Shown here: positions 1-64,000 of the stretch, in pieces
Layout of the letters: each line of letters starts with the position of its first letter
How positions within the stretch are numbered: position 1 is the stretch's first letter
Sequence record: OR544954
DNA length: 64,000 nucleotides
Origin: Escherichia phage vB_EcoM_EP32a
Direction: 5' to 3' (one strand)
The notes under the pieces: generated by a model
Databases searched by the model: none
What the model saw: the letters and a program-made list of their open reading frames with translations, nothing else
What the model was told of the DNA's origin: nothing
Program-made: the position numbers and the translations under genes

Positions 1-1898
1 GACCATGTGGTATCTTTTTCTTGGTTTTGTAACGATGCTGTTAAGAATACATTAGTAGGCTTCCAAATTATAGAAACATTATCTCTAACACGGTAACTAA
101 AATCATAATAAGAAATAATCTCACCTGATGCTTTATAGAAAATCATGCCGGATGCATATTTTTTAAATCCGGTGAAATCTACGTTAGGCATCACTATTGT
201 ACAGTCACCGTCCTTCCAATATTCATGAACTTCACGGTCTGGAGAACTAAGTGGATGACTCTCAATAACCTTAGTGTAAAGTAAATCAGAATAAATTACA
301 ACGACCTTGTCTGAGTTATTAATCCAACAACGAGTACCAGACTTTCTAGAATAACTAAAGAATGGCTCAGCATAGTATTCCATCGGTTGAGGAGTAAACG
401 ATTCCCATTGAGAGTCTTCGGTTGAAATAAATGACATCATATGATAATGTTTATCAGCCAACCATTCGCGAGGATACTCGTATTTAACAGCACCGATTAA
501 ACCGTACTTGGCTTGTGTTTTTGGGTCATCAACAATATCTGATTCTAAAAATTTAAAATTACTAGATGAAATAGATAACTCAACACCATCAGTAGACATA
601 CTGGTGTACCCAGGTTCAATACGACGGCGTTCTTCTTCAGTATTACCAAACACACGTTTAAATGTGCCAGCATCATGGTCTAGAACGTAAACACCCTTAT
701 CAACAGAATCAACAATAGGAGTGGTCCTCGGGTCGTCATTAAGATTAACAACTTCACCGATAATCAGTGCAAATATTTTACCACCAACAGAATCCATTTT
801 ATAGCAAACTGCCTTAGGGTTACCTGTGATGTTAAATGTTTCTTGTTCAAACAAACGTTCGGAATATGTCGGAGATAATGGGTCCGAATCAATAGGGGCA
901 TTACTAGTTTTAATAAAACGAACTTTATCTCGAGCAGCAACGTATACATAATCGTCATTGCAAACGATAGCTTCTGCAATACGCGATACGTTAGCAGGTA
1001 ATGATGCGTAGTTACCAAATATTTCTACATCAAATCCTAAATTTAATTGGTCGCCAATTTTAGCAAATGTTATATCTTGAGAACTAAATCTCACATCATC
1101 AGCAGACCAACGAACGTCAGTTGATTTACGGCCGTAAAATAATTTATCATACCCAAGAACATACGTGGTGTGATCTGTCTGGTAATACACTGTTCTTGAT
1201 ACAGGGTACCCTACACGGTCATTAAACAATTTAACCGATTTCCAGGTTTGTCCCTTATCATTAGAGACTTTAACCACAGGCTGGTACCGTTCAAACAAAT
1301 AAAGAATTCCTTCGGATTCCATCAAATAAACGCGGTTTATATCATGACACACCTGTTGAATCGAACCTTGAATTTCATGATACTCATTTTCGCCAATAAT
1401 GAAATTTTTAATAGATGAAATATCCGCATAAGCAGGGCTAAATTGGAACGATTCATTCATTAGAGCTGCCATTATAGTGTCGTTATTAAAATCGACATAA
1501 GTCGTGTTGTTATTTGTAAATTTTTCTCTAATAAAAGTGTTAGCCAATTGCATTTCAATCATATGTTGAAATGTATACGCGTTGGTCTGAAATGATTCAA
1601 ATATTTCGGTGTATACCCAATCAGATCTCTCGAAGCCTTCGGCGGCAGTTGATACACGAATAATATAAGAAGTTAATGGGTCTAAGCTACTTTCGAACCA
1701 ATTGCTATTAGGAGTATATCCTAAATTTATCCATCTGTAGTTGGCAGGGGGAATTATTTCCCCGTCTGCCGTTTTAGTCTCAGCGATTTCTACGAAATAG
1801 TAGAAATTAGCACCAACGTCATCCCAGCGTATTTGAACTTGGTTAGCGGACAACTTGGATATTCTGAGACTTGTGACTGCTGGCGCTTTTACTGTCAT
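1..1898 (-). CDS. 7: baseplate wedge protein gp7, N-terminal part (gene continues beyond window start)
   Basis: Minus-strand translation from ATG at 1898 reads [13 protein letters not shown]... and stays open to position 1; matches recalled T4 gp7 N-terminus; ATGA overlap with gene 6 stop. Missing from ORF track only because it runs off the window. Confidence 0.85.
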   Translation of the reverse strand, partial: MTVKAPAVTSLRISKLSANQVQIRWDDVGANFYYFVEIAETKTADGEIIPPANYRWINLGYTPNSNWFESSLDPLTSYIIRVSTAAEGFERSDWVYTEIFESFQTNAYTFQHMIEMQLANTFIREKFTNNNTTYVDFNNDTIMAALMNESFQFSPAYADISSIKNFIIGENEYHEIQGSIQQVCHDINRVYLMESEGILYLFERYQPVVKVSNDKGQTWKSVKLFNDRVGYPVSRTVYYQTDHTTYVLGYDKLFYGRKSTDVRWSADDVRFSSQDITFAKIGDQLNLGFDVEIFGNYASLPANVSRIAEAIVCNDDYVYVAARDKVRFIKTSNAPIDSDPLSPTYSERLFEQETFNITGNPKAVCYKMDSVGGKIFALIIGEVVNLNDDPRTTPIVDSVDKGVYVLDHDAGTFKRVFGNTEEERRRIEPGYTSMSTDGVELSISSSNFKFLESDIVDDPKTQAKYGLIGAVKYEYPREWLADKHYHMMSFISTEDSQWESFTPQPMEYYAEPFFSYSRKSGTRCWINNSDKVVVIYSDLLYTKVIESHPLSSPDREVHEYWKDGDCTIVMPNVDFTGFKKYASGMIFYKASGEIISYYDFSYRVRDNVSIIWKPTNVFLTASLQNQEKDTTW

Positions 1899-3925
1899 TG
1901 TGAAATAGGCTCCAAATCTATAGTTAAGTACTGAGGACGTAAGTCATTTTCGAATACGATTAAAGAACCATCCTTTGTAAAAATAATATCATCTGCAGGG
2001 TCGGAATAAAGTTCAATTGTTTGAACTTCAAAACGGTCTGAAGTGAGGTCAATTTTAGCAATGTTCCAATAAATCGAATCGGCAGGATAATTCACTTCAC
2101 CAATTGAATAGTATTTGTTTCGTCCGTCAGTAACAGTAAGTTTATTAAAATCATTACCTGTATAAGGTTGTATATTTTCGTTTTCAACAACATCACCGTC
2201 TGCAAATGGACCAATAATAACTTGACCTATGCCACGATCATTACGGTCAGAAGATACTATGCGAACACCGTATTTAATAGTTTCGTTTGCATTTTCTGGA
2301 TTAGGTCTGTGTGAATCAAACGAGAATATATTAGATTCCATCGATCTATCTTTAATCTGATTATTGTATTTAATACCGGCCTCAGGCGTTTTATAGAAGT
2401 TTTGTACTTCGCGAACCATTTGAATAGTAGCTGAAGAACCAATAATAGAAATATCTGCATCATCGACATAAGTTAGCATTTTAGATTTTGCAAACGATGA
2501 GTTAAAAATTTCTACATCTTCAATATAATAACGGTCTATTTTATTAATAATCTGCCCTTCAAGATATTGTTCTGATTCCTGGAGTTTATTCAAAGCGTAC
2601 GTAACTTTGATATTCATTTTGATAAACAAATAATCAGGCGAAATAACAACAGGTGTAATAGTCCCTAAGTTATAATCATTTAAATAGTTTTTGATATCAT
2701 CACGTTGAACAGAAGTCAAATACAACCCAGACTTAGGTTTAGCAGCAATAAATGCGTACCCTGGTTTAGATGAATCTGTGAATGTTTGAACCGCTTGAAT
2801 AATAGAACCAAACCGCTCAGAGACGAATGTGTCATAGTCGGAAGCTGTTACACAACGTTGTTGAGTTTCGCGTTTAATTGTGCCTAATTCGCGGATACGT
2901 TCAATATCTTCAGGGTCACCACCACCATCGGCCCCGACAAAGTCCGGGTTGTTGCTAGGGTTCTCGTTAATATCGATTACCGTGATATTAGCTAATGTAT
3001 CGGCATAAGAAAATCCTACAGCTCCGTTAGCATCTGCACCATTAGTAGAAATATACTCAATTACGATTTTAGAACCCTGAACAGGTTTAAGGCCACCAAT
3101 ATAGTTAGATGTTAACGCGCCTTCTGATGTGTTAATAGAGATTTCGCCTTCGCCAAAATAAAATTCGGTATTCCCATCAACTGTTTCACGCATATAATAG
3201 ATTGTTGACGTAGAACCAGCGTGAACCATCGACTTACGAGTCCAGTTAATCCATTCTGCTCCATCAACGTATAACTTAACCAAATTACGGTCAATATTCT
3301 TATCACGAATAATGATAGGTTTTAATTTATCAAAGGTTAATTCAGTGCGAACAATACGTCCTTGAGCTAATCGAAGACGTGGAAAATATTGGTTATTTTT
3401 GTCTTTAACTACAATGACATCTTCAGTAGAAACAAAGTTATACGGGTTAACAGAAGTATCTTTAGCGTATGCTAAGAAACGAGTGCCACGTGGAATGGTG
3501 ATATAGTTTCTATTTAATGCATCCGTACATGTGAGCATAATTTCTGTTTGTGCTGCCGATTTAGATGAAGGCAGATATCCGTTATCTTGAGCCGCTTGTA
3601 CAACAGAACTACGCAAGTTTGCAGTACGCATAAAACTTTCATACACTGCACTATTACTGAACTGTTGGATATAAAGAGTGTTATATGCTAAAAGGTCGCA
3701 CAATACGTTTAAGCGTGAACCTTCAAAATCATAATCAAGAAATTCATTCTGTCCATGGAGCCATTCGATAATGTTTTGTTTGATTTCGGCAAATGTGCCC
3801 CCGATAAAAATCTCGGGAATAGCATTCGCTGTTCGGGCTAATTGATAATTTACAGGAGTGTTTGCCATTTTAATTCCTATTTTATAAAGACTTTTGACGA
3901 GGCCTGAGAAACAGTATCCCCGCAT
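1895..3925 (-). CDS. 6: baseplate wedge protein gp6
   Basis: 676-aa ORF starting [25 protein letters not shown]4 gp6-like; position between 5.4 and 7. Confidence 0.9.
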
Positions 3926-4170
3926 GAAATTGGGTCAGCCATTTGAACGGCCTTTTTACCGGTGACGTATACTTTAGATGTACGAGGTTCAGTAACACCT
4001 CCATGAGTCTCGTATGGTTTTTTAATTTCTGTATGAGGTGTTATTTGGTCTCCTGCCACAAGAACAGGAATACCGCCGGTGAACACTTTAGATTGGGAAG
4101 CATTTATTACAGTAGGAGGCCATGCTTCATGACCTGTTGTAACGCACTTGTCGTAACTTAAGCCAGACAT
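3877..4170 (-). CDS. 5.4: gp5.4 PAAR-type baseplate spike tip protein
   Basis: Start placed at internal ATG giving [19 protein letters not shown]..., 97 aa, matching T4 gp5.4. Confidence 0.8.
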
Positions 4171-4172
4171 TT

Positions 4173-4688
4173 TCACGGCCTCACATAAACGTAGTTTCGT
4201 AATTGATGAGCCCATTTGCTCCAATTTCCTACTATAGTTTTTGTATAAACCTTAGTAAGAGTTTTTTGTACTGGAGCCGGTGGAGGTTCTGTACCAGAGT
4301 CACTTCTAGAACCGCCTGATGAACTTTCTTCTTGGTAGTTATAAATCATTTCAACCGTATAACTAAACACTTTACGAAGATTCTGAGGAGCTCTCCACAA
4401 ATATAACTGGGTTGATTCATCTTTTGGTAAATCATCCCATGAAGATGCGGTTTCAAAATTATCATTTAATCGGTATTTCAATGCGTCTGAAGAAAAGCTA
4501 AACACACTTTCATATGTTCCATATAAACGATTACCATCTACCGTAATGCCTTGTGTCGGTTCATAATCTGTTATATTTATTGACACTAAAGTTTCGGTTG
4601 TTTCTAACTGTGGAGTAAAAAGGACGTCAATAGACGCCCCTTCCATGTCTTCTCCTAAGTCGGTATTTAAAGGAAGTATTTGTGCCAT
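4173..4688 (-). CDS. 5.1: gp5.1 protein
   Basis: 171-aa ORF between gene 5 and 5.4 in T4 order. Confidence 0.7.
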
Positions 4689-4691
4689 ATA

Positions 4692-6425
4692 TTACCCAAT
4701 ATCAATACGAGATCCGTCAACAGTGTATTGTCCTGAAGCTACTGAGCTCATTGTAGACATTGTTTCTGCCCAATCCCCTGCAACAGTCATATCAACATTA
4801 CCGTTAACAGTCCATTTAACGTTTCCGTTGACGGTGTAATCATGATTCCCTTCGACCTGAGTTTTAGCATCACCTTTAACAAGAATATCTGCATTTCCGT
4901 CAACAACTATTTTGATATTCCCCTTAACGTAAAGAGTTCCATCACCTTCAACAGTTTTAGTTTGATTACCACGAATAAAGATTGTGTCATTGCCGTCTAT
5001 TTGATGGAGGCGGTCTGCCATGTTATAATATATTTCATTAGCGCCAACGTTAACAAGCTTATCGCCAGAAATCAAGAAGTTCCCATCACCATTAGTGATG
5101 TCATAAAGGTCTTCTACAGTTTTACGAGTACGACGCCCGGACGGAGAAACTTCCTCATATGACCCTGTTGGATGAACTAAGCGATAACGTTCATTACCTG
5201 GAGTATCGTCAAATTCTTGGATATGACCACTTTCTGTTTCCATAGCATGAACGTATGGATACTCACCACGATAACTTGATTCTGGTTCTTTAAAAAGGAT
5301 GCGTGAATCTAATGGAACAGGAGGACCAGCCGGGTCTTCTGAATCGGTATTTCTAGTAACTAAATCGGCACCAACTCCTGGTGAAGGAGGTGTTTTAACA
5401 GGAACACCGTATGATTCCATATTACCTGTTAAAATAATTGTTGTTACACGTGAAGCGCGTCCTTTAGTCTGTTGGAACCATAATGAATCGCGCCCAGATT
5501 TGTATGCAGTTTTCCAATCACCTTCGGCCATTGCTTTAAGCATAGTATTGAATTTTGCTACACCACCAACGCCCATTTGGAAGCACATGTTTTCTAATGC
5601 CATTTGGCGAGATCTGTTCATTTTAGCATAAACAGGACCCACTTTAGAATTAGAACGAATGTCTTTCTGCATCTTAGCAAGGTCTTTCTCAAATAACGCT
5701 GTTGCTTCTTCTAATGTAATAGTCCCGGGATTTCCTGTTACTTCACGCCCTACTTGATCAGATAACAATTTATTAATTCGAGACATATCTCGGGTCTTTT
5801 CCATTACGATAAGGTGTCCAATACCTACTGTAGGATACCCGAGATGGTCCCAATACACTTTATCACGAAGACCTTCGTCACGACGTAACATTTCTGTTAT
5901 TGTAAAATTAGGGTCATCATCTTCTGGAATATTTGCTAAATCTGTATCATCTGGGTTTATACCATAATCCAAGTTGTTATCTTGAATTACGTTAGAGTTC
6001 GAATAATAACCAGCTTCACCACCTTGGTTTAATACGTTCGTATCATTACCTAAACGTCGTGGATATTGACCTGTAGGGTCGGAAAAACCTTCGAGTCTAT
6101 TAGGCTTTTCGCGTACAATTCCACCGTATGTACCGAGTACAATACCGTTTGTTTTCCATTTGTCTAAGAAATGACCATATACTCTAGTTCCTTCAACAGG
6201 ACCTGTAACAGAACCACCAATACCTGACATTGACGCAGACGTAATAGGTTGAATAACAGTCATCCACGGAAGTTTTTCTGTAGGAATACCTTGTACGTCA
6301 CCTTGTGCTCTCTGTGCCGGATGAAGACCAACGACTCGAACTCGAACTCGCCCTTGTTTTAATGGGTCCATTCTGTCCTCGACAACACCAACGAACCAAT
6401 TAAGGCTACTGCTAATCATTTCCAT
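4692..6425 (-). CDS. 5: baseplate hub / tail lysozyme gp5
   Basis: 577 aa; internal lysozyme-like segment (GYPTVGIGHL); C-terminal beta-helix repeats (VxGNxxxTVxGN). Confidence 0.92.
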   Translation of the reverse strand: MEMISSSLNWFVGVVEDRMDPLKQGRVRVRVVGLHPAQRAQGDVQGIPTEKLPWMTVIQPITSASMSGIGGSVTGPVEGTRVYGHFLDKWKTNGIVLGTYGGIVREKPNRLEGFSDPTGQYPRRLGNDTNVLNQGGEAGYYSNSNVIQDNNLDYGINPDDTDLANIPEDDDPNFTITEMLRRDEGLRDKVYWDHLGYPTVGIGHLIVMEKTRDMSRINKLLSDQVGREVTGNPGTITLEEATALFEKDLAKMQKDIRSNSKVGPVYAKMNRSRQMALENMCFQMGVGGVAKFNTMLKAMAEGDWKTAYKSGRDSLWFQQTKGRASRVTTIILTGNMESYGVPVKTPPSPGVGADLVTRNTDSEDPAGPPVPLDSRILFKEPESSYRGEYPYVHAMETESGHIQEFDDTPGNERYRLVHPTGSYEEVSPSGRRTRKTVEDLYDITNGDGNFLISGDKLVNVGANEIYYNMADRLHQIDGNDTIFIRGNQTKTVEGDGTLYVKGNIKIVVDGNADILVKGDAKTQVEGNHDYTVNGNVKWTVNGNVDMTVAGDWAETMSTMSSVASGQYTVDGSRIDIG

Positions 6426-7000
6426 TATGCAATCTCCATCTCACGAATCAAATCTGTGATAAACGAGTTTATATCTTCTTTTGCAACAATTTTTATTTTA
6501 CGAAGTTTTTCATTATCTAATACTGCCGCTTCATAAGTATCTACTGCAGCTAAAGGTCCTTTATATTGCGGATACTTACGAGCTTCATCACCTTTATCGT
6601 ACCACACTAAAGGCTCGTCCGGATATGAAACCAAATTGTAAAATTTCTCACGGTTCTCGTTAATATGATAAAGAATTTGGTCTCCGCCGGCATTTGCATA
6701 TTTCTGAATAGAAGCTTGATACGCTGCTTCCTGAGATGTAATCCAACCATAATACGGGTCGTAGTTATCGTTGCACATCAAAAGAACCCAGTATAATTGT
6801 GGGTTTCCATAAATTATGTTTGCTAGTTCTTCAGGACGTGGAGAGCCTTTAATGTAATAAGAACGTAATCTATAATTGGCCGCCACACGCTTAAAGTACT
6901 CTTTATAGTTACGAAATATGTCTGTCATAGGAATAGTAGGTGCATTCTTATTAACTGTTTTAGCACTATATCCTATTGGGTCGAAGAATGTAAATAACAA
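6425..7000 (-). CDS. 53: baseplate wedge protein gp53
   Basis: 191 aa, MLFTFFDPIGYSAKTVNKNAPTIPMTDIFRNY matches recalled T4 gp53; apparent TTG start with AAGGAG SD. Confidence 0.85.
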   Translation of the reverse strand: MLFTFFDPIGYSAKTVNKNAPTIPMTDIFRNYKEYFKRVAANYRLRSYYIKGSPRPEELANIIYGNPQLYWVLLMCNDNYDPYYGWITSQEAAYQASIQKYANAGGDQILYHINENREKFYNLVSYPDEPLVWYDKGDEARKYPQYKGPLAAVDTYEAAVLDNEKLRKIKIVAKEDINSFITDLIREMEIA

Positions 7001-7027
7001 GATAGTCTCCTTCCAATATGAAATTGG

Positions 7028-7035
7028 TATAAATA
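7028..7035 (+). promoter_or_regulatory. T4 late promoter motif TATAAATA upstream of gene 4
   Basis: Exact TATAAATA about 27 nt upstream of gene 4 ATG. Confidence 0.6.
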
Positions 7036-7042
7036 ATAATAC

Positions 7043-7050
7043 TATTTATA
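7043..7050 (-). promoter_or_regulatory. T4 late promoter motif TATAAATA (minus strand) upstream of gene 53
   Basis: Reverse complement of tatttata, oriented toward the gene 53 start. Confidence 0.55.
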
Positions 7051-7061
7051 AGGAGGACAAC

Positions 7062-7511
7062 ATGGCCTACTCTGGTAAATGGGTCCCAAAAAATTTAAAA
7101 AAATACCGTGGAGACCATACCAAAATAACGTATCGTTCAAACTGGGAAAAATTCTTTTTCGAATGGTTGGATAAAAATCCAGAAATTATTGCATGGGGTA
7201 GTGAAACAGCAGTAATTCCATATTTTTGTAATGCTGAAGGTAAGAAACGTCGATACTATATGGACATATGGATGAAAGATGCATCAGGCCAAGAGTTTTT
7301 TGTAGAAATAAAACCAAAGAAAGAAACTCAACCACCTATTAAGCCCGTAAATCTTACGACCGCAGCAAAGAAACGTTATATGAATGAAATCTACACGTGG
7401 TCTGTGAACTGTGACAAATGGAAAGCTGCTTCAGCTGTTGCTGAAAAGAGAAATATAAAATTTCGAGTTCTAACCGAAGATGGACTTAGGAAACTCGGAT
7501 ACAAGGGGTAA
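7062..7511 (+). CDS. 4: head completion protein gp4
   Basis: [24 protein letters not shown]..., 149 aa, AGGAGG SD; start moved from ORF-track 6918 to ATG 7062. Confidence 0.88.
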
Positions 7512-7513
7512 TT

Positions 7514-8335
7514 ATGAGCATATTCCAAATTATATCTGAAGGCGTACAAGCCCCTAAGATTGCTCAGTCTATGAATGAAAGAAAATGGATTGAGATAGGA
7601 TTAGAATACAAGAAAGCTAAAGAGAAAGGAATCACTGCAAAAGCATTTGCAGAATCAAAAGGAATAAAATACTCGTCGTTTACATCTGCAATGTCTAGAT
7701 ATGCATCATCTATTAAGACTGCACAGAAAATTGAAACGCTTGAATCTAAACCTAAAAATAAACTCAATAAGCAAGAACGTCAACTTCTGATGATAAACTC
7801 GTTTCGCAGTTCAATACGAGAAAAGATTAGAAATGAAGGCGCAGCAGTAAACAACAAATCATCTAAGTGGTTTGTTGAAACAATTAAGAAAAGTGTAAAA
7901 GGTCATAAAGTAGTCAAACCTACGCCAGGCAAAATTTATACTTACGTTTATGATGCTAAACATAAAGATACTCTGCCATACTGGGACCGATATCCTTTGA
8001 TTATTTATTTAGGATTAGGTAAACATAATTTGATGTATGGGTTAAACTTGCACTATATCCCACCTAAAGCGCGTCAACAGTTTCTTGAAGAATTGCTGAA
8101 GCAATATGCTAGCACAACTACTATTACTAATAACACAAAGTTGAAAATAGACTGGAGTAAGGTGAAAGGATTTCAAGGTGCTGACAAAATGATTAAAGCA
8201 TACTTGCCAGGCCACATTAGAGGAACAATAACAGAAATAGCTCCTAAAGACTGGGCTAACATAATCATGTTACCTACTCAGCAGTTTATGTCAAAAGGAA
8301 AACGTTTCTCTGCGAATACTGTTTGGAAATCTTAA
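7514..8335 (+). CDS. 2: DNA end protector protein gp2
   Basis: 273 aa, position and size match T4 gp2. Confidence 0.8.
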
Positions 8336-8437
8336 TTCTATTCTCTTCCGTTCGTCTGATATTCTATTGAACCGGATTAATGGAAGAGACCTAAAACCAT
8401 TATACTGCATTTTTATTAAAGCGTTTTTGAGGTGCTT

Positions 8438-9022
8438 ATGACTCGTCCAGCGAGACAGATTTTTAACCAAACAAATATAACAAACTTTGTTGTGGATATC
8501 CCAGATAGTACACGAACTTCAGGTTTTGTGCTCAATGCCCAAACGGCTCCATTGCCAGGTGTGAGAATTCCTGTTGTTGAAACTGTGACAGGCACAATGG
8601 GGCTAGGACGTGCAATGCGTGCAGGCACCACATTTGAATATGACCCTTTTATTGTACGATTTATAGTTGATGAAGACATGACGTCCTGGATGAACATGTA
8701 TAAATGGATGCTCAGCACTAATAACTATATAACCGGCCATAATACAGCCCACTCTGATGGTCCTGAGTTTGTTACTTTGCACATTTTAAACAACAATAAG
8801 ACCGAAGTAGTTTTGACGGCAAATTTCTATAAACCATGGATTTCTGATTTGAGTGAAATTGAATTTAGTTACACTGAAGACTCCGACCCTGCCGTTACGT
8901 GCGTAGCAACTATTCATTACGCTTATATGACGATAGAAAAAGATGGTGAAGTCATTGTATCTCAACAACCACGTCAAGCGGTCGAATCTAAATCCATTTC
9001 TAGACACCCTTCCTTGCGTTAA
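8438..9022 (+). CDS. 3: tail completion / sheath stabiliser protein gp3
   Basis: ORF between genes 2 and 1 as in T4; start at ATG 8438 after GAGG. Confidence 0.7.
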   Translation: MTRPARQIFNQTNITNFVVDIPDSTRTSGFVLNAQTAPLPGVRIPVVETVTGTMGLGRAMRAGTTFEYDPFIVRFIVDEDMTSWMNMYKWMLSTNNYITGHNTAHSDGPEFVTLHILNNNKTEVVLTANFYKPWISDLSEIEFSYTEDSDPAVTCVATIHYAYMTIEKDGEVIVSQQPRQAVESKSISRHPSLR

Positions 9023-9075
9023 TCGCTTCTAGCTCCGTATGTTATAATCACTCATAAATTATATGAGGAAAACCT

Positions 9076-9810
9076 ATGGAGCTAATCTTTTTAAGCGGCA
9101 TCAAACGTAGTGGTAAAGACACCACTGCTGATTACATCAATTCAAACTTTAAATCCGTAAAATATCAATTGGCATATCCAATTAAAGACGCTCTAGCAAT
9201 AGCCTGGGGACGTAGGCATGCTGAAAATCCTGATGTATTCACAGAGTTGAAATACGAATACTTTGAAGGCATTGGATACGACCGTGAAACACCATTAAAT
9301 CTCAATAAGTTGGATGTTATTGAATTATTGGAAGAAGCGCTAATTTATTTGCAAAGCCAATATTTACCAATTAATAATGTTAAAGTATTATCATCGTTAG
9401 AAGGTGGATATTCGTATCTAGATATTAAACCATATGAAGCCCTGCGTGAAGCTATAAATAATATCAACGACACATGGTCAATCCGCCGTCTTATGCAAGC
9501 CCTCGGTACGGATGTTGTCGTTAATTTATTTGACCGTATGTATTGGGTTAAACTTTTTGCATTAAACTATATGGATTATATTGGAAGTGATTTCGATTAC
9601 TATGTCGTAACCGATACACGTCAAGTCCATGAAATGGAAACCGCTAGAGCGATGGGTGCTACAGTTATTCATGTGGTTCGCTCTGGTACGGAATCCACCG
9701 ATAAACATATTACAGAAGCTGGGTTGCCTATTGAAGAAGGCGATTTAGTTATTACAAACGACGGCTCTTTAGAAGAGCTTTATTCTAAAATTGAAACAAT
9801 CTTAAGGTAA
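9076..9810 (+). CDS. 1: deoxynucleoside monophosphate kinase gp1
   Basis: 244 aa, P-loop GIKRSGKDTTAD, similar to recalled T4 gp1. Confidence 0.88.
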   Translation: MELIFLSGIKRSGKDTTADYINSNFKSVKYQLAYPIKDALAIAWGRRHAENPDVFTELKYEYFEGIGYDRETPLNLNKLDVIELLEEALIYLQSQYLPINNVKVLSSLEGGYSYLDIKPYEALREAINNINDTWSIRRLMQALGTDVVVNLFDRMYWVKLFALNYMDYIGSDFDYYVVTDTRQVHEMETARAMGATVIHVVRSGTESTDKHITEAGLPIEEGDLVITNDGSLEELYSKIETILR

Positions 9811-9814
9811 TAAA

Positions 9815-10500
<686 letters not shown>

Positions 10501-10511
10501 TTTTTACAAAA

Positions 10512-10552
10512 CAGTTTACATAAGGATGATGGTGTGTTACTATCATCCTATC
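10512..10552 (+). promoter_or_regulatory. T4-type early promoter with flanking inverted repeat
   Basis: GTTTACA ... TACTAT; palindrome AGGATGAT/ATCATCCT around -10. Confidence 0.5.
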
Positions 10553-10577
10553 AAATAAACAGCCTCAAGGAAATAAA

Positions 10578-10865
10578 ATGAAAACCTATAAAGAATTTAT
10601 ATCACCTGTTGCTAACGTTTCTACTCTGACCGAAGCATCCCTTACTTCTGAAGTTATTAAAACAAATAAAGGACGTGAGGGTAAACCAATGATTAGTCTG
10701 GTTGATGGTGAAGAAGTAAAAGGTACTGTTTACTTAGGGGATGGATGGTCTGCTAAGAAAGATGGCGCTACTATTGTTATCTCTCCGGCTGAAGAGACTG
10801 CACTGTTTAAAGCTAAGCATATTTCTGTAGCTCAGCTTAAAATTATTGCAAAAACTCTTCTGTAA
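10578..10865 (+). CDS. internal protein with capsid-targeting leader (IPI position)
   Basis: N-terminus MKTYKEFIS resembles T4 internal-protein CTS MKTYQEFIAE; 95 aa. Confidence 0.7.
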   Translation: MKTYKEFISPVANVSTLTEASLTSEVIKTNKGREGKPMISLVDGEEVKGTVYLGDGWSAKKDGATIVISPAEETALFKAKHISVAQLKIIAKTLL

Positions 10866-10867
10866 GT

Positions 10868-10906
10868 AGTTTACATGCTGATAGGACTATGTTATAGTAG
10901 TCCTAT
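10868..10906 (+). promoter_or_regulatory. T4-type early promoter with flanking inverted repeat
   Basis: GTTTACA, -10 TATAGT inside palindrome GATAGGACTA/TAGTCCTATC. Confidence 0.5.
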
Positions 10907-10935
10907 CAAATCAAATGAGTAAATGGAGAAATAAA

Positions 10936-11121
10936 ATGAAACGCGCTGAACTGATTCGTAATGTTGCTGTAGTAATTGCTTCAATGGCTTTTAGTTTTTC
11001 GATGTTTGTAGGATTCATTTGTGGACTACTGACAACAACTGAAAACTCTATCTCATTGGTAGTAGCATTTCTAATCGGCTTAATCGCTATCGTTATGGAT
11101 AAAATTGCAAAAGGTGAGTAA
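10936..11121 (+). CDS. small hydrophobic membrane protein
   Basis: ATG after GGAG; hydrophobic 61-aa product. Confidence 0.5.
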   Translation: MKRAELIRNVAVVIASMAFSFSMFVGFICGLLTTTENSISLVVAFLIGLIAIVMDKIAKGE

Positions 11122-11122
11122 A

Positions 11123-11485
11123 ATGAAATATCACGTATATGCTGATTTTGAAGCAAATCCTTCTAAAGACCCGGATTGTCGTTTGATACGTAATCCGTTT
11201 GATTCAGCAGCTCAAGCATGGACTTGGATTAAATCTAAATCGCCTGGTTATATGTTCTTTGAAGTAGTCGATGACAATGGTACACTGCATCCAGAACCTA
11301 CAGAAACTATTAATTTCCTTCTGTTTGCTGGTTATGACTGTTATCCTCTTGGTGGTATTGACGACCTTGTTGCTACAGGAAAAACTGTTGAGGCTCTTCG
11401 CGAAATTTATAAAAACGCAGAAGAAAATTTTGACTGGTATCATATTGTCAGTGCACATACTTTTGAAGTGGTGGAACACTCATGA
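11123..11485 (+). CDS. hypothetical protein
   Basis: ORF MKYHVYADFEANPSK..., start after GGTGAG. Confidence 0.55.
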   Translation: MKYHVYADFEANPSKDPDCRLIRNPFDSAAQAWTWIKSKSPGYMFFEVVDDNGTLHPEPTETINFLLFAGYDCYPLGGIDDLVATGKTVEALREIYKNAEENFDWYHIVSAHTFEVVEHS

Positions 11486-11552
11486 TTCTTTACGCTAAAG
11501 TAAAATCTGTCGAGAACGGATATGAAAGCGACTAGTCGATGACTATGGTATT

Positions 11553-11753
11553 TTGACTAATTTTGAAGTTGAAAAGGTTTATATCGACCGTTCATCTTCG
11601 CAAGTTAAATTACTCTGTGAAGATGATAAATTTAACACAGTGAACTTTGATTTCTTTATTGAAACAGAAAAAGGCCCTCTTGAATATGATATTTTCAAGA
11701 ATCCTTTGAAATTACGTTGCATTGAATATAATTACATTAATATGGTACGGTGA
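11553..11753 (+). CDS. hypothetical protein
   Basis: 66-aa ORF. Confidence 0.45.
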   Translation: MTNFEVEKVYIDRSSSQVKLLCEDDKFNTVNFDFFIETEKGPLEYDIFKNPLKLRCIEYNYINMVR

Positions 11754-11850
11754 TTAAATGAATATTCGTTTAGGCAGTACAATTCCTAAGGGCTACGTAA
11801 TTGATGTCACTACCTAGGAAAATGATGGTGACAACTATAAAACCAAAACA

Positions 11851-12273
11851 TTGTTTGAAGTGGAAGAGCATGAGCTCCAACAGTTTAAATATCTCTTGAA
11901 GAAATTTAAGAGTCGTCATTCTAGCACTAAAGCCGAACGTTATTGTGGTAATACACCATTCAGTGATTGCTCGCTTTTAATCTATGAATACTTGGTTGAA
12001 GGGCTGTTCTCAGACCAGCTTTATCCAGAATTTATTAAAAAGGTCTTTGATATTGAAGTCGACCTCGGTAATAAATCTGAAGAAGACGAAGCGCGTGTAT
12101 TTGACCTGTTCCATGAGAATGGATATTTAGTATCAGAAGGTCTCATTGATATTCTTGGCCATGCTTCTGAATACTATGATTACGATTTCTTGCGTGTAGT
12201 TGAACGTGTCGAATTTGCTTATATTGAAGAAGAAATCGTTTTGCCAACCGTTAAAATGGTTGATTTGCTTTAA
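11851..12273 (+). CDS. hypothetical acidic protein (possibly truncated by an upstream in-frame TAG)
   Basis: ORF track 140 aa with a non-ATG start; the same frame is open from ATG 11758 but contains TAG at 11815-11817. Confidence 0.45.
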   Translation: MFEVEEHELQQFKYLLKKFKSRHSSTKAERYCGNTPFSDCSLLIYEYLVEGLFSDQLYPEFIKKVFDIEVDLGNKSEEDEARVFDLFHENGYLVSEGLIDILGHASEYYDYDFLRVVERVEFAYIEEEIVLPTVKMVDLL

Positions 12274-12342
12274 GAATTATGTGTTATTATTAATTCATAC
12301 CCTCTATTACCAAAGGTGCTCTAAAGTGCCTTTCATAATAGA

Positions 12343-12416
12343 AAGTTATTTAGGCCCTGTAGCTCAATGGTTAGCAGCAGTCCCCTCATAAGGGAAAGGT
12401 TACCAGTTCGAATCTG
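12343..12416 (+). tRNA. tRNA with CAU anticodon (Met or Ile2), no encoded CCA
   Basis: Anticodon stem TCCC/GGGA with loop CTCATAA; T-arm ACCAG-TTCGAAT-CTGGT; acceptor pairing is imperfect. Confidence 0.55.
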
Positions 12417-12432
12417 GTCTGGGTCATATATT

Positions 12433-12509
<77 letters not shown>

Positions 12510-12527
12510 ACTTTAAGTGAGGAAAAT

Positions 12528-12923
12528 ATGAAAGGCAATGTTTATCTGGTAGTTCATGATTTAACGTTTTATTTTAACGAACGTGAAACAGTTATTTCCG
12601 ACCGGTTGATTAATTCGTTATATCAACACGCTGATTACGTTTATTTCCAAAATGAATTTGGCCATTGGAAGTTCATTAAAAACCGTTCTGGGTTAACTAG
12701 TTTTGAATACTTTGACCGTAAAGACCTTTTAAACGAAATCCCATTGCAACATCGGTTCCAGAAACGCGAATCATTATATTATTGCCGTCATATATCAAAT
12801 GCTGAATGTGTTGATGAAGTAATTAATCTATGGCGTAGACGTAGAGAAAACAAATTGATGATATGTCAAAATAAGAAGCCGGGTCGCTACCGGCAAGTCG
12901 TCGGACTGATGTTCCCTGAGTAA
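12528..12923 (+). CDS. hypothetical protein downstream of the tRNAs
   Basis: ATG 12528 after GAGG; ORF-track start 12480 would overlap tRNA-Arg. Confidence 0.5.
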   Translation: MKGNVYLVVHDLTFYFNERETVISDRLINSLYQHADYVYFQNEFGHWKFIKNRSGLTSFEYFDRKDLLNEIPLQHRFQKRESLYYCRHISNAECVDEVINLWRRRRENKLMICQNKKPGRYRQVVGLMFPE

Positions 12924-12929
12924 GGACTG

Positions 12930-13160
12930 GTCTTAATAAATCTTTACGATTTGTTAATATCCCCTTACATCACAGCAGAAACGGCGCACCGAATTATCGA
13001 TTCGAGGAAATATCTTTGCCGTAAGCCGAGTAGCGTTTTTGACGGAACGTTCGGATATGGTCGAGATATGGCCTTTTAAAAATATTGAGTAGCGTCAACT
13101 GCTTAATAACCGGGTTCGAATCCCGGCGTTTCGTACAAACACTTTGCCTTAGTAGGTGGA
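12930..13160 (+). ncRNA. possible tRNA-like stable RNA(s), cf. T4 rnaC/rnaD
   Basis: Non-coding stretch with T-arm-like CCGGGTTCGAATCCCGG and repeated GAGTAGCGT; sits where T4 has species 1/2 RNAs. Confidence 0.35.
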
Positions 13161-13186
13161 ACCCCGACAAGGTTGCCGCAAGGCTT

Positions 13187-13215
13187 AGCCCCTTCCGAAA
13201 GGTCGGGGCTTTTTG
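13187..13215 (+). terminator. Rho-independent terminator
   Basis: AGCCCC ... GGGGCT hairpin followed by TTTTT. Confidence 0.6.
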
Positions 13216-13226
13216 AGGAAAATGTT

Positions 13227-13529
13227 ATGAGTCTTTACACTGAACTGAATAAAAAATCTGAAGAATCTGCTGAAACTATTTTTAAAAACGTGCAAAAGCG
13301 TATTTTAGAAAAGATGTATAACGCTGCAGCTAAAGGTGAAAAATCTTGCCGGTTTCCGATTAGGTGTTCTTCCGATTTATGCGCAAATACTATTGAATGG
13401 TTGGAAAGTGAAGGTCTTACGGTAGAGAAAAACCCGGCGACTTCTATTGGCAGTGAATCATATATTAGTATTTCTTGGGATAAATCAACAAAATTAAAAA
13501 TAATGATGTACAAGCACCAAGGATGGTGA
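13227..13529 (+). CDS. hypothetical protein
   Basis: ATG after GAGG; MSLYTELNKKSEE... Confidence 0.5.
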   Translation: MSLYTELNKKSEESAETIFKNVQKRILEKMYNAAAKGEKSCRFPIRCSSDLCANTIEWLESEGLTVEKNPATSIGSESYISISWDKSTKLKIMMYKHQGW

Positions 13530-13537
13530 TACTATAG
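13505..13537 (+). promoter_or_regulatory. T4-type early promoter
   Basis: TGTACA ... TACTAT. Confidence 0.4.
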
Positions 13538-13565
13538 ACTTATCAACTACAAAGGAGTAAACAAA

Positions 13566-13730
13566 ATGACTACTTTAATTATTTGGTTCGATGAAAATGA
13601 AGAAACATACTGTGTGAATATTGGTGAAAGTCCAATGCCTGAATTTGAATCCTCAGATAAAAACTCTGTTGTATCTTGGGCTGAAGGTTATAAAGCCGCT
13701 AAAGGTGACGTTGAAATAATTTACATCTAA
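13566..13730 (+). CDS. small hypothetical protein (54 aa)
   Basis: ATG after AAGGAG; below the ORF-track size cutoff. Confidence 0.4.
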   Translation: MTTLIIWFDENEETYCVNIGESPMPEFESSDKNSVVSWAEGYKAAKGDVEIIYI

Positions 13731-13776
13731 GTAAGTTTATGTTATAGTAATCACATCAAATAAAGAGGAAAACAAA

Positions 13777-14004
13777 ATGGCTAAAGTTAGTATTGATGTC
13801 GTTGATTATGAATACACCGAAGAAGTTATTCGCAACCGACACCCTGAAGTTCGTATCGATTCAGTCCAAGATTCCAAGTTCTGGACAACTGAGCTTAATC
13901 TGAGTGGTCCTTATGAAGCTGTTAAGAAGTTCATGGTTGAAGAATACTGCGAAGGCATGCACCCTGAAGATGCAGAATTTTATGTCAACTTGATTAAAAA
14001 ATAA
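13777..14004 (+). CDS. hypothetical protein
   Basis: 75-aa ORF after AGAGGAAA. Confidence 0.5.
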   Translation: MAKVSIDVVDYEYTEEVIRNRHPEVRIDSVQDSKFWTTELNLSGPYEAVKKFMVEEYCEGMHPEDAEFYVNLIKK

Positions 14005-14040
14005 TTTACAAACTCTCGAGAGCAGAGTATAATGCTCTCG
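14003..14040 (+). promoter_or_regulatory. T4-type early promoter with flanking inverted repeat
   Basis: TTTACAAACTCTCGAGAGCAGAGTATAATGCTCTCG; near-identical copy at 42768. Confidence 0.5.
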
Positions 14041-14074
14041 TTGGATAATAAACCACCAATTGAAAGGTAATAAT

Positions 14075-14668
14075 ATGAACACACTGAAGAAACTTGTTGA
14101 ATTCATCCGCACTAAACTGGGTACTGCTATGGCTAAAAATCTGACTGTCGAAGAACAGTATAACGCAGCTGCAGATAAGTTGATTACCCAAATCAAAGAA
14201 CTAAAAACGGCTTCTGTTAAATCTATTAATGAAGAAAAACGTATTCGCGAACTTGTTAATGAAAAGAATAAGCAAGCCGCTTCTAAGGAACGTGAAATTC
14301 GTAAGCTCCTGGCTGAAGGACAAGATGTTACTATGCATGCTAAGCTTGGTCTTCTGTATCGTCGAACTGCCGAACAACTTAATACAAAAGCTGACGGGTA
14401 TGCCGCTATGCGAATTGAAATTGCTCGTAAGGTGGTTGAACTTGATGATGCTCGTCAGAATCTGGCAATCAAACTCGAATACATTCGTGAAACTCGAGCA
14501 GCCAATGCCCTTGGTATCTCTACGGCTGATGATGTAATTGAAATCGCTGCACTGACTAAGGTTGATATCGAAGACACTCTGACTCGTGTTGAAACGTTCA
14601 ATGGCACTCCAGCCGGTGTCGAAACCACTTCTGCTGATGTACAAGAATATATTAACTCTTTGAAATAA
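14075..14668 (+). CDS. hypothetical coiled-coil protein
   Basis: 197 aa, alpha-helical and charged. Confidence 0.55.
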
Positions 14669-14717
14669 AATAATACGGAGGACTCCGGTCCTCCTTTTGG
14701 ATAATAAAGGAGTTAAC

Positions 14718-15320
14718 ATGCGAAACCAAAATAATGATATTGACTCAATGTTCGAAGAGTTCCGAAATAAGGTAAATCCACCTACGTCTTTAGTTGATTC
14801 ATTACGATATGTTGCAACTGGACGTAAATGGTACTGGTCGTCTTCTTATGAGACTACTGAGAAAACGGCCAGCCATAGCAGAAAATCTTTATTAGCCCCA
14901 GGTATTATGATTCATGATATCGGAGCTATTGCTAAACTAGTTGCAGACCATGATATTAGATTCACTGATTTCGTTGCTCCTACGTGGTCTGTTTGTTGTT
15001 TAAACACTGAATGGGAATATATCAGCGAACGCTCTAAAGATTATTATGGTTTTAGAGACAAGCTTTTAAGGTCTAACATGTTTTATATTGATACAGAAGT
15101 TCTGGTCAATAATAAAAAATACTACTTCACTTTAATCATCGATTCTGAAACTATGTATGAAGGCAAGCCTTTGCTTAAGAGAGTTGATGCTTTAAGTGCT
15201 ATTGATGCGCTTTATGAAACTATGGTTGTTAGTCCTAATTTCACTAACAATTTAATCCTTGAGCAATTTATTATGGAATGTAGAGAATATGTCAAAGCCA
15301 ACCCTATACATGCCAAGTAA
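14718..15320 (+). CDS. hypothetical protein
   Basis: ATG after AAGGAG; 200 aa. Confidence 0.55.
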   Translation: MRNQNNDIDSMFEEFRNKVNPPTSLVDSLRYVATGRKWYWSSSYETTEKTASHSRKSLLAPGIMIHDIGAIAKLVADHDIRFTDFVAPTWSVCCLNTEWEYISERSKDYYGFRDKLLRSNMFYIDTEVLVNNKKYYFTLIIDSETMYEGKPLLKRVDALSAIDALYETMVVSPNFTNNLILEQFIMECREYVKANPIHAK

Positions 15321-15684
15321 GCCCTGGGCGTATGAATACAAGCGTAAATTAATCCCAAATGAAGTACTATTTGGCCCTATTTTAGCTTTAGCATTTTTAA
15401 TCTTTATGATTATAGGAGCTGTTTTAGATTCTAGTGAAGTTATATCGTCTGATGCAGCATTTTCATTAATGTTCGTCGCACCACTTATTGTACCGTTTTT
15501 ATTAATGCCTATTAATTGGGTAGGATATTGGCACCAAGGCCGTCATCACAGAGCCCGATTAAGAGAATGGAAAGTTCAGTGCGCAAAAGCCCAAGCTCAG
15601 TATGATGAAGCTGTTAAAAAGTATGAATATGAAGAAGCTATGGAATTCGTTAAGGAAATAAGATGCAAAAGCCTCAACTCTTAA
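15289..15684 (+). CDS. small membrane protein, C-terminal FVKEIRC motif (family member 1)
   Basis: Hydrophobic N-terminal segment; start uncertain (15289 or 15310). Confidence 0.45.
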   Translation: MSKPTLYMPSKPWAYEYKRKLIPNEVLFGPILALAFLIFMIIGAVLDSSEVISSDAAFSLMFVAPLIVPFLLMPINWVGYWHQGRHHRARLREWKVQCAKAQAQYDEAVKKYEYEEAMEFVKEIRCKSLNS

Positions 15685-16022
15685 CCGTATGGCCTTCTCT
15701 TGGTGAGAACATTCTAATTTTTATTATGAGTATTGGCATGGGATTTGCCTTTGGATTAGTTGGATTTCTTATTGACGGCGTTGTGTTAGGATTTATAGGG
15801 AACACTGGTGGATTCACAGACCAATGGCAGGACTTACGGTACACCCAAGCCTTTGCATCCATCGCATCATTTTGTACTGTAGTCTATTTTTACTACGATT
15901 TTATAAACCACAACAAGAAAAATAAAAAGGTTTACGCTTCTCAAATGATTAGTTATAATGAACTCCTAGCTAGACGTGAAAATGAAACAATCGAAAACTT
16001 TATTAAGGAATGTAGAAAATGA
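15663..16022 (+). CDS. small membrane protein, C-terminal NFIKECR motif (family member 2)
   Basis: TM-like segments, then ...ENFIKECRK. Confidence 0.55.
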   Translation: MQKPQLLTVWPSLGENILIFIMSIGMGFAFGLVGFLIDGVVLGFIGNTGGFTDQWQDLRYTQAFASIASFCTVVYFYYDFINHNKKNKKVYASQMISYNELLARRENETIENFIKECRK

Positions 16023-16324
16023 GTAAGATTATTGAAATTAAAGTACCAGAGTTTAATGATGCCAAATCCGCTTCAGATGCAATTTATAAACTTCTGAATC
16101 AAGCTGAACGTATCGAAGAAGAAGCAACAAAGATCGCAGACCAATATGCCGTATCATTTTCTGTAGGTGATTATGGTAGCGGTCGTACTTATTATCCTAA
16201 GGGTGAAATCGTATCCCAGTGGATGAAAGATGAAATTGAAAATAATGGCGGCGATGTTAAGCGTGAAGGTAATGGATACGTTATTACTGAAGGTGCTTGG
16301 GTTTCGTCTTCTGCGTTGTGCTAA
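16019..16324 (+). CDS. small protein, C-terminal GAWVSSSALC (paralog 1 of 3)
   Basis: 101 aa; tandem with 16334 and 16616. Confidence 0.55.
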   Translation: MSKIIEIKVPEFNDAKSASDAIYKLLNQAERIEEEATKIADQYAVSFSVGDYGSGRTYYPKGEIVSQWMKDEIENNGGDVKREGNGYVITEGAWVSSSALC

Positions 16325-16333
16325 GGAATCATT

Positions 16334-16606
16334 ATGTCTAAAGAACAAACCGAACTGGCTGAAGCTGTAGCAAAAATCTATGCAGCTATTGAGGCTGCCA
16401 AAGAAATTGCTGATAAACAAAACACAACATTCAACTTGTACCCAGCTTATGGTATGGGTGGAACCTATCATTCACCCGGACATCTTAAAGCCGATCTTGA
16501 ACGTTGTACAAAAAACGGCTATGCTGAATGGGCTGACGTTTACCAATACGACTACAACCTGAGCCTCGAAACTGGTGGTTGGGTCGCATCTTCTCACACT
16601 TGCTAA
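16334..16606 (+). CDS. small protein, C-terminal GGWVASSHTC (paralog 2 of 3)
   Basis: 90 aa. Confidence 0.55.
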   Translation: MSKEQTELAEAVAKIYAAIEAAKEIADKQNTTFNLYPAYGMGGTYHSPGHLKADLERCTKNGYAEWADVYQYDYNLSLETGGWVASSHTC

Positions 16607-16615
16607 GGAAACAAT

Positions 16616-16813
16616 ATGTCTCGTGAATTAGATTGTGCTGTACGTACGGCAGTAGCTGCTCTGGAAAACCTGTTCCAAATTGCAACAGAAGAACGCGAAG
16701 AAGTTACATTATGGATTGAAGATAACGCAGGTCTGAATCTCCAGGACGCGATCTCATTATCCCACAATAGTATCACTGTTCAAGGCTGGGTATCATCTAG
16801 TTATTCTTGCTAA
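16616..16813 (+). CDS. small protein, C-terminal QGWVSSSYSC (paralog 3 of 3)
   Basis: 65 aa. Confidence 0.55.
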   Translation: MSRELDCAVRTAVAALENLFQIATEEREEVTLWIEDNAGLNLQDAISLSHNSITVQGWVSSSYSC

Positions 16814-16815
16814 AA

Positions 16816-16856
16816 CAGTTTACAACAAGATAGGGCTATGTTATAGTAGTCCTATC
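16816..16856 (+). promoter_or_regulatory. T4-type early promoter with flanking inverted repeat
   Basis: GTTTACA ... TATAGT in palindrome ATAGGGCTA/TAGTCCTAT. Confidence 0.5.
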
Positions 16857-16875
16857 AAAACAAATGGAGTCCACA

Positions 16876-17115
16876 ATGATTTATTACGAAAGTATCGGAA
16901 CCAAAGTGGTTGGCAAAACCATTACTCGTGAAAAGTTTGCAAAGATATTCGATATGCGTTATAAAAAATCTGAACACAAAGGCATCCGATTCGAAGATGC
17001 GCACTGTACAATTTGCCCTTATAATGAAGACATAAACGGTACAATCGTTCCATTGGTAGAAGCTTCACATGATGACCTCTGGGATGAATATAATATCGCA
17101 TGTCGTGAAATTTAA
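16876..17115 (+). CDS. hypothetical protein
   Basis: ATG after GGAG. Confidence 0.5.
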   Translation: MIYYESIGTKVVGKTITREKFAKIFDMRYKKSEHKGIRFEDAHCTICPYNEDINGTIVPLVEASHDDLWDEYNIACREI

Positions 17116-17143
17116 GTTAATGAATTAATCCGAGGAAAATATT

Positions 17144-18100
17144 ATGATGTTAGTTATTGGTTCTCGTGCACTTCACTATCACGGTCTTATTGATTCTAGC
17201 GCTATCAAAAATAGTGATTGGGACTTTATTGCGGACCAAGGTTCTTGGAATGCATTCAAAAATCAAATGATGGGTGTATATGTCCACCAAGATAACCCTG
17301 ATGTCCAAGTTTTCAAATGCTTCCATAATGGTCGCGAAACTCATTTTGAAGCATATATTGTTCCGGCAATCACTAATGTCCGTGAATTAGTCGGTGAACT
17401 CACTCCTGAAGATTTCACATCTTCTTATGACCTTTTAAAATACGCCAAGAAAAATTTGACTAAAGACCGTTTGAACGGGTTTTACTGGGCAACTCCTGAG
17501 ATATGTCTTGCAATTAAGATGTCTCATCGTTTCAAGAAAAATAATCCATTCTTTTTAAAGACTATGAACCATATTCAGTATCTTCGTGGTAAAGGTGTTA
17601 CACTGAACGATGAACTTACTGAAATTATGCTGAAACGCCAAAAAGAAACTTTGAACTATGCTCACCCTGTTCTTGACACTTCTAAAAGTGCGTTCTTTAA
17701 AGATGACATCTATACATATGACCATGATACTATTCACGAAGCCATTGCACTAACAGACCGTCCGGCTTATATGTTTTACATGAAAGATGGTTCTGAAGTC
17801 ATGACCTCACGCGAGAAGTTCGAATCATTACCGGAAATGGTCAAATTGGCCGGTGTATATGAAGAATCATGTGTACTAGCATTAGAACGTTCTCAGATTC
17901 CTAACGACTTTAAAATCCATCCACGTGATAGTTTTATGATGGCCCTTGAAAAGGTCTGTACATCAATCACATCAGGATGGTTCCGTGAGTTCGCTTGGGA
18001 AAATTATAGCAAAGTAGTAAGTATGTACCAAAGCTTAGGACACGACGATTACGTCAAGCGTTTCAAACAAAACTTTCATATGGTAAAACCTTTCAAATAA
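17144..18100 (+). CDS. hypothetical 318-aa protein
   Basis: Long ORF in the hyperplastic region; no family recognised by eye. Confidence 0.6.
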   Translation: MMLVIGSRALHYHGLIDSSAIKNSDWDFIADQGSWNAFKNQMMGVYVHQDNPDVQVFKCFHNGRETHFEAYIVPAITNVRELVGELTPEDFTSSYDLLKYAKKNLTKDRLNGFYWATPEICLAIKMSHRFKKNNPFFLKTMNHIQYLRGKGVTLNDELTEIMLKRQKETLNYAHPVLDTSKSAFFKDDIYTYDHDTIHEAIALTDRPAYMFYMKDGSEVMTSREKFESLPEMVKLAGVYEESCVLALERSQIPNDFKIHPRDSFMMALEKVCTSITSGWFREFAWENYSKVVSMYQSLGHDDYVKRFKQNFHMVKPFK

Positions 18101-18110
18101 TTTCACAAAA

Positions 18111-18150
18111 CAGTTTACAAGGTCTGTAGTTGTTGATACTATAGACCTAT
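18111..18150 (+). promoter_or_regulatory. T4-type early promoter with flanking inverted repeat
   Basis: GTTTACA ... TACTAT; AGGTCT/AGACCT. Confidence 0.5.
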
Positions 18151-18180
18151 CAAAACAAATGAGTGAATGGAGATATAAAA

Positions 18181-18381
18181 ATGACTACTTTGAATAAACG
18201 TTTCGGTAAAGCTAAACCTGGTTGTGCAGCAGAACGTCGTTATGTTTTCGCTCAGTTAGAAGATGTAGAGTATCAGATTAATCAAGTTCACATTACTGGT
18301 ATCGAGCCTATGTGTGGCCTTGAAGCTCTTCGTGAAGTTCGTGATGGGTATCGTCGTGACATCGAAGAAATGTCAAAATAA
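18181..18381 (+). CDS. hypothetical protein
   Basis: 66 aa. Confidence 0.5.
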   Translation: MTTLNKRFGKAKPGCAAERRYVFAQLEDVEYQINQVHITGIEPMCGLEALREVRDGYRRDIEEMSK

Positions 18382-18420
18382 GTGTACAAACTGATAGGAC
18401 TATGTTATAGTAGTCCTATT
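18382..18420 (+). promoter_or_regulatory. T4-type early promoter with flanking inverted repeat
   Basis: GTGTACA ... TATAGT in palindrome. Confidence 0.5.
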
Positions 18421-18439
18421 AAAACATGAGGAGAATATT

Positions 18440-18745
18440 ATGAAATTAGGCGAAACCAACCGAATTGGTCTTTTAACAATATTTGTATCACTTTTTTACG
18501 CAGCTCTTTCTGTTGCAGTATTACAAAAGGCTTACAGTATGGATGGTGTTCCTGGTTGTATATTTTTATCACCATTTTTGCTATTCGTTGGAGCTTTGTT
18601 ATTATATGCCACGTCTGGTTTCGACAATAATGTCTGGGTCAATTATAAACGTAAATTGTCTGAAGAAGAACACGCAGAAGCTCGTAAAAAAGCTATTGAA
18701 TCTACCAATCTAGAAAATTTCATTAAAGAATGTCGAGGAAAATAA
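18440..18745 (+). CDS. small membrane protein, C-terminal NFIKECR motif (family member 3)
   Basis: Two hydrophobic segments, then ...LENFIKECRGK. Confidence 0.55.
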   Translation: MKLGETNRIGLLTIFVSLFYAALSVAVLQKAYSMDGVPGCIFLSPFLLFVGALLLYATSGFDNNVWVNYKRKLSEEEHAEARKKAIESTNLENFIKECRGK

Positions 18746-18789
18746 TATGAATAGTTCTAAAGTGTTTAATAGTCAAGCTCGTGCAGTAG

Positions 18790-19347
18790 GTGGTTTTGCT
18801 CACGCGATTAAAAATGACCAGATTAAAAACGAGCCTATGTTCTTCAACTGTAGTATTTGATTCACGAGTCCATATGCTGATGCCTGGTTGGTATCCTGCT
18901 ATTCCAGGTTATCACCATGACGATGTACCACGCCCGGATATTCCAGTTGGTCAACACTTTATTACTGCAGGACAACCTGACTATGACAATCCTCGCTATT
19001 TGTCTGAACACATTCTTGGTCTTGTTAACGCTGATGTGTGTCCTACTCATTTTGCAACAGGAACTGCAGAGTTCAGTCAGATTCCTGATGGCGAACTTAT
19101 CTATCGCCAGTGGCACAAAGAAGTCCTCGAAAAAATCGAAAAAGGTGAACTAGAGAAATGGGAAGCTCCGGACCGTACTCTTCTTCAGTTTGATTGGCAA
19201 ACATGGCACACTGGTTCTCGTGCAATTAGTAATGGATGGCGTTGGTTCGGACGTGTATCTCGTAATACAGACCGAGTTAAAAAGATTACCAATGAAATTC
19301 GTGTCAATGCTCAAGTTTATCTGGAATTCCCTATGGAAGGCTGGTAA
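18790..19347 (+). CDS. hypothetical protein (start uncertain; possible frameshifted N-terminus)
   Basis: ORF in a +1 frame relative to the short ORF 18747-18860 that has the good start context. Confidence 0.4.
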   Translation: MVLLTRLKMTRLKTSLCSSTVVFDSRVHMLMPGWYPAIPGYHHDDVPRPDIPVGQHFITAGQPDYDNPRYLSEHILGLVNADVCPTHFATGTAEFSQIPDGELIYRQWHKEVLEKIEKGELEKWEAPDRTLLQFDWQTWHTGSRAISNGWRWFGRVSRNTDRVKKITNEIRVNAQVYLEFPMEGW

Positions 19348-19838
19348 TGATTAACAAAACATATTGGTCTAATATTGACGACGGCAATGAAGGTATTTCA
19401 TACTATTCAGTAGATTGGACAGGATGTCCATCCTACTTAGTGAAACGTATTTGCCAAGAATTTAAAATCGACCAGCCAGCAGGTATTATCGTGAACAGAT
19501 ACATTAATGGATATCAACCTATCGATGAAGTAATACGAACAACTCAAGCTGAGCTTGAAAAGTTTTTCAATAAGTGCCAATGGATAACAGGATGGATTAT
19601 ATTTGTACCGTCTATATGGTTTTTCAGTACTAAGGTGAGTTCTTTCGGTTTTGTTGATATTATTGCTATCTTATTAGCATCTACTATCGTAAGTATTATT
19701 GGCGGTATAATTGGTGGAGGTACTGTAGGCATCATTATTAATCTTATTAAAAGTAGTTTACAAGAACATAAAGACAAGATAAAAGCCAAGAATAATGAAG
19801 TTGAACGTTTTATTACCGAATGCAGGAATTTGAGATGA
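19347..19838 (+). CDS. membrane protein, C-terminal RFITECR motif (family member 4)
   Basis: Hydrophobic core with GGIIGGG, then ...VERFITECRNLR. Confidence 0.55.
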   Translation: MINKTYWSNIDDGNEGISYYSVDWTGCPSYLVKRICQEFKIDQPAGIIVNRYINGYQPIDEVIRTTQAELEKFFNKCQWITGWIIFVPSIWFFSTKVSSFGFVDIIAILLASTIVSIIGGIIGGGTVGIIINLIKSSLQEHKDKIKAKNNEVERFITECRNLR

Positions 19839-20071
19839 GTATAGCAATTTACATTAAATCAGAATCATGTGATAGTTATCTGTACACATACGATAAAGAT
19901 GTGTCAGAAGAAAAAATCAAAGACGACCTTAATACGGATCTTGATATGTTCTGTCCTATTGCAGATTACAAACTTGCGGTCTCTAATAGTGAAAGTCCAT
20001 CTAAAGAAACGCGCATTGAAGAATTTATGTCCGAATTAATGGCCAAATCATGGGACCGAGATGATGAGTAA
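19835..20071 (+). CDS. hypothetical protein
   Basis: 78 aa. Confidence 0.45.
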   Translation: MSIAIYIKSESCDSYLYTYDKDVSEEKIKDDLNTDLDMFCPIADYKLAVSNSESPSKETRIEEFMSELMAKSWDRDDE

Positions 20072-20519
20072 GAAAAATAAAGTGAAAGAACTATCAGCCG
20101 GTATTATTTTCCTTACCGAAGATAAAGAATTATTCATGGGGCGTGTAACTGGTTCTCGTCCTAAAGGTTCTTTAGCTCATCGCTGGGATATTCCTAAAGG
20201 ACGTGTCGAGCCCGGTGAATCTCCTATTGAAGCCGCTATTCGCGAATGCGAAGAAGAAACTGGGTTTACACAATATGACCCTGCCTTCCTGAAAGACCTA
20301 GGTGAACATCATTACTCAGACAATAAGAATATTCATCTGTTCCTATATACCATCCCTGTAGAGCACGAGCAATTCAGAAACAGTGCTTGTAATTCCTATC
20401 ATACATTCCCAGACGGACGACAGATTCCTGAATTTGATGCGTTCGCTTTAATTAAACCTTCTCAATGGGAATATGTAATGGGCAAATCATTATATAAGGT
20501 GCTCACTACCCTCCTATAA
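20061..20519 (+). CDS. nudE: Nudix hydrolase NudE (e.1)
   Basis: Nudix box GRVEPGESPIEAAIRECEEETGF; directly upstream of e. Confidence 0.85.
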   Translation: MMSKKNKVKELSAGIIFLTEDKELFMGRVTGSRPKGSLAHRWDIPKGRVEPGESPIEAAIRECEEETGFTQYDPAFLKDLGEHHYSDNKNIHLFLYTIPVEHEQFRNSACNSYHTFPDGRQIPEFDAFALIKPSQWEYVMGKSLYKVLTTLL

Positions 20520-20528
20520 GTAATAAAT

Positions 20529-20550
20529 ACCTCCTATAAACGTGGGAGGT
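20529..20550 (+). promoter_or_regulatory. hairpin sequestering the lysozyme SD
   Basis: ACCTCC ... GGAGGT stem includes the GGAGG SD 4 nt before the e ATG; cf. known T4 gene e control. Confidence 0.45.
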
Positions 20551-20553
20551 ATT

Positions 20554-21042
20554 ATGAATATATTTGAAATGCTTCGTAATGACGAAGGTCTTAGACTGAC
20601 TTTATACAAAGACACTGAAGGCTTTTGGACGATTGGCATAGGCCATTTAGTAACAAAGAACCCATCTTTAGCCGTAGCTAAAGCTGAACTTGACAGAATG
20701 ATCGGACGTAAATGCAACGGTACAATTACCCTTGATGAGGCTGAAAAGCTATTTAATGAAGACGTTGATAAAGCTGTTCGCGGAATCTTGGGTAATGCTA
20801 AACTTAAACCGGTATATGATTCTTTAGATGCAGTTCGTCGATGTGCATTGGTCAATATGGTCTTCCAAATGGGTGTAACAGGCGTCGCCGGTTTTACTAA
20901 TTCTCTTCGTATGCTTCAACAGAAACGTTGGGACGAGGCGGCAGTAAATCTAGCCCAATCTAAATGGTACCGTCAGACACCTAATCGCGCGAAACGCGTA
21001 ATCTCAACATTTAAAACAGGAACTTGGAAAGCGTATATATGA
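20554..21042 (+). CDS. e: endolysin (T4 lysozyme e)
   Basis: [32 protein letters not shown]..., near-identical to recalled T4 lysozyme. Confidence 0.95.
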
Positions 21043-21320
21043 AAACATATAGTGAATTTTTATCAGAATCTATTCTTAACGAAGCTACTGACACATTTGC
21101 AACTAAGCTAGGTGCAGCTTTGGTTGAAGCTGAAAGTCTATTAGCACGTATTTCTGAACTTGCTAGTAAGATAGATACTCGCAAATTTGAACGTACCAGC
21201 GATATCGCTAAGCTTGAAGCCTTGTTGCGTATGTGTGATAAACCGGAAGAAATCGCTAAGAACGGCTCGCTGATGAAACAACGTCTTGAAAAATATATTT
21301 CAGGCGCTTCAGAAAAATAG
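21039..21320 (+). CDS. internal protein with capsid-targeting leader (ipII/ipIII position)
   Basis: [10 protein letters not shown]... leader; ATGA overlap with e stop. Confidence 0.7.
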
Positions 21321-21352
21321 TGTTTACTTCCTCCAAGGGTTTTGATACTATA
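21321..21352 (+). promoter_or_regulatory. T4-type early promoter
   Basis: GTTTAC ... TACTAT. Confidence 0.45.
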
Positions 21353-21378
21353 CATTCATCAACTACTTGGAGGAAATT

Positions 21379-21792
21379 ATGACTCGTATCAATTTAACAC
21401 TTGTTTCTGAACTGACCGACCAACATCTTATGGCTGAGTATCGTGAATTACCACGCGTATTTGGTGCAGTCCGTAAACATGTTCAAAACGGTAAACGTGT
21501 AAAGGATTTTAAAATCTCTCCAACATTTATCTTAGGCACAGGTCACGTAACATTCTTTTACGACAAACTCGAATTTTTACGTTTACGTCAAATCGAGCTA
21601 ATCGCTGAATGCTTGAAACGTGGTTTCAAAATCAAGGACACGACTGTTCAGGATATTTCCGACATCCCTGCCGAATTTCGTAATAATTACGTCCCGTCCG
21701 AAGCGTCCATTGCGATAAGTCAAGCACGCTTAGATGAAAAAATTGCTCAACGTCCGACTTGGTACAAATACTATGGTAAATCAATTTACTAA
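21379..21792 (+). CDS. denV: endonuclease V (pyrimidine-dimer DNA glycosylase) DenV
   Basis: [34 protein letters not shown]..., near-identical to recalled T4 DenV. Confidence 0.93.
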
Positions 21793-21799
21793 GGAAAAA

Positions 21800-22060
21800 A
21801 TGAAAATGTATCAAGAATTTATCATTGAAGCAGATGCCAAAGACCCTAAATTTAAAGTTAAAGCTTTCATTGGTGATGCGGAAGACTTTGGCTCATTAAA
21901 ACGTAATGGGTATTCTTTCTTAGGTGGTGATGGTAAAGAAATCAACACCTATGCAAAACGTAGTGAAATTGCTTATGTTGTAGTAAGTCCTAAAGTAGAT
22001 GTTGACGATATTGGATACGATTTTAACAACTTCGGAATTATTTCTGGCGGTAAAGCTTAA
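21800..22060 (+). CDS. internal protein with capsid-targeting leader
   Basis: MKMYQEFIIEA leader; 86 aa. Confidence 0.65.
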   Translation: MKMYQEFIIEADAKDPKFKVKAFIGDAEDFGSLKRNGYSFLGGDGKEINTYAKRSEIAYVVVSPKVDVDDIGYDFNNFGIISGGKA

Positions 22061-22061
22061 A

Positions 22062-22095
22062 TTGTTTACGCTTAAGTATTAATATGGTATAATTA
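22062..22095 (+). promoter_or_regulatory. T4-type early promoter
   Basis: GTTTAC, 18-bp spacer, TATAAT. Confidence 0.5.
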
Positions 22096-22123
22096 CTCTA
22101 TCAAAACAAACAAGGAAACAAAA

Positions 22124-22195
22124 ATGAAAACATATAAAGAATTTATCGCCGATCCAACCTGTAATAAGGTCGAGCCCAAGTGCGGTAATGGGTTT
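22124..22195 (+). pseudogene. remnant or minimal internal-protein gene (leader + 13 aa, in-frame TAG)
   Basis: MKTYKEFIADPTCNKVEPKCGNGFT then TAG; same frame stays open to 22260. Confidence 0.4.
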
Positions 22196-22257
22196 ACATA
22201 GCGAGTCGAAGGACCTAACATGTGCCACGGAATGGCCCAAACCTTAAGAGAAATAAT

Positions 22258-22797
22258 ATGAGAACATTTTTAACTGGACCTTATCTATCCCTGATGAATG
22301 CTTTTACACACCATTCTGATGCTAGAGTAGAAGAAATTTGTAAGAACGGTTATGTCCCGCCATTTGAAGAAGTACTCAAGCAGTACTGTACACTTCGTTT
22401 AGACGGCGGCCGACAATCCGGTAAATAAATTGCTGTGACTAACTTTGCTGCTAATTGGCTGTATGATGGTGGAACAGTTATTGTTCTTTCTAATACTTCA
22501 GCTTATGCTAAAATTTCTGCTGGCAACATTAAAAAAGAATTTTCTCGTTATTCTAGCGATGATATTCGATTCCGTTTATTTACTGATTCTGTTCGTAGTT
22601 TTATTGGCAATGAAGGTTCTAAATTCCGTGGATTAACGCTTTCTCGTATTCTGTATATAATTGACGAGCCTATTAAAGCTCCTGATATGGATAAGATTTA
22701 CAATGTACATATTAAAACAGTCCAACACTGTTGCAAAAGCAAATATTGCATCGGCGGTAATGCTCGTCCTCAATTTTTTGTGATTGGAATGCAATGA
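22258..22797 (+). pseudogene. P-loop NTPase interrupted by in-frame TAA inside Walker A
   Basis: ...LDGGRQSGK-TAA-IAVTNF... same frame across 22426-22428; Walker B-like ILYIIDEP downstream. Confidence 0.5.
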
Positions 22798-23102
22798 TGA
22801 CCACTATTGAAGTTTTTGAGTATTGTTATAACAGTCCAGTATGCAATAAAAGGGCCCTTGTAGAAAATTACGAGATTTACCATTTTAAACCTAAACGATA
22901 TCGTTTGACTAAAGGTCCGTTCGCAGGGCAGCAGGTTCTTTGTACTGCTCCTAATGCACGACTGATGACTAGTATTCCACATTTCAAAATGGAATTTATT
23001 GATGGGCCATTTAAGGGATTAATCACTCAAAGTTTAATGGCGTTTAATTCCGACCCATTTTTGATTAAAGAAAAATCTTGGATAAATTTATTTTCTAATT
23101 GA
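22794..23102 (+). CDS. hypothetical protein
   Basis: 102-aa ORF. Confidence 0.5.
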   Translation: MMTTIEVFEYCYNSPVCNKRALVENYEIYHFKPKRYRLTKGPFAGQQVLCTAPNARLMTSIPHFKMEFIDGPFKGLITQSLMAFNSDPFLIKEKSWINLFSN

Positions 23103-23108
23103 GGTTAT

Positions 23109-23471
23109 ATGAAAGCATATCAAATTCTTGAAGGTGCACATAAAGGCACTATTTATTTTGAAGACGGTACTCAAGCCAGGATTATTGTCTCTAAGACTTT
23201 TAAAGAAGACGCTATTGTAGACCCGGAAATTTTCTACGGTTTGAATGCCCGTGAAATTGAAATTGAACATCAACCTAAAGTTAAAATTGAAGGTGGACAA
23301 CATCTGAACGTTAACGTTCTGCGTCGTGAAACTCTAGAAGATGCAGTTAAGCATCCAGAAAAATATCCGCAGCTGACCATCCGTGTATCTGGTTATGCAG
23401 TTCGCTTTAACTCTCTGACTCCGGAACAGCAGCGTGACGTTATCGCTCGCACCTTTACTGAGAGTCTATAA
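23109..23471 (+). CDS. autonomous glycyl-radical cofactor (GrcA/YfiD-like; cf. T4 Y06I)
   Basis: C-terminal [59 protein letters not shown], glycyl-radical motif RVSGY. Confidence 0.9.
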
Positions 23472-23695
23472 TGGCTAAATTGATTATAGAAGGGTCTGAA
23501 GATGTTTTAAAATGTTTTGCCGCCTGGTTTAGTTGCTCAGGCGAGCAATCATTCACTGAAGCATTTAGAATGGGTGATATTACTGGAAACTATCCGACAA
23601 CTGATATCACTGTACGTGGATATGGTATTAATGAGCCTATCCAATTGGTCGAATATGACCTTGCCACCGATGAGGAAATTCCTTATGTCGATTGA
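23471..23695 (+). CDS. hypothetical protein
   Basis: 74 aa, ATGA-coupled. Confidence 0.5.
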   Translation: MAKLIIEGSEDVLKCFAAWFSCSGEQSFTEAFRMGDITGNYPTTDITVRGYGINEPIQLVEYDLATDEEIPYVD

Positions 23696-23815
23696 AGACA
23701 TCAAAGGCTACAAGCCGCATACCGATGATAAAATCAGTAAAGTGAACGCTATTAAAGATGCAGAAGTTCGTGTCGTGCAGTATTTCGACCTGAGGAAAAA
23801 TACTAATGGCTAGAG

Positions 23816-23850
23816 TAGTTTACTTCTCCTCTAGTTGTGTTACTATAGAC
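23816..23850 (+). promoter_or_regulatory. T4-type early promoter
   Basis: GTTTAC ... TACTAT with flanking CTAGAGG/CTAGAGG-type repeat. Confidence 0.45.
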
Positions 23851-23874
23851 CTGTCAACTAGAGGAGAAATCAAA

Positions 23875-24333
23875 ATGACTATCAATTCAGACGTTTTTAT
23901 CCGTCGTAATAAACTCCGTCGAATCTTTGAAACGGAGTTCCGCAAAATAAATGCCGGTATAAAAGATGCTGCAAAGTCTCTTGGACTACCAGGCTTTCAT
24001 ATCAAGTATTCTCAACATCTCTTAGATCGTGCCATCCAGAGAGAAATAGATGAGAATTACGTTTTTGAATTATTTCATAAAGTAAAAAATCACGTTAAAG
24101 AAGTTGCAGAATTTTTATCAATGCCGGCACGTCCAGATGTTGATGAAGATTTTGTCGAAGGTGTCGAGTATCGTCCAGGCCGTTTAGAAATAACTGACGG
24201 AAATCTTTGGTTAGGACTTACAGTTTGTCGCGAAAATCCGACATTCAAAATGAAGACTCTTCAATGTAGAATGGCTATTATTAACAGTAAACGACTACCA
24301 GGAAAAGCTTCTAAAGCAGTGATTAAAATCTAG
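23875..24333 (+). CDS. regB: endoribonuclease RegB
   Basis: MTINSDVFIRRNKLRRIFETEFRKIN..., matches recalled T4 RegB. Confidence 0.88.
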   Translation: MTINSDVFIRRNKLRRIFETEFRKINAGIKDAAKSLGLPGFHIKYSQHLLDRAIQREIDENYVFELFHKVKNHVKEVAEFLSMPARPDVDEDFVEGVEYRPGRLEITDGNLWLGLTVCRENPTFKMKTLQCRMAIINSKRLPGKASKAVIKI

Positions 24334-24341
24334 AGGTAAAC

Positions 24342-24884
24342 ATGAGAAAAGCACTACTCGCTGGTCTATTTGCTCTTTCATTATCAGCACATAGCTCCGA
24401 GCATACTTTTAGTAATGTCCAACTCGATAACTTGAATTATGCTTATCAGTTTGGGGAACAGTTTTCTAAGGACGGAAAATTTAAAACGCATGAAAATATG
24501 CATAAGAAAGGACTTGGATACATAATGGCCGCAATACTATGGCAAGAATCATCTGCCGGTATTAATCTTAAAGATAAGAAAGGTCACCATGCGTATGGAA
24601 TGTTCCAAAATTATCTACCAACAATGAGGGCAAGAATTAACCAGCTTGGTTATAATATGACTGATGCCCAAATTAAGAAAATGCTATCTAAGCGGTCTAA
24701 TTCAGCCAGATGGGCTTATATCGAATTTTCTTATTGGTTAAATATACATAACGGGGATATAAGAAAAGCTATATCCTCATATAATGCGGGATGGAAGACA
24801 AGTGCTGGAAGTAAATATGCTTCTGAAGTCCTAGAAAAGGCTAATTACCTTAAATCAAATAAACTACTGGAAATAAAAGAATGA
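24342..24884 (+). CDS. secreted lytic-transglycosylase-like (SLT-domain) protein
   Basis: Signal peptide MRKALLAGLFALSLSAHS; WQESS...GMFQ core. Confidence 0.6.
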   Translation: MRKALLAGLFALSLSAHSSEHTFSNVQLDNLNYAYQFGEQFSKDGKFKTHENMHKKGLGYIMAAILWQESSAGINLKDKKGHHAYGMFQNYLPTMRARINQLGYNMTDAQIKKMLSKRSNSARWAYIEFSYWLNIHNGDIRKAISSYNAGWKTSAGSKYASEVLEKANYLKSNKLLEIKE

Positions 24885-25228
24885 CCAAAATGTTGGCTTT
24901 AATAGTTAGCTTGGTTTCATTTAACGCTCTTGCTAATACTACATATACTGATGTAACGGAGTATACAAACAGAACGGCGTCTGATTATTGTGGTAAAAGT
25001 CAAGAGTGTAAAGTAGATTTTTCACAAAAATTGTTATACGCGTATAAAGACGGAGAAAAAGATGGGGCGTCTAGTAGGTTCAAGGCGTCTACCTTAATTA
25101 AAAGATACTATAAAAAATGGCAAATATTAGAATGCTCGGTGGCGGAACCTAAAGATAAGGCAGCATGCAATTCTATGGTGGACCGTCTAGTTGACTCTTA
25201 TAATAGAGGACTTGCAGCAAGTGATTAA
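24881..25228 (+). CDS. secreted Cys-containing protein
   Basis: Signal peptide MTKMLALIVSLVSFNALA; 115 aa. Confidence 0.55.
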   Translation: MTKMLALIVSLVSFNALANTTYTDVTEYTNRTASDYCGKSQECKVDFSQKLLYAYKDGEKDGASSRFKASTLIKRYYKKWQILECSVAEPKDKAACNSMVDRLVDSYNRGLAASD

Positions 25229-25688
25229 AAACTACATCAAGGGCGATATTGTCGCCCTGTTTTCTAAAGGTAATAATATTGCTCATGGGTGTAATTGTTT
25301 TCATACAATGGGCGCCGGTGTAGCAGGCCAATTAGCAAAGGCTTATCCAAAAATTTTAGAAGCCGATAAACTTCAAACCGAATTCGGAGACGAGTCTAAA
25401 CTCGGGTCTTATTCGGTTTATGAAAAATATTTTAAGACCCATAAAGCTTATTGCTTTAATCTTTATACGCAGTTTGAGCCTGGACCTAATTTTGAGTACT
25501 CTGCTTTAATGAATTGTATAATAGAATTAAATGAATTCGGAAAGAATAAGATAACAAAGCCTGTAATTTATATGCCAAGAATTGGTGCAGGTATCGGTGG
25601 TGGAAACTGGGATGTCATCGAAGAGATTTTAGATACGTATTCCACTAAACTAGAAATTGTGATTGTTGATTGGGAACCATTATTATGA
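25191..25688 (+). CDS. macro-domain protein (ADP-ribose binding/processing fold)
   Basis: GDIVALFSKGNNIAHGCNCFHTMGAGVAGQLAKAYP; non-ATG start (TTG 25191 or GTG 25221). Confidence 0.6.
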   Translation: MTLIIEDLQQVIKNYIKGDIVALFSKGNNIAHGCNCFHTMGAGVAGQLAKAYPKILEADKLQTEFGDESKLGSYSVYEKYFKTHKAYCFNLYTQFEPGPNFEYSALMNCIIELNEFGKNKITKPVIYMPRIGAGIGGGNWDVIEEILDTYSTKLEIVIVDWEPLL

Positions 25689-25897
25689 ATATACATTATC
25701 CACATCCATATGACCCAAAGAATAAGGCAGTAATTATTCGTCAATGGGAACGCATTTGCCGTACCAAATGTCCAATTAATAGTCTACATGATGTAGATAA
25801 AGACTACATTGGAACATTCGTTGAATATACCTTTATTGATAAGAAAGGTCGTAAACAGCATGTAGAAGAATACTGCTTAAAGGTGACATGGTTATGA
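25685..25897 (+). CDS. hypothetical protein
   Basis: ATG 25685 overlapping upstream stop. Confidence 0.5.
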   Translation: MNIHYPHPYDPKNKAVIIRQWERICRTKCPINSLHDVDKDYIGTFVEYTFIDKKGRKQHVEEYCLKVTWL

Positions 25898-26100
25898 GTC
25901 AAACAAAAATTCTTACAGGTGCTAAATGCGAAAAATGCGAATGGCCTGTAGTTTTTGCTTTATGCAATGACGAAATGGCTTGTGATTTTGATTATTGGTG
26001 TTACTGTTCGAACAAAGGTTGTAGCAATCATAAAGGTGAAGGGTTTTACTCAGGATTTTACCCTTACCCGGATTTCGTTAAAGAAGGTGAACCTAAATGA
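25888..26100 (+). CDS. Cys-rich small protein (possible zinc binding)
   Basis: CEKCEW...C...C..C...C motifs. Confidence 0.5.
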   Translation: MVMSQTKILTGAKCEKCEWPVVFALCNDEMACDFDYWCYCSNKGCSNHKGEGFYSGFYPYPDFVKEGEPK

Positions 26101-26279
26101 AATTGACTAAAGAAGAGAAAACTAAACTGTTCGAACTTATCCATGACCTATTGGACGAGCAAGCAGCCACCAATGCGTACGATGAATATGCTCCTTTAAC
26201 AGATGAAGAATATCAAGCATTGATGGAATCATTTGACAGGAAAGAACAAGAACTCATTGACTACGTGAATTCACTATAA
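26097..26279 (+). CDS. small acidic protein (LIHDL family member)
   Basis: 60 aa; similar N-terminal motif to 27527 and 28085. Confidence 0.5.
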   Translation: MKLTKEEKTKLFELIHDLLDEQAATNAYDEYAPLTDEEYQALMESFDRKEQELIDYVNSL

Positions 26280-26288
26280 GGGACTCTT

Positions 26289-26870
26289 ATGGCTAGTTTA
26301 ATTTTTACATATGCCGCTATGAATGCTGGTAAGTCTGCTTCATTACTTACTGCCGCACATAACTATAAAGAACGTGGCATGGGTGTATTAGTTCTTAAAC
26401 CGGCTATTGATACTCGCGATTCAAAAGGTGAAATAGTCTCTCGTATTGGTATTCGTCAGGATGCCAATATAATTACAAAAGACATGGATATCTTTGAATT
26501 CTATAAATGGGCTGCAGCACAAAAGGATATTCACTGTGTATTTGTTGACGAAGCTCAGTTCTTAACTACTGAAAAGGTGTATCAACTTAGTCGTATTGTT
26601 GACGTATACAATGTGCCGGTAATGGCATATGGACTACGAACAGATTTTAAAGGTAATCTATTTGAAGGTTCTCAAGCATTAATGGCTATTGCCGATAAGC
26701 TTGTTGAACTTAAAGGTGTCTGTCATTGTGGTAAAAAGGCCACAATGGTAGCTAGAGTCACGGAAGACGGACTTCCAATTACAGATGGCAGCCAAATTGA
26801 AATTGGTGATACCGATAGATATGTGTCATTATGCCGGAAGCATTGGAATGATTTGACAGGGTTGTTATAA
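26289..26870 (+). CDS. tk: thymidine kinase
   Basis: 193 aa, P-loop AAMNAGKSASLL, Cys-rich zinc site; T4 Tk-like. Confidence 0.92.
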   Translation: MASLIFTYAAMNAGKSASLLTAAHNYKERGMGVLVLKPAIDTRDSKGEIVSRIGIRQDANIITKDMDIFEFYKWAAAQKDIHCVFVDEAQFLTTEKVYQLSRIVDVYNVPVMAYGLRTDFKGNLFEGSQALMAIADKLVELKGVCHCGKKATMVARVTEDGLPITDGSQIEIGDTDRYVSLCRKHWNDLTGLL

Positions 26871-26897
26871 ATACTAATATCTAACCAAGAGGTATAT

Positions 26898-27110
26898 ATG
26901 CAGCAATTAAACGAAAGACAACTTCGTAATCTTACTGTAACCCAATTGGATGAAATCCGAAGAGAATTAGGACATTCTATTTCTCATTTAAACGAGGATA
27001 TCCGTCAAACTGGTTCTAAAGCTGATTATACACGCAAGCGCAAGCTGGAAAAATACCTCGCAGATGTTAAGGCCGTCCAAAGGCGAAAAATAAATACTGG
27101 CCAAAATTAA
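26898..27110 (+). CDS. hypothetical basic protein
   Basis: 70 aa. Confidence 0.5.
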
Positions 27111-27122
27111 CAGGAGGCCTAT

Positions 27123-27425
27123 ATGGCCTTAAGAGCGATAGCTGTCATGGCGATGCTGGGGTTTTTTGCAGCAACAACTCCTATCGTTGGTACTGCATAT
27201 ATCGACCCATATTTTGATAACTTTATGGAATCAGGGATTAAAAACGTATATACTTTGTTTGAAATTCAAAATGTTGAGAATTCTGAAAAATTCTATAAGT
27301 ATATGGCAAAGCATTACAAAAATAGTCCCTGTGATGATGCATTTGAATGTCATGAACAAGGCATAAAAACCGCCAGACAATTTGCTGAGTTCATGAAAAT
27401 AAAATTAGAGCCTACATCTATCTAA
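27123..27425 (+). CDS. rI: lysis inhibition regulator rI
   Basis: MALRAIAVMAMLGFFAATT...DPYFDNFMESGIKNVY... resembles recalled T4 RI. Confidence 0.8.
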   Translation: MALRAIAVMAMLGFFAATTPIVGTAYIDPYFDNFMESGIKNVYTLFEIQNVENSEKFYKYMAKHYKNSPCDDAFECHEQGIKTARQFAEFMKIKLEPTSI

Positions 27426-27431
27426 TTTACT

Positions 27432-27460
27432 AGCCCCTTCCTTATGGTTGGGGCTTTTTG
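27432..27460 (+). terminator. Rho-independent terminator
   Basis: AGCCCC ... GGGGCT hairpin + TTTTT. Confidence 0.6.
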
Positions 27461-27469
27461 GCATTTAGC

Positions 27470-27502
27470 AGTTTACTTTTCCTCAGGTTGTGTTATAGTA
27501 GT
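27470..27502 (+). promoter_or_regulatory. T4-type early promoter
   Basis: GTTTAC ... TATAGT. Confidence 0.45.
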
Positions 27503-27526
27503 CCTTACTTACTAGAGGAGAACATT

Positions 27527-27706
27527 ATGACACGTAAAGAAAAAATTTCTAAGTTAATGTTTTTGATTGAAGAGTACGCTAATGCGGTATCTGATTGGGA
27601 AAATGCTCATGGTTGCGAAGATGGAGACATCGACATTAACAGAGCTATGAAAAAGATGGCTGACGCCCACACCGAATTGCAAATGTATGTTAACGAGATT
27701 ATGTGA
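27527..27706 (+). CDS. small protein (LIHDL-like family member)
   Basis: MTRKEKISKLMFLIEEY...; ATG after GAGGAG. Confidence 0.45.
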   Translation: MTRKEKISKLMFLIEEYANAVSDWENAHGCEDGDIDINRAMKKMADAHTELQMYVNEIM

Positions 27707-27713
27707 GGATATT

Positions 27714-27920
27714 ATGCTTTACGATTATACTGGAAAATCTGAAGACGGTGTACTTGAGCTTTTATCTGAAAGCGCTGAAGATGACGATACGGTGGTGATG
27801 TTTTGTAAAAATGGTCCTGGGGATAAGGGATGGATTTATCTTCGCCAAGAAAATGACCTAATTGTTTTGGACCCTAAACAAGTTGAAGAACTTTATCAAC
27901 ATTTAAAACACAATCGGTAG
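27714..27920 (+). CDS. hypothetical protein
   Basis: 68 aa after GAGGA. Confidence 0.45.
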   Translation: MLYDYTGKSEDGVLELLSESAEDDDTVVMFCKNGPGDKGWIYLRQENDLIVLDPKQVEELYQHLKHNR

Positions 27921-27960
27921 TTTACGTCTTGGTAGGACTATGATATAGTAATCCTACCAA
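27918..27960 (+). promoter_or_regulatory. T4-type early promoter with flanking inverted repeat
   Basis: GTTTAC ... TATAGT; GGTAGGA/TCCTACC. Confidence 0.5.
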
Positions 27961-28084
27961 AACAAATGGAGAACAAAATGAAACTTTTGCTTATCGCTTA
28001 TGTTGTAGTACAATATAATTATCCGATGTTTACTTATAACATGGTAAACGGCATAGTGAATCTTATTGAAACGAGTATGGTAAA

Positions 28085-28264
28085 ATGACCCGTGAACAAG
28101 CTAATAAATTGATGGACCTTATCCATGACTTACGTGAAGCCGATTCAGATTTGAATGATGTAGCTTATCATGCGGTAAATGATAACGGAGACTTTTATGA
28201 AAATCAGGTTGATGCTTGCCAGAATGCTTTGGTGAATTTTGTTGAAACTTTAATTGGTGAATAA
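28085..28264 (+). CDS. small protein (LIHDL family member)
   Basis: MTREQANKLMDLIHDLREAD...; 59 aa, below the ORF-track cutoff. Confidence 0.4.
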   Translation: MTREQANKLMDLIHDLREADSDLNDVAYHAVNDNGDFYENQVDACQNALVNFVETLIGE

Positions 28265-28265
28265 T

Positions 28266-28796
28266 ATGAAAACTGTAATTGAAACAACCGAGTTGTTTGG
28301 CGATTTATGTATCGAAAAACGTGGTTATGCTTACGTTCTGACACAAGAAGATGATGCTGTTACTATTCTTCCTATGGAACTGGACAAGATTTTGAAACTC
28401 AATCCGCCCGGCCATGCATCTGTAATTAACATTGATGAAGACCTTCAAGTTCGTTTTTATCACGGTCTTTATAGTGGGGTTAATATCGAAACAGAAGATG
28501 AATGCCTTTCTATCAATAATTGGAAAACATTCGTCACTAAGGTGAAAGAATTCATAGAATCTGAAACTGCCAAAAAGGCCAAACTTCAATGGGCTAAATG
28601 CCGTAATGCTTTTATTACAAATCAGGACCGCCCTGACTATACAACAGTCCTAGGCGTTAATCCTTCTTATGAAGACGGTGATGTCGTAGTTATTCGCCAA
28701 ATTGATGACCTTCGTCAACATATCGTTACATTAGACAAAGATGAAGCAGTTGCTCTTAAAGCTTATCTTGATTCTATTATCCCGACTTTGAAATAA
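28266..28796 (+). CDS. hypothetical protein
   Basis: 176 aa. Confidence 0.55.
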   Translation: MKTVIETTELFGDLCIEKRGYAYVLTQEDDAVTILPMELDKILKLNPPGHASVINIDEDLQVRFYHGLYSGVNIETEDECLSINNWKTFVTKVKEFIESETAKKAKLQWAKCRNAFITNQDRPDYTTVLGVNPSYEDGDVVVIRQIDDLRQHIVTLDKDEAVALKAYLDSIIPTLK

Positions 28797-28806
28797 GGAA
28801 ATTATT

Positions 28807-29280
28807 ATGATTATCAATGAAAACTCTTGGCACTTTAAAATTTATGCCGCGTTCAATAGTACGTGGAATCGTCCGAAAACATTATGTGCTTATTTTTGGA
28901 AAACGCTAATCCCGGTATTGGCTGCTTCAATTATTGGATTTGCGATTTTAGCAGCAGTCACAATCATTGGCCAGGAAATTTTAACTAAATTCTTTGTTTT
29001 TAGCAGTCTATGGACATTAGTTCCAGCCTCAATTGGTGTAGGCATTTTGATTGTAGCAGTCATGGCTTTTATTGCTACCGGGGCGGTAATTGGTCCGTCT
29101 TGGTTGTTAGACAAATATAACGACAGAAAATATTATAAAGAAATTGAGTTCATTGCACAAAACCAAGAACGAATTAAAAATGGACTTGAGCCTATTGAAC
29201 GTAAGAAATCATTAATAGGTGAATACCTTAAAGCTCGTAAAGAAAAAGTCTGTCCTACTCTTGAATATAAGGCTAAATGA
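28807..29280 (+). CDS. integral membrane protein
   Basis: Multiple hydrophobic segments. Confidence 0.55.
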   Translation: MIINENSWHFKIYAAFNSTWNRPKTLCAYFWKTLIPVLAASIIGFAILAAVTIIGQEILTKFFVFSSLWTLVPASIGVGILIVAVMAFIATGAVIGPSWLLDKYNDRKYYKEIEFIAQNQERIKNGLEPIERKKSLIGEYLKARKEKVCPTLEYKAK

Positions 29281-30266
29281 TGAAAACAATTATGAAAGGC
29301 TACTTTGGTAGCCACCTTTATGGAACGTCTACTCCTGAATCTGACGTCGATTTTAAAGAAATTTATGTCCCTCATGCTCGTGATATCTTGACCGGTAACG
29401 TTAAAGAACACATGAGCAAGAACACGAATAACACATCTTCTAAGAACACAAAAGACGACGTGGACCACGAGTTGTATAGTCTCAAATATTTCTTTAAACT
29501 AGCTGCGGATGGTGAAACCGTCGCATTAGATATGCTTCACACTCCACAAAGTCTAGTAGTTAAATCTGATTTGCCTGATGTATGGAAGTATATTCAAGAT
29601 AACAGGTCTCGTTTCTATACCACTAACATGAAATCTTATTTAGGGTATGTCCGTAAGCAAGCTTCTAAATATGGTGTCAAGGGTTCTCGACTGGCTGTTC
29701 TTCGTCAAGCCCTTAAACGTTCTAATGAATGGGGACGATACTTTGATAATGGTGCCGTAATTCGTTTATCACATATGAAGAACGTTCTGCCTGTAGGTGA
29801 ATTTGCTTTGTGGGTTGAAACCGAAAACGAGAAAACAGGTAAGCAAACATTCTATAATCTGTTAGACCGTAAATTCCAAGACACATTAACCAATAAAGAG
29901 TTCAATGCCATCCTGGTTAAACTAGAAGAGAACTATGGTGAACGTGCTCGTAAGGCAGAAGCTAACGAAGGTATTGACTGGAAAGCATTGAGTCATGCAT
30001 GTCGTGGTGGACTTCAATTATTGGAAATTTACAAAACCGGCGACCTGGTTTACCCACTTCAGGATGCTCCGTTTATTCTCGATGTTAAGCTTGGTAAACA
30101 TACGTTTAAAACCGTACAAGAATTCCTAGAAGATATCGTTGACCAAGTTGAACATGCGTCAGAACAAGCTGCCAAGAACGGTATGCAACAAAAAGTAGAT
30201 ATGAGTTTCTGGGATGATTTCCTTGAGCAAGTCTATCTCGAAAATCATAATTCTTACTATAAATAA
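29277..30266 (+). CDS. pol-beta-superfamily nucleotidyltransferase-fold protein
   Basis: N-terminal FGSHLYGTSTPESDVDF fits the G[GS]x(9-13)DhD motif. Confidence 0.55.
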   Translation: MMKTIMKGYFGSHLYGTSTPESDVDFKEIYVPHARDILTGNVKEHMSKNTNNTSSKNTKDDVDHELYSLKYFFKLAADGETVALDMLHTPQSLVVKSDLPDVWKYIQDNRSRFYTTNMKSYLGYVRKQASKYGVKGSRLAVLRQALKRSNEWGRYFDNGAVIRLSHMKNVLPVGEFALWVETENEKTGKQTFYNLLDRKFQDTLTNKEFNAILVKLEENYGERARKAEANEGIDWKALSHACRGGLQLLEIYKTGDLVYPLQDAPFILDVKLGKHTFKTVQEFLEDIVDQVEHASEQAAKNGMQQKVDMSFWDDFLEQVYLENHNSYYK

Positions 30267-30297
30267 GTAGATAAATAACCCTTAACTTGAGGTAAAT

Positions 30298-30579
30298 ATG
30301 AAAAAATTAGCAATTGGTTTATTCGCAGTAATGATGGCATTCTCTGTTGGTGCTACCACGGGTGCAGCCAGCGGTAGTGCAGGAGCTGGTGGTAACCAGT
30401 CTTCTGGGCCTTCCAACGGTTCGGTAAATGCATCACATTCTCAGGGTATTGAGAATATCAAATCGAGCTATATTAATAGCACGGCCGGACAAGCAACTGA
30501 AGCATGGTCAAAGGGTCGAGTAGTTACTCGCTCCGTATTCTGTGATATGCCTAATTATGTTGCTAAGTGCGATAAGTAA
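30298..30579 (+). CDS. secreted Gly/Ser-rich small protein
   Basis: Signal peptide MKKLAIGLFAVMMAFSVGA; two C-terminal Cys. Confidence 0.55.
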   Translation: MKKLAIGLFAVMMAFSVGATTGAASGSAGAGGNQSSGPSNGSVNASHSQGIENIKSSYINSTAGQATEAWSKGRVVTRSVFCDMPNYVAKCDK

Positions 30580-30583
30580 ATGT

Positions 30584-30604
30584 GGGGACCTTCGGGTCCC
30601 TTTA
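30584..30604 (+). terminator. stem-loop terminator (UUCG loop)
   Basis: GGGACC-TTCG-GGTCCC then TTT. Confidence 0.45.
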
Positions 30605-30628
30605 GGGGGTTAAAATATTTTTAAAAAG

Positions 30629-30668
30629 TAGTGTACATGCTTTTAGGATATGTTATTATAGACCTATC
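30629..30668 (+). promoter_or_regulatory. T4-type early promoter
   Basis: GTGTACA ... TATTAT. Confidence 0.45.
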
Positions 30669-30676
30669 GAAACGAA

Positions 30677-31678
30677 ATGAGTAAATTGGAGAATAAAATG
30701 TTCAACGTTCAAATCAAAAAAGGTATCTATCGTAATAACGAAATCTCTGGTTCTTATGTTGCCACAAAGACCTGGTTCCCGGCAAAGCTTAATCCTGAAT
30801 GTTCCCACTTAGGTGATGGTAAAATTTTCGTTATGATTGATGGTTCTGAACGTGGAGTATGGGTCTTCAAATCAGACATCGTAATGGAAGGAGTTGAGAC
30901 GTCGCCAGTTGCAGTTGTTGAAAGCACTGAAGATATGAAAACTCGTATCAACAAACGCTTTAAAGTAATGAACATGATGACGAATGGCATTATCGATGGC
31001 AAAATTCGTTCACTCATTATTTCAGGTGCAGCTGGTATTGGTAAGACGTATTCTCTGGATAAAGCACTTAATAATGCTAATGATAATGGTTTCATCAAAT
31101 ACAAAAGCATTAATGGTAAAATCTCCGGTATTGGCCTTTACGAACAACTTTGGCTCAACCGTGATGCAGATAGCGTTCTCTTAATCGACGACGTTGATGT
31201 ATTCTCGGATATGGATATCTTAAACCTTCTTAAAGCAGCATTAGATACCGGAGATAAACGCAAAGTTTGTTGGAGCACTGCGTCATCTTATCTCGAGGAT
31301 AAGGGTATTGATAAAGAATTTGAGTTTGAAGGTACTATCGTTTTCATTACAAACGTTGATATCGATAAAGAGTTAGAACGGGGTTCGAAACTTGCTCCAC
31401 ACCTTCAAGCTTTAGTATCTCGTTCAGTGTATCTCGACCTTGGAGTACACTCTAATGAAGAGATTATGGTTCGAGTTGAAGATGTAATATTATCTACTGA
31501 CATGATGCAGAAACGTGGTCTGACGGATGCAGAAACGTATAAAGCATTGTCCTGGATGAAGGCTAACGTATCTCGTCTTCGCAATGTATCATTACGTACG
31601 GCTCTTTATGTAGCAGATTTTATTTCAACCGATAAAGATGGTTGGGAGGAAATCTCGGAAGTTACTTTACTGAAATAA
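30677..31678 (+). CDS. P-loop ATPase (AAA-like)
   Basis: Walker A GAAGIGKTY, Walker B VLLIDDVD. Confidence 0.6.
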   Translation: MSKLENKMFNVQIKKGIYRNNEISGSYVATKTWFPAKLNPECSHLGDGKIFVMIDGSERGVWVFKSDIVMEGVETSPVAVVESTEDMKTRINKRFKVMNMMTNGIIDGKIRSLIISGAAGIGKTYSLDKALNNANDNGFIKYKSINGKISGIGLYEQLWLNRDADSVLLIDDVDVFSDMDILNLLKAALDTGDKRKVCWSTASSYLEDKGIDKEFEFEGTIVFITNVDIDKELERGSKLAPHLQALVSRSVYLDLGVHSNEEIMVRVEDVILSTDMMQKRGLTDAETYKALSWMKANVSRLRNVSLRTALYVADFISTDKDGWEEISEVTLLK

Positions 31679-31815
31679 GCTTATAGGAAGTTCTTAGGTA
31701 ACAAAAGCCATAAAGATGAATAATCATATGGCTTACCTCAAAGAAGGACACCAGGAACCTACTGAGGGCATAGAAATATTTAAAATAACGATGTACAAAT
31801 CAAAGAGGATATGTT

Positions 31816-32103
31816 ATGGATTTTATGCAAAAAATTAAAGCCGCAGTCGAACTGTATGCTCATCGTATGGTTAGTTCTACGATGCAATATAGTGAGGAGG
31901 TTCGCCATGACTCTTCCTTGAAAGGAAAAACTAAAGCCTTAATTACCTTAGATCGTTTGCAAAAGAATGCCATAGAGATGCTCCAGTACGACAAGGGTGT
32001 ATATAAGAAAGAACAGGAAGAGAAACTTAAATCTGAAAAATTACAAAAAATCCCGAAGTCTGTTTGGTTCAGTGGAAAAAATACCGAAAAAAGTTTCTTT
32101 TAG
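31816..32103 (+). CDS. hypothetical protein
   Basis: 95 aa. Confidence 0.5.
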   Translation: MDFMQKIKAAVELYAHRMVSSTMQYSEEVRHDSSLKGKTKALITLDRLQKNAIEMLQYDKGVYKKEQEEKLKSEKLQKIPKSVWFSGKNTEKSFF

Positions 32104-32104
32104 T

Positions 32105-32142
32105 TGTTTACAAGGTCTATGGTTATGTTATTATAGACCTAT
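32105..32142 (+). promoter_or_regulatory. T4-type early promoter with flanking inverted repeat
   Basis: GTTTACA ... TATTAT; AGGTCTAT/ATAGACCT. Confidence 0.5.
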
Positions 32143-32161
32143 CAACTACTGGAGGTAAAAC

Positions 32162-32689
32162 ATGAACGCTAAAGATATTTTCAACCTGGTAAATTATAAC
32201 GACGGTAAATTTAAATCTGAAGCACAAAGCAAGTTCTTTAATGACGTTGCTTATGGTAACGAGATTACCGTGGACGGAGGTCAGATTTTCAAATCTCGCT
32301 GGAATTGGATTGTTATCATCGATTCAGTTGGAATTGTGGAAGTCTACAAAAACACTAACAAAAAACGTACATTATTCTGGTCTCGTGAAACTAACGAGCA
32401 GTACAAAAAGGATAAAGCATCTCGTTTATCCAAAGTAACCCAGGAAGATATCGACTTCATCAAGAAAGATATCGAGATGTACGAAAATTTAATTGCTGAA
32501 GACCAGGCAGTACTCGATAAGTTTGATGAAATTAAAGCTTCTCGTGAAATCCCTGACTTCATGAAAGAAACAGTAAACGAACGATACGCTCTCACTTCAG
32601 AACGTATTGCAAACTATACAAAACAGAAAGCAGAACGTATTAGTACTCTTCGGAAATTTGAAGAACGTTTAAAGACGGTTCACGCATAA
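32162..32689 (+). CDS. hypothetical protein
   Basis: 175 aa. Confidence 0.55.
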   Translation: MNAKDIFNLVNYNDGKFKSEAQSKFFNDVAYGNEITVDGGQIFKSRWNWIVIIDSVGIVEVYKNTNKKRTLFWSRETNEQYKKDKASRLSKVTQEDIDFIKKDIEMYENLIAEDQAVLDKFDEIKASREIPDFMKETVNERYALTSERIANYTKQKAERISTLRKFEERLKTVHA

Positions 32690-32751
32690 ACGCTTTACCC
32701 AAGGACGGGTTATAATGGTTTTGAGTTCCAATTCAATCTGAGGAAATAGTT

Positions 32752-33747
32752 ATGAGCATTACATCTGATGCGGTAAAACATGAAATTAACGGTTTATGTG
32801 CTTCACAGATTAAAGTGTGGTTTAAAGACCATAATGATCGCAGAGCACTTAATTATGAACGAATTGCTATCCAAGTTCATCAATTACTGGTTAGTAAATT
32901 TGATTTTCATATGCCGTCTGAAATCTATACTAATCTACCTCGAGCGCTTATTAAAGCGTGTAAAGGCTACGGAAAATCAATGGCTGATGGAATCTTCAGC
33001 GCGCTGAATAAACTTAACGTTCTGTCGATGATTAACTCTAACAACATCCTGCGTAATCTAGGACGTACTGATTTGTTCGGTCGTGAACAGTGTAAAATGC
33101 CTTTGAAATGGATTGTTGCTCATCTTAACGAGAACCAAACACGTTTTATGGCCGTAACAGCACGTTTACAAATGGGCCTAGATCGTCAGATGAACTTTAA
33201 AACTCATCCACGTTATTCAGGTTCAACTGACTTTTATAAATGCGAGCTTCAAAAGGTTGCAGGCAAAACTGTCTTAGTAGTTCGTGTAACGTTTGAAGGA
33301 CGACGTCAAGGATATTTTGACCTAATTGGCTCTGGTCTCAAACATTGTGGATTTATCGACGAAGTTGATATCAAGCGAGACGGCACTGGATACCGTATTG
33401 GATATGTTTGCACTCTTAAAGAAGAGATTTCGGGACCAGCACCAGGACTAAAAGACGTTAGATATAAAGACGAGCTAGTTGAAGAAATAAAAGAAGTTGA
33501 ATATGATATCAACCAAGAAGATGCTCTTAAAGACCTTATTGACGAACTAAACCAAGACGTTATTCCGGTTCAGAAATTTGAATCAAAACATGCTGAGCAA
33601 ATCAAATACTTTGAAGCTTTGATTAACGAACTTAATGTAACTATTCAGCAGACTGACGATGAAATCTCACGATTAGCAGGCTTAAATGGTAAAAATAAAA
33701 CAGAACGAGCTAATCTTATTCAAGTAGTAAAACTTCTTAAGGAATGA
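32752..33747 (+). CDS. hypothetical protein with C-terminal coiled coil
   Basis: 331 aa. Confidence 0.55.
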   Translation: MSITSDAVKHEINGLCASQIKVWFKDHNDRRALNYERIAIQVHQLLVSKFDFHMPSEIYTNLPRALIKACKGYGKSMADGIFSALNKLNVLSMINSNNILRNLGRTDLFGREQCKMPLKWIVAHLNENQTRFMAVTARLQMGLDRQMNFKTHPRYSGSTDFYKCELQKVAGKTVLVVRVTFEGRRQGYFDLIGSGLKHCGFIDEVDIKRDGTGYRIGYVCTLKEEISGPAPGLKDVRYKDELVEEIKEVEYDINQEDALKDLIDELNQDVIPVQKFESKHAEQIKYFEALINELNVTIQQTDDEISRLAGLNGKNKTERANLIQVVKLLKE

Positions 33748-33777
33748 TGTACAACCAAGGATGGTTGGAGTATAATA
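33747..33777 (+). promoter_or_regulatory. T4-type early promoter
   Basis: ATGTACAACCAAGGATGGTTGGAGTATAAT; near-copy at 34637. Confidence 0.5.
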
Positions 33778-33802
33778 AATTTTTCAACATGAGGAATATA
33801 AA

Positions 33803-34633
33803 ATGGCTTTTATTACACGTAGAGAACTTATCAAAGAATTTACCTCTAACGCATATACTCCAGGACCTAATCCTATCCGTATGCCTGTAAAGACTCCTGA
33901 AGAGATTGAGGAAATCTGTTCATATTATGGGATTACTTCTCGTAAGTTTACTCAATTTGAATGTGTTACTAACACACCCGTTAAAGAGTTCATTAAAAAT
34001 GGCGAGTTCAGCCGTTTATTAGCCAAACAGAAACTTCGTAATTTTTGTATCGGCGGTGAAGGACAATATTTCGCTAAGCAGTTCCGAAATAACCTTAACA
34101 ATCTGATGGCCATTGCTTCTCGTATTCGTCCTCAAGCAATTAACATGAAACATTTGAAATATACTTACGATAAGTTAGAAATCATGGTTATCAGTGAGAA
34201 CGAGTTCACTCTTACATATAATCCTAAGAATGATAACGTTGCTCGTGTATTCCACCAAGCACTGGAAGTTTTAGGCGATAATATCCACCAGATTAAAGCG
34301 ATTTATTCTCGTGAGCTTAATATTATTGACCCTATCAAGAATAAGGGCAATATCGCTATCCAGGCTCGTGTATCTATTGGTAAAAAGGTTCCTGCGCCAT
34401 GGTGGCACAAAGACTCTGAATACTATCAAAATCTTAAAAAGGAAAATGCATTGTTTGAAGCTCTTCTTCCGGCCGAAGATTACCATTACAATCAAATCAA
34501 GGCCACTATGGACCAACTGTCTGTTGAACTTGACAAAGCACAAGCTAAGCTTCGTGATGCTCAACAAGTAGTTACCAATCTCCAGTTGCAGTACTCTAAA
34601 CTTTTTAACGCAATGAATGCATTAAAATCATAA
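33803..34633 (+). CDS. hypothetical protein with C-terminal coiled coil
   Basis: 276 aa. Confidence 0.55.
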   Translation: MAFITRRELIKEFTSNAYTPGPNPIRMPVKTPEEIEEICSYYGITSRKFTQFECVTNTPVKEFIKNGEFSRLLAKQKLRNFCIGGEGQYFAKQFRNNLNNLMAIASRIRPQAINMKHLKYTYDKLEIMVISENEFTLTYNPKNDNVARVFHQALEVLGDNIHQIKAIYSRELNIIDPIKNKGNIAIQARVSIGKKVPAPWWHKDSEYYQNLKKENALFEALLPAEDYHYNQIKATMDQLSVELDKAQAKLRDAQQVVTNLQLQYSKLFNAMNALKS

Positions 34634-34636
34634 ATC

Positions 34637-34668
34637 AGTTTACAACCAAGGATGGTTGGAGTATAATG
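34637..34668 (+). promoter_or_regulatory. T4-type early promoter
   Basis: GTTTACAACCAAGGATGGTTGGAGTATAAT. Confidence 0.5.
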
Positions 34669-34695
34669 AATCTATCTTAACGAGAGGAAAATATT

Positions 34696-35646
34696 ATGAC
34701 ACGTTCACATTACATTGATTATTTTGCAGGTCTTATCGCTAATGTTCATGCCCAACGTGCTTCTGGTTCATTAGGATTTGATGTTCCACACCGAGATGTA
34801 GTAAGTGGTATTCTTCGCGATTTTGGTACATATACCGGCCAAGAAAATCATATCTGTAAAGATACTCAAAATGCGTATTCTCATTCATTAGGGACACTGC
34901 TTCAATGGTTCAAACGTTCTCGTTTATTATCTTCTACTGTAGCTCGCGATAACATTAAAAACTTTATGAAACCGAGCTTTATTAAATCTGTGACATCTAA
35001 AACCGATTTGGTTGAATTCACTATTGTTAATGATGTTAAAAAGACTCATTTAGCTGATTGGTTATCTACCATTCCTGAAACTAAATTTGCTGATAAATTT
35101 GCTTGTGAATTCAATAACCAAGTGAATATGCTTTTTAAACATTCTCGTAAATTATTCACTGGCGGTGATGGTCGTACAAATAAAGTTCATGTTAAAGATT
35201 GGGTTACTGCAGTATTCAAACCAACCGGTAATGGTAACGCATCATTATCAATTGATATCCAGGTTCCTTATTACTACTCATGTAATCTCGGTACCATGAA
35301 AGCCGAAGAAATTAAGAAGCACAATAAAACCGTTCGTTCGCTGTCTTATAAACTTCGCATGATGTTAAGAGTCATGGACGTGGTAGAAATGTATGATGAA
35401 ACCGAAGATAATGGTTCAATGTTATACAGTTCTCGCATTCAAATTAAGTTGAAGAACCCTAACGAGTATAAGCCTAAGCCTATTAAAGAGCCTAAAGCAG
35501 AAAAAGTTGATAACTTAAGAGAAGAACGTGAGTACCTCAAATCTCGTCTGAAAGAAGTCGAAGCCCAGATTGCAGAACAAACTAAATCGTTAAAAGCTCT
35601 GAATGCGAAAGCGGACGGTTTACGAAATGCCATTGAGGTTTTATAA
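34696..35646 (+). CDS. hypothetical protein with C-terminal coiled coil
   Basis: 316 aa. Confidence 0.55.
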   Translation: MTRSHYIDYFAGLIANVHAQRASGSLGFDVPHRDVVSGILRDFGTYTGQENHICKDTQNAYSHSLGTLLQWFKRSRLLSSTVARDNIKNFMKPSFIKSVTSKTDLVEFTIVNDVKKTHLADWLSTIPETKFADKFACEFNNQVNMLFKHSRKLFTGGDGRTNKVHVKDWVTAVFKPTGNGNASLSIDIQVPYYYSCNLGTMKAEEIKKHNKTVRSLSYKLRMMLRVMDVVEMYDETEDNGSMLYSSRIQIKLKNPNEYKPKPIKEPKAEKVDNLREEREYLKSRLKEVEAQIAEQTKSLKALNAKADGLRNAIEVL

Positions 35647-35951
35647 TGAAACTACGTCTTTTAGAGGATATTGACATGAGCACTAATCATGGCTTGGTTA
35701 AGTTTATTGACGATAGTTCAAAGATTGAATTTGTTCAGCGAGATAAAATCCACGGTGAAGAAGAGTTCGTTCCTCCGGCATGGAACGAAATAATGAAAAT
35801 GGTTGAACGACGTGAAAATGCTGCCAAATCGGCAGCAAAACATCCATGCCCGGAATGTGGAACTATCCAAGTCCAACTGGTTAACTGGACCAGTGATAAC
35901 TTGAAATTGAAATGCCGTAAATGCTTCCACAAATTTGAGAGAACATTATAA
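35646..35951 (+). CDS. zinc-ribbon protein
   Basis: CPECG ... CRKC four-Cys motif. Confidence 0.5.
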   Translation: MKLRLLEDIDMSTNHGLVKFIDDSSKIEFVQRDKIHGEEEFVPPAWNEIMKMVERRENAAKSAAKHPCPECGTIQVQLVNWTSDNLKLKCRKCFHKFERTL

Positions 35952-36364
35952 TGAGATATAGCCTTCGTTGTTTTATCGCAGCTTTAGTTTTTGCTATTAT
36001 TCCATTCATTTGGAACAGCCAGAATACTTACATGGAAACTAAAGTAATTCCCGTGGAGGTAGTGGAATTAATCTCAGGCCAATCTACAGGAAAATATTCT
36101 AAATTAGAATTTATTGCAGTCTATAAAGATGAGCAAGGACGAGTTTTTGACAGGCGTATATCACCGTCGTTTTATACGCTTCTGAATAAAGGTGATACGA
36201 TAGCTATAGAAATTCGTGAGATGGATATCAAACAAACTACTAAAGATAACTTGATTTGGTTCTTTGGTACAGTGTTGTTGGTTTCTATCTGTATCACAGG
36301 TTTTATTACATGTATTGTATTTGGCATTGCATATTTAATCGATGAAAGGAAAAATAATGTTTAA
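35951..36364 (+). CDS. membrane protein
   Basis: N- and C-terminal hydrophobic segments. Confidence 0.5.
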   Translation: MRYSLRCFIAALVFAIIPFIWNSQNTYMETKVIPVEVVELISGQSTGKYSKLEFIAVYKDEQGRVFDRRISPSFYTLLNKGDTIAIEIREMDIKQTTKDNLIWFFGTVLLVSICITGFITCIVFGIAYLIDERKNNV

Positions 36365-36620
36365 AGTGTACGGGTATGACTCTACTATTCATAAATGCAT
36401 TTATTGCGATAATGCGAAACGATTGCTGACTGTTAAGAAACAGCCGTTCGAATTCATTAATGTTATGCCAGAAAAAGGTGTTTTTGATGATGAGAAAATT
36501 GCTGAGCTTCTGACTAAGCTCGGGCGTGAAACAAAAGTCGGATTGACAATGCCACAGGTATTTGCTCCTGATGGAACTTTGATCGGCGGATTTGACCAAC
36601 TGCGAGAATATTTTAAATGA
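36357..36620 (+). CDS. nrdC: glutaredoxin/thioredoxin NrdC
   Basis: MFKVYGYDSTIHKCIYCDNAKRLL..., CxxC, matches recalled T4 NrdC. Confidence 0.9.
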   Translation: MFKVYGYDSTIHKCIYCDNAKRLLTVKKQPFEFINVMPEKGVFDDEKIAELLTKLGRETKVGLTMPQVFAPDGTLIGGFDQLREYFK

Positions 36621-36640
36621 GACCTGCGAGAATATTTTAA

Positions 36641-36997
36641 ATGACATATTCATTAAATCTTAAAGATTTCCAAGATGTATACGAAGTTTGTGCCAATGAA
36701 CTTGGTCCTGATGCTCCAACTATTATTGAAGTTTTAAATGTGCTCCCTTCATCATTAGCTTACGAAGCCAAATCATGGGGTTGGAACGACACTGTCGTTC
36801 GTGATGACCTTTACGTCCTGATGAACGATATGATGGTTAAAAAGGCAGAACCGGTTGCACCAATTGTTACCATTACCGTTGAAGAATATAATCGCCTGCA
36901 AGCCATTGAAGAGCTTCTGTGGAACATTGAATGTGACCTGCCATCCGGACTAGAATCCTGGATTGATTATGAAGAGCTCAATAAACTCCGGGGTTAA
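36641..36997 (+). CDS. hypothetical acidic protein
   Basis: 118 aa; its ATG lies inside the second copy of a 21-bp repeat. Confidence 0.55.
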   Translation: MTYSLNLKDFQDVYEVCANELGPDAPTIIEVLNVLPSSLAYEAKSWGWNDTVVRDDLYVLMNDMMVKKAEPVAPIVTITVEEYNRLQAIEELLWNIECDLPSGLESWIDYEELNKLRG

Positions 36998-37125
36998 ACC
37001 ATGGTATTCGGCTCGATGGGAGACAGTCGAGCCAGACGTCGAAACAGTTTACAATGACGAAGAAACGTGTTATGATGAACCTTCAATAAATGAATTAATT
37101 GATATGGAAATGGGAAGAGATTATT

Positions 37126-37296
37126 ATGCAAGTTAAATTATTGTACCGTTTATTAAAAAATGGCAAGCATGATTGGTATTTGCTTATTAAAACCGATCCG
37201 AATTTTTTCTCTGGACAACCATTTACAGTTCGTCCTACTAAACGTCAGCTTCGCAAAGCTAAACGTTCCCATCGTAACTTTTATAGAGAATATTGA
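37126..37296 (+). CDS. small basic protein
   Basis: 56 aa. Confidence 0.4.
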   Translation: MQVKLLYRLLKNGKHDWYLLIKTDPNFFSGQPFTVRPTKRQLRKAKRSHRNFYREY

Positions 37297-37297
37297 T

Positions 37298-37723
37298 ATG
37301 AATATTTCTGAAACTCGCGGTAAATGGTTCAAGATTGTTAAAGAAGACGAAGAACTCCAAGATAAGTTTCCTGAATTAAAGAAAGATACGATCATCAAGG
37401 TAATTGGTACTACTACCGAAGATGGTTATGGCGACCATGGCATTATCGAAGTGATGTTGAACACAGGTGAGAAACTTTGCATCTATGACCGTGATACTTC
37501 TCTTTGGTGCTTCTGGGAATCCCATTCAATAGATGAACTCGAAGAAATTGATTCGGCTGATATTGCGGATGTGCTAGGTAGTAAACTTGGTGAATTCGAA
37601 GGTGAACGAATTTCTTATGCATTAGCTAAATTAGCTGGACAAGAAAATAACGACGGCTATGAAGGTAACCTGATGCAAGCAGCCGCAGAATACATTGAAT
37701 ATTTAGAAAGACGTTTAAGTTAA
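37298..37723 (+). CDS. hypothetical acidic protein
   Basis: Start moved to ATG 37298 (MNISETRGKWF). Confidence 0.5.
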   Translation: MNISETRGKWFKIVKEDEELQDKFPELKKDTIIKVIGTTTEDGYGDHGIIEVMLNTGEKLCIYDRDTSLWCFWESHSIDELEEIDSADIADVLGSKLGEFEGERISYALAKLAGQENNDGYEGNLMQAAAEYIEYLERRLS

Positions 37724-37728
37724 TAAAT

Positions 37729-37757
37729 ACCCTTATCTATTTATGGTAAGGGTTTAT
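37729..37757 (+). terminator. possible stem-loop terminator
   Basis: ACCCTTA ... TAAGGGT then T-rich. Confidence 0.35.
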
Positions 37758-37758
37758 T

Positions 37759-38232
37759 ATGTTATTATCTGGCAAATTATACAAAGAAGAAAAACAAAAA
37801 TTTTATGATGCACAGAATGGTAAGTGTCCTATTTGCCACCGTGAATTAGACCCTGATGTTCAAGGTAACCATCTTGACCACGACCACGAATTAAACGGGC
37901 CAAAAGCAGGTAGAGTTCGTGGGTTACTCTGTAATCTGTGCAACGCAGCAGAAGGCCAAATGAAGCATAAGTTCAACCGTTCCGGTCTTAAAGGACGTGA
38001 TGTCGACTACCTCGAATGGCTTGAAGCTCTTCTTGCTTATTTGAAACAAGATTATTCTGATAATAATATCCATCCTAATTTTGTTCCAGACAAAACTAAA
38101 GAGTTCTCAAGACTAGGTAAAGAGGAAATGATGACTGAGATGCTTCAAAGAGGATTTGAATATAATGAATCTGATACCAAAACACAATTAATAGCTTCAT
38201 TCAAAAAGCAGCTTAGAAAGAGTTTAAAATGA
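37759..38232 (+). CDS. 49: endonuclease VII (Holliday junction resolvase) gp49
   Basis: MLLSGKLYKEEKQKFYDAQNGKCPICHREL..., near-identical to recalled T4 gp49. Confidence 0.93.
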   Translation: MLLSGKLYKEEKQKFYDAQNGKCPICHRELDPDVQGNHLDHDHELNGPKAGRVRGLLCNLCNAAEGQMKHKFNRSGLKGRDVDYLEWLEALLAYLKQDYSDNNIHPNFVPDKTKEFSRLGKEEMMTEMLQRGFEYNESDTKTQLIASFKKQLRKSLK

Positions 38233-40046
38233 AAATTGAAAAAGAAATTGAAGGATTAATTCATAAAACTAATAAAGATCTTTTGAACGAGAATGCTAAT
38301 AAAGATTCTCGTGTTTTTCCAACTCAACGGGACCTTATGGCTGGTATTGTGTCTAAGCACATTGCCAAAAATATGGTCCCGTCTTTTATTATGAAAGCAC
38401 ATGAAAGCGGAATTATCCATTTCCATGATATTGATTATTCCCCTGCTCTTCCATTTACTAATTGCTGTTTAGTAGATTTAAAAGGAATGCTTGAAAACGG
38501 GTTTAAGCTAGGTAATGCTCAAATTGAAACGCCTAAATCGATTGGTGTTGCTACTGCAATTATGGCACAAATTACCGCACAGGTTGCTTCACATCAGTAC
38601 GGCGGAACGACTTTTGCTAATGTAGATAAAGTACTTTCTCCTTATGTTAAACGCACCTATGCAAAACATATTGAGGATGCAGAAAAATGGCAAATTGCTG
38701 ATGCGTTGAATTATGCCCAATCTAAAACAGAAAAAGACGTATACGATGCATTTCAAGCTTATGAGTATGAAGTAAATACTCTTTTTAGCTCAAACGGTCA
38801 AACGCCTTTTGTAACAATTACATTTGGTACTGGAACTGACTGGACTGAACGAATTATTCAGAAAGCAATTCTGAAAAATCGTATTAAAGGTCTTGGTCGT
38901 GATGGAATAACTCCTATTTTCCCTAAACTTGTTATGTTCGTTGAAGAAGGTGTTAATCTTTATAAAGACGATCCGAACTATGATATTAAGCAGCTTGCGT
39001 TAGAATGTGCAAGCAAAAGAATGTATCCTGATATTATTTCGGTTAAGAACAATAAAGCTATCACTGGTTCATCTATTCCTGTTTCTCCAATGGGTTGTCG
39101 TAGTTTCTTGAGTGTATGGAAAGATTCGACTGGAAATGAAATTCTTGATGGACGTAATAATCTTGGTGTTGTAACACTGAATCTTCCTCGTATTGCGTTA
39201 GATTCTTATATTGGAACACAATTCAATGAACAGAAATTTGTTGAGCTATTTAATGAACGAATGGATCTGTGTTTTGAAGCCTTGATGTGTAGAATTAGTT
39301 CTTTAAAGGGTGTTAAAGCAACTGTTGCTCCTATTCTTTACCAAGAAGGTGCATTCGGGGTTCGTCTTAAACCTGATGACGATATAATTGAGTTATTTAA
39401 AACCGGTAGAAGTTCAGTGTCCTTAGGATACATTGGTATTCACGAATTGAATATTCTTGTCGGTCGTGATATTGGACAAGAAATTTTAACTAAAATGAAT
39501 GCTCATCTTAAGCAGTGGACTGAAAGAACCGGTTTTGCTTTTAGCTTGTATTCTACTCCTGCTGAAAACCTGTGCTATCGCTTCTGTAAACTTGATACCG
39601 AGAAATATGGAAGTGTAAAAGATGTTACTGATAAAGGCTGGTACACTAATAGTTTCCATGTTTCAGTAGAAGAAAATATCACTCCGTTTGAAAAGATTTC
39701 TCGCGAAGCCCCATATCATTTCATTGCGACTGGCGGACATATTTCTTATGTTGAACTTCCAGATATGAAAAACAATTTAAAGGGTCTTGAGGCTGTATGG
39801 GATTATGCTGCACAACATTTAGATTATTTTGGTGTTAATATGCCAGTAGATAAATGTTTTACATGTGGAAGTACTCATGAAATGACTCCTACTGAAACCG
39901 GATTTGTTTGTTCTATTTGTGGAGAAACTGACCCTAAAAAGATGAACACCATAAGAAGAACATGCGGTTATCTTGGAAATCCTAACGAACGCGGATTTAA
40001 TCTCGGCAAAAATAAAGAAATCATGCATAGGGTTAAACACCAATGA
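38229..40046 (+). CDS. nrdD: anaerobic ribonucleotide reductase NrdD (uninterrupted)
   Basis: 605 aa; C-terminal zinc ribbon and glycyl-radical motif RRTCGYLG. Confidence 0.92.
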   Translation: MKIEKEIEGLIHKTNKDLLNENANKDSRVFPTQRDLMAGIVSKHIAKNMVPSFIMKAHESGIIHFHDIDYSPALPFTNCCLVDLKGMLENGFKLGNAQIETPKSIGVATAIMAQITAQVASHQYGGTTFANVDKVLSPYVKRTYAKHIEDAEKWQIADALNYAQSKTEKDVYDAFQAYEYEVNTLFSSNGQTPFVTITFGTGTDWTERIIQKAILKNRIKGLGRDGITPIFPKLVMFVEEGVNLYKDDPNYDIKQLALECASKRMYPDIISVKNNKAITGSSIPVSPMGCRSFLSVWKDSTGNEILDGRNNLGVVTLNLPRIALDSYIGTQFNEQKFVELFNERMDLCFEALMCRISSLKGVKATVAPILYQEGAFGVRLKPDDDIIELFKTGRSSVSLGYIGIHELNILVGRDIGQEILTKMNAHLKQWTERTGFAFSLYSTPAENLCYRFCKLDTEKYGSVKDVTDKGWYTNSFHVSVEENITPFEKISREAPYHFIATGGHISYVELPDMKNNLKGLEAVWDYAAQHLDYFGVNMPVDKCFTCGSTHEMTPTETGFVCSICGETDPKKMNTIRRTCGYLGNPNERGFNLGKNKEIMHRVKHQ

Positions 40047-40513
40047 ATTATGATAGATTTTATCCTTGCGATTTTGTGAATGGCCCTGGTTGCAGGGTCG
40101 TTCTTTTCGTTACAGGTTGTTTGCATAAATGCGAAGGGTGTTATAATAAATCAACATGGAACGCTAGAAATGGTATTCCATTCACGGGTGAAACACTAGA
40201 GCAATTAATTGAATGTTTGAATAATGATTATATAGAAGGATTAACTATAACTGGAGGAGACCCTCTCTATCCCGATAACAGAGATGTTGTTCATTGCATT
40301 GCTCAAACAGTAAAAAATCTTTATCCCAATAAAAGCATTTGGTTGTGGACAGGATATAAGTTTGAAGATATTAAACAACTAGAAATGCTTAAATATGTTG
40401 ATGTTATTATTGATGGGAAGTATGAGAAAAATCTTCCGACCAAAAAACTGTGGCGAGGATCAGATAATCAGCGACTTTGGTCAAATACCGATGGGGTGTG
40501 GAAACATGATTAA
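40043..40513 (+). CDS. nrdG: anaerobic RNR activating enzyme NrdG (radical SAM)
   Basis: CLHKCEGCYN radical-SAM cysteine motif; 156 aa. Confidence 0.9.
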   Translation: MNYDRFYPCDFVNGPGCRVVLFVTGCLHKCEGCYNKSTWNARNGIPFTGETLEQLIECLNNDYIEGLTITGGDPLYPDNRDVVHCIAQTVKNLYPNKSIWLWTGYKFEDIKQLEMLKYVDVIIDGKYEKNLPTKKLWRGSDNQRLWSNTDGVWKHD

Positions 40514-40623
40514 ATTGAATTACATTATGGATACTATAAATGATATGATTTTTCGTTTTGGTCCAGAATTTTATTCGCAGTATAGTTTGGTGTTTATCAA
40601 TGCTTAGTTAATTAAGGGTAAAT

Positions 40624-40839
40624 ATGTATAAATTTCGTAAAGGTTTAGCTGATTTTCTTACAACTGTAACGTTCTTTTTGTTTATGGCAGTTGGAGCTAT
40701 TTTTCTTATTCCTTTTACTGTTGTATTTTTCTTGATTAGTTTAATTTCTCCGGAAAAGGGTTTATCCTCCAGCGAATTCAATGAACGTTTGGACAAAATT
40801 ACTAATAAACTGAATTCTGTTCTTGATAAAAAGGCTTAA
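40624..40839 (+). CDS. small membrane protein
   Basis: Hydrophobic 71-aa ORF. Confidence 0.5.
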   Translation: MYKFRKGLADFLTTVTFFLFMAVGAIFLIPFTVVFFLISLISPEKGLSSSEFNERLDKITNKLNSVLDKKA

Positions 40840-40841
40840 TT

Positions 40842-41159
40842 ATGATTAGTTTTGAGCGGTATGTGGTAGAGAGTTGGAAAGGTTTTGATATGTTCGGTAA
40901 TGACTATTATTTTTACGAATGTAATCTGAACCCAAGCTTCTGGGCTGGACGTGAACGAGATCTCGAAGAAATTAATGCTCGTGCCGAATTGTTAGGTGAA
41001 CTGCCTACAGTTTATTTTACCTTTGATGAATCCGGCTTCGTTATCCAGGTTTATTTTCCTGAAGAAAACTCTGGCGAGGATTCTGTTAATCCTCCTTATT
41101 GGGCTTACCAAGGAATTATTTCTCGTGGAACAAAACTCGAACTTAAAGAACAAGATTGA
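40842..41159 (+). CDS. hypothetical protein
   Basis: 105 aa. Confidence 0.5.
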   Translation: MISFERYVVESWKGFDMFGNDYYFYECNLNPSFWAGRERDLEEINARAELLGELPTVYFTFDESGFVIQVYFPEENSGEDSVNPPYWAYQGIISRGTKLELKEQD

Positions 41160-41448
41160 AATTTATGGCATCCCTGAAGAAGTAGGACGTTGTCCGGGAT
41201 GTTATACTGTTACAAAACTTTTAAAGGAGCTCAATGCTCCTTATACATTTTATAAAGTCCTCACTAATAATGGTAAGATTGAATATGACCGTCCTTTAAT
41301 CGTATCTCTTGCTAAACGTGCAGGATTCACTTCACTTAATATTCGTTATCCTGTCATATTTTTAAATGATAAGAAACAAAAGAATATTGCAGAGTTTAAA
41401 AAGACCTTGATTTCATTAGGATATGACTCTGATATCATAGAAGATTGA
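41125..41448 (+). CDS. glutaredoxin-like protein (start uncertain, possibly GTG)
   Basis: KIEIYGIPEEVGRCPGCY... has no in-frame ATG after the upstream stop; GTG 41125 follows AAGGA. Confidence 0.4.
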   Translation: MEQNSNLKNKIEIYGIPEEVGRCPGCYTVTKLLKELNAPYTFYKVLTNNGKIEYDRPLIVSLAKRAGFTSLNIRYPVIFLNDKKQKNIAEFKKTLISLGYDSDIIED

Positions 41449-41556
41449 CCAGGTGCCGCCTGGTCTTCTTTATCTCATTTCTAATATAATCCATTGGAAT
41501 CTTCACTTCACTATCTCCTTGTGCCACTCTCAAATCAAAAAATATTTTCATAAAAC

Positions 41557-41600
41557 AGTTTACATCCTCAATAGATGTGTTAAGATTAAACCATCTACTA
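41557..41600 (+). promoter_or_regulatory. T4-type early promoter with flanking inverted repeat
   Basis: GTTTACA ... TAAGAT; ATAGATG/CATCTACTAT. Confidence 0.45.
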
Positions 41601-41614
41601 TAGAGGAAAATAAA

Positions 41615-41797
41615 ATGACAATTGAAGATAAAGAAATTAAGGTCGACCAGTACTATTCTGTCAACGGTAGTGCAGTACAGATAACCAGAGTTTCAAGCCT
41701 GGATGTTTGGTACCGTTCGATCAAATATCCGGAAATTGGTGAAATGCTTTGTGACCGTGGTATCTTCTGTTCAATTGCGAAGGAAATTAAGCCATGA
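41615..41797 (+). CDS. hypothetical protein
   Basis: 60 aa after AGAGGAAAA. Confidence 0.5.
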   Translation: MTIEDKEIKVDQYYSVNGSAVQITRVSSLDVWYRSIKYPEIGEMLCDRGIFCSIAKEIKP

Positions 41798-42042
41798 TTA
41801 GTTTAGATTCAAAGAAAGTTGTTCTATCTCTTAATGTAAATAACGAACGTCCGATATTCATTACCATTTCCGATTTGAATGTTGAAATTGCTAATGGCGT
41901 CCGTACTTATCAAACGTCTAAAACACAATGGGACTATATCCCAATGTTGACTCTTACTCAGCGTTTAGAATCAATCGGTCTTAAAGACCTTTCAGTAAGT
42001 GAAGTGAATTTTATCAAACGTATTGTATCAATCAACCTCTGA
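41794..42042 (+). CDS. hypothetical protein
   Basis: 82 aa. Confidence 0.5.
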   Translation: MISLDSKKVVLSLNVNNERPIFITISDLNVEIANGVRTYQTSKTQWDYIPMLTLTQRLESIGLKDLSVSEVNFIKRIVSINL

Positions 42043-42049
42043 GGTACTT

Positions 42050-42343
42050 ATGGGTAAAACGTATCGTCGTAAAGATTTGAAAGTTCGCGATTACGACTAT
42101 TTTGGTAAGCGTAAAGCTCCTGATGGTGTTAGCCACAAAGACATGGTTGAAAACATTTTCCGCTCAGATAAATGGAAACGTATGAAAGGCGTTGATTCTG
42201 AAGTCAAGAATGAAATGAATCGACAACTCCGCAAAGAAGTTCGTAAGTTGAAAAAAGATGTTTACAGTAAAGAAGAGTATGATTATAATACTTCTCATAC
42301 TGAAGCCAAACGTAAAGCTAACGAATGTTATCGTTACAGTTGA
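42050..42343 (+). CDS. hypothetical basic protein
   Basis: MGKTYRRKDLKVRDYDYFGKRKAP... Confidence 0.5.
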   Translation: MGKTYRRKDLKVRDYDYFGKRKAPDGVSHKDMVENIFRSDKWKRMKGVDSEVKNEMNRQLRKEVRKLKKDVYSKEEYDYNTSHTEAKRKANECYRYS

Positions 42344-42350
42344 GGAAATT

Positions 42351-42485
42351 ATGAATATCAAACGAATGCTTTTTAAGCAGGGATTATATACTTTAAATGT
42401 TAATCCAAAGGGTGATACAACTAAATGGTCTGTAAATGACTGGATTAAGTTCATCGATGAAAATGGGGCGTGGAACACAAAATGA
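42351..42485 (+). CDS. small hypothetical protein (44 aa)
   Basis: ATG after GAGGAAA. Confidence 0.35.
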   Translation: MNIKRMLFKQGLYTLNVNPKGDTTKWSVNDWIKFIDENGAWNTK

Positions 42486-42685
42486 ATCCTGAAAATATTG
42501 TGTCATGGCAAAAGCTTCGTGAAGAACGTGCCGAATTCTTTGCCAATATGAAACTCAACGGTGTTGAGGATGAAGACTTTTTACGTTGGTTCTGGATTTA
42601 CAAATACAAAGAATGCCAGCACGCTGTACTACTGACTTGTGCAGTTATGTACGAAGGCTGGAAAGGCGCTAAAAAGTTCGGTTAA
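42482..42685 (+). CDS. hypothetical protein
   Basis: 67 aa. Confidence 0.5.
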   Translation: MNPENIVSWQKLREERAEFFANMKLNGVEDEDFLRWFWIYKYKECQHAVLLTCAVMYEGWKGAKKFG

Positions 42686-42687
42686 TA

Positions 42688-42727
42688 ATATACAACGATA
42701 GGAAGACATGTTATTATCTTCCTATCG
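42688..42727 (+). promoter_or_regulatory. T4-type early promoter with flanking inverted repeat
   Basis: TATACAA ... TATTAT in palindrome GATAGGAAGA/TCTTCCTATC. Confidence 0.45.
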
Positions 42728-42767
42728 TCTTAAAATGAGGAAAATATCATGGCCCAAGAATTAGATT

Positions 42768-42808
42768 TTATTACAAACTCTTGAGAGCAGAGTATAATGC
42801 TCTCTCAT
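42768..42808 (+). promoter_or_regulatory. T4-type early promoter with flanking inverted repeat (copy of 14003 cassette)
   Basis: TTACAAACTCTTGAGAGCAGAGTATAATGCTCTCTC. Confidence 0.5.
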
Positions 42809-42837
42809 TGGATAATAAAATAACCGAGGAAAATAAT

Positions 42838-43170
42838 ATGTCTACTAAAATCAAAAACGTAGTTAATTCTTTCGCTTTCGATAAAGTTGTTGCTCTTCTG
42901 GAATCCGGCAATATTGTTACTCCTCAAGTCCTTGACGCGTGGGAATTCCGTCTTTATGAAATCATGCAAAAACACGACCAGAAAATTGGACGTAATTCTA
43001 TTCGTGAAATTCTAGTACAATATATTCTTTCTGAATTTGACGTTGCTGCATTTGGTGTTGAATCTAAAGCTTATCAGAAACATGAAATCTCTGAAAAGAC
43101 TATCCGTCGTATGAAAAATCAACGTAAGAAAAAATTCGTTGACCTGAAAATTGTTAAGGCGGTAAAATGA
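42838..43170 (+). CDS. hypothetical protein
   Basis: 110 aa. Confidence 0.5.
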   Translation: MSTKIKNVVNSFAFDKVVALLESGNIVTPQVLDAWEFRLYEIMQKHDQKIGRNSIREILVQYILSEFDVAAFGVESKAYQKHEISEKTIRRMKNQRKKKFVDLKIVKAVK

Positions 43171-43394
43171 GCGTATTAACAGAATCTTTGATTAATGACC
43201 TGCGTCTAGCTGGTTACGAAGTTGGTACAAATAGCCTAGGTCTTTCTCAGATTGAAGGGCTTGGATTTATCCTAGAATATGAATTCAAACAATGGTGGCT
43301 ATATGCTACGGCTGACGATGCGTTGAATATCGATTTCGTTGACCAATTTGATTCGTTGGATGATGCTCTTGAAGCAGCAAAGGAACTAGAATGA
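43167..43394 (+). CDS. hypothetical acidic protein
   Basis: 75 aa. Confidence 0.5.
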   Translation: MSVLTESLINDLRLAGYEVGTNSLGLSQIEGLGFILEYEFKQWWLYATADDALNIDFVDQFDSLDDALEAAKELE

Positions 43395-43660
43395 AATTAA
43401 CTCGAATCAGTATAACTGAAGAAAAGCTGGGCGAATTTTATGTTGACGAATACATGAAAGTCACGTATTTTCCATTCGTTAAAGGTGTTGGTTTTTGGGA
43501 AACTCATGTATCTCAATTAAACGAAGGCGACTATAACGAAACTCATGAGAACTTTTTAGATTTTCTTTATAATGCCGGTCTTACTGAGCTTTATATCGAT
43601 ATCCATGAGTTCAAACGTTTAATGGAAAAAGTGTTTCAGGCTTATTGTTTGCTCCGATAG
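43391..43660 (+). CDS. hypothetical protein
   Basis: 89 aa. Confidence 0.5.
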   Translation: MKLTRISITEEKLGEFYVDEYMKVTYFPFVKGVGFWETHVSQLNEGDYNETHENFLDFLYNAGLTELYIDIHEFKRLMEKVFQAYCLLR

Positions 43661-43667
43661 TATCTCG

Positions 43668-43712
43668 TGCTTTAAGATAGGTCTCTAAATATTATGATAT
43701 AATAGACCTATG
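43668..43712 (+). promoter_or_regulatory. promoter with flanking inverted repeat upstream of gene 55
   Basis: -10 GATATAAT flanked by ATAGGTCT/AGACCTAT. Confidence 0.4.
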
Positions 43713-43732
43713 AATTGAGCTAAGAGGTACTT

Positions 43733-44290
43733 ATGACTGGACAAAAACCTAAAAATAACTATGTGAATAATAAAGAGCTTCTCGCCGCTATAATCGAGTG
43801 GAAAAAGGAGCTCTTAAATAATAAAGACCCAAACAAAATTATTCGTCAGAATGATACCATCGGTTTAGCAATTATGCTTATCGCCGAAGGCCTGTCCAAA
43901 CGTTTCAACTTTTCAGGATATACCCAGTCTTGGAAGCAGGAGATGATTGCAGATGGGATTGAAGCCTCTATTAAGGGACTTCATAATTTCGACGAAACTA
44001 AGTACAATAACCCACATGCATACATAACTCGAGCTTGTTTTAATGCTTTTGTCCAACGTATCAAAAAAGAACGTAAGGAAGTTGCAAAGAAATATAGTTA
44101 CTTCGTTCATAATGTCTACGACAGTCATGACGATGATATGGTAGCGTTGGTAGATGAAACGTTTATTCAAGACATCTACGATAAAATGACGCATTATGAA
44201 GAATCCGCTTATAAAGCTCCTGGGGCTGAAAAGAAGGAAGTTGTTAGCGATTCGCCTAGTTTGGATTTTTTATATGAGGATGACAATTGA
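43733..44290 (+). CDS. 55: late-transcription sigma factor gp55
   Basis: 185 aa; [27 protein letters not shown]...[35 protein letters not shown] matches recalled T4 gp55. Confidence 0.93.
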
Positions 44291-44489
44291 CATCTCTAAC
44301 TACTTAGAAGAACCTTTTGACGAAGCAATCCCTTATTTGGTAAAACTGTTGGGTCGTGAATTTAAAATTAATTTTGACATCGACCCTTTGAACCCACATG
44401 ACGTGTCATTTTCGATAAATGGGACTCCGGTTGAGTATGAGTTCTGTATTGAAGAGGATGGACGTTTTTATTTTAATTTAATGAGATAA
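44280..44489 (+). CDS. hypothetical protein
   Basis: [13 protein letters not shown]... Confidence 0.45.
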
Positions 44490-44490
44490 T

Positions 44491-44814
44491 ATGACTACCG
44501 AGATTATTGAAAATAAAGAAGCAGAAGATGCAGTAGCTAAAATGCTACAAGAAATCCAAAAGAAAAATGAAGCTGAAGCACGTAAAAAATCCGAAAAGAT
44601 TCTTAAAAAGAATCGTTTTGAACTAAACCGTCTTTATGCTCACGCTCAAGAAGCAGCAATTCAAAACAACTTCGAAGCTTACGAATATGCTATTAAGAAA
44701 TCTCGGGATATTCTACGCCAACCATATAATGACAAGTTAATTAAAATCCAGTGGGTTACTACTCGTCAGGCTATTGAGGACATCATTAATGGCGCTAGTT
44801 CAAACAAAGTTTAA
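44491..44814 (+). CDS. hypothetical protein
   Basis: 107 aa. Confidence 0.5.
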   Translation: MTTEIIENKEAEDAVAKMLQEIQKKNEAEARKKSEKILKKNRFELNRLYAHAQEAAIQNNFEAYEYAIKKSRDILRQPYNDKLIKIQWVTTRQAIEDIINGASSNKV

Positions 44815-45034
44815 ACGTCTGAAGCTGAACGCAGGGTTCACCCTTAAATTGGGAGGTCCTCTTTGTGTTAAAATCTCTGAAAAGGAATATCACGACTGTT
44901 CTATTACAGAAATTTGTCCGCCTATTGTAAAGGCAGACCCAAAACAACTCGTGTGGGTTGATTCATTTCAAGTTAAGAAATGGTGGAAACGATGAGAGAA
45001 ATCGATTTAGGTATTTTCTGAGAGGTGCTTATGC

Positions 45035-45208
45035 ATGACGAACATCCCGACTTCTGAAAATTTCGATAAAATCCATAAAGGCAAAGCAGAAAGAATGAGA
45101 CGTTTTAAAGAGTCTTATGATAAAGCTAAAGCCGAAGGAACTATTACATACAAGCCCATTCGATTTAAAAGTTCAAATGAGCCTCTGTACGGTGTACTAT
45201 GTGGATAG
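45035..45208 (+). CDS. small hypothetical protein (57 aa)
   Basis: Below ORF-track cutoff; followed by a terminator. Confidence 0.35.
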   Translation: MTNIPTSENFDKIHKGKAERMRRFKESYDKAKAEGTITYKPIRFKSSNEPLYGVLCG

Positions 45209-45235
45209 GAACTCTTCGGAGTTCCTTTTTTTTTT
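45208..45235 (+). terminator. Rho-independent terminator
   Basis: GGAACTC-TTCG-GAGTTCC then T10. Confidence 0.7.
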
Positions 45236-45258
45236 GCTTTATAGCCGGATGATAGAAT
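45234..45258 (+). promoter_or_regulatory. possible MotA-dependent middle promoter for gene 47
   Basis: TTTGCTTTA MotA-box-like motif about 10 bp before TAGAAT. Confidence 0.4.
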
Positions 45259-45281
45259 GAATTAACTAATGAGGAAATAAT

Positions 45282-46301
45282 ATGAAAATTTTGCACTTAG
45301 GCGACTTCCATATCGGAGTCAAACAAGATGACCCATGGGTTCAAGATATTCAACGTGATGGTATTCGTCAAGCAATTGAATACTCTAAGAAACACGGGAT
45401 TAAAACTTGGATTCAGTACGGTGATTGGTTTGACGTCCGTAAAGCAATAACACATCGTACGATGGAATTCAATCGTGAAATCGTTGATATGATTTCTAAA
45501 GCAGGCATTCACGTTCATGTCACGATAGGAAACCATGACATGGCGTTTAAGAATACAATAACACCTAACACTGTTTCTGAATTGTTAACTCAATTTGAAA
45601 ACTTTACTATTTACGAACATCCAACTACTGTAGATTTTGACGGATGTCTGATTGATATCGTTCCATGGATGTGTGAAGAAAATACGGGTGAAATCTTAGA
45701 GCACATCAAGACTTCTTCTGCGGCGTATTGTGTTGGGCACTGGGAATTAAATGGCTTCTATTTCTATAAAGGAATGAAGTCTCATGGGCTTGAACCTGAT
45801 TTCTTAAAGACCTATAAACAAGTCTGGTCTGGCCACTTCCACACAATCTCTGAAGCTGCTAACGTCAAATATATTGGGACACCATGGACCCTTACTGCAG
45901 GCGATGAGAACGACCCGCGCGGATTCTGGGTATTTGACACTGATGTTGAACGTATGGAATTTATTCCTAATGAAACAACATGGCATCGACGAATCACTTA
46001 TCCGTTTAAAGGCAAAATCAATTATTCTGATTATACTAATCTAGCCGTACGTGTTATAGTATCAGAAATTGATTCAGAGTTGACTAAGTTTGAATCTGAA
46101 CTTGAAAAAGTAGTTCACTCTCTTCGTATGGTTTCTAAAGTTGATAACAGTGTTGAATCTGATGATGACCAGGAAATCGAGATTAAATCACTTCAAGATA
46201 TCATTAAAGAATATATTGACGCGATTCCAGATATCTCAGACGAAGACAGAGAAGCGCTGGTTAAATATTCTAACGAACTTTATATTGAGGCAACACAATG
46301 A
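45282..46301 (+). CDS. 47: recombination endonuclease subunit gp47 (Mre11-like)
   Basis: 339 aa; phosphoesterase motifs (LHLGDFH, GNHD). Confidence 0.9.
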   Translation: MKILHLGDFHIGVKQDDPWVQDIQRDGIRQAIEYSKKHGIKTWIQYGDWFDVRKAITHRTMEFNREIVDMISKAGIHVHVTIGNHDMAFKNTITPNTVSELLTQFENFTIYEHPTTVDFDGCLIDIVPWMCEENTGEILEHIKTSSAAYCVGHWELNGFYFYKGMKSHGLEPDFLKTYKQVWSGHFHTISEAANVKYIGTPWTLTAGDENDPRGFWVFDTDVERMEFIPNETTWHRRITYPFKGKINYSDYTNLAVRVIVSEIDSELTKFESELEKVVHSLRMVSKVDNSVESDDDQEIEIKSLQDIIKEYIDAIPDISDEDREALVKYSNELYIEATQ

Positions 46302-46555
46302 CTTTAGATGAATTTAACAATGCCGGGCTCAGCCTTGAAGTTGAAATGGACGTTAAAGATGATGATGGATTCGAGAACACTATCAAGTATTGGATTGAGC
46401 CATTACGCGTTGAAGGCAATGAAGTTAAAGCAGTTCATGTCTGCACCGACTGGGCTATTGAATTTAGCTTTAATATAATGGACAACGATACTCCTGGCTC
46501 TATTCTTAAAATGGCCGAAGCGTGTATCGAGGATGCGTATAATGACGAAGACTGA
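46298..46555 (+). CDS. hypothetical acidic protein
   Basis: 85 aa. Confidence 0.5.
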   Translation: MTLDEFNNAGLSLEVEMDVKDDDGFENTIKYWIEPLRVEGNEVKAVHVCTDWAIEFSFNIMDNDTPGSILKMAEACIEDAYNDED

Positions 46556-46781
46556 TTATGAAATCCATCGTCATGAATTTAGTATTGGTGACGGTTATAT
46601 TGGTATCGTTGAATGGACCGAGAATTACGAGGAATCAACTCCTCGTTTCTTTGGAACAATGTATGTTACCTGTGAGTACGCACCAGGTGTTGTTATGTAT
46701 GCAGAACTAGATGAATATTTTGCTGATAGAGATGACATGTTAAAATATGTAGAGGACTTCATTCGAAGAGAATACATATGA
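46542..46781 (+). CDS. hypothetical protein
   Basis: MTKTDYEIHRHEF... Confidence 0.5.
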   Translation: MTKTDYEIHRHEFSIGDGYIGIVEWTENYEESTPRFFGTMYVTCEYAPGVVMYAELDEYFADRDDMLKYVEDFIRREYI

Positions 46782-48377
46782 AATCATTTAAATTAAATCG
46801 TGTTCGTTATCAAAACATCATGTCGGTAGGTGGGAATCCTATTGATATCCAATTAGATAAAGTCCAAAAGACATTAATCACTGGTAAAAATGGCGGTGGT
46901 AAATCTACGATGTTAGAAGCCATTACTTTCGGACTTTTCGGTAAACCATTTCGTGATGTTAAGAAAGGACAAATCATTAACAGCACGAATAAGAAAGAGC
47001 TCTTAGTTGAGCTTTGGATGGAATTCGATGGTAAAAAATACTTCATTAAACGTGGCCAAAAGCCCAATATTTTCGAAATCTCCGTTGACGGTGTTCGTCT
47101 TGATGAATCTGCCAGCAGTCGCGACTTCCAAGAAGAATTTGAACGTAGCATCGGAATGTCATACGCGTCTTTTAAACAAATCGTTGTGCTTGGGACGGCA
47201 GGGTATACCCCTTTCATGGCTCTTAGCACCCCTGCTCGTAGAAAACTTGTCGAAGACCTTTTAGAAGTCGGCACACTCGCTGAAATGGATAAAATCAATA
47301 AGTCTCAAGTTCGAGAACTTAATTCCCAGGGACAAGTTCTCGATGCCAAGAAAGATGGTATTATCCAACAAATTAAGATTTATAACGAGAATATCGAACG
47401 TCAAAAGAAATTATCTGGTGATAATGTAGCGCGTCTACAGAATATGTATGACGACCTAGCCAAAGAAGCTCGTTCATTAAAAGCAGAAATCGAAGAAGCT
47501 AATGAGCGACTACTTAATATCGTTCTTGACGAAGACCCTACTGAGGCATTCAACAAGATAGGACAAGAAGCATTCTTGATTAAATCTAAAATTGACTCAT
47601 ATAACAAAGTTATTAAGATGTATCATGATGGCGGTACATGTCCTACTTGTGCATCACAGTTGCACCAGGGTGATCCTATTGTCTCTAAGATTACCGATAA
47701 GCTTCACGAATGTAATCACTCATTCGAGCAACTTACATGTCACAGAGATAATCTGAGTGTCCTAGTGGACGAATATAGAGCTAATGTTAAGACTAAACAG
47801 GACCTTGCATCTGATATTCGCACCAAGAAACAAGCAATGATTGCCACTATTGATAAAGCTAAGAAAGTTAAAGCTGCAATAGAGCAAGCCTCAGCAGAAT
47901 TTATCGACCATGCCGATGAGATAGCTTTGCTTCAAAAAGAACTTGATAAAATCATTAAAACAAAATCAGATATCGTTCTTGAAAAATACCATCGTGGTAT
48001 TATCACAGATATGTTAAAAGATTCTGGTATTAAAGGTGCTATCATTAAAAAATATGTGCCTCTGTTCAACAAGCAGATTAACCATTATCTTAAAATCATG
48101 GAAGCTGATTACGTGTTTTCTATTGATGAAGAATTCAATGAATCTATAAAATCACGTGGTCGTGAAGATTTTAGTTATGCTTCATTTAGTCAAGGTGAAA
48201 AAGCGCGTATCGATATCGCATTGTTGTTTACATGGCGAGATATTGCTGAAAAGGTCTCTGGCGTTAGAATCAACAAACGTGTTCATTATTTGTCATAGAG
48301 ACCATGACCCACAAGCTTATGGACAACATCTTCAAATGAGCAAAGTTGGACGATTTACTGTAATGACTGTTTCATAA
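46778..48377 (+). pseudogene. 46: recombination endonuclease subunit gp46 (Rad50/SbcC-like), apparently disrupted
   Basis: Frame A has Walker A GKNGGGKST and signature SFSQGEKARIDIAL but stops at 48298; H-loop-like NVFIICHRDHD continues in the +1 frame to 48377; no Walker B between them. Confidence 0.55.
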
Positions 48378-48431
48378 ACGCTTTAACACGATGTGGTTAT
48401 AATGACCACATCAAATTAAATGGAGAACAAC

Positions 48432-48620
48432 ATGGAGTATTCAACTGGCCAACATCTTCTCGTTGTCCCTGAAATTAAAAAATATGTTTTGACCAATACG
48501 TTTTCAGGTGAAGAACATATTGTTACTGAACAAATGCTCAAATCTGCTTTTAAAGATGAGTATAATAAAATAATGTCTAATCGCAATTCCGCATGGACAG
48601 TTACCGACTTCTACGAATAA
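48432..48620 (+). CDS. hypothetical protein
   Basis: 62 aa after GGAG. Confidence 0.5.
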   Translation: MEYSTGQHLLVVPEIKKYVLTNTFSGEEHIVTEQMLKSAFKDEYNKIMSNRNSAWTVTDFYE

Positions 48621-48632
48621 GAGAGAAATAAT

Positions 48633-49049
48633 ATGTTTACTACTGCTAAAGGTTTCACTGCTGCTGATCTGAAAGTTACTTCTATCCGTACTGACGCTAA
48701 CCCACATAACCATAATCGTGTTCGTAAAGCATGGGTCCTGCATTGTGATGACGCAAGTGCTAAAAAACTCCAATCTTTGCCACAAGAAACTCGTTTTATG
48801 ATTTATGGTTTTATTGATAATGATGTATCTGATATGTGGATTCATCTGATGCATAAGCACTATAAAGATTCTATTGAAGCTGGTGGAAAAATCGTTCTTG
48901 ATAAAGACGGTTCTGAGCGTCTGGAAGATTTCTATTGTGTTGACGCTGACGAACAACTAATTGCAGCTGGCGAAATTGTTGCTTCTAAAATTCCAGAATA
49001 TATTGAATCACTGCCTGAAGCTATTAAAAAGCAGATGGTTGCTGCATAA
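48633..49049 (+). CDS. hypothetical protein (rpbA/45.x position)
   Basis: 138 aa between genes 46 and 45. Confidence 0.5.
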   Translation: MFTTAKGFTAADLKVTSIRTDANPHNHNRVRKAWVLHCDDASAKKLQSLPQETRFMIYGFIDNDVSDMWIHLMHKHYKDSIEAGGKIVLDKDGSERLEDFYCVDADEQLIAAGEIVASKIPEYIESLPEAIKKQMVAA

Positions 49050-49091
49050 TAAATTTGTTATAAACTTTGAATTGTCTTGAAAGGAAATAAA

Positions 49092-49778
49092 ATGAAACTG
49101 TCTAAAGATACTATCGCTATTCTGAAAAACTTTGCCTCTATTAACTCCGGCATTCTGCTGAGTCAAGGTAAATTTATTATGACTCGTGCAGTTAATGGCA
49201 CCACTTATGCGGAAGCAAATATCTCTGATGAAATTGATTTTGACGTAGCACTTTATGATTTGAATAGCTTCTTAAGCATTTTGAGTCTAGTGTCTGATGA
49301 TGCTGAAATTTCAATGCACACTGATGGCAATATTAAAATTGCAGATACACGTTCCACAGTTTATTGGCCTGCCGCTGACAAGAGCACCATTGTTTTTCCT
49401 AATAAGCCAATTCAATTCCCGGTGGCTTCTGTGATTACTGAAATTAAAGCTGAAGACCTTCAACAATTGCTTCGAGTTTCACGTGGTCTTCAGATTGATA
49501 CAATTGCTATTACAAATAAAGATGGTAAAATTGTTATCAATGGCTATAATAAAGTTGAAGATTCTGGTCTAACTCGTCCTAAGTATTCTTTGACTCTTAC
49601 CGATTATGATGGTTCTAACAACTTTAACTTCGTAATCAATATGGCTAATATGAAAATCCAGCCAGGTAACTATAAAGTAATGTTGTGGGGAGCTGGTGAT
49701 AAAGTTGCAGCCAAGTTTGAAAGCTCTCAAGTAAGTTATGTTATTGCGATGGAAGCCGATTCTACTCACGACTTCTAA
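49092..49778 (+). CDS. 45: sliding clamp gp45
   Basis: 228 aa from ATG 49092; position before 44/62. Confidence 0.88.
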   Translation: MKLSKDTIAILKNFASINSGILLSQGKFIMTRAVNGTTYAEANISDEIDFDVALYDLNSFLSILSLVSDDAEISMHTDGNIKIADTRSTVYWPAADKSTIVFPNKPIQFPVASVITEIKAEDLQQLLRVSRGLQIDTIAITNKDGKIVINGYNKVEDSGLTRPKYSLTLTDYDGSNNFNFVINMANMKIQPGNYKVMLWGAGDKVAAKFESSQVSYVIAMEADSTHDF

Positions 49779-49853
49779 GTCAAAGCTTTACGTTTATTGT
49801 GATACGATTATGGAGGAGAAATCCTCCAGTTTAATGATAATGAGGAAAATTAC

Positions 49854-50816
49854 ATGATTACTATCAATTCCAAAGAACACATTCTAGAACAGAAATATCG
49901 TCCTTCTTCCATTGATGAATGTATTCTGCCTGCGTATGACCATGAAACATTCAAGTCTTTAGTATCTAAAGGAAAACTTCCTCATATTATTTTACACTCT
50001 CCATCTCCTGGTACCGGTAAAACCACCGTGGCAAAAGCATTATGTAACGATATCAACGCTGAAATGATGTTTGTCAACGGTTCTGATTGTAAAATTGATT
50101 TTGTACGCGGTCCGTTAACTGCATTTGCTCGTTCAGTCTCAATGGAAGGCAAACCTAAAGTTATTGTTATTGATGAATTTGACCGTAGTGGCCTCGCCGA
50201 ATCACAACGTCACCTTCGTACATTCATGGAAGAATTCTCTAGTAACTGTTCTATTATTATTACTGCCAACAACATCGATGGAATTATTGAACCATTACGT
50301 AGTCGTTGTCGAGTTATTGAATTCGGTCGTCCGACTGAAGAAGATAAAATCTCAATGATGAAGAAAATGATTCATCGCATGGTTGAAATCTGTAAGAACG
50401 AAAATATCGAAATCGCTGATATGAAAGTTGTTGCAGCTCTGGTTAAAAAGAACTTTCCGGACTTTCGTCGTACAATTGGTCAATTAGACCAGTACTCGTC
50501 TAAAGGTGTTCTTGATGCAGGTATTTTGTCTATTGTAACCAATGATCGTGGCACGGTAGATGATGTCATAGAAGCAATGAAAAATAAAGATATCAAACAG
50601 CTTCGTGCGTTAGCTCCAAAATATGCCGCTGATTATTCATGGTTCATCGATAAATTAGTTTCTGAGTGTTATGACAAAGTTGCACCAGGTAAAAGTATTA
50701 TTTCGCTTTATGAAATTGCAGGCGAAAATAATAAGTTTCATGGATTAGCAAGTAATATTGAATTACATGTTATGTATATGCTTCTTCAACTGACCTGCGA
50801 ACTGACTTGGAAATAA
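49854..50816 (+). CDS. 44: clamp loader large subunit gp44
   Basis: Walker [11 protein letters not shown], Walker [12 protein letters not shown] motif. Confidence 0.92.
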
Positions 50817-50817
50817 T

Positions 50818-51381
50818 ATGAACTTATTTGATGATGACGTCCAACTTAACGAGCACCAAATTGCATGGAAGTCTAACGACGCTGATGCGATTCAAAAATG
50901 TGCTGACATGTTTAAAGAAAAACCTGAGAATGAATTCTTTAAAATCATTAATGCTATTAATGAAAAGAAATCTATGTCAATTGCTCAGGTCGACTACTCA
51001 AAATTTATGGTTGAGAACTCATTATCCCAGTTTCCAGAATGTATGCCCGCAGTTTACATGATGAACTTGGTCGGTTCTGAATTAAGTGATGAAGCACACT
51101 TCAACTATATGATGGCCGCCGTTCCGCGTGGCCGACGATTCTCTAAATGGGCTAAACTAGTTGAAGACACTTCAGAGTTACTAGTTATCAAACTGTTGAT
51201 GAAACGTTACACAATCAACATGAATGATGCTACCGAGTATAAGCGGCTCCTTGAAAAAAATAACAAGTTGCCAATAGTCCTTAAAGAACTGAAGGCCATG
51301 GTCACTGATGAGTTTCTCAAAGAAGTTACAAAAAATGTGAAAGAACAAAAACAATTTAAAAAATTAGCATTGGAATGGTAA
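50818..51381 (+). CDS. 62: clamp loader small subunit gp62
   Basis: 187 aa, T4 order. Confidence 0.85.
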
Positions 51382-51383
51382 AA

Positions 51384-51752
51384 ATGATTGAAATTAAATT
51401 GAAGAACCCCGAAGATTTTCTTAAAGTCAAAGAGACTCTGACCCGTATGGGCATCGCTAATAACAAGGATAAAGTTCTTTATCAGTCCTGTCATATCCTC
51501 CAAAAGCAAGGTAAATATTACATCGTCCACTTTAAAGAAATGTTGCGTATGGACGGGCGTCAAGTTGATATTGATGGTGAAGACTACCAACGACGTGATT
51601 CGATTGCCCAGTTGCTTGAAGACTGGGGATTGATTGTTATTGAAGACTCTGCTCGTGAAGATCTGTTTGGCCTAACTAATAACTTCCGTGTTATCTCTTT
51701 TAAACAGAAAGATGACTGGACTTTGAAAGCAAAATATACAATTGGTAATTAA
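51384..51752 (+). CDS. regA: translational repressor RegA
   Basis: 122 aa from ATG 51384. Confidence 0.85.
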   Translation: MIEIKLKNPEDFLKVKETLTRMGIANNKDKVLYQSCHILQKQGKYYIVHFKEMLRMDGRQVDIDGEDYQRRDSIAQLLEDWGLIVIEDSAREDLFGLTNNFRVISFKQKDDWTLKAKYTIGN

Positions 51753-51805
51753 AGCAATGGGACTTCGGTCCCATTTGGAGTATAATAAGTTCATCAACAA
51801 ACAAA

Positions 51806-51821
51806 AGACAATAACTCGTCT
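51806..51821 (+). promoter_or_regulatory. gene 43 translational operator hairpin
   Basis: AGAC-AATAACTC-GTCT hairpin just upstream of the gene 43 SD; loop equals the classic T4 operator loop AAUAACUC. Confidence 0.7.
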
Positions 51822-51833
51822 AAAGGAAATTAA

Positions 51834-54545
51834 ATGAAAGAATTTTACTTAACGGTTGAACAGATTGGTGATTCAATTTTTGAACGTTACATCGATTCTA
51901 ATGGCCGTGAACGTACTCGTGAAGTAGAATATAAACCATCGCTGTTTGCTCATTGTCCAGAAAGTCAGGCTACGAAATATTTCGATATCTACGGTAAGCC
52001 GTGTACTCGTAAGTTGTTCGCTAATATGCGTGATGCCTCCCAATGGATTAAACGCATGGAAGATATCGGACTTGAAGCACTTGGCATGGACGATTTCAAA
52101 TTGGCGTATTTGTCTGACACTTATAACTATGAAATCAAATACGACCATACAAAAATTCGTGTGGCTAACTTCGACATCGAAGTAACATCTCCGGACGGGT
52201 TCCCTGAGCCGTCACAAGCAAAACATCCTATTGATGCTATCACCCATTATGACTCAATTGACGACAGGTTCTACGTATTTGATCTATTGAATTCTCCATA
52301 TGGTAATGTGGAAGAATGGTCTATCGAAATTGCAGCTAAGCTTCAAGAACAAGGTGGTGATGAAGTTCCATCCGAAATTATCGACAAAATCGTTTATATG
52401 CCGTTTGATAATGAAAAAGAATTATTGATGGAATATCTCAACTTCTGGCAACAGAAAACTCCTGTCATTTTGACTGGATGGAACGTTGAGTCATTTGATA
52501 TTCCATATGTGTATAACCGAATCAAGAATATTTTTGGCGAATCTACTGCGAAACGTTTATCACCACATCGTAAAACTCGCGTTAAAGTTATCGAAAACAT
52601 GTATGGTTCTCGTGAAATCATTACATTGTTCGGTATCTCTGTTCTTGATTACATTGACCTTTACAAAAAATTCTCTTTTACTAATCAACCGTCGTATTCT
52701 CTGGATTACATTTCAGAATTTGAATTGAACGTTGGTAAACTGAAATATGACGGCCCTATTTCTAAGCTTCGTGAAAGCAATCACCAACGATATATTTCTT
52801 ATAACATTATCGACGTGTATCGTGTATTGCAAATTGATGCTAAGCGTCAGTTCATCAACTTGAGTTTGGACATGGGTTATTATGCTAAGATACAGATTCA
52901 ATCTGTGTTTAGCCCAATTAAAACATGGGATGCTATTATTTTTAATAGCCTTAAAGAGCAGAACAAGGTGATTCCACAAGGTCGTTCTCACCCGGTTCAA
53001 CCTTATCCTGGCGCTTTTGTTAAGGAACCTATTCCAAATCGATACAAATATGTAATGAGTTTCGACCTTACATCTCTGTATCCAAGTATTATTCGCCAAG
53101 TGAATATTAGCCCAGAAACAATAGCAGGAACGTTTAAAGTAGCTCCATTGCATGATTATATTAACGCTGTTGCTGAACGTCCTTCTGATGTGTACAGTTG
53201 CTCTCCTAACGGCATGATGTATTATAAAGACCGTGATGGTGTAGTTCCAACTGAAATCACTAAAGTCTTTAATCAACGTAAAGAACATAAAGGTTATATG
53301 CTTGCGGCTCAACGTAATGGTGAAATAATTAAAGAGGCGTTGCATAATCCTAATCTTTCTGTTGACGAACCATTAGATGTTGATTATCGTTTCGACTTTA
53401 GCGATGAGATTAAAGAAAAGATTAAAAAGTTGTCTGCTAAATCTCTTAATGAAATGTTGTTTAGAGCTCAACGTACTGAAGTTGCAGGTATGACTGCCCA
53501 AATTAACCGTAAATTGCTTATCAACTCACTTTATGGTGCACTTGGCAACGTTTGGTTCCGTTATTACGATTTGCGTAATGCTACTGCAATCACAACATTT
53601 GGTCAAATGGCTTTACAGTGGATTGAACGTAAAGTTAATGAATATCTGAATGAAGTTTGTGGCACAGAAGGTGAAGCTTTCGTTCTTTATGGTGATACAG
53701 ACTCTATTTACGTATCTGCTGATAAAATTATCGATAAGGTTGGTGAATCTAAATTCCGTGATACCAACCATTGGGTAGACTTCTTAGATAAGTTTGCACG
53801 TGAACGTATGGAACCAGCTATTGATAGAGGTTTCCGTGAAATGTGTGAATACATGAACAATAAACAACACTTAATGTTCATGGACCGAGAAGCTATCGCT
53901 GGTCCTCCGCTTGGTTCTAAAGGTATTGGTGGATTCTGGACTGGCAAGAAACGTTATGCATTAAACGTGTGGGATATGGAAGGCACTCGTTACGCTGAGC
54001 CTAAACTCAAAATCATGGGTCTCGAGACTCAGAAATCTTCGACTCCTAAAGCAGTACAGAAAGCTCTTAAAGAATGTATTCGTCGTATGCTTCAAGAAGG
54101 TGAAGAATCATTACAAGAATATTTTAAAGAGTTTGAAAAAGAATTCCGTCAATTGAATTATATTAGCATCGCGTCGGTATCTTCTGCGAATAACATTGCT
54201 AAATATGACGTAGGTGGATTCCCTGGTCCCAAATGCCCGTTCCATATTCGTGGAATTCTGACGTATAACCGGGCTATCAAAGGTAATATTGATGCTCCAC
54301 AAGTTGTAGAAGGTGAAAAAGTATATGTTCTGCCTTTACGTGATGGAAACCCATTCGGTGATAAATGTATCGCATGGCCTTCTGGTACTGAAATCACAGA
54401 TTTAATTAAAGACGACGTACTTCATTGGATGGACTACACTGTTCTCCTTGAGAAGACATTTATTAAACCACTTGAAGGATTCACATCAGCAGCGAAACTC
54501 GATTACGAGAAGAAAGCATCTCTGTTCGATATGTTCGATTTTTGA
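51834..54545 (+). CDS. 43: DNA polymerase gp43 (family B)
   Basis: 903 aa; exo motifs FDIEV and YNIIDV, pol motifs DLTSLYPS and YGDTDS; matches recalled RB69 gp43 sequence. Confidence 0.97.
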   Translation: MKEFYLTVEQIGDSIFERYIDSNGRERTREVEYKPSLFAHCPESQATKYFDIYGKPCTRKLFANMRDASQWIKRMEDIGLEALGMDDFKLAYLSDTYNYEIKYDHTKIRVANFDIEVTSPDGFPEPSQAKHPIDAITHYDSIDDRFYVFDLLNSPYGNVEEWSIEIAAKLQEQGGDEVPSEIIDKIVYMPFDNEKELLMEYLNFWQQKTPVILTGWNVESFDIPYVYNRIKNIFGESTAKRLSPHRKTRVKVIENMYGSREIITLFGISVLDYIDLYKKFSFTNQPSYSLDYISEFELNVGKLKYDGPISKLRESNHQRYISYNIIDVYRVLQIDAKRQFINLSLDMGYYAKIQIQSVFSPIKTWDAIIFNSLKEQNKVIPQGRSHPVQPYPGAFVKEPIPNRYKYVMSFDLTSLYPSIIRQVNISPETIAGTFKVAPLHDYINAVAERPSDVYSCSPNGMMYYKDRDGVVPTEITKVFNQRKEHKGYMLAAQRNGEIIKEALHNPNLSVDEPLDVDYRFDFSDEIKEKIKKLSAKSLNEMLFRAQRTEVAGMTAQINRKLLINSLYGALGNVWFRYYDLRNATAITTFGQMALQWIERKVNEYLNEVCGTEGEAFVLYGDTDSIYVSADKIIDKVGESKFRDTNHWVDFLDKFARERMEPAIDRGFREMCEYMNNKQHLMFMDREAIAGPPLGSKGIGGFWTGKKRYALNVWDMEGTRYAEPKLKIMGLETQKSSTPKAVQKALKECIRRMLQEGEESLQEYFKEFEKEFRQLNYISIASVSSANNIAKYDVGGFPGPKCPFHIRGILTYNRAIKGNIDAPQVVEGEKVYVLPLRDGNPFGDKCIAWPSGTEITDLIKDDVLHWMDYTVLLEKTFIKPLEGFTSAAKLDYEKKASLFDMFDF

Positions 54546-54585
54546 TATAATGTCATGGACGGTAAACTAATTAAATGAGAGAAAT

Positions 54586-55221
54586 ATGAAAACTACTCCT
54601 ATTACTATCGCTATTGACGCAATCATAAAACAAGCTTCTTCTTTGGCCGCTATGGCCAAAGTAATTAGTCAAAACCCTGCTCGTTATAATGCTATTCTAG
54701 AAACTCTTCGACGCCCTGGACTTAGTAATTATGAAAGCCGGGTAATTATTACAGGTGTTGGTAAGAATGCTAATATCGCAACTAAAGCTTCCGAGACTTT
54801 TGCTTCACTAGGTATTCCTAGCATGTATTTGAACACCGGGCATTATTCTCATGGTGATGCAGGATTTATTGCGCCTAATGATGTGTTGATTCATATTAGT
54901 CGTTCTGGTAAAACTGAAGAAATGATAGGTGTTGCTAAACATCTTCGTATGATTCGTCCTCAGGTTAAACAGATTCTGTTACATTGTAACCCAGACATTC
55001 CACAAGAATACGAAGCTCTTTTTGATTATACGTTCTGTACCGGTATCGCGGTAGAAGTTGACGAGAACTCTTTGGCTCCGACTATGTCCACTACATTGTT
55101 GTTAGCGCTTATCGATACGTTTGCTATCAACCTTTCGTCTGAACGCGGATTTACCTCTAATGACTTCCTTAAGTTCCACCCTGGTGGTGCACTAGGTGCC
55201 ATGTTACGAGGCGAACAATGA
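54586..55221 (+). CDS. SIS-domain sugar-phosphate isomerase (KdsD/GmhA-like)
   Basis: ITGVGKNANIA ... HGDAGF ... SRSGKTEE motifs. Confidence 0.75.
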   Translation: MKTTPITIAIDAIIKQASSLAAMAKVISQNPARYNAILETLRRPGLSNYESRVIITGVGKNANIATKASETFASLGIPSMYLNTGHYSHGDAGFIAPNDVLIHISRSGKTEEMIGVAKHLRMIRPQVKQILLHCNPDIPQEYEALFDYTFCTGIAVEVDENSLAPTMSTTLLLALIDTFAINLSSERGFTSNDFLKFHPGGALGAMLRGEQ

Positions 55222-55361
55222 AAGCAATAACAATAGGACTTTTACTATTGATGCTTGTCATGACTATCTACTGGAGCTTAATGGCTCCAGTAATGATTCC
55301 AACACTTGTAATTGGATGGATTATGATTGGACTACAAGCAAAGTATGAATGCTTTATCTAG
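55218..55361 (+). CDS. small membrane protein (47 aa)
   Basis: Hydrophobic ORF MKAITIGLLLLMLVMTIYW...; below the ORF-track cutoff. Confidence 0.4.
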   Translation: MKAITIGLLLLMLVMTIYWSLMAPVMIPTLVIGWIMIGLQAKYECFI

Positions 55362-55402
55362 AATAGTGTACAATACTCCTACTTACCAATGAGGACTTCA
55401 AC

Positions 55403-57088
55403 ATGAAAAAAGCTGTTATTCTTGGTGCTGGACTGGCAACTCGTTTGTATCCAATAACGCATCATATTCCTAAGGTGCTTGTTAACTATAAACAAGACAC
55501 TATTCTGAGCAATTTGTATACAATTTATTCTGACCTTGGCGCAGATGAAATTATTGTAGTAGTTCATTCAAAATTTGCTGAAACCGTTCGAGCTTATTGT
55601 GAGCAAGAAGGGTTCAATGTGACTATTCGTACAGTTGATGAAGCGTATGGTTCTGCTTATGCTCTTGCTAAATTATACAAAGATTTAGATGGCCATAACG
55701 TAATTGTTAACTGGTGTGATATTATTCCTGATTTTGGTTCATGGTCTTGGAATGTTAACGCAATCTATGTTAAGGGTGATGAATGTCGATATAATTTCGA
55801 CGGTGAAAATATCACTAACGTAGGTTCAACGGGTGGTAATGTTGTAGGAATTTACCAGTTCAAAGACTGGGAATTCTATATGGGTTCTACTGATGAGGAA
55901 ATTCATGAATACTGCAAAGGACGTGATTTCGTAGAATTCCTTTACGGGAGTGCATTCAATAAATCAGAGCTTATGAATCTAATTGATTTAGGTGATATGC
56001 CTAAACTTGAAAAAGCTCATGAAGTTCGTGAACTTAATCGTAGTTTTAATGCAGTTGAAATTGGTGAAGAAACTGTAACTAAATTCGCATTAACCGAACA
56101 GGGTCGAGCTCTTCAGAAAGATGAGATTTCATGGTATCTTAAAGTGAAATCAGATTCAGTTCCTCAGTTAGTTTCTGTTAATGAAAATAACTTTGAAATG
56201 GAACGCATTAAAGGTAAGCCGGCATTTGAATATATTAAATCCAAATCAAGTCTTGCTCGTCCACAAATTGTTGATGCAATTTTAGATGCACTGAAATTCA
56301 GCACAGACACTTATTTTGTAAGTCCTGAAACTGTTCGTCGTGATTTCACTAAAGAATTCTATACGAAAGTTATTGATCGTTGTGAAAGCATTCAGCCATT
56401 GATTGATTCATTTGGTAAAATCACACATGTGAACTACACTAAGATTGGACGTCTGAAGCCAATGCTGAAACAAGCTTTAGAACACCTTATTCGTTATCAT
56501 AACCGTTCTCAGGGACAGTACTCTGTTATTCACGGTGACCCGAACTTCAGTAATACTATGATTACTGATAATGGCGAAGTCAAGTTTATCGACCCTCGTG
56601 GATATTTTGGTGAAACCAAGATTTACGGGCCAAAATTGTATGACGAAGCTAAAGTGCTTTATGCTGTTTCAGGTTATGATGAATTCAATGCTAATCCAAC
56701 CTGGGGACAGTTTACTATTGATGAAACAACTTGTAATGTGACTATTAACATCAATCCATTAGTTTACAAATATGGAAAGATGAGTTCGTTTAACGAGTAT
56801 CATCATTTGGCAGTGGCAATTATCTGGATTGCATTAGGTGGTTATTTCAAGAATAATCCACTTAAAGCGGTAGCCGCATATTATAAAGGTATGGAACTTC
56901 TGACTAAGCAATTACGTAACATGGGCCGTGTACTTCAGGACGGCTCTATTAGTTATGACGTAGCAGAACCTGTAACGGCTACTCTGATTACAAAAAATCC
57001 TGGTAAATGGGTACTAACTGATAAAGAAACTGGTGTTTCCTATCGTCCAATCGGTGGCGATATCACTCATCAATGGGAACGAATCTAA
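55403..57088 (+). CDS. bifunctional sugar-1-phosphate nucleotidyltransferase / kinase
   Basis: N-terminal ILGAGLATRLYPIT (RmlA-like); C-terminal VIHGDPNFSN...FIDPRG (APH/choline-kinase-like). Confidence 0.75.
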   Translation: MKKAVILGAGLATRLYPITHHIPKVLVNYKQDTILSNLYTIYSDLGADEIIVVVHSKFAETVRAYCEQEGFNVTIRTVDEAYGSAYALAKLYKDLDGHNVIVNWCDIIPDFGSWSWNVNAIYVKGDECRYNFDGENITNVGSTGGNVVGIYQFKDWEFYMGSTDEEIHEYCKGRDFVEFLYGSAFNKSELMNLIDLGDMPKLEKAHEVRELNRSFNAVEIGEETVTKFALTEQGRALQKDEISWYLKVKSDSVPQLVSVNENNFEMERIKGKPAFEYIKSKSSLARPQIVDAILDALKFSTDTYFVSPETVRRDFTKEFYTKVIDRCESIQPLIDSFGKITHVNYTKIGRLKPMLKQALEHLIRYHNRSQGQYSVIHGDPNFSNTMITDNGEVKFIDPRGYFGETKIYGPKLYDEAKVLYAVSGYDEFNANPTWGQFTIDETTCNVTININPLVYKYGKMSSFNEYHHLAVAIIWIALGGYFKNNPLKAVAAYYKGMELLTKQLRNMGRVLQDGSISYDVAEPVTATLITKNPGKWVLTDKETGVSYRPIGGDITHQWERI

Positions 57089-57474
57089 TGCACCGTGTAG
57101 AAAACATGCTTAATCTTTGTTTTGATGTCGACGATTGTATAACAGAGTGGAATAACAATCGTGATTACGTGAACTTCAAGCCAGACGTCGAAATGGTGAC
57201 TGCCATTAATGCCCTGTATGATGCAGGGCATACCATAACGCTTTACACTGCTCGTGGTATGAAGTCAGTAGGTCCTGGACGTATAGCAATTGATATTCTC
57301 CCAAGTCTGATTCAGAACTTGGCAAACATTGGCTTGAAGTACCATAATTTGCTAACACATAAACCAGTATATGATTGGATTATCGACGACAAAGCTATGC
57401 GTCCTGACGAATTCAAAGCTCTTATGAATAAAGGCGAATTCGAAACATTTAAATCGTATAAACCGAATCTATAA
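57088..57474 (+). CDS. HAD-superfamily phosphatase
   Basis: DxDxT motif FDVDDCIT; start 57088 (TAATG overlap) or 57073. Confidence 0.6.
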   Translation: MHRVENMLNLCFDVDDCITEWNNNRDYVNFKPDVEMVTAINALYDAGHTITLYTARGMKSVGPGRIAIDILPSLIQNLANIGLKYHNLLTHKPVYDWIIDDKAMRPDEFKALMNKGEFETFKSYKPNL

Positions 57475-57519
57475 TAATTTAAGTAAGACCTGCAAAAAAA
57501 AACCATCGCGTCAATTAAC

Positions 57520-58695
57520 GTGAGATGCAAAAAAATGAATACTTTTAAAATCGGAACGAATTTTGATTTAGCTCTTCTTGATAAAATCGTAGAGCTCAAT
57601 AAAACTTATCCTAATAGCTTGATAAACGAAGTATACGGCTCTACAAGAGAAATGGCTTTTGTAGCAGCCAGACCTGATTTTAGGCTTCCTGACGTTGACA
57701 AAAAGATGTTAGAAGATTACGTTAAACGTTGTAACGAATTAGGTATTTGCTTTAACTATACACTCAACACGATAAATCCTGGTTCAAAAAGAGAACTAGT
57801 TGAGTGGAAGAAGAAAGCTATTCAGGATTATGTTCAGTATCTTTGGTCAATAGGCGTATGGCGTATTACTATCGCTAACCCTGTTGTTATGGAAATTGTT
57901 CGTGAAGTCAATAAAGACATTGAGATTGAAGTTTCAACAATTCTACATGTCGATGCTGTAACTCAAATAAAATACTTACATGACCAATACAATATCAAAA
58001 AGGTCTGCTGTGGAATTCATAAGAACCGTTCAGTTTCTTTCCTGAAGCGTGCAGCAGAGTTTTGCAATAAGAACAATATAATATTTGAAGTTCTTGTAAA
58101 TGAGTTCTGTTCTAATGCTGGTAAAGGGTATACAACACATTGTAGCTATCGTGACTCTTGCTATATTTTCCATAGTACTGATGTTACAGCTGATGATGCT
58201 AAATCCTTAAACGGGTATCCTATGCAGCACTGTATTAAAGCTCGTGATACAGACCCATTTAACTGGTTGAGAACTCGTTTTGTTCGTCCTCAAGATTTGA
58301 AACTTTATAATGATATTGGTATCACTCAATTCAAAGTTTCAGGACGTACAGGTAGCACAGACTACATTTTGAAAGTTCTTGAAGCATACGCTTCTGAAAA
58401 GTTTGAAGGTAATTTGTTAGAACTGTGGAAGCCTTTAGAGACTATTTTCACTCTTGAAAACGAAACTGAGTTTTCACATACAGTAAATATTGAAACCTCT
58501 TTGTTAGATGGCTTTTTAGAAAAAAGGTGGTTCAGACATCCAGATTTCGATTGTGCTAATGAAATCTGCGGGACGACGTGTACATATTGTGAAAGATATT
58601 ATAAACGTCAATTATCTAAAAACGGGTTAGCAGAAAACTCTATATCTATTATTGATATAACTAACTCTGATGACGCTTTGAGGTACCCGGAATGA
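57520..58695 (+). CDS. Cys-rich 391-aa protein, candidate modification or transferase enzyme
   Basis: Cys clusters EFCSNAGKGYTTHCSY and DCANEICGTTCTYCERYY; family not assigned. Confidence 0.6.
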   Translation: MRCKKMNTFKIGTNFDLALLDKIVELNKTYPNSLINEVYGSTREMAFVAARPDFRLPDVDKKMLEDYVKRCNELGICFNYTLNTINPGSKRELVEWKKKAIQDYVQYLWSIGVWRITIANPVVMEIVREVNKDIEIEVSTILHVDAVTQIKYLHDQYNIKKVCCGIHKNRSVSFLKRAAEFCNKNNIIFEVLVNEFCSNAGKGYTTHCSYRDSCYIFHSTDVTADDAKSLNGYPMQHCIKARDTDPFNWLRTRFVRPQDLKLYNDIGITQFKVSGRTGSTDYILKVLEAYASEKFEGNLLELWKPLETIFTLENETEFSHTVNIETSLLDGFLEKRWFRHPDFDCANEICGTTCTYCERYYKRQLSKNGLAENSISIIDITNSDDALRYPE

Positions 58696-58931
58696 TTTCT
58701 AGAAAAACTTTTAATCACCGACTTAATGAAGAGATTTTGACTACGAAACTGAACACTAACGAACAAATTCTTAAAAAGGCCCTGATGGGCCTGTTTGAAA
58801 TTAAAGCGGCTAAAGTGATTAAAGAACCTGTTCAATTGGAATACTACGCTGATGCATTTCTTCATAGTGTTCTTGGAAGTATCGATGCTGAAGCTTTACG
58901 TTATATCAACATTGTCAAGAAATTCAAATAA
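58692..58931 (+). CDS. hypothetical protein
   Basis: 79 aa. Confidence 0.5.
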   Translation: MISRKTFNHRLNEEILTTKLNTNEQILKKALMGLFEIKAAKVIKEPVQLEYYADAFLHSVLGSIDAEALRYINIVKKFK

Positions 58932-58972
58932 GCTTTACGAATTGAGTATATAATAATTGTATTGAGGTAAAC

Positions 58973-59689
58973 ATGGGAAAACATAACACAATGAAATATA
59001 TCAAAGCCGCAGATTTTCAAACCGCATTTAAAGCAGTCAATCGTGAAATTTTAGAAAACCCGGAATTCGTAACTGATTCTCGTATTGGACGTTGTAATGA
59101 AATTGGGTCTATGACAGTAGTTGTTGACACTCCATCATCATTCAAAATGACAGACCCACGTATTAACCGCATCTCTTATGAATATGCCGAAGACTTCTGG
59201 AAGTTTATGATTTCTGGTGGTACCAACGCAGAAGAAGCGTTTAAGGCATATCCTAATGTCGCTAAATTTATTTCTAAACCAAAATCAGATGTTTTGCCGG
59301 CGAACTTCAACACTTTCTATGGTCCTCGCATTGCGGCCCAGCTACCGGCTCTTCTAAAAGAACTTAAAGAGAAGCCTAACTCTCGAAGAGTTGTGTTCCA
59401 AATTCTAGAAAGTTCTGATCAGGCTTTGCTTGATTCGGACGAAACGCTTGAATATCCATGTACTGACTCAGTGACTTATTATATTCGTGATGGTAAGCTT
59501 TATACCCACTGTCATATGCGTTCCCAGAACTGTGCTGTTGTTATGCAGTTGGATTTTTATCTCCAAGGAAAATTACTTCATTATATCGCTAACGAATGTG
59601 GTGTAGAAGTTGGTGATTATACTCATACCATGGTAAGTGCCCATGTGTTTGAACGTGATTTTGATTATGTTAAAGGATTCCTTGACTAA
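58973..59689 (+). CDS. 42: thymidylate-synthase-fold pyrimidine hydroxymethylase (gp42-like, divergent)
   Basis: EYPCTDSVTYYIRD...HMRSQN resembles the T4 gp42 active-site region FMCTNTVQYLIRD...NMRSND. Confidence 0.6.
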   Translation: MGKHNTMKYIKAADFQTAFKAVNREILENPEFVTDSRIGRCNEIGSMTVVVDTPSSFKMTDPRINRISYEYAEDFWKFMISGGTNAEEAFKAYPNVAKFISKPKSDVLPANFNTFYGPRIAAQLPALLKELKEKPNSRRVVFQILESSDQALLDSDETLEYPCTDSVTYYIRDGKLYTHCHMRSQNCAVVMQLDFYLQGKLLHYIANECGVEVGDYTHTMVSAHVFERDFDYVKGFLD

Positions 59690-60588
59690 TGGCTATTTTC
59701 CGCGTACCTATCTTGAGTATGCGGTCTTATGAAACTGGACAGTATGCTATCCTTAAGGATGGCAACTTCCAACTTCATTTGCACCGTGCTAATCCAGGTG
59801 ATGTGATTACATATCCACGTAATGCATCTGATATTAAAGAATGCGAACGTCTTTTTCCGGAATTTAAGTTTGTTCCATTATGGTATAAAGATAACGCGTA
59901 TAACACTCGTAAATATTTCTGGTCTGAAAATGAATTTGTGGTTGATTCATTAATTGCTTATTATGATTGTGATTTTCTAATCACAGATATCACCGGATAT
60001 GATGGCGCTTTTGACGTAGAATTCAATTTCAATATCACTGCAGACCCTAATAAACCACGTTTTTATATTGATGAATTCTTAAAAACCGACATGTTGTCTG
60101 TTAATCGTTCACTTCAAACTACTGTGTTGAATGAACGTCAAAAAGAAGTGCTGGTTAACGCAGGTGCAGATGGTAATAAGATTATCGTAACACAGAAAGT
60201 TATACGTCCTTCCGTCATGCAGCGTCTTGTAGGTGATTTGGCTCCTATTCATCTAGATGGTATTTTTCATCCATTTCGAATTAGTGACCCATGCTATCGT
60301 TTTGAACAAGTGGTTGAATGCGCAATTCAATTAGGTCAACCGCTTTATATAACTGATCCAAATAATAGTTTCGACAGAAATAAGTATCCTGAAGAAGCGC
60401 TGATTCGAATTTTTAATCCAACTAAAACTGAGTACTATCAAATTCTTAAAGGACGTCCGAAGATTCAATATTTCGAAAATCCTGAAGAAGTATTCCATCC
60501 AGGTCTTGGTGAGTTCATCTACTTTAATGCTTTAATTTCTTCACCGTATAATATACCTAAATACGAAGATGTCGTAATCGAGGAATAA
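59689..60588 (+). CDS. hypothetical 299-aa protein (at the T4 beta-gt position)
   Basis: No family recognised by eye. Confidence 0.55.
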   Translation: MAIFRVPILSMRSYETGQYAILKDGNFQLHLHRANPGDVITYPRNASDIKECERLFPEFKFVPLWYKDNAYNTRKYFWSENEFVVDSLIAYYDCDFLITDITGYDGAFDVEFNFNITADPNKPRFYIDEFLKTDMLSVNRSLQTTVLNERQKEVLVNAGADGNKIIVTQKVIRPSVMQRLVGDLAPIHLDGIFHPFRISDPCYRFEQVVECAIQLGQPLYITDPNNSFDRNKYPEEALIRIFNPTKTEYYQILKGRPKIQYFENPEEVFHPGLGEFIYFNALISSPYNIPKYEDVVIEE

Positions 60589-60589
60589 A

Positions 60590-61138
60590 ATGGCTAAAAT
60601 TATTTTAGTAGACGGGCCTGATAATGCTGGTAAAACAACTTTCATTAATGACATAATGGAAATTAGTGAAAGATATGTAAAGATTGATTTCCCTAAACGA
60701 ACAGTTGATGGGCGTTTCGATGTTAAGTCTCGAAATGAAGTTGGCTGTTTCGAAACGATGTTGAATTATTTAGACCCTACTAAGATTTATCTATTAGACC
60801 GTGGATATATTAGTAACTGGGTTTATGGACGTATTCGACAAGATGCGGACTCGGTTCTTGACGTTTATGAACAGGATTATGTTCGTCTTTGCCAAAACCA
60901 TGATGTGTTCACAATTATTTTAACCCGTAACGAAATGACTGAAAGTTTTGAAGACGACCTTATTACTTTGTCTTCATTCGGTTTTAATACAGTCATTTCA
61001 CATTTTGAAGAGTTTGCAATTCATAACAAAATCCAAACGTATCAATTACTTAATCATGATGGTTCTAACAAAGTTATAGGATTTAATGCAAGTGAACGTA
61101 ATAATTTGATTACAGAAATCATTAAATGGGCTCGTTAA
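60590..61138 (+). CDS. P-loop nucleoside/nucleotide kinase-like protein
   Basis: Walker A VDGPDNAGKTT; 182 aa. Confidence 0.6.
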   Translation: MAKIILVDGPDNAGKTTFINDIMEISERYVKIDFPKRTVDGRFDVKSRNEVGCFETMLNYLDPTKIYLLDRGYISNWVYGRIRQDADSVLDVYEQDYVRLCQNHDVFTIILTRNEMTESFEDDLITLSSFGFNTVISHFEEFAIHNKIQTYQLLNHDGSNKVIGFNASERNNLITEIIKWAR

Positions 61139-61156
61139 GAGCCATTTAAAGTTTTA

Positions 61157-61183
61157 AATGCTGTATAACTCTTAGTATATAAT
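61157..61183 (+). promoter_or_regulatory. possible MotA-dependent middle promoter for uvsX
   Basis: AAATGCTGTA MotA-box-like motif 12 bp before TATAAT. Confidence 0.4.
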
Positions 61184-61236
61184 CATCTTATCTTTTAAAC
61201 ATGAGTAAAATATAATGATGCCTATGGAAAAATACA

Positions 61237-62409
61237 ATGTCTGATTTAAAATCTCGTCTGATTAAAGCTTCTACTTCTAAAATGACTGCAGACTTGACTA
61301 AGTCTAAGCTGTTTAATAATCGTGATGAAGTCCCTACTCGTATTCCGATGTTGAATATTGCATTAGGTGGTGCTCTGAATGCAGGATTGCAATCAGGCTT
61401 GACTATTTTTGCTGCTCCTTCTAAACACTTTAAAACGTTGTTTGGACTAACTATGGTTGCAGCATATATGAAGAAATATAAAGATGCAATTTGTTTGTTC
61501 TATGATTCAGAATTTGGTGCTTCAGAATCTTATTTTCGTTCAATGGGTGTTGATTTAGACCGTGTAGTTCATACACCAATTCAGTCAGTAGAACAACTTA
61601 AAGTTGATATGACTAATCAGCTTGACGCGATTGAACGCGGTGATAAAGTTATTATCTTTATCGATTCAATCGGTAATACTGCATCTAAGAAAGAAACTGA
61701 AGATGCATTGAACGAGAAAGTTGTAGGTGATATGTCTCGTGCTAAGGCACTTAAATCTCTTTTCCGTATTGTGACCCCGTATCTGACTATTAAAGATATT
61801 CCGTGTGTTGCAATTAACCATACCGCAATGGAAATTGGCGGATTGTATCCTAAAGAGATTATGGGCGGTGGTACAGGTATTCTTTATTCTGCTAACACTG
61901 TATTCTTTATCTCTAAACGTCAGGTTAAAGAAGGTACAGAATTGACCGGTTATGACTTCACGTTGAAAGCAGAAAAATCTCGTACAGTTAAAGAGAAATC
62001 TACTTTCCCGATCACGGTTAATTTCGATGGTGGTATCGACCCATTCAGTGGCTTGCTAGAAATGGCAACTGAAATCGGTTTTGTGGTTAAGCCTAAAGCC
62101 GGGTGGTATGCTCGTGAATTCCTTGACGAAGAAACAGGTGAAATGATTCGTGAAGAGAAATCGTGGCGTGCTAAAGCTACTGATTGTGTAGAATTCTGGG
62201 GACCGTTGTTTAAACACAAGCCTTTCCGTGACGCAATTGAAACTAAATATAAACTAGGTGCTATCTCTTCTATTAAAGAAGTTGATGACGCTGTTAACGA
62301 CCTTATTAATTGCAAAGCAACAACTAAAGTTCCGGTTAAAACTTCTGATGCTCCGTCTGCAGCAGATATAGAAAACGACCTTGACGAAATGGAAGATTTC
62401 GATGAATAA
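61237..62409 (+). CDS. uvsX: recombinase UvsX (RecA-like)
   Basis: 390 aa; P-loop-containing, T4 order before 40 and 41. Confidence 0.9.
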   Translation: MSDLKSRLIKASTSKMTADLTKSKLFNNRDEVPTRIPMLNIALGGALNAGLQSGLTIFAAPSKHFKTLFGLTMVAAYMKKYKDAICLFYDSEFGASESYFRSMGVDLDRVVHTPIQSVEQLKVDMTNQLDAIERGDKVIIFIDSIGNTASKKETEDALNEKVVGDMSRAKALKSLFRIVTPYLTIKDIPCVAINHTAMEIGGLYPKEIMGGGTGILYSANTVFFISKRQVKEGTELTGYDFTLKAEKSRTVKEKSTFPITVNFDGGIDPFSGLLEMATEIGFVVKPKAGWYAREFLDEETGEMIREEKSWRAKATDCVEFWGPLFKHKPFRDAIETKYKLGAISSIKEVDDAVNDLINCKATTKVPVKTSDAPSAADIENDLDEMEDFDE

Positions 62410-62743
62410 TCTCGATGATTTAAATCTAGAAATCGTTGATGAATCCCCTTCTTTGGAAGGGGAGGACATTCGCAAAGAACGAGTGTTTAATGAATCTCTT
62501 AAAATTGTCCGTTCAGCAATGGAAAATGTCATTCAAGAGATTCTGATTACACTTGAAGACGGTTCCCATCATATAGTCTATATTACAAAACTAGACTGGG
62601 TTGATGGTAAAATCGTAATGGACTTTGCAGTTCTTGACCAGGACAGAAAAGCAGAACTTGCGCCACATGTTGAAAAATGTGTTACAATGCAAGTACAACA
62701 AGCTTTTAATGAACGGACCAAGAAAAAATTTAAATTCTTTTAA
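62402..62743 (+). CDS. 40: gp40-like head assembly protein
   Basis: 113-aa ORF between uvsX and 41, overlapping the uvsX stop. Confidence 0.5.
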   Translation: MNNLDDLNLEIVDESPSLEGEDIRKERVFNESLKIVRSAMENVIQEILITLEDGSHHIVYITKLDWVDGKIVMDFAVLDQDRKAELAPHVEKCVTMQVQQAFNERTKKKFKFF

Positions 62744-62752
62744 GGAGTTATC

Positions 62753-64000
62753 GTGGTAGAAATTATTTTGTCTCATCTAGTATACGACCAGGCTTATTTT
62801 TCTAAGGTCTGGCCTTATATGGATTCTGAGTATTTTGAGCGTGGACCGGCAAAAAACGTCTTTAAAATTATAAAGAGCCACGTTAACGAATATAATGCAA
62901 TGCCGTCTATCAATGCATTAAAGGTGGCTTTAGATAACAGTTCTTTAACTGAAGCTGAATATAAAGGAACTTCAGACCTAATTGAAAAATTGGCTGATAC
63001 TCCTGAAGACCATGAATGGCTGGTTAAAGAAACTGAGAAATATGTCCAGCAAAAAGCGATGTATAATGCTACGTCCAAAATCATTGAGATTCAGTCTAAT
63101 GCTGAACTACCTCCAGAACAACGTAACAAGAAAATGCCTGACGTAGGAGCTATTCCTGATATTATGCGTCAAGCACTTTCAATTTCGTTTGATAGTTATG
63201 TTGGACATGACTGGATGGAAGACTACGAAGCACGCTGGCTTTCTTATCTAAATAAAGCACGTAAGGTCCCGTTCAAATTAAACATTCTGAATAAAATCAC
63301 TAAAGGTGGTGCTGAAACAGGTACACTGAATGTTTTAATGGCCGGTGTTAACGTTGGTAAATCTTTAGGCCTTTGTTCACTTGCTGCAGATTATCTTCAA
63401 ACAGGTCATAATGTTCTTTATATTTCCATGGAAATGGCTGAAGAAGTTTGTGCTAAGCGTATAGATGCAAACATGCTTGACGTATCACTCGATGATATCG
63501 ATGATGGTAACGTATCTTATGCCGAATATAAAGCCAAGATGGAAAAATGGCGTTCAAAATCCACATTAGGACGTTTAGTAGTTAAACAGTATCCTACTGG
63601 TGGAGCTAACGCTAATACATTTCGTGCATTGCTTAATGAGTTAAAACTTAAGAAGAACTTTGTGCCATCTGTAATCATGGTTGATTACTTAGGTATTTGT
63701 GGGTCTTGTCGTATCAGAGTTTACACTGAAAATAGCTACACATTAGTTAAAGCTATCGCAGAAGAACTTCGTGCATTAGCAGTAGAATCTGAAACAGTTC
63801 TATGGACTGCAGCTCAAGTAGGACGTGCAGCATGGGATGCTTCGGATATGAACATGAGTGATATTGCAGAATCAGCAGGTTTACCAGCAACGGCAGATTT
63901 CATGTTGGCTGTAATTGAAACCGAAGAACTTGCACAAGCTGAACAACAACTTATCAAACAAATCAAATCACGATATGGTGATAAGAATAAGTGGAATAAA
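62753..64000 (+). CDS. 41: replicative DNA helicase gp41, N-terminal part (continues beyond window end)
   Basis: GTG start after AAGGAG; VEIILSHLVYDQAYFSKVWPYMDSEYF... and Walker A GVNVGKS match recalled T4 gp41. Confidence 0.88.
   Translation, partial: MVEIILSHLVYDQAYFSKVWPYMDSEYFERGPAKNVFKIIKSHVNEYNAMPSINALKVALDNSSLTEAEYKGTSDLIEKLADTPEDHEWLVKETEKYVQQKAMYNATSKIIEIQSNAELPPEQRNKKMPDVGAIPDIMRQALSISFDSYVGHDWMEDYEARWLSYLNKARKVPFKLNILNKITKGGAETGTLNVLMAGVNVGKSLGLCSLAADYLQTGHNVLYISMEMAEEVCAKRIDANMLDVSLDDIDDGNVSYAEYKAKMEKWRSKSTLGRLVVKQYPTGGANANTFRALLNELKLKKNFVPSVIMVDYLGICGSCRIRVYTENSYTLVKAIAEELRALAVESETVLWTAAQVGRAAWDASDMNMSDIAESAGLPATADFMLAVIETEELAQAEQQLIKQIKSRYGDKNKWNK

Follow-up and report, generated by a model that had tools for sequence, protein, structure and literature searches.

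The window analysed here (64,000 nt of Escherichia phage vB_EcoM_EP32a, sequence record OR544954) was found to carry a GTG-initiated gene which, on the basis of its sequence, is the Mosigvirus (RB69-type) orthologue of T4 tk.4/adfM. Its product is, as judged from structural modelling, a stand-alone macrodomain of 155 aa belonging to the ALC1/TARG1/DarG class, and we infer for this allele, with good confidence, a function in counter-defence against the host system DarTG2 through the de-ADP-ribosylation of DNA. The tk.4/adfM gene has already been named and assigned this function, and to that extent the result is already known. What is added here is a Gln-type active site, a conserved hairpin within the gene and the identification of annotation errors in public records.

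The gene and its ribosome-binding site are placed as follows:

25221..25688, + strand: coding sequence of tk.4/adfM, which begins with GTG, ends with TGA (25686-25688) and encodes a stand-alone macrodomain of 155 aa

25206..25210, + strand: Shine-Dalgarno sequence GAGGA, 10 nt 5' of the GTG, invariant in all five aligned T-even sequences

A preliminary description of the region had begun the ORF at 25191 and had remarked that it possesses no ATG start. The latter is correct, but the true start is the GTG at 25221. The peptide cited in that description does lie within a single plus-strand ORF (25191-25688), of which TTG 25191 is merely the first possible start past an upstream stop. This start was rejected, as its 10 extra codons overlap the vs gene and are missing from every homologue, while GTG 25221 matches the ATG start of T4-type tk.4 genes in a DNA alignment of the window with two other Mosigvirus and two Tequatrovirus genomes. 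GTG 25221 is also the start used in the GenBank record of RB69, and 155-aa products starting MIKNYIKGD have also been predicted by gene callers in a large protein collection. This start and the TGA at 25686-25688 thus define a gene of 25221-25688 encoding 155 aa.

An internal ATG start (Met30) was likewise rejected, as it would remove strands 1 and 2 together with Asn25 from a confidently predicted fold. It is nevertheless the start given in the GenBank records of phages AV110 (L001 4118-4498) and JM17 (L004 718-1095), where it is equivalent to window position 25308 and where its use cuts 29 residues off the beginning of the macro fold; this is evidently a misannotation, the true start being the GTG. 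Some Mosigvirus records therefore truncate the gene and many name its product a "phosphatase", both of which mislead automated surveys of counter-defence genes.

The genes on either side of adfM are:

24881..25228, + strand: vs (valyl-tRNA synthetase modifier), upstream gene, in the same order as in T4

25685..25897, + strand: tk.3-like downstream gene, from the sequence and from the AV110 annotation mapped onto the window

Because of a single-base deletion compared with T4, the end of vs is displaced, and its stop codon (TAA, 25226-25228) overlaps the adfM GTG as GTGATTAA, giving an 8-nt overlap; the adfM stop codon in turn overlaps the ATG of the tk.3-like gene as ATGA. The gene order of the window (regB, vs.1, vs, tk.4, tk.3-like, small ORFs, tk, rI) is that of T4. 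The window is itself of the Mosigvirus (RB69-like) type. The best match was found in Escherichia phage AV110 (Mosigvirus, RB69-like), which is identical across 155 of 155 residues, and RB69, whose GenBank record names the gene tk.4, shares 97.5% DNA identity. T4 Tk.4 (NP_049723, annotated "phosphatase; contains A1pp phosphatase motif") is identical at 132 of 155 positions (85%) over its full length with no gaps (E 2e-105 in a protein-level comparison). The dN/dS against the T4-type allele is 0.06, indicating purifying selection.

Some variation was observed around and within the gene in related phages. In RB69 (L011 833-1015) tk.2 directly follows tk.4, at the place where the window and AV110 have the tk.3-like gene, and the DNA match to RB69 ends at window position 25678, a small indel difference inside the genus. 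Within Tequatrovirus, tk.4 occurs as two allele classes, represented by fPS-2 (L002 3001-3480) and T4 (L010 3426-3890, minus strand). The type found in T4, T2, BYEP01 and PYps35T encodes 155 aa and is ~85% identical to the window protein, while the fPS-2 type encodes 159 aa and is ~58% identical to it. The 5' 45 codons are far more alike between these two classes than the remainder of the gene, a pattern which suggests recombination with a breakpoint inside tk.4. In Citrobacter phage CF1 (L009 404-858) the annotation splits the tk.4 homologue into two successive ORFs, and tblastn likewise aligns it only in two pieces; from the sequence this reads as a frameshift, the locus being either a pseudogene or affected by a sequencing error. 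Further upstream in the window, a 120-aa ORF (23109-23471, plus strand) has a C-terminus (…RVSGYAVRF…) resembling a glycyl-radical motif; its relatives in related phages are annotated "autonomous glycyl radical cofactor GrcA" or "pyruvate formate-lyase".

The protein matches the Pfam Macro family (PF01661) with 27.4 bits against a gathering cut-off of 22 (E 3.6e-6, profile positions 2-117 of 118), and PHROG 335 with an E-value of 1.5e-66. An AlphaFold2 model built on 87 homologues (mean pLDDT 95.2, pTM 0.90) has six strands and five helices alternating as expected, giving a predicted three-layer alpha/beta/alpha fold with a mixed six-stranded sheet, as is characteristic of PF01661. The nearest structural neighbours belong to the ALC1/TARG1/DarG class, clearly ahead of the MacroD, PARG and viral types, and a PDB sequence search returned the same set with the addition of SCO6735. 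The preliminary description had proposed a macrodomain and had named fold prediction beforehand as a test capable of refuting it; the proposal is strongly supported by that test. The core had been placed at the N-terminus, but the fold spans the whole protein.

The residues forming the predicted ADP-ribose pocket are encoded at:

25293..25295, + strand: codon of Asn25, the macrodomain Asn in HGCNC, at least 90% conserved among 87 homologues

25311..25328, + strand: codons of GAGVAG (residues 31-36), first Gly-rich ADP-ribose/phosphate-binding loop, aligning with TARG1 MGAGIA

25470..25472, + strand: codon of Gln84 (motif N-L-Y-T-Q), which takes the place of the catalytic Lys in TARG1 and DarG and is invariant in 87 homologues

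25575..25610, + strand: codons of PRIGAGIGGGNW (residues 119-130), second Gly-rich substrate-binding loop, by alignment to TARG1 PRIGCGLDRLQW

Residues invariant across the 87 homologues include N80, Y82 and Q84 (N-x-Y-T-Q), P119, I121, G122 and G124, with G33 and A35 of the first Gly-rich loop also invariant and G31 of that loop nearly so; H22, G23, N25, G127, G128 and W130 are likewise nearly invariant. Asn25 is probably equivalent to the conserved catalytic-site Asn of the AdfM of phage PhiKZ, mutation of which lowers activity (PMC13309987).

In hhalign comparisons Gln84 pairs with TARG1 K84 and Gly126 with TARG1 Asp125 (the TARG1 sequence used is 100% identical to PDB 2LGR), so the Lys-Asp dyad mechanism of TARG1 cannot apply. 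Gln84 also pairs with Gln85 of SCO6735, with NLYTQ (likewise present in T4 Tk.4) opposite NMIGQ and GAGIGGGNW opposite GCGLAGGTW. After Q84-F-E there is a 5-residue gap in the phage protein, where SCO6735 and Bt_1257 carry a longer "mobile loop", and the loop is as long as that in TARG1, position 84 being separated from Tyr93 by 8 residues. The hhalign results were preferred here as the longer loop of Bt_1257 and SCO6735 causes MAFFT to mis-register them near the catalytic position, and a phmmer alignment to Bt_1257 also mis-registers the catalytic-position strand.

Gln85 of SCO6735 has been reported to be the structural equivalent of TARG1 Lys84 and DarG Lys80, and the Q85A exchange abolishes its activity (PMC9411070). 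SCO6735 efficiently cleaves the thymidine-ADP-ribose (T-ADPr) made by DarT and rescues DarT toxicity; an activated-water mechanism has been proposed for it, and T-ADPr reversal has been proposed as a unifying activity of the class (PMC9411070). With its catalytic Lys replaced by Gln84 and no TARG1-type Asp, the phage protein probably uses catalysis of the SCO6735 type, in which Gln84 would position the distal ribose for attack by an activated water and, by this analogy, would be essential for activity. The Gln-for-Lys site thus suggests that T-even AdfM works like SCO6735 and not like DarG. Taking site and loop together, T-even AdfM appears to be a Gln-type enzyme with a loop of TARG1 length, neither a DarG nor a full member of the SCO6735 long-loop type. 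A Gln-type active site of T-even AdfM was not found in the available text of the two AdfM papers (bioRxiv 10.1101/2025.11.20.689424; PMC13309987).

Evidence on the function comes from T4. According to a 2025 preprint, tk.4 was the sole gene specifically depleted on a DarTG2 host in a T4 transposon-insertion screen while being dispensable on plain K-12, and a clean tk.4 deletion rendered T4 sensitive to DarTG2, upon which the gene was renamed adfM (bioRxiv 10.1101/2025.11.20.689424). This evidence is genetic, de-ADP-ribosylation by T4 AdfM having been deduced there from its similarity to DarG. DarT2 is known to ADP-ribosylate thymidines in ssDNA, a modification reversed by the DarG2 macrodomain (PMC11825919). 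Another phage macrodomain of an unrelated lineage, PhiKZ gp104 (also AdfM), has been reported to strip the ADP-ribose from a TNTC oligonucleotide modified by DarT2 in vitro and to relieve DarT2 toxicity (PMC13309987). The proposed course of events is that the host toxin DarT2 would ADP-ribosylate thymidines of single-stranded phage DNA and block replication, and that the phage macrodomain would bind the ADP-ribosyl-thymidine and hydrolyse the ribose-base bond to restore normal DNA, the phage in effect supplying an "orphan antitoxin" of its own. The preliminary description had left open whether the mark was on protein or DNA and whether it came from host defence or from phage enzymes. Since T4 tk.4 genetics concern the DNA-modifying DarTG2, the interpretation can be narrowed to DNA de-ADP-ribosylation; the host-defence part of the proposal is upheld by the 85% identity to T4 Tk.4 and the DarTG2 sensitivity of T4 lacking it, and no support was obtained for marks made by phage enzymes.

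A role in erasing the ADP-ribosylation or RNAylation produced by phage Alt, ModA and ModB, or in countering some other RNA- or protein-ADP-ribosylating defence, is considered most improbable. T-even phages do encode three ADP-ribosyltransferases, but Alt and Mod modify arginine, a linkage classically removed by ARH-family hydrolases and not by macrodomains. Enzymes of the TARG1 class accept several substrate types, with SCO6735 acting on protein as well (PMC9411070), which would allow such a role; yet in the T4 screen tk.4 could be lost without effect on plain K-12, its depletion being specific to the DarTG2 host (bioRxiv 10.1101/2025.11.20.689424). A housekeeping activity on small NAD-derived metabolites instead of DNA, as an ADP-ribose-1''-phosphate phosphatase or O-acetyl-ADP-ribose deacetylase, was also considered, but DarTG2 sensitivity is the sole phenotype known for the T4 orthologue (bioRxiv 10.1101/2025.11.20.689424). 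The database names "phosphatase", "Poa1p-like" and "O-acetyl-ADP-ribose deacetylase" imply such an activity, but they have been transferred by homology, and Poa1p has a Ser at the position aligned to Gln84 by phmmer. Furthermore, we know of no T4 pathway that makes Appr-1''-p, and there is very little probability that this reading is the correct one.

It is also conceivable, but unlikely, that the protein protects mainly by stoichiometric binding and inhibition of DarT2, or by sequestering ADP-ribosylated DNA, and not by hydrolysis. The classical catalytic Lys is absent from the window protein, and DarT inhibition in vitro is retained by each of the catalytically dead variants SCO6735 Q85A, DarG K80A and TARG1 K84A, SCO6735 being the strongest of these inhibitors (PMC9411070); for this reason the protein may, as a secondary effect, also block DarT2 stoichiometrically. 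However, SCO6735, which has the same Gln, is a fast hydrolase (PMC9411070), the window protein is without the C-terminal DarT-binding domain of DarG, and all residues of the ADP-ribose pocket, Gln84 and Asn25 among them, are fully or almost fully conserved across distant phages, as would be the case for an enzyme. Hydrolytic removal of ADP-ribose from DNA is thus retained as the preferred reading.

Two further observations are consistent with this function. Phage T5 is strongly restricted by DarTG2 (PMC11825919), and a profile search of its genome (NC_005859, L091-L093) found no Tk.4-family homologue (best E 0.37). In a review summarising LeRoux 2022, RB69 is given as a target of DarTG1 and T5 and SECphi18 as targets of DarTG2, RB69 not being among the DarTG2 targets named. 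As a separate observation, T5 carries two ORFs annotated Sir2 (T5.102 and T5.105). The result implies that an intact anti-DarTG2 macrodomain is present in RB69-like phages. Their anti-DarTG1 factors AdfA and AdfN have been reported to be non-functional alleles (PMC11825919), a combination which helps to explain the differing sensitivity of the group to the two DarTG types.

Two elements which may bear on the expression of adfM were identified:

23818..23846, + strand: T4-early-promoter-like site GTTTAC-17 nt-TACTAT, upstream of regB

25240..25266, + strand: terminator-like 8-bp GC-rich hairpin AGGGCGAT-ATT-GTCGCCCT followed by GTTTTCT, from a terminator scan

The position of the first agrees with a "predicted early promoter" upstream of regB in the fPS-2 annotation, and it is probably the source of the transcripts reaching adfM; a sigma-70 promoter scan gave no more sites than shuffled sequence. 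The placement of the gene in an early-gene block, as had been suggested, is therefore plausible, the gene following regB-vs.1-vs as in T4 with an early-promoter-like site upstream of regB.

The hairpin itself (25240-25258) lies within codons 7-13, or codons 7-15 (KGDIVALFS) when the T-tract is included. Alleles sharing only 58% identity in protein agree at every one of the 23 nt around it (100% identity), identity at third codon positions is 0.8 over the first 30 codons compared with 0.3-0.5 further on, and the annotators of fPS-2 had placed a predicted terminator at the same site. Compensatory stem changes were found in EcS1, ECD7 and the loci L025, L041 and L042, with the stem kept in Kagamiyamavirus, Krischvirus and metagenomic relatives. 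Stem pair 2 changes from G-C to A-T in EcS1 and L025, pair 5 from C-G to A-T in L041 and L042, and pair 8 from U·G to C-G or U-A in other T4-like genera, while the loop varies freely (ATT, ATC, ATA, TTG, CTC, TTA). The full stem is present in about half of 27 T4-like loci and absent from about half. The covariation score exceeded those of 500 of 500 shuffles and of every slid register, though among related sequences, and so is only suggestive of a conserved hairpin. An Rfam scan of 24800-25800 returned sub-threshold chance matches only.

The minimum-free-energy fold of 25204-25267 (plus strand) brings the Shine-Dalgarno stretch UAGAGGAC into pairing with the GUUUUCUA tract which follows the hairpin (z = -2.1, a weak value), and such pairing could occlude the initiation of adfM translation. 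The hairpin is probably a terminator or attenuator of vs transcripts between vs and tk.4 which limits adfM expression, and the gene may be expressed at a low level owing to its GTG start and to the presence of such a hairpin within its first 40 nt. A broader reading, which we put forward tentatively and consider somewhat more doubtful than not, is that T-even AdfM represents a third active-site solution for reversing DarT2 damage, an invariant Gln84 in a loop of TARG1 length, with its dosage possibly set by a hairpin/U-tract RNA element in codons 7-15, the U-tract of which may pair with the Shine-Dalgarno sequence. If true, this solution would be neither of the Lys type (DarG, PhiKZ AdfM) nor of the SCO6735 long-loop type, and vs transcripts would be terminated or attenuated such that expression of the counter-defence gene is coupled to read-through.

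Several known macrodomains can be compared with the window protein. Yeast Poa1p (6LFQ), an ADP-ribose 1''-phosphate phosphatase, resembles it in fold and sequence but acts on a small molecule and has a Ser aligned to Gln84. In human TARG1/OARD1 (4J5S, 2LGR) the catalytic residues K84 and D125 correspond to Q84 and G126. DarG was the sole family matched in the PADLOC and NCBIfam libraries and in its macro part only, the match to the DarG profiles (NF048014/PADLOC) being restricted to positions 4-146 of 329/338 and the score against the equivalog NF048014 being 32 bits compared with a cut-off of 250. An assignment as DarG proper was rejected on these grounds and because Gln84 replaces the catalytic Lys80 of the DarG2 macrodomains (T. 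aquaticus 5M31/5M3E, M. tuberculosis 5M3I, Thermosipho DarTG 7OMU). Furthermore, the window gene has no adjacent darT, its neighbours being vs and tk.3, and the protein ends at residue 155.

PhiKZ gp104 (L005 12518-13006; Cell Rep 2026, PMC13309987), the one phage AdfM for which biochemical tests have been reported, is also a phage-encoded stand-alone macrodomain which counters DarTG2, but its sequence has a DarG-like Lys (FPTK) and it is imported into a phage nucleus. A close kinship was rejected as the similarity is remote, with BLASTP aligning 23 residues and hhalign giving an E-value of 9e-10. In the latter alignment the Lys falls one residue off Gln84 at low confidence, and the two residues are probably equivalent. 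The name AdfM now covers two independent acquisitions, the PhiKZ Lys type and the T-even family. SCO6735 (PDB 5E3B) and Bt_1257 (2FG1/2AFC), of the Gln-type ALC1-like subclass, are ~23-30% identical to the window protein and share with it the Gln at the catalytic position and the lack of an Asp125 equivalent. However, the "mobile loop" which follows the Gln is shorter by 5 residues in the phage protein, which does not have the extended loop of that subclass, and SCO6735 and Bt_1257 are cellular proteins and not phage counter-defence factors. The closest comparison is with T4 Tk.4/AdfM, which has the same place between vs and tk.3, the same NLYTQ, the same Gly-rich loops and the same 5' hairpin, and from which the window gene differs in its GTG in place of ATG, its vs overlap of 8 nt in place of 4 nt, and 23 substitutions.

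Follow-up and report, generated by a model that had tools for sequence, protein, structure and literature searches.

Is gene 46 of Escherichia phage vB_EcoM_EP32a inactivated in the phage itself, or only in the sequence deposited for it? In T4, mutants of genes 46 and 47 are conditional lethals with a DNA-arrest phenotype. The products of the two genes form the Mre11/Rad50 resection complex of T4, which has been described as critical for end resection (PMC3016280). A preliminary description of a 64,000-nt stretch of record OR544954 (the window hereafter) proposed that gene 46 is inactivated by an internal deletion and a frameshift that together remove the Walker B motif.

The window corresponds to nt 96,001–160,000 of the record: ARAGORN detects a 74-nt tRNA-Met at 12353–12426 and a 77-nt tRNA-Arg at 12433–12509, offset by exactly 96,000 nt from the two tRNAs published for EP32a (Met, 74 nt, 108,353–108,426; Arg, 77 nt, 108,433–108,509; PMC11657129, Table 5). 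APCEc01, which the same publication names as the closest relative of EP32a, is among the best genome matches to the window.

Gene 46 of the deposited sequence is frameshifted and lacks the Walker B motif

The region around gene 46 is 98% identical to the RB69-group phages (Mosigvirus) and displays the T-even gene order 47, 46.2, 46.1, 46, 45.2, rpbA, 45, 44. Upstream of gene 46, and all on the + strand, lie three intact genes: gene 47, encoding the Mre11/SbcD-type nuclease partner (45282..46301, 339 aa, from the ORF list), and the small genes 46.2 (46298..46555, from the ORF list and the RB69 and PHB12 annotations) and 46.1 (46542..46781 by homology with RB69, the listed ORF starting at 46533). 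The gene 46 ORF (46778..48298, + strand, 506 aa) was assigned to a Rad50/SbcC-type ATPase from the ORF list, from alignment with RB69 and T4 gp46, and from Pfam. It encodes 499 native residues followed by seven frameshifted ones (KRVHYLS) and a stop codon. The Pfam matches comprise AAA_23, AAA_29 and ABC_tran, which hit the N-terminal part, together with SMC_N and Rad50_zn_hook; the latter match (residues 268–311) scores 16.4 bits, below the cut-off, and is equally weak in the intact gp46 of RB69.

Both motifs that the preliminary description had recognized in this ORF could be located: the Walker A motif GKNGGGKST (aa 36–44; 46883–46909, + strand) and the ABC signature SQGEK (aa 471–475; 48188–48202, + strand). 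The FSQGEK segment (aa 470–475) aligns, via RB69 gp46, with LSGGER of Thermotoga Rad50 (3qf7). A CPTC zinc hook is also present (aa 288–291; 47639–47650, + strand). The ORF does end at 48298 as described, but the signature lies 31 codons before this end (24 native and 7 frameshifted), not about 10. The C-terminal remnant of the gene is found, by translation and alignment, in the +1 frame of the same strand: 48276..48377 encodes NVFIICHRDHDPQAYGQHLQMSKVGRFTVMTVS, which includes the H-loop and the native C-terminus (NVFIICHRDHD...TVMTVS), with the native stop at 48375–48377. This agrees with the preliminary description, and it leaves the H-loop histidine (NVFIICH) out of frame with the rest of gp46, in the +1 frame only.

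By contrast, neither a Walker B motif nor a D-loop is encoded in any frame of gene 46 or elsewhere in the 64-kb window. The locus measures 1600 nt, that is, 83 nt less than T4 gene 46 (1683 nt), for which a deficit of about 80 nt had been estimated, and 89 nt less than the Mosigvirus orthologue (1689 nt), the comparison that matches the lesion. It is thus confirmed that a frameshifted gene 46 devoid of Walker B is present in the deposited sequence, and the deletion is not a chance feature.

An 89-nt block is missing, and no repeat flanks it

We aligned the locus with its counterparts in RB69, PHB12, APCEc01, O157 typing phage 3, DCP548 and T4. In all these DNA alignments, including the comparison with T4 and RB69 suggested at the outset, the window shows a single clean 89-nt gap between 48273 and 48274 (+ strand). 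The block lost corresponds to residues T500–A529 of RB69 gp46 (TLIMDEVMDSATDSEGIKAISTILNSLTDA), which comprise the Walker B motif (LIMDE), the D-loop and the linker to the H-loop; this segment aligns with the Walker B/D-loop FFIDEGFSSLD of Thermotoga Rad50 (3qf7). The sequence at this site reads LIMDE-VMD in RB69 and LILDE-VFD in APCEc01 and T4. The possibility that reference gp46 proteins also lack a Walker B here, envisaged in the preliminary description, therefore does not hold.

The 89-nt block was searched for elsewhere in the window and was not found. Nor is there a direct repeat of at least 7 nt at the deletion endpoints in either of the two types of parent sequence described below, the alignments allowing an overlap of 2–3 nt at most. 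Slippage or repeat-mediated deletion is consequently unsupported, and we rejected the latter as the origin of the gap.

The gap coincides with a patch that exists as two haplotypes

Mosigvirus gene 46 exists as two haplotypes over exactly the lost stretch: an A-type, carried by RB69, PHB12 and DCP548, and a B-type, carried by APCEc01 and O157 typing phage 3, which is T4-like at the protein level. The two types share only 53 of the 89 nt in the block, versus 97.6% identity over the remainder of gene 46. This hypervariable patch spans codons 499–529 (3075–3163 in RB69 and 8991–9079 in APCEc01, in the numbering of the stretches compared). The linker between Walker B and the H-loop is thus a small mosaic patch within the essential ATPase core of Mosigvirus gp46.

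Five-way and seven-way alignments and a 13-genome panel show that the flanks of the junction in the window (48258..48301, + strand) are of mixed haplotype. Far to the left of the junction the base is of A-type (RB69-like, GTTAGAAT); the bases adjoining the junction are of B-type (ATCAACA, GTGTTCATTATTT, as in APCEc01 and O157 typing phage 3), and the same holds for the related record EP32b; A-type sequence resumes from CCCACAAGCT onward. A cluster of substitutions unique to the window at the junction was also considered and rejected: a single unique base lies nearby (48262), and no error cluster is apparent.

Note that the C-terminal remnant carries an S535C change (TGT, 48291–48293), in which cysteine replaces the conserved serine that precedes the H-loop histidine (ISH motif); the TGT codon is intermediate between the serine codons of the A-type (AGT) and B-type (TCT) haplotypes. 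In a codon-by-codon comparison, S535C and D85G (codon 85, 47031) both differ from RB69, PHB12 and APCEc01; neither nucleotide position was flagged as unique to the window in the 13-genome panel. These two changes may be true variants or consensus errors.

The junction is found in one other record, from the same study

We then turned to a phage collection of 50,697 records, which includes OR544955 and OR544956 and does not contain OR544954 itself. A BLAST search with an 80-nt query centred on the junction returned 149 records that cover it. Among the records listed, all but one split at the junction, the 80 nt of the query aligning as two segments spread over 169 nt of record, with 89 extra nt between them; the exception, EP32b (OR544955), is the only one to span the gene 46 junction in one piece. 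Searches for the junction patterns in IMG/VR and in metagenome and genome contigs gave no related sequence, the two pattern matches obtained in IMG/VR being unrelated sequences that match by chance. Among the phage records listed and the contigs searched, the identical junction was found in no independent isolate or assembly, the record from the same study being offset by 1 nt.

In an index of public assemblies, 398 blocks contain a gp47 protein identical to that of the window, and in the contigs shown that encode it the neighbouring gp46 is 562 aa long (10 of 10). An exact-protein look-up of the truncated gp46 ORF in the assembly index, and likewise of the window's gp43, left none on record. 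Two public Mosigvirus contigs differ around this locus in another way: in one, genes 46 and 45.2 are separated by a 238-aa ORF that runs on the opposite strand (7179–7895 (−) of the stretch compared), and in the other, 46.1 is replaced by a 286-aa ORF (5261–6121 of the stretch compared). These extra ORFs may be mobile, endonuclease-type insertions.

The window contains other private mid-gene losses

The window is collinear with APCEc01, from which it differs by the absence of ten blocks. Four of these ten length differences are ordinary polymorphisms, located in regions that also vary in PHB12. The 64-kb window nevertheless contains five private mid-gene losses, including that of gene 46. The other four, at 11530, 18844, 34461 and 42771, were examined in the phage collection with 100-nt queries centred on each junction, and none is shared by any of the listed records (126–151 records covering each query).

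The first of the four (11530/11531) is a 19-nt loss that frameshifts a small conserved ORF (APCEc01_154), the 19 nt being kept in the other listed records. The second (18844/18849) is an 86-nt loss with a 4-nt filler, CAAC, and frameshifts a conserved 228-aa hypothetical ORF (APCEc01_172); 93 nt are missing at this site in EP32b, and the other listed Mosigvirus records retain the block. The third (34461/34462) removes 105–129 nt in frame from a thioredoxin-like gene of the nrdC region: natural haplotypes such as those of NBG1 and vB_EQ1 match its flanks at 100% identity and have an extra 129 nt, and EP32b lacks 109 nt there, with both endpoints displaced. The fourth (42771/42772) removes 219 nt, nearly an entire conserved 79-aa ORF (APCEc01_231), with no microhomology at the junction; this block is kept in EP32b as well as in the other listed records.

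Three of the five private losses (18844, 34461 and 48273) recur in EP32b with endpoints displaced by 1–11 nt. Such displacement does not fit identity by descent, as alleles inherited from a common ancestor would share their endpoints; independent mutation is not plausible either, as it would not strike three sites in common.

A further site was noted at 36595–36650, where the window has two copies of the 21-nt sequence CTGCGAGAATATTTTAAATGA, 3 nt apart, in place of a 297-nt gene of APCEc01. Because repeat-mediated loss in vivo would leave one copy of the repeat, the retention of both makes this junction look processed, not biological.

The sibling record is defective

EP32a and EP32b come from the same study and the same host strain, J32 (PMC11657129). 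The two sequences are about 97% identical. Like the window, EP32b has the gene 46 deletion with B-type flanks and the losses equivalent to those at 18844 and 34461. Unlike the window, it lacks 88 nt and not 89 in gene 46, at the same place (ATCAACAC/AACGTG versus ATCAACA/AACGTG in the window, the slash marking the junction), and the other two shared losses have endpoints displaced by up to 11 nt. It also has many additional losses, some of them in essential genes. The additional losses include 27 nt in the DNA polymerase gene (20073–22757 of the stretch compared), 76 nt at the boundary of gp4 and gp2, annotated as one 1341-nt CDS (19795–21135 of the stretch compared), and 14 nt in 46.1. The record is 156.7 kb long and has no tRNAs, a 5-kb loss including them. 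The EP32b record is plainly defective.

Two further observations concern this record. The arabinose-5-phosphate isomerase gene of EP32b misses 160 nt, and the name vB_EcoP_EP32B follows the podovirus style ('P') for a genome that is that of a Mosigvirus.

Gene 46 is under purifying selection and a high burst was reported for the phage

Outside the gap, gene 46 of the window differs from that of RB69 by 24 synonymous and 4 nonsynonymous codons; the corresponding figures are 20 and 6 with respect to PHB12, and 30 and 6 with respect to APCEc01. The out-of-frame tail is itself intact and shows no decay. These ratios and the intact tail indicate that the gene has been under strong purifying selection up to the present.

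Growth data are available from a single study: one-step growth of EP32a was reported to yield 392 PFU per cell, the highest burst in the authors' set, with a latent period of 15 min (PMC11657129). The preparation had undergone three rounds of plaque purification, and the genome was assembled de novo with SPAdes (PMC11657129). Judged by what T4 genetics leads one to expect of a gene 46 null, such a burst argues against a real inactivation; the burst-size check proposed in the preliminary description thus turns against its own conclusion.

The gap is probably an artefact of the record

The internal deletion, the frameshift and the absence of Walker B, including from all frames between the signature and the H-loop, are properties of the deposited sequence. 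The further step to a phage without a working gene 46 is unsupported, given the five private losses, the recurrence of three of them at displaced positions in EP32b, and the burst of 392 PFU per cell. We consider the 89-nt gap to be probably an artefact of the assembly or consensus of OR544954 and not a property of the phage; the actual gp46 of EP32a is most likely intact and 562 aa long. This reading is based on the combination of several observations: the source record has multiple private mid-gene losses, some of which recur with displaced endpoints in the sibling assembly; the gene 46 junction is private to EP32a and EP32b, and the latter record is defective; the endpoints have no repeats and lie in a hypervariable patch; the gene shows no decay; and the growth phenotype of EP32a is inconsistent with a gene 46 lesion.

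How such a gap might have arisen can be outlined as follows. Reads or contigs of one haplotype could have been irreconcilable with sequence of the other, whether from a draft, a reference or a co-present strain; the gap might then have been closed during scaffolding, polishing or consensus calling, and this closure would have left the B-type bases near the junction within an otherwise A-type gene. A pure reference-guided consensus on APCEc01, suggested by the collinearity of the two sequences and by the fact that their differences are mostly losses, was rejected as a complete explanation: there are non-reference SNPs beside some of the junctions, the window contains a 39-nt segment (23772–23810) that does not come from APCEc01, and four of the ten length differences are ordinary polymorphisms that lie in regions variable in PHB12 too.

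Several points count against an artefact. The main argument is that de Bruijn assembly of a pure phage would not ordinarily drop 89 nt. Moreover, the assembly is not generally poor, the other core genes of the window (gp43, gp44, gp62, gp45, gp47, NrdD and UvsX) being intact, and some of the length differences with APCEc01 are natural polymorphisms shared with PHB12. Finally, the occurrence of nearly the same junction in two libraries could mean that a real allele was present in both DNA preparations.

A genuine deletion of gene 46, either fixed or confined to a defective sub-population maintained by a helper, is a possible but doubtful alternative. The second form supposes that the deletion is real in part of the DNA population only: defective genomes would coexist with an intact helper in an impure lysate, and the assembler would have reported the deleted path. 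EP32a and EP32b do share the J32 host and the study, flanks of mixed haplotype are what two co-present and recombining Mosigvirus strains would produce, and a helper would account for the normal burst. We nonetheless regard this scenario as quite unlikely, for it has to survive the three reported rounds of plaque purification and requires the same kind of event at three or more loci, with displaced endpoints, in two preparations, and such displacement is what software, more than the inheritance of an allele, typically produces.

That the deletion is real and fixed appears likewise quite unlikely. EP32a would then be a natural gp46 null that still grows, perhaps because this host, or another function of the phage itself, replaces end resection. 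This is what the deposited sequence carries, and the near-identical junction in EP32b, from the same sewage and host background, could represent a locally circulating allele; in addition, headful packaging allows T-even genomes to tolerate sequence loss. Against this stand the conditional lethality of T4 gene 46 and 47 mutants together with the critical role of gp46/gp47 in resection, the burst of 392 PFU per cell, the absence of decay elsewhere in gene 46, the 1-nt offset of the EP32b junction and the displacement of the two other shared losses by up to 11 nt, the fact that no other matching sequence listed or examined has the deletion, and endpoints without a repeat.

A gene 46 that would remain functional through +1 recoding at the junction, or as an ATPase split into two pieces, is excluded in practice and has a negligible probability: the +1 frame does keep an intact C-terminal remnant, which is spanned by a GTG-started ORF (48156..48377), but Pfam gives no match for this 73-aa ORF, the sequence AAC AAA CGT shows no evident slippery or bypass signal, and the rejoined frames would still be devoid of Walker B and D-loop, which are missing from all frames and from the rest of the window.

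What depends on the answer

Propagation without the Walker B motif and D-loop of Rad50, whether by an RB69-like phage from the wild or by defective genomes carried by an intact helper strain, is unlikely. Were this the case, either growth of a Mosigvirus on this O157:H7 host would need no gp46 ATPase activity, or cheater genomes devoid of an essential recombination gene would survive plaque purification. A real lesion would call into question the essentiality of the phage Mre11/Rad50 in RB69-like phages, which the published growth data argue against.

If the gap is an artefact, as we favour, OR544954, and even more so OR544955, carry spurious internal deletions. These would create false pseudogenes in gene 46 and in at least two other ORFs (those with the 19-nt and 86-nt losses), and comparative or phage-therapy safety analyses that use the two records would inherit the errors. 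Private mid-gene gaps that fall on hypervariable haplotype patches and recur, displaced, in sibling assemblies would then be diagnostic of this type of error.

Comparison with known systems

The locus resembles that of T4 and RB69, where gp46, an SbcC-like phage Rad50, is encoded in the same gene order as in the window along with gp47, its Mre11/SbcD partner. Gene 46 of the window is about 98% identical to RB69-group gene 46 at the nucleotide level, its product being 83% identical to T4 gp46 in amino-acid sequence, and it keeps the Walker A motif, the CPTC hook, the SQGEK signature and the adjacent gene 47. Unlike T4 and RB69 gp46, it lacks the code for T500–A529, and its H-loop and C-terminus are out of frame. 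If real, the allele would be a null like the classical amber and deletion mutants of T4 gene 46, and would be expected to prevent both recombination-dependent replication and the breakdown of host DNA (PMC3016280; established T4 genetics). Whereas T4 gene 46 mutants are kept on suppressor hosts, EP32a was recovered and propagated on wild hosts, its reported burst being 392 PFU per cell.

Follow-up and report, generated by a model that had tools for sequence, protein, structure and literature searches.

The gene cluster between the DNA polymerase gene 43 and uvsX of Escherichia phage vB_EcoM_EP32a is very probably, judging from its sequence, an arabinosyl-5-hydroxycytosine (ara-5hoC) DNA hypermodification system of the RB69 type. 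The window analysed is a stretch of 64,000 nucleotides (record OR544954), in which the cluster spans positions 54586-61138, from the start codon of a SIS-domain isomerase gene to the stop codon of a kinase gene. It comprises nine ORFs, all on the + strand and close-packed or overlapping by a few bases, which fill the interval between gp43 and UvsX. Each product has a counterpart among RB69 p045-p055 (91-100% protein identity), the region is 97.5% identical to RB69 at the DNA level and orthologs at 65-87% identity were identified in many strabovirus genera; the genes are thus real and not chance ORFs. The flanks are 99.8% (gp43) and 100% (UvsX) identical to those of RB69. These identities place the source phage as a Mosigvirus near RB69, a kinship that the original prediction had raised, and the cluster as orthologous to RB69 genes 45-55. 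The original inventory of the locus was sound for the genes it listed, domain matches backing each description, and missed two ORFs of 47 and 79 aa. RB69, the HY126 Afh system, Bas46/Bas47 and other Mosigvirus have these nine genes as well, with gene order and location between gp43 and uvsX conserved; Bas47, a close relative, is annotated for UDP-arabinose biosynthesis. No sequence feature is at odds with the ara-5hoC assignment.

The order of this slot in T4 is 43, imm.1, imm, 42, beta-gt, segA, uvsX, in agreement with the earlier statement that T4 carries imm, gene 42 and beta-gt here. No sequence homolog of T4 alpha-gt, beta-gt or imm was found within the window and the alpha-gt slot beside gene 47 is empty, so that the reported lack of both glucosyltransferases stands. 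The T4 glucosyl-hmC system (gp42, alpha-GT, beta-GT) has the same layout: in both phages a thymidylate-synthase homolog would modify dCMP before replication, and a GT-B transferase encoded just downstream, at the beta-gt position, would decorate the new hydroxyl. T4 performs hydroxymethylation with folate and uses host UDP-glucose, whereas the present system would perform hydroxylation with flavin and O2 and use UDP-arabinofuranose, a donor that is necessarily phage-made. The first proposal of a self-contained pathway that decorates a modified cytosine with a sugar other than glucose is retained; the base is different.

The base is indicated by the 238-aa thymidylate-synthase homolog encoded at 58973..59689 (+; RB69 gp48), previously read as a gp42-like hydroxymethylase providing hmC for the sugar. 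This protein matches Pfam Thymidylat_synt (56.9 bits) and is 99.2% identical to RB69 p048 and 97.5% identical to the HY126-type enzyme of the solved structures PDB 9IQC/9IR2/9IQU, but only 24.8% identical to T4 gp42. Its residues include W80A, L143E, D169N, G173V and N177D. Trp80 lies at 6 A or less from C5 in E. coli ThyA and is Ala here. L143E/D169N/N177D, the signature of the 5-hydroxy-dCMP synthase, are common to this protein, RB69 gp48 and gp80 of the Acinetobacter phage DLP3, whereas T4 gp42 keeps D169; Asn at this position is diagnostic of 5-hydroxy-dCMP synthases. By this signature the protein is assigned as a flavin- and O2-dependent 5-hydroxy-dCMP synthase (dCMP to 5-hydroxy-dCMP), and the predicted product is therefore ether-linked arabinosyl-5-hydroxycytosine and not a sugar on hmC. 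The alternative, in which a gp42-type dCMP hydroxymethylase makes hmC and arabinose goes on the hydroxymethyl group (ara-hmC), was assigned for RB69 from HPAEC and MALDI data (Thomas et al. 2018, PMC6024577), and it agrees with the enzyme family and with L143E and N177D, both as in T4 gp42. It is extremely improbable in view of residues 169 and 80 and of the distance to gp42; moreover, the ether link from 5hoC was established by NMR/MS, 18O2 labelling and in vivo assays (PMC13326640), and the 2018 assignment has since been corrected (PMC13326640; PMC13390438), being called erroneous in the latter and refuted for RB69 by published chemistry. For the RB69-type synthase, activity, FMN binding and 18O2 labelling, with the 5-hydroxyl oxygen derived from O2, have been reported; the DNA chemistry has likewise been shown, as have the reactions of AfhE/AfhF in phage HY126 (PMC13326640).

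In the ara-5hoC system, 5-hydroxy-dCMP would be raised to the triphosphate by phage kinases and inserted by the polymerase instead of dCTP. The last gene of the cluster (60590..61138, +; RB69 gp45) encodes a thymidylate-kinase-like P-loop nucleotide kinase (phrog_761 thymidylate kinase, E 1.7e-45; weak TIGR00041 match; 98.4% identical to RB69 p045), which we infer to phosphorylate the modified dNMP.

The sugar donor would be produced by three genes. The first (54586..55221, +; RB69 gp55 ortholog) encodes a 211-aa D-arabinose-5-phosphate isomerase with a single SIS domain (Pfam SIS 39.8 bits; NCBIfam KpsF/GutQ E 5e-32 and KdsD E 2e-30; 98.1% identical to RB69 p055), whose proposed role is to divert ribulose-5-P to arabinose-5-P (PMC13326640). 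The second (55403..57088, +; RB69 gp52:53 ortholog, analogous to HY126 AfhE) encodes a bifunctional 561-aa enzyme with an N-terminal sugar-1-P nucleotidyltransferase domain (Pfam NTP_transferase, residues 3-99; PDB LicC 1jyk, E 2e-5) and a kinase-like C-terminus (weak Fructosamin_kin and EcKL matches, residues 308-409). It is 99.7-100% identical to RB69 p052 plus p053, into which the RB69 record splits the gene that is intact here (Thomas 2018, PMC6024577). The third (57073..57474, +; RB69 gp51, analogous to AfhF) encodes a HAD-family phosphatase (TIGR01689 capsule biosynthesis phosphatase, E 4.6e-13; phrog_1238; 98.4% identical to RB69 p051) whose translation could in fact begin at the ATG at 57088. 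The kinase domain is proposed to convert Ara5P to Ara-1,5-P2, the phosphatase to remove the 5-phosphate, giving Ara-1-P, and the nucleotidyltransferase domain to join Ara1P and UTP into UDP-arabinofuranose. AfhE is an Ara5P kinase/Ara1P uridylyltransferase and AfhF a phosphatase, together enough to take Ara5P to UDP-arabinose (PMC13326640). The route from ribulose-5-P to an NDP-arabinose that had been anticipated matches these reported and proposed steps.

The likeness of this set to the GmhA-HldE-GmhB route to ADP-heptose is functional analogy and not family membership: the four steps are the same (isomerase, anomeric kinase, distal phosphatase, nucleotidyltransferase) with kinase and transferase fused, but a KdsD/KpsF-type isomerase takes the place of GmhA, an APH/choline-kinase-like domain that of the ribokinase-fold HldE domain, and the set acts on a pentose with UDP as carrier. 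That KdsD/KpsF and a capsule biosynthesis phosphatase are the nearest cellular families of isomerase and phosphatase could also point to host-envelope mimicry, with arabinose-5-P feeding KDO, LPS or capsule synthesis and not DNA. The probability of this is practically negligible: arabinose is present on the virion DNA of RB69, NP, Bas46 and Bas47, published DNA chemistry contradicts it, and the DAHP_synth_1 neighbours in the distant operons described below score as DAHP synthases (E 1e-47 to 1e-70) and not as KDO8P synthases (1e-12 to 1e-17).

Transfer of the sugar is proposed for the 299-aa product of 59689..60588 (+; RB69 gp46:47), a compact glycosyltransferase of GT-B fold, as the first, base-proximal DNA arabinosyltransferase acting on the 5-hydroxyl. 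Both this protein and the 391-aa protein had been put forward as possible transferases; the former is indeed a glycosyltransferase, the latter belongs to another family. The 299-aa gene, like the 561-aa one, is split by a sequencing error in the RB69 GenBank record and intact here. Published in vitro arabosylation of 5hoC DNA with the first transferase of DLP3 failed (PMC13326640), so the first-sugar acceptor may be either DNA or nucleotide. A second arabinose would be added by the homolog of RB69 gp3, encoded outside the window, for which reason mono- and di-arabosylation are not told apart from the window. DLP3 genes 76-83 share the core of isomerase, NTase/kinase, HAD, 5-hydroxy-dCMP synthase, first GT and Tmk-like kinase; this phage lacks the U32 gene, the 79-aa ORF and chorismate mutase, its HAD and synthase genes abut, its cluster includes another two GT genes, and it makes tri-arabinosyl 5hoC.

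Two small ORFs complete the cluster. The 47-aa hydrophobic one (55218..55361, +; RB69 ORF054c) matches phrog_3610 (E 7e-25; labelled unknown function), and its position is kept in Virsaitis27, KLB31, TG1 and PM2, the KLB31 copy being annotated with a transmembrane domain. The 79-aa one (58692..58931, +; RB69 ORF049c; phrog_8601, labelled unknown function) is the most diverged product relative to RB69 (91%); it shares a 4-base overlap with the U32 gene, to which it is probably translationally coupled. Chorismate mutase was considered for it and rejected, as there is no CM_2 match, hhalign against phage chorismate mutases gives a probability of 0.2%, and Yersinia TG1 and Pectobacterium PM2 have a gp49-like gene plus a separate chorismate mutase gene.

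The remaining gene (57520..58695, +; RB69 gp50), likely starting at the ATG at 57535, encodes the Cys-rich 391-aa protein, a TIM-barrel member of the U32 family (Peptidase_U32, 42.2 bits). It has ten cysteines with full or almost full conservation and probably binds Fe-S clusters. Peptidase_U32 domain and TIM-barrel are common to RlhA, TrhP and UbiU/UbiV, which are responsible for ho5C2501 in 23S rRNA, ho5U34 in tRNA and anaerobic ubiquinone, respectively. To our knowledge, every characterised U32 function is an O2-independent, prephenate-dependent hydroxylation, C5 of cytidine included. The phage family touches only UbiU and TrhP among NCBIfam families, and its E-F...C-x5/6-C-Y-I-x-H signature aligns with RlhA. 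At about 360-390 aa, the phage proteins make up a separate and shorter subfamily, which lacks the DUF3656 or U32_C domains present in the RNA enzymes and has one more invariant cluster, C-x4-C-x3-C-x2-C, at the C-terminus. The name of the Pfam family, the PHROG label 'peptidase' and GenBank annotations would make it a collagenase-like peptidase, a passenger apart from DNA modification. This is very unlikely for a gene with a fixed place inside the modification cluster in at least 10 strabovirus genera, with glycosyltransferase, isomerase and NTase genes beside it in unrelated viral contigs and with its conserved cysteines; characterised members are linked to hydroxylation and not to proteolysis (PMC5727448, PMC6599085, PMC10990095).

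The genomic context connects the phage U32 relatives to prephenate supply. A chorismate mutase gene directly follows the U32 gene in related phages, and metagenomic phage U32 genes neighbour arabinose and glycosyltransferase genes and DAHP-synthase/chorismate-mutase fusions; where neighbours of distant viral U32 genes carry no other label, the most frequent Pfam family is Thymidylate_kin. In all but one of the metagenomic loci, no thymidylate-synthase homolog of the 5-hydroxy-dCMP-synthase type was found within 10 kb. A place in the sugar branch, as reductase, epimerase or other tailoring enzyme of arabinose or its nucleotide carrier, is rather unlikely. We know of no U32 protein acting on sugars, chorismate mutase and DAHP synthase, the recurrent partners, have no pentose-activation role, and glycosyltransferase and U32 genes occur without isomerase or NTase genes in some operons (L039, L041, L060), although the gene lies directly 3' of the phosphatase gene and metagenomic operons often place it after isomerase and NTase/kinase genes. 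Annotations as 'sugar or heterocycle reductase', 'enzyme involved in UDP-arabinose biosynthesis' and 'epimerase' (PMC13326640 Table 1, Bas47, PMC13390438) favour such a role, but AfhE and AfhF suffice for making UDP-arabinose from Ara5P, and DLP3 makes tri-arabinosylated 5hoC without a U32 gene (PMC13326640).

The cassette as a whole, put forward as a candidate system in the original prediction, was already published in 2018, 2025 and 2026. For the U32 protein a role is proposed here: by analogy with its relatives there is about an even chance that it is an O2-independent, prephenate-dependent pyrimidine C5 hydroxylase, with a deoxynucleotide or DNA as predicted substrate, which would supply the same 5-hydroxyl from prephenate as an anaerobic route to 5-hydroxycytosine. 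As in the TrhO/TrhP and UbiI-H-F/UbiU-V pairs (PMC6599085), a U32 protein is here encoded together with an O2-dependent enzyme, for what may be one hydroxylation; the phage pair differs in being virus-encoded and would act on a DNA precursor, and its redundancy is one that we infer. The U32 gene is absent from Acinetobacter phages; it is also absent from E. coli Dhakavirus phages, a departure from the pattern of these pairs. Aerobe-only lineages keep the O2-dependent enzyme alone and probable anaerobe phages keep the U32 protein alone, while a phage such as this one may carry both routes to the same base.

The cassette comprises nine plus-strand ORFs that fill positions 54586-61138 end to end or with a few bases of overlap, and is flanked by the DNA polymerase gp43 (51834-54545) and, on the other side, by UvsX (61237-62409). 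The original prediction named seven of the nine, the remaining two being small ORFs of 47 and 79 amino acids. It had also compared the region with the imm, gene 42 and beta-gt slot of T4 and guessed RB69 or a relative, and both statements were correct: T4 carries imm.1, imm, 42, beta-gt and segA there, and the DNA of the region is 97.5% identical to that of RB69, with products corresponding one-to-one to p045-p055 at 91-100% identity (gp43 99.8% and UvsX 100% in the flanks). Mosigvirus genomes, AV111 and APCEc01 among them, match the cassette at 98.4% identity, and most of the region is covered in 151 phage records. The genes of the 561-aa and 299-aa proteins are whole in the window and each is split in two in the RB69 GenBank record, splits that have been attributed to sequencing errors (Thomas et al. 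2018, PMC6024577; Lee et al. 2026, PMC13326640). In a promoter and terminator scan of the region, sites were no more numerous than in shuffled sequence.

The 47-aa ORF (55218-55361, plus strand; RB69 ORF054c, phrog_3610) lies between the isomerase and nucleotidyltransferase/kinase genes, is strongly hydrophobic and occupies the same exact position in all strabovirus clusters inspected, a transmembrane domain being annotated for its counterpart in one record. Outside the cassette, gene 46 (46778-48377), for a Rad50/SbcC-like recombination nuclease, has cleanly lost 89 bp in comparison with RB69 between 48273 and 48274, the interval measuring 351 bp in the window versus 440 bp in relatives. The frameshifted ORF ends at 48298 with 506 amino acids instead of 562, and the last 38 codons are readable in another frame. 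An assembly error could account for the deletion, as could a natural mutation of gene 46 or an edit.

Profile searches identified a single SIS domain of the KpsF/GutQ/KdsD arabinose-5-phosphate isomerase type in the SIS protein; a sugar-1-phosphate nucleotidyltransferase domain in the N-terminal part of the 561-aa protein, whose C-terminal half is weakly kinase-like; and a small HAD phosphatase, a Peptidase_U32 protein, a thymidylate-synthase homolog and a thymidylate-kinase-like P-loop protein. All the genes of a UDP-arabinose route (arabinose-5-phosphate isomerase, kinase/nucleotidyltransferase and HAD phosphatase) were found by domain match, with predicted activities, and their products are 98-100% identical to RB69 gp55, gp52:53 and gp51. 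The roles of these three proteins and of gp46:47 and gp45 were assigned through structure prediction (PMC13326640). For HY126, AfhE is reported as Ara5P kinase and UDP-arabinose pyrophosphorylase and AfhF as phosphatase (He et al. 2026, as cited in PMC13326640). The original prediction had these enzymes mirroring the GmhA-HldE-GmhB route to ADP-heptose. Its sugar-nucleotide logic and its start from ribulose-5-phosphate stand; family membership does not. The NCBIfam matches of the SIS protein, led by KpsF/GutQ/KdsD, include no GmhA model, HldE and GmhB models found no match among the NCBIfam results, and the nucleotidyltransferase domain gave a weak match to the heptose-1-phosphate guanosyltransferase HddC (E 7e-5), well under other nucleotidyltransferase families. 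Since no window protein belongs to the GmhA, HldE or GmhB families, the likeness to the ADP-heptose enzymes is functional only, one of reaction logic.

The thymidylate-synthase homolog (238 aa, 58973-59689, RB69 gp48) was aligned with E. coli ThyA, T4 gp42, RB69 gp48 and DLP3 gp80. In ThyA numbering it carries A80, E143, C146, N169, V173 and D177, and T4 gp42 in the same alignment retains W80 and D169. RB69 gp48 and DLP3 gp80 form 5-hydroxy-dCMP in vivo with oxygen derived from 18O2 and with bound FMN, and D169N is the marker of this activity (PMC13326640). The full signature (D169N with N177D, and L143E/D) is present in the window synthase, which has Asn where the folate-dependent gp42-type hydroxymethylases have Asp at position 169. 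The protein is 24.8% identical to T4 gp42 versus 97.5% to PDB 9IQC/9IR2/9IQU. By its sequence it is a 5-hydroxy-dCMP synthase and not a hydroxymethylase, and the earlier reading of hydroxymethylcytosine was wrong.

A candidate GT-B DNA arabinosyltransferase, the 299-aa protein (59689-60588, RB69 gp46:47), is encoded beside the synthase gene. By sequence it has no Pfam, NCBIfam or PDB match and it was recognised from its predicted structure only; once that structure is used, a glycosyltransferase can be recognised at the beta-gt position, contrary to the original prediction. The 391-aa protein, also put forward as a transferase, is implausible in that role, being a Peptidase_U32 protein. Homologs of alpha- or beta-glucosyltransferase, as in a T4-type glucosyl-hmC system, were not identified in the window: with T4 alpha-gt and beta-gt as tblastn queries, the entire 64 kb gave only noise (E 0.015 or higher). 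The same search found neither T4 imm nor RB69 ORF003c, the second arabinosyltransferase (gp3), whose RB69 locus between rIIA and gene 39 lies by synteny about 20 kb past the window end. The a-gt.2 to a-gt.5 genes adjoin gene 47 with just a 76-nt gap; as a-gt.2 abuts gene 47, the alpha-gt gene is missing, precisely gone with its small downstream neighbours retained.

Thomas et al. 2018 (PMC6024577) described arabinose on RB69 DNA, then called ara-hmC, and named ORF055c and ORF53_52c as candidates for the UDP-arabinose route. The sugar was later found by MS and NMR to be ether-linked to 5-hydroxycytosine (5hoC; Lee et al. 2026, PMC13326640), and the hmC assignment is erroneous according to a further 2026 paper (PMC13390438). 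Replacement of dC by mono- or di-arabinosyl-5-hydroxy-dC is published for virion DNA of RB69, NP, Bas46 and Bas47. The cassette is already known, since these first two papers describe it and the third corrects hmC, and the novelty attributed to it is lost. It represents known biology, in which RB69-like phages make their own UDP-arabinose and 5-hydroxylated cytosine and the resulting DNA is shielded from restriction and CRISPR nucleases. The main value of the cassette lies in the right annotation and in the correction of the hmC reading.

The U32 protein (57520-58695, plus strand, RB69 gp50) has been labelled in three ways: it is a 'sugar or heterocycle reductase' in a table and otherwise undiscussed (PMC13326640), a UDP-arabinose enzyme in the Bas47 annotation and an epimerase in PMC13390438. 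It presents the Peptidase_U32 domain and fold. Among the characterized members of this family, E. coli RlhA is linked to 5-hydroxycytidine at 23S rRNA position 2501, TrhP to 5-hydroxyuridine at tRNA position 34, and UbiU/UbiV to anaerobic ubiquinone hydroxylation; all are prephenate- and Fe-S-dependent and do not need O2, for UbiUV the oxygen has been shown to come from prephenate, and in vitro hydroxylation has not yet been reconstituted for RlhA, TrhP or UbiUV (PMC5727448, PMC6599085, PMC10990095). RNA pyrimidine hydroxylation pathways are said to lack a 5-hydroxy-dCMP synthase homolog in PMC13326640, where the homology of gp50 to their U32 enzymes goes unmentioned. In the accessible full-text literature, excluding He et al. 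2026 and Mahler et al. 2025, no paper was found that connects phage 5hoC with U32, chorismate mutase or prephenate, and the U32 question is a specific one that apparently has not been addressed there.

Searches with phmmer matched the U32 protein to no PDB entry and to none of E. coli UbiU, UbiV, RlhA and TrhP. The family profile reaches these paralogs (RlhA with a probability of 88%, TrhP 22%, UbiU 6%) with weak discrimination, and orthology to RlhA is not claimed. In the alignment, C208 and C214 fall on the CX6C of RlhA. Across 121 homologs C163, C197, C208, C214, C238 and four clustered C-terminal cysteines never vary, C182 is kept in 98%, and four of these conserved residues may ligate a 4Fe-4S cluster.

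The 79-aa ORF (58692-58931, plus strand) overlaps the U32 stop by 4 bases. Its family, with the motif Y-[YF]-x-D-A-F-x-H-S...R-x-I-N and further members in two phage loci (L018:4049-4246 and L019:3983-4156), adjoins U32 genes only, in Mosigvirus, Tegunavirus and Mosugukvirus, and may be a U32 partner. Its identity as a chorismate mutase was rejected: there is no CM_2 match, the hhalign probability against phage chorismate mutases is 0.2%, and in Yersinia TG1 and Pectobacterium PM2 the two genes are neighbours.

In 221 phage records tblastn identified homologs of U32, none below 80% identity, and the host genera seen for them are all Enterobacterales or Shewanella. Acinetobacter phages contribute none of these records, yet 65 of them have a synthase homolog (66-70% identity among those listed, including DLP3). 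In DLP3 the HAD and synthase genes directly adjoin with no U32 between them, and its DNA contains tri-arabinosyl-5hoC (PMC13326640); U32 is therefore dispensable for arabosylation as such. A strict rule by which a facultatively anaerobic host entails U32 is broken by the E. coli Dhakavirus dhaeg, whose cassette lacks it.

A type II chorismate mutase gene is found just downstream of U32 in Winklervirus, Kanagawavirus, Tegunavirus, Mosugukvirus and other genera, directly after it in some and past a small gp49-like ORF in others, with CM_2 scores of 38.5 and 44.6 bits against a Pfam cut-off of 27. The gene occurs in 54 records, all of cluster-bearing genera, and beside U32 wherever coordinates were compared. 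No chorismate mutase gene was found in the window, and Mosigviruses in general carry only the unrelated 79-aa ORF. Their host, E. coli, makes prephenate via PheA and TyrA.

More distant U32 homologs, with 36-58% identity, come from large metagenomic viral contigs (IMG/VR), within replication and nucleotide-metabolism modules. Among 29 such loci there is a 299-aa-family glycosyltransferase in about 15, a nucleotidyltransferase/kinase homolog in 16 and an isomerase in 9. A thymidylate-synthase homolog was identified within 10 kb in only two of the 29, and others could lie farther off; one has the ordinary ThyA signature (L036) and the other that of the 5-hydroxy-dCMP synthase (L061). The commonest Pfam family among the otherwise unlabelled neighbours is thymidylate kinase, matching the Tmk-like kinase of the window. 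Three loci (L045, L047 and L049) share the typical order glycosyltransferase, isomerase, nucleotidyltransferase/kinase, HAD, DAHP synthase-chorismate mutase fusion, HAD-like and U32; L008 has glycosyltransferase, isomerase, nucleotidyltransferase/kinase, U32 and DAHP synthase, and L050 has U32 followed by chorismate mutase. A reading of the DAHP_synth_1 neighbours as KDO8P synthases, which would consume arabinose-5-phosphate, was rejected: they match DAHP synthase models with much better scores, and a fusion to chorismate mutase is present in three of the four scanned. Among named cellular sequences, those nearest to the fusion belong to Prevotella, Prevotellaceae, Sanguibacteroides and Flavobacterium, which points to Bacteroidota, mostly anaerobes, as hosts.

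Some of these contigs present other associations. One (L005) contains a second, very divergent U32 paralog (L005:13227-14360) beside a radical SAM/SPASM protein (L005:12160-13185), the pair lying a few kb from the main U32 amid NT5C, deoxynucleoside kinase and nucleoside deoxyribosyltransferase genes; L004 likewise has a radical SAM/SPASM gene near U32. In L004 (7447-9086, a 466-kb contig) and L007 (7504-9083) U32 directly follows a dCMP deaminase gene, in a module with thymidylate kinase, UDG and DNA polymerase III alpha, and uracil, instead of cytosine, could be the base that is hydroxylated there. In L009 (8001-14179) the genes around U32 are those of a 299-aa-family glycosyltransferase, a TAGT-like glycosyltransferase, dUTPase/dCTP-deaminase and UDP-galactopyranose mutase, with no thymidylate-synthase homolog near U32. 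By its gene content the locus resembles a pathway to glycosylated 5-hydroxypyrimidines in a hexose (galactofuranose) version, similar to Rhizobium phage RL38J1 except that it rests on U32.

Three states can be distinguished: synthase only in phages of Acinetobacter, a strict aerobe; both proteins in many phages of facultative anaerobes; and U32 only in probable phages of anaerobes. Together with the prephenate enzymes, whose link to U32 is one of genomic association, they fit a non-orthologous displacement at a single step, the C5 hydroxylation of the pyrimidine. From this pattern and the repeated linkage, U32 is proposed as an O2-independent, prephenate-dependent C5 hydroxylase of a cytosine precursor (dCMP or another nucleotide, possibly cytosine in DNA), a proposal to which we give about an even chance. 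In the anoxic gut, where the synthase would fail for its need of flavin and O2, 5-hydroxycytosine would come from U32, so that one DNA modification would be served by two hydroxylases in the same cluster, one aerobic and one anaerobic. Where the host is an obligate anaerobe, U32 would act as sole hydroxylase, backed by the phage-encoded DAHP synthase and chorismate mutase, and the C5 hydroxyl would then be decorated by the glycosyltransferase. The proposed pair has parallels in TrhO/TrhP for tRNA and UbiIHF/UbiUV for ubiquinone. The part of the window at 40043-45205, which also holds a-gt.2 to a-gt.5, contains nrdH and nrdG. The latter encodes the anaerobic ribonucleotide reductase activase and adjoins nrdD in RB69, which is consistent with replication under anoxia.

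The sole demonstrated route to 5-hydroxy-dCMP requires O2, yet gut enterobacteria are the hosts of these phages, which possess genes for anaerobic ribonucleotide reductase. If the proposal is true, no U32 hydroxylase before this one would have had a DNA precursor as its substrate, and the protein would offer a compact, soluble, single-polypeptide system for U32 hydroxylation in vitro. The phage chorismate mutase and DAHP synthase genes would be explained, and glycosylated 5-hydroxypyrimidine DNA would be predicted in uncultured phages of Bacteroidota.

Follow-up and report, generated by a model that had tools for sequence, protein, structure and literature searches.

U32-family proteins and 5-hydroxycytosine in phage DNA

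Members of the U32 protein family are tied to hydroxylations that depend on prephenate and Fe-S clusters and are independent of O2, namely those of 23S rRNA by RlhA (ho5C2501), of tRNA by TrhP (ho5U34) and that by UbiU/V (PMC5727448, PMC6599085, PMC6747719, PMC10990095). RlhA (YdcP) yields 5-hydroxycytidine at a single residue of E. coli 23S rRNA, C2501, and needs both prephenate synthesis and Fe-S biogenesis (PMC5727448), while TrhP (YegQ) acts on a tRNA uridine in a prephenate-dependent manner and has an O2-dependent counterpart, TrhO, that generates the same 5-hydroxypyrimidine (PMC6599085). UbiU and UbiV, which parallel UbiI/H/F in E. coli, are U32 proteins in which four cysteines hold a [4Fe-4S] cluster and prephenate donates the oxygen, and their heterodimer, which contains two clusters and needs UbiT, has a lipid quinone as its substrate (PMC6747719, PMC10990095). 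In vitro reconstitution has so far not been achieved for any U32 hydroxylase (PMC10990095).

In phage RB69, 5-hydroxycytosine is made by gp48, an experimentally demonstrated 5-hydroxy-dCMP synthase of the ThyA superfamily that has a fold unrelated to U32, requires reduced flavin as its cofactor and incorporates an oxygen atom derived from O2, as shown by 18O2 labeling (PMC13326640). Expression of gp48 in E. coli, either alone or with the phage dNMP kinase, gave 5hodC without gp50, and the pathway from ribulose-5-P to UDP-arabinofuranose was likewise complete without gp50, which is listed only as a "sugar or heterocycle reductase" (Lee et al., PMC13326640). A U32 match of this RB69 protein (RB69ORF050c) had already been noted in 2006 (PMC1524935). 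Pairs of TET/JBP and TET-associated glycosyltransferase (TAGT) proteins in phages follow a similar logic, in which the oxidizing enzyme makes a hydroxyl handle on a DNA pyrimidine and the adjacent glycosyltransferase decorates it. The TET/JBP proteins are dioxygenases that need O2 and 2-oxoglutarate and have 5-methylcytosine in DNA as their substrate. RB69-type phages inhabit the gut, which is largely anoxic, and the only characterized route by which they obtain 5-hydroxycytosine needs O2.

A U32-family protein in the hydroxylation and sugar cassette of phage EP32a

The window analyzed here is a single strand of 64,000 nt from Escherichia phage vB_EcoM_EP32a (OR544954), and its features are collected in Table 1. 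With NrdD and NrdG the phage is equipped for DNA synthesis without O2. FNR-box matches are at chance level (87 compared with 83 expected) with none upstream of the U32 gene, and the cluster has no more promoter-like or terminator-like sites than chance would give.

Table 1. Features of the EP32a window that bear on DNA synthesis, hydroxylation and arabinosylation.
Feature	Position	Strand	Basis or remark
NrdD + NrdG, anaerobic ribonucleotide reductase and activase	38229..40513	+	Pfam NRDD E 4e-170; Fer4_12/Radical_SAM
SIS-domain protein, predicted arabinose-5-phosphate isomerase	54586..55221	+	Pfam SIS; RB69 gp55 assignment (PMC13326640)
Bifunctional sugar kinase/nucleotidyltransferase (AfhE-like), single intact 561-aa ORF	55403..57088	+	Pfam NTP_transferase and kinase-like matches (PMC13326640)
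HAD-type sugar phosphatase (AfhF-like)	57073..57474	+	Position and homology to RB69 gp51
U32-family protein, homolog of RB69 gp50/ORF050c	57535..58695	+	386 aa from ATG; Pfam, fold model, RB69 identity
Cysteine cluster 1: C192, C203, C209, C233 (C-X10-C-X5-C-X23-C)	58108..58233	+	Candidate [4Fe-4S] site; invariant in 109 homologs
Cysteine cluster 2: C340, C345, C349, C352 (C-X4-C-X3-C-X2-C)	58552..58590	+	Candidate second Fe-S or Zn site
79-aa ORF (RB69 ORF049c type)	58692..58931	+	Start overlaps U32 stop as ATGA
ThyA-superfamily 5-hydroxy-dCMP synthase (flavin-/O2-dependent)	58973..59689	+	236/238 identical to RB69 gp48
DNA arabinosyltransferase 1 (RB69 gp46:47 type), single ORF	59689..60588	+	Synteny with RB69 (PMC13326640)
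Thymidylate-kinase-like nucleotide kinase (RB69 gp45 type)	60590..61138	+	RB69 gp45 counterpart (PMC13326640)

A preliminary description of this DNA had reported a Cys-rich protein of 391 aa at 57520-58695, and this ORF is present on the + strand when read from the in-frame GTG at 57520, although the ATG at 57535 is the more likely start, as it matches the N-termini of homologs (MNTFK/MNxFKxG). A PHROG profile aligns end to end with residues 1-386 of the protein, the gene is found in 221 phage records at amino acid identities of at least 80%, and the protein is 99.5% identical to its RB69 homolog, from which the gene differs by nine synonymous and two non-synonymous codons. The gene is, on sequence grounds, real and constrained. 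Both cysteine strings that had been pointed out, EFCSNAGKGYTTHCSY and DCANEICGTTCTYCERYY, are there, and a regex search of the protein agrees that it has neither a P-loop nor a Rossmann motif. The placement of the gene between a HAD phosphatase and a hydroxymethylase holds as regards the cassette, but the 79-aa ORF separates U32 from the ThyA homolog, and the latter is not a hydroxymethylase because it is identical at 236 of 238 positions to RB69 gp48, whose activity was shown experimentally to be that of a 5-hydroxy-dCMP synthase.

The protein can no longer be said to be of unknown family. It matches Pfam Peptidase_U32 (PF01136) over residues 99-291 (numbered in the 391-aa form), with a score of 42.2 bits and an E of 7.5e-11 where the gathering threshold is 22.4 bits, its AF2 model (pLDDT 94) has the U32-type TIM-barrel fold, and the fold search on a predicted structure that the preliminary description had proposed places a U32 protein, 5d88, at the top. 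By sequence and by fold the phage protein is a member of the U32 family, and what had been a loose impression of U32 resemblance is borne out. The best fold match, Mk0906 of Methanopyrus kandleri (PDB 5D88), is a 247-aa core barrel that is 11-14% identical to the phage protein and covers only part of it, and a search of PDB chains by the sequence of the phage protein alone gave no match. The suggestion of an unusual glycosyltransferase acting on DNA did not survive, so that the earlier interpretation as a whole stands in part. A DNA glycosyltransferase of GT-A or GT-B type was rejected, as the fold is instead a TIM barrel, no such family is matched in Pfam or NCBIfam, and no glycosyltransferase is among the fold matches listed, in which the carbohydrate-active proteins are glycoside hydrolases. 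Nor is the protein itself a ThyA-superfamily 5-hydroxy-dCMP synthase, to which it has no similarity and which is encoded by a separate gene.

In hhalign comparisons with three E. coli paralogs, the phage protein aligns best with RlhA, which shares the U32 domain (probability 85.8%, 207 columns), while the similarity is weak to TrhP (20%, N-terminal half only) and very weak to UbiU (6%; NCBIfam UbiU E 9e-4). Orthology to RlhA was rejected, since the phage protein has 386 aa rather than about 650, the identity is about 21% and the alignment is limited to RlhA residues 45-258; an NCBIfam search gave no RlhA-level match. Nine cysteines (C158, C192, C203, C209, C233, C340, C345, C349 and C352) do not vary among 109 homologs, whose identities reach down to 47%. 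The canonical CX6CX15CX3/4C motif of U32 proteins is not kept. Instead, the four invariant cysteines of cluster 1 lie in the same region with other spacing, at most two cysteines align with the motif, and the methods disagree on which, as hhalign aligns C203/C209 with the CX6C of RlhA, leaving its third and fourth canonical cysteines unaligned, while MAFFT aligns C192/C209 with C169/C176 of UbiU, the cluster ligands of which are given in PMC6747719. UbiU and UbiV themselves depart from the canonical motif (PMC6747719). The C-terminal cluster 2 is the phage protein's own and sets it apart from RlhA; it is missing from UbiU, UbiV and TrhP in the alignment and is specific to the phage clade. The phage protein has two Cys4 clusters in a single chain, comparable to the two clusters of the UbiU-UbiV heterodimer, and is a putative Fe-S protein.

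A proposed anaerobic route to 5-hydroxycytosine

Comparative genomics tips the balance slightly toward the U32 protein being a prephenate-dependent, O2-independent pyrimidine C5 hydroxylase that gives 5-hydroxycytosine anaerobically. This putative Fe-S enzyme would take the oxygen for C5 hydroxylation from prephenate instead of O2, its likeliest substrate would be dCMP, with another cytosine nucleotide or DNA cytosine as possible alternatives, and the product would be the base that the neighboring glycosyltransferases arabinosylate. It would thereby share its product and pathway with the ThyA-superfamily enzymes (RB69 gp48, DLP3 gp80 and the HY126 homolog), one of which has its gene in the window, 280 bp downstream of U32, and would parallel and back up this flavin- and O2-dependent synthase, its aerobic counterpart. 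The proposed pair of gp48 and gp50 would then resemble TrhO and TrhP, and also UbiI/H/F and UbiU/V. Hydroxylation without O2 is suggested by the U32 family, by the 5hoC pathway context and by the host distribution, while the use of prephenate is suggested by the chorismate mutase and DAHP synthase genes that adjoin U32 in T4-like phages and in unrelated uncultivated ones.

The product of chorismate mutase is prephenate. In Enterobacter phage Entb_45, the gene for a 79-aa chorismate mutase of type II (Pfam CM_2, E 2.4e-10) begins at the U32 stop codon, and stop and start often overlap in this manner in related phages. A tblastn search with the phage chorismate mutase gave at least 51 phage records; the two genes are at most about 350 nt apart in the 12 records with coordinates for both, and the pairing was read directly in four more (TG1, PM2, Thanatos-1 and LC53). 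The catalytic-type residues R8, R25, K36, E49, S71 and Q75 are invariant in the phage enzyme, of which Proteus phages have a more divergent copy. The pair has moved within the cluster of Shewanella phage Thanatos-1 and is still together, and in the genus Kanagawavirus the two genes are either both there or both missing.

The linkage extends to 33 non-T4 IMG/VR loci that encode U32 homologs with 40-55% identity. In twelve of them a gene for chorismate mutase, DAHP synthase or both lies no more than 2.3 kb away and is read from the same strand, and the gene order takes several forms. This linkage is likewise seen in L004 (a DAHP synthase, E 2.6e-70), in L028 (a fusion of DAHP synthase and chorismate mutase directly upstream of the U32 homolog) and in L025. 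In MT837090.1, a phage contig from feces, a DAHP synthase-chorismate mutase gene lies right at the contig edge, and the other 11 kb are without U32.

Distant neighborhoods, hosts and the source of prephenate

Genes for gp46:47-type glycosyltransferases, which in uncultivated phages adjoin U32, occur in 20 of the 33 distant loci, AfhE-like genes in 16 and SIS genes in nine. A ThyA homolog is found within 10 kb on either side in a single locus, as a weak match, so that in distant phages the ThyA-type hydroxylase has apparently been replaced by U32. The 32 loci without it count against a role of U32 as a helper of the ThyA-type hydroxylase, in which an Fe-S protein would oxidize prephenate and pass the electrons to the flavin of gp48. 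Such a helper would account for the adjacency of U32 to gp48 and for the reduced flavin that gp48 requires, and the chorismate mutase link fits any reaction that consumes prephenate, but we know of no precedent for it in the U32 family. It is very improbable also because gp48 gave 5hodC in E. coli without gp50 (Lee et al., PMC13326640).

Other neighbors of the distant U32 genes are enzymes of mononucleotides, namely dCMP deaminase (with overlapping stop and start codons), thymidylate-kinase-like proteins, dNK and NT5C, and in one case the gene right after the U32 homolog encodes a TAGT, the usual partner of which, TET, acts on DNA. The latter pair, and RlhA being the best-aligning E. coli paralog, would suit prephenate-dependent C5 hydroxylation of the polymer, that is, of cytosine already in phage DNA, for example in mending unmodified cytosines. 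The characterized U32 enzymes of nucleic acids do act on polymers (PMC5727448, PMC6599085), whereas replacing every C is more readily achieved with nucleotides, as for gp48 (PMC13326640). Hydroxylation of the polymer is considered unlikely, given the mononucleotide enzymes nearby and the size of the phage protein, which at 386 aa is without the extra C-terminal domains of RlhA (653 aa) or TrhP (453 aa).

All 25 of the relatives that came from genome assemblies belong to lineages known as anaerobic. Acinetobacter is a strict aerobe, and none of the 57 Acinetobacter phage records in which AfhE, taken as the marker for the sugar cluster, is matched has U32 (0/57), a correlation that spans few related phage genera and therefore does not represent many independent events. 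Dhakaviruses of E. coli and some Kanagawaviruses, the hosts of which are facultative anaerobes, have the sugar cluster without U32, and U32 is therefore accessory rather than obligatory.

These distributions bear on whether U32 might instead be a redox or isomerizing enzyme of the sugar branch that alters the pentose or NDP-pentose before its transfer. The gene sits amid sugar-activation genes, some distant homologs have epimerase, RmlC or GLF neighbors, and in phage AlbertHofmann it is annotated as a "putative enzyme involved in UDP-arabinose biosynthesis," but we know of no U32 member with a sugar substrate and the recurrence of prephenate-pathway genes beside U32 would be left unexplained. 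The reductase label in Table 1 of Lee et al. also points to the sugar branch, whereas the published UDP-arabinofuranose pathway needs no gp50, and Acinetobacter phages have the same cluster without U32 (Maestro), one phage of that group, DLP3, being reported to have polyarabinosylated 5hoC (Lee et al., PMC13326640). A sugar substrate is decidedly unlikely.

The name "peptidase," used in RefSeq and for PHROG 5757, raises one further reading, of a true, collagenase-like peptidase or of a hydroxylase of host rRNA, tRNA or quinone in host reprogramming, RNA and quinones being known U32 substrates. To our knowledge, the U32 family has no defined set of catalytic residues for peptidase activity, and from T4-like to unrelated uncultivated phages the neighbors are genes of DNA modification and nucleotide metabolism; this reading is the least probable and hardly credible. 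For RlhA, an indirect action as a peptidase was not fully excluded (Kimura et al., PMC5727448).

Returning to the anaerobic hydroxylase, there is about an even chance that the whole clade represents a phage-borne, single-chain, prephenate-dependent (deoxy)pyrimidine C5 hydroxylase, which would be the sole source of hydroxyl groups for DNA glycosylation in many uncultivated phages that probably infect anaerobes and the anaerobic twin of 5-hydroxy-dCMP synthase in enteric T4-like phages, some members bringing their own chorismate mutase or DAHP synthase-chorismate mutase fusion. If so, it would be the first U32 enzyme to act on DNA precursors, phages would be reprogramming the shikimate pathway for DNA modification, and an O2-independent hydroxylase would explain how RB69-type phages protect their DNA in the gut, while related therapeutic phages without the U32 gene would be predicted to have an oxygen-dependent weakness. 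With its single subunit and small, soluble substrate, such an enzyme would also be a practical model for prephenate-dependent hydroxylation in vitro. Where large uncultivated phages combine U32 with chorismate mutase or DAHP synthase, a glycosyltransferase and sugar-activation genes, this module hints that anaerobic ecosystems harbor unexplored DNA with glycosylated 5-hydroxypyrimidines. In the literature accessible in full text, no link of U32 or prephenate to phage 5-hydroxycytosine was found; He et al. 2026 (Nat Chem Biol, phage HY126) or Mahler et al. 2025 (Cell Host Microbe) may already discuss the gene.

In EP32a itself, prephenate would come from host PheA/TyrA, because the 64-kb window is without a phage chorismate mutase (best E 0.2 with an HMM of the phage enzyme). 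The 79-aa ORF occupies the site at which related phages carry, or additionally carry, chorismate mutase. That it is a cryptic chorismate mutase was rejected, with no match by BLASTP, Pfam or NCBIfam and an hhalign probability of 0.5%. This ORF is fast-evolving, with two synonymous compared with seven non-synonymous codon differences from RB69, and truncated variants of it exist.

The U32 protein and its gene

The cysteine-rich ORF of the preliminary description is present in the window together with both of its cysteine strings, and its product matches the Pfam family Peptidase_U32 above threshold (42.2 bits, gathering score 22.4). Its AlphaFold model, built on 109 homologs, has a pLDDT of 94 and a pTM of 0.92. 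Nine cysteines are invariant across homologs (identity down to 47%), among them C192/C203/C209/C233 and C340/C345/C349/C352, the two clusters originally noticed. In E. coli UbiU and UbiV a [4Fe-4S] cluster is bound by four conserved cysteines, and a CX6CX15CX3/4C motif is common to most U32 subfamilies (PMC6747719). Cysteine spacing in the phage clade is a variant of this motif, only two positions aligning with the canonical one, and MAFFT and hhalign disagree on which two. Of the initial suggestion of a metal or Fe-S enzyme, loosely U32-like, or a glycosyltransferase, the U32 relationship is borne out by the Pfam match and Fe-S is retained as the probable cofactor, while a glycosyltransferase identity is ruled out by the predicted fold. 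The absence of a P-loop or Rossmann motif was also correctly noted, a regex search being negative for both.

When 1.84 billion representative proteins were searched with a profile, 495 clusters matched at E≤1e-30, rising to 1717 at E≤1e-3; the phage clade is a large and divergent subfamily within U32, with proteins of about 350-390 aa. When the clade was compared by hhalign with RlhA, TrhP and UbiU (UbiV entered in the MAFFT alignment only), the probabilities were 85.8% (207 columns), 20% and 6%; RlhA thus appears to be the best-aligning of the three E. coli paralogs, although this ranking is weak evidence because every target was one single sequence.

The window is assigned to an RB69-like phage, distinct from RB69, because the 1.4 kb around the U32 gene matches many Mosigvirus genomes of Escherichia and Shigella phages at 98.5-99.1% identity and the protein shares 99.5% identity with RB69 gp50 (ORF050c, NP_861740). 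Translation likely begins with the ATG of position 57535, for a product of 386 aa, as homologs begin MNTFK and the PHROG profile covers residues 1-386. The gene is under purifying selection: of its codon differences from RB69, 9 are synonymous and 2 non-synonymous, and the protein is at least 99% identical in 152 phage records. A sigma-70-like site lies upstream (see table); such sites are no more frequent in the region than expected by chance.

Coordinates of features in the window and in other loci with U32 homologs
Sequence	Feature	Coordinates	Remarks
Window	NrdD (anaerobic ribonucleotide reductase) and NrdG (activase)	38229-40513	~17 kb upstream of cluster
Window	DNA polymerase	51834-54545	one flank of T4-like region
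Window	Bifunctional kinase/nucleotidyltransferase	55403-57088	561 aa, one intact ORF
Window	Sigma-70-like site, TTTAAA-16-TATAAT (10/12)	57448-57475	60 nt upstream of U32 start, within end of phosphatase gene
Window	U32 ORF	57520-58695	
Window	79-aa ORF, RB69 ORF049c type	58692-58931	start overlaps U32 stop as ATGA
Window	ThyA homolog	58973-59689	
Window	Glycosyltransferase	59689-60588	299 aa, one intact ORF
Window	UvsX	61237-62409	other flank of T4-like region
L015 (Shewanella phage Thanatos-1)	U32 and chorismate mutase	2850-4240	rearranged cluster
L018	Glycosyltransferase to UDP-galactopyranose mutase	7777-16179	
L001	dCMP deaminase and U32	7447-9086	overlapping
L005	dCMP deaminase and U32	7504-9083	
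L002	Four-gene cassette	5135-9098	
L026, L032-L037	Four-gene cassette	about 3100-7100 each	
L019	Radical-SAM/SPASM gene, glycosyltransferase, U32	7980-11086	
L020	Radical-SAM/SPASM gene, glycosyltransferase, U32	7972-11101	

The gene had been placed between a phosphatase and a hydroxymethylase. It does not directly adjoin the latter on its 3' side, a 79-aa ORF intervening, and the supposed hydroxymethylase is 236/238 (99%) identical to RB69 gp48, a flavin-binding 5-hydroxy-dCMP synthase of the ThyA superfamily that takes its oxygen from O2 (Lee et al., PMC13326640). RB69 DNA bears arabinosyl-5-hydroxycytosine, not arabinosyl-hydroxymethylcytosine (PMC13326640), and, by the 99% identity to gp48, the same holds for the window phage. 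The kinase/nucleotidyltransferase and glycosyltransferase genes are each broken in two in the RB69 reference record, splits that Lee et al. put down to sequencing errors (PMC13326640). Since the window encodes NrdD/NrdG, anaerobic DNA synthesis is within the phage's repertoire.

The intervening ORF evolves fast (its codons differ from RB69 by 2 synonymous and 7 non-synonymous changes), and shortened variants of 47-58 aa exist in relatives. In Yersinia phage TG1 and Pectobacterium phage PM2 this ORF type lies between U32 and a chorismate mutase. The window's copy has no detectable family and is unrelated to chorismate mutase, and no chorismate mutase was found within the 64 kb.

Proposed function and pairing with chorismate mutase

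Among characterised U32 proteins, RlhA is needed for 5-hydroxycytidine at 23S rRNA position 2501, a hydroxylation that depends on prephenate synthesis and Fe-S biogenesis (PMC5727448), TrhP provides the prephenate-dependent path to tRNA ho5U and TrhO the O2-dependent one (PMC6599085), and UbiU/V carry out the O2-free hydroxylation of ubiquinone precursors with prephenate as oxygen donor (PMC10990095). In the same work a pheA tyrA mutant was rescued by the chorismate mutase domain of PheA, and in vitro reconstitution of any U32 hydroxylase was described as not yet achieved (PMC10990095).

On balance, the phage U32 protein is probably an O2-independent, prephenate-dependent pyrimidine C5 hydroxylase, a variant of a kind of enzyme already known. 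This is the best-supported reading, and comparative genomics supports it strongly. Beyond its observed family, fold, conserved residues and genomic associations, we infer its cofactor, substrate, oxygen donor and physiological role: carrying one or two Fe-S clusters, the protein would hydroxylate dCMP, or a related cytosine nucleotide, at C5, with prephenate as oxygen donor and release of phenylpyruvate and CO2, a scheme modelled on the UbiU/V proposal (PMC10990095). Its product would join the kinase-polymerase-arabinosyltransferase route of the gp48 product, and in the window's Mosigvirus prephenate would be supplied by the host. That the same chemistry acts on DNA instead of nucleotides is unlikely. 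A genuine peptidase, or an enzyme that modifies host RNA, is a further, very improbable rival.

A match of RB69ORF050c to U32 was already listed in 2006 (PMC1524935). Databases name the protein 'peptidase', and one genome a putative UDP-arabinose biosynthesis enzyme. The discussion by Lee et al. cites RNA hydroxylation pathways (Kimura et al., Lauhon) without connection to gp50 (PMC13326640). Outside He et al. 2026 and Mahler et al. 2025, a literature search returned no link of U32 or prephenate to phage 5-hydroxycytosine.

In Enterobacter phage Entb_45, a 79-aa type II chorismate mutase gene begins at the U32 stop codon; its product matches Pfam CM_2 above threshold (E 2.4e-10) and several NCBIfam chorismate mutase models, and the PHROGs entry for the phage mutase reads 'unknown function'. 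A tblastn search found this type in 51 phage records, with hosts in Klebsiella, Serratia, Yersinia, Enterobacter, Edwardsiella, Erwinia, Pectobacterium, Escherichia (EcS1), Shewanella, Providencia, Morganella and Kosakonia, and a copy that has diverged further is present in Proteus Bragaviruses (CM_2 E 3.4e-12). In an alignment of six phage mutases, R8, R25, K36, E49, S71 and Q75 are conserved; they correspond to active-site residues of the E. coli enzyme. U32 and mutase lie within about 350 nt in all 12 records with coordinates for both, and are likewise adjacent in TG1, PM2, Thanatos-1 and LC53, which were read directly. In Thanatos-1, U32 (TH1_065) and mutase (TH1_066) still overlap and follow a kinase-like gene instead of preceding the ThyA homolog, so that the two appear to have moved as one unit; the study of that phage modelled TH1_057 through TH1_065 and named only TH1_060 and TH1_063 as candidates. 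The genus Kanagawavirus includes Entb_45, with both genes, and vB_EclM_Q7622, with neither and the rest of the cluster intact. U32 occurs without mutase in Mosigviruses and Klebsiella phage Clarke_MM3; mutase without U32 was seen in none of the inspected records.

Distribution and host oxygen lifestyle

The AfhE-like bifunctional sugar kinase/nucleotidyltransferase that marks the cluster is found in 373 phage records, including 57 from Acinetobacter phages of a few related genera only, and U32 in 221, none from Acinetobacter phages. Members of Acinetobacter are strict aerobes, and phages that bear U32 infect facultative anaerobes. A one-genome-per-species set of assemblies contained 25 relatives, all of them in anaerobic lineages (Erysipelotrichales, Oscillospiraceae, Romboutsia, Tannerella, Phocaeicola, Lachnospiraceae, Ruminiclostridium, Cellulosilyticum, Desulfobacteraceae and others). 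Among phages of enteric hosts, U32 is missing from Dhakaviruses and from some Kanagawaviruses, which makes it an accessory gene.

These distributions bear on whether the protein might instead be a redox enzyme of the sugar branch, as the label 'sugar or heterocycle reductase', given to gp50 in a table of Lee et al. 2026 and never discussed, would have it (PMC13326640). This is improbable, since the published pathway is complete without the U32 gene, it is absent from Acinetobacter phages that have this cluster (in Maestro the cluster goes from the phosphatase directly into the ThyA homolog), and polyarabinosylated 5-hydroxycytosine was reported in Acinetobacter phage DLP3 (Lee et al., PMC13326640).

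Distant and uncultivated phages

U32 homologs of 40-58% identity occur on contigs with phage replication genes, some of 127-466 kb. Among 33 non-T4 IMG/VR loci searched with local HMMs, chorismate mutase (CM) is present in 11 and DAHP synthase (DAHPS) in six, five of these fused to the mutase; one or both occur in 12 loci, always on the U32 strand and at most 2.3 kb away. Gene orders include GT-SIS-AfhE-[DAHPS+CM]-U32, U32-CM-GT-AfhE, U32-[CM+DAHPS]-GT and U32-DAHPS, where GT is glycosyltransferase and SIS a SIS-domain isomerase. In L004 a DAHP synthase lies directly 3' of U32 (NCBIfam E 2.6e-70 vs 2.9e-17 for KDO8P synthase), and in L028, which belongs to a Gastranaerophilaceae MAG, a fusion of DAHP synthase and chorismate mutase lies immediately upstream; homologs of this fusion are otherwise rare in phages (11 of 50,697 records). 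In L025 a chorismate mutase lies 2.2 kb from U32. Judged by gene content, the distant loci independently confirm the association of U32 with prephenate-pathway genes.

Homologs of the window's glycosyltransferase (RB69 gp46:47 type, DNA arabinosyltransferase 1) occur in 20/33 loci, often overlapping U32, AfhE-like proteins in 16/33 and the SIS isomerase in 9/33. A ThyA homolog lies within 10 kb in only one locus, as a weak match, and because the other 32 have U32 without one nearby, it is very improbable that U32 is an electron-donating helper of gp48. The simplest reading is that in these distant phages a U32 hydroxylase would supply the hydroxyl group, to which the glycosyltransferase would then attach its sugar.

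One phage contig, L018, carries in order a glycosyltransferase, two unknowns, U32, a TET-associated glycosyltransferase, a dUTPase/DCD, two unknowns and UDP-galactopyranose mutase, which may form a U32-centred module for galactofuranosyl-5-hydroxypyrimidine DNA. Elsewhere U32 directly follows dCMP deaminase and lies near thymidylate-kinase-like, dNK and NT5C genes; on two large contigs, one of 466 kb, it comes straight after the deaminase (L001, L005), and here dUMP may take the place of dCMP as substrate. On MAG contigs of anaerobic lineages, a four-gene cassette recurs in the order GP88, a 414-453 aa methyltransferase-domain protein, a 265-282 aa unknown protein and U32. The 414-453 aa protein has a methyltransferase domain in eight neighbours and a guanylate-kinase-like N-terminus in six, which, by analogy with tRNA mo5U, suggests that hydroxylase and kinase-methyltransferase could yield 5-methoxy-pyrimidine nucleotides. 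Two further contigs, on which DNA polymerase III alpha is also encoded, have a radical-SAM/SPASM gene ahead of a gp46:47-type glycosyltransferase and U32 pair.
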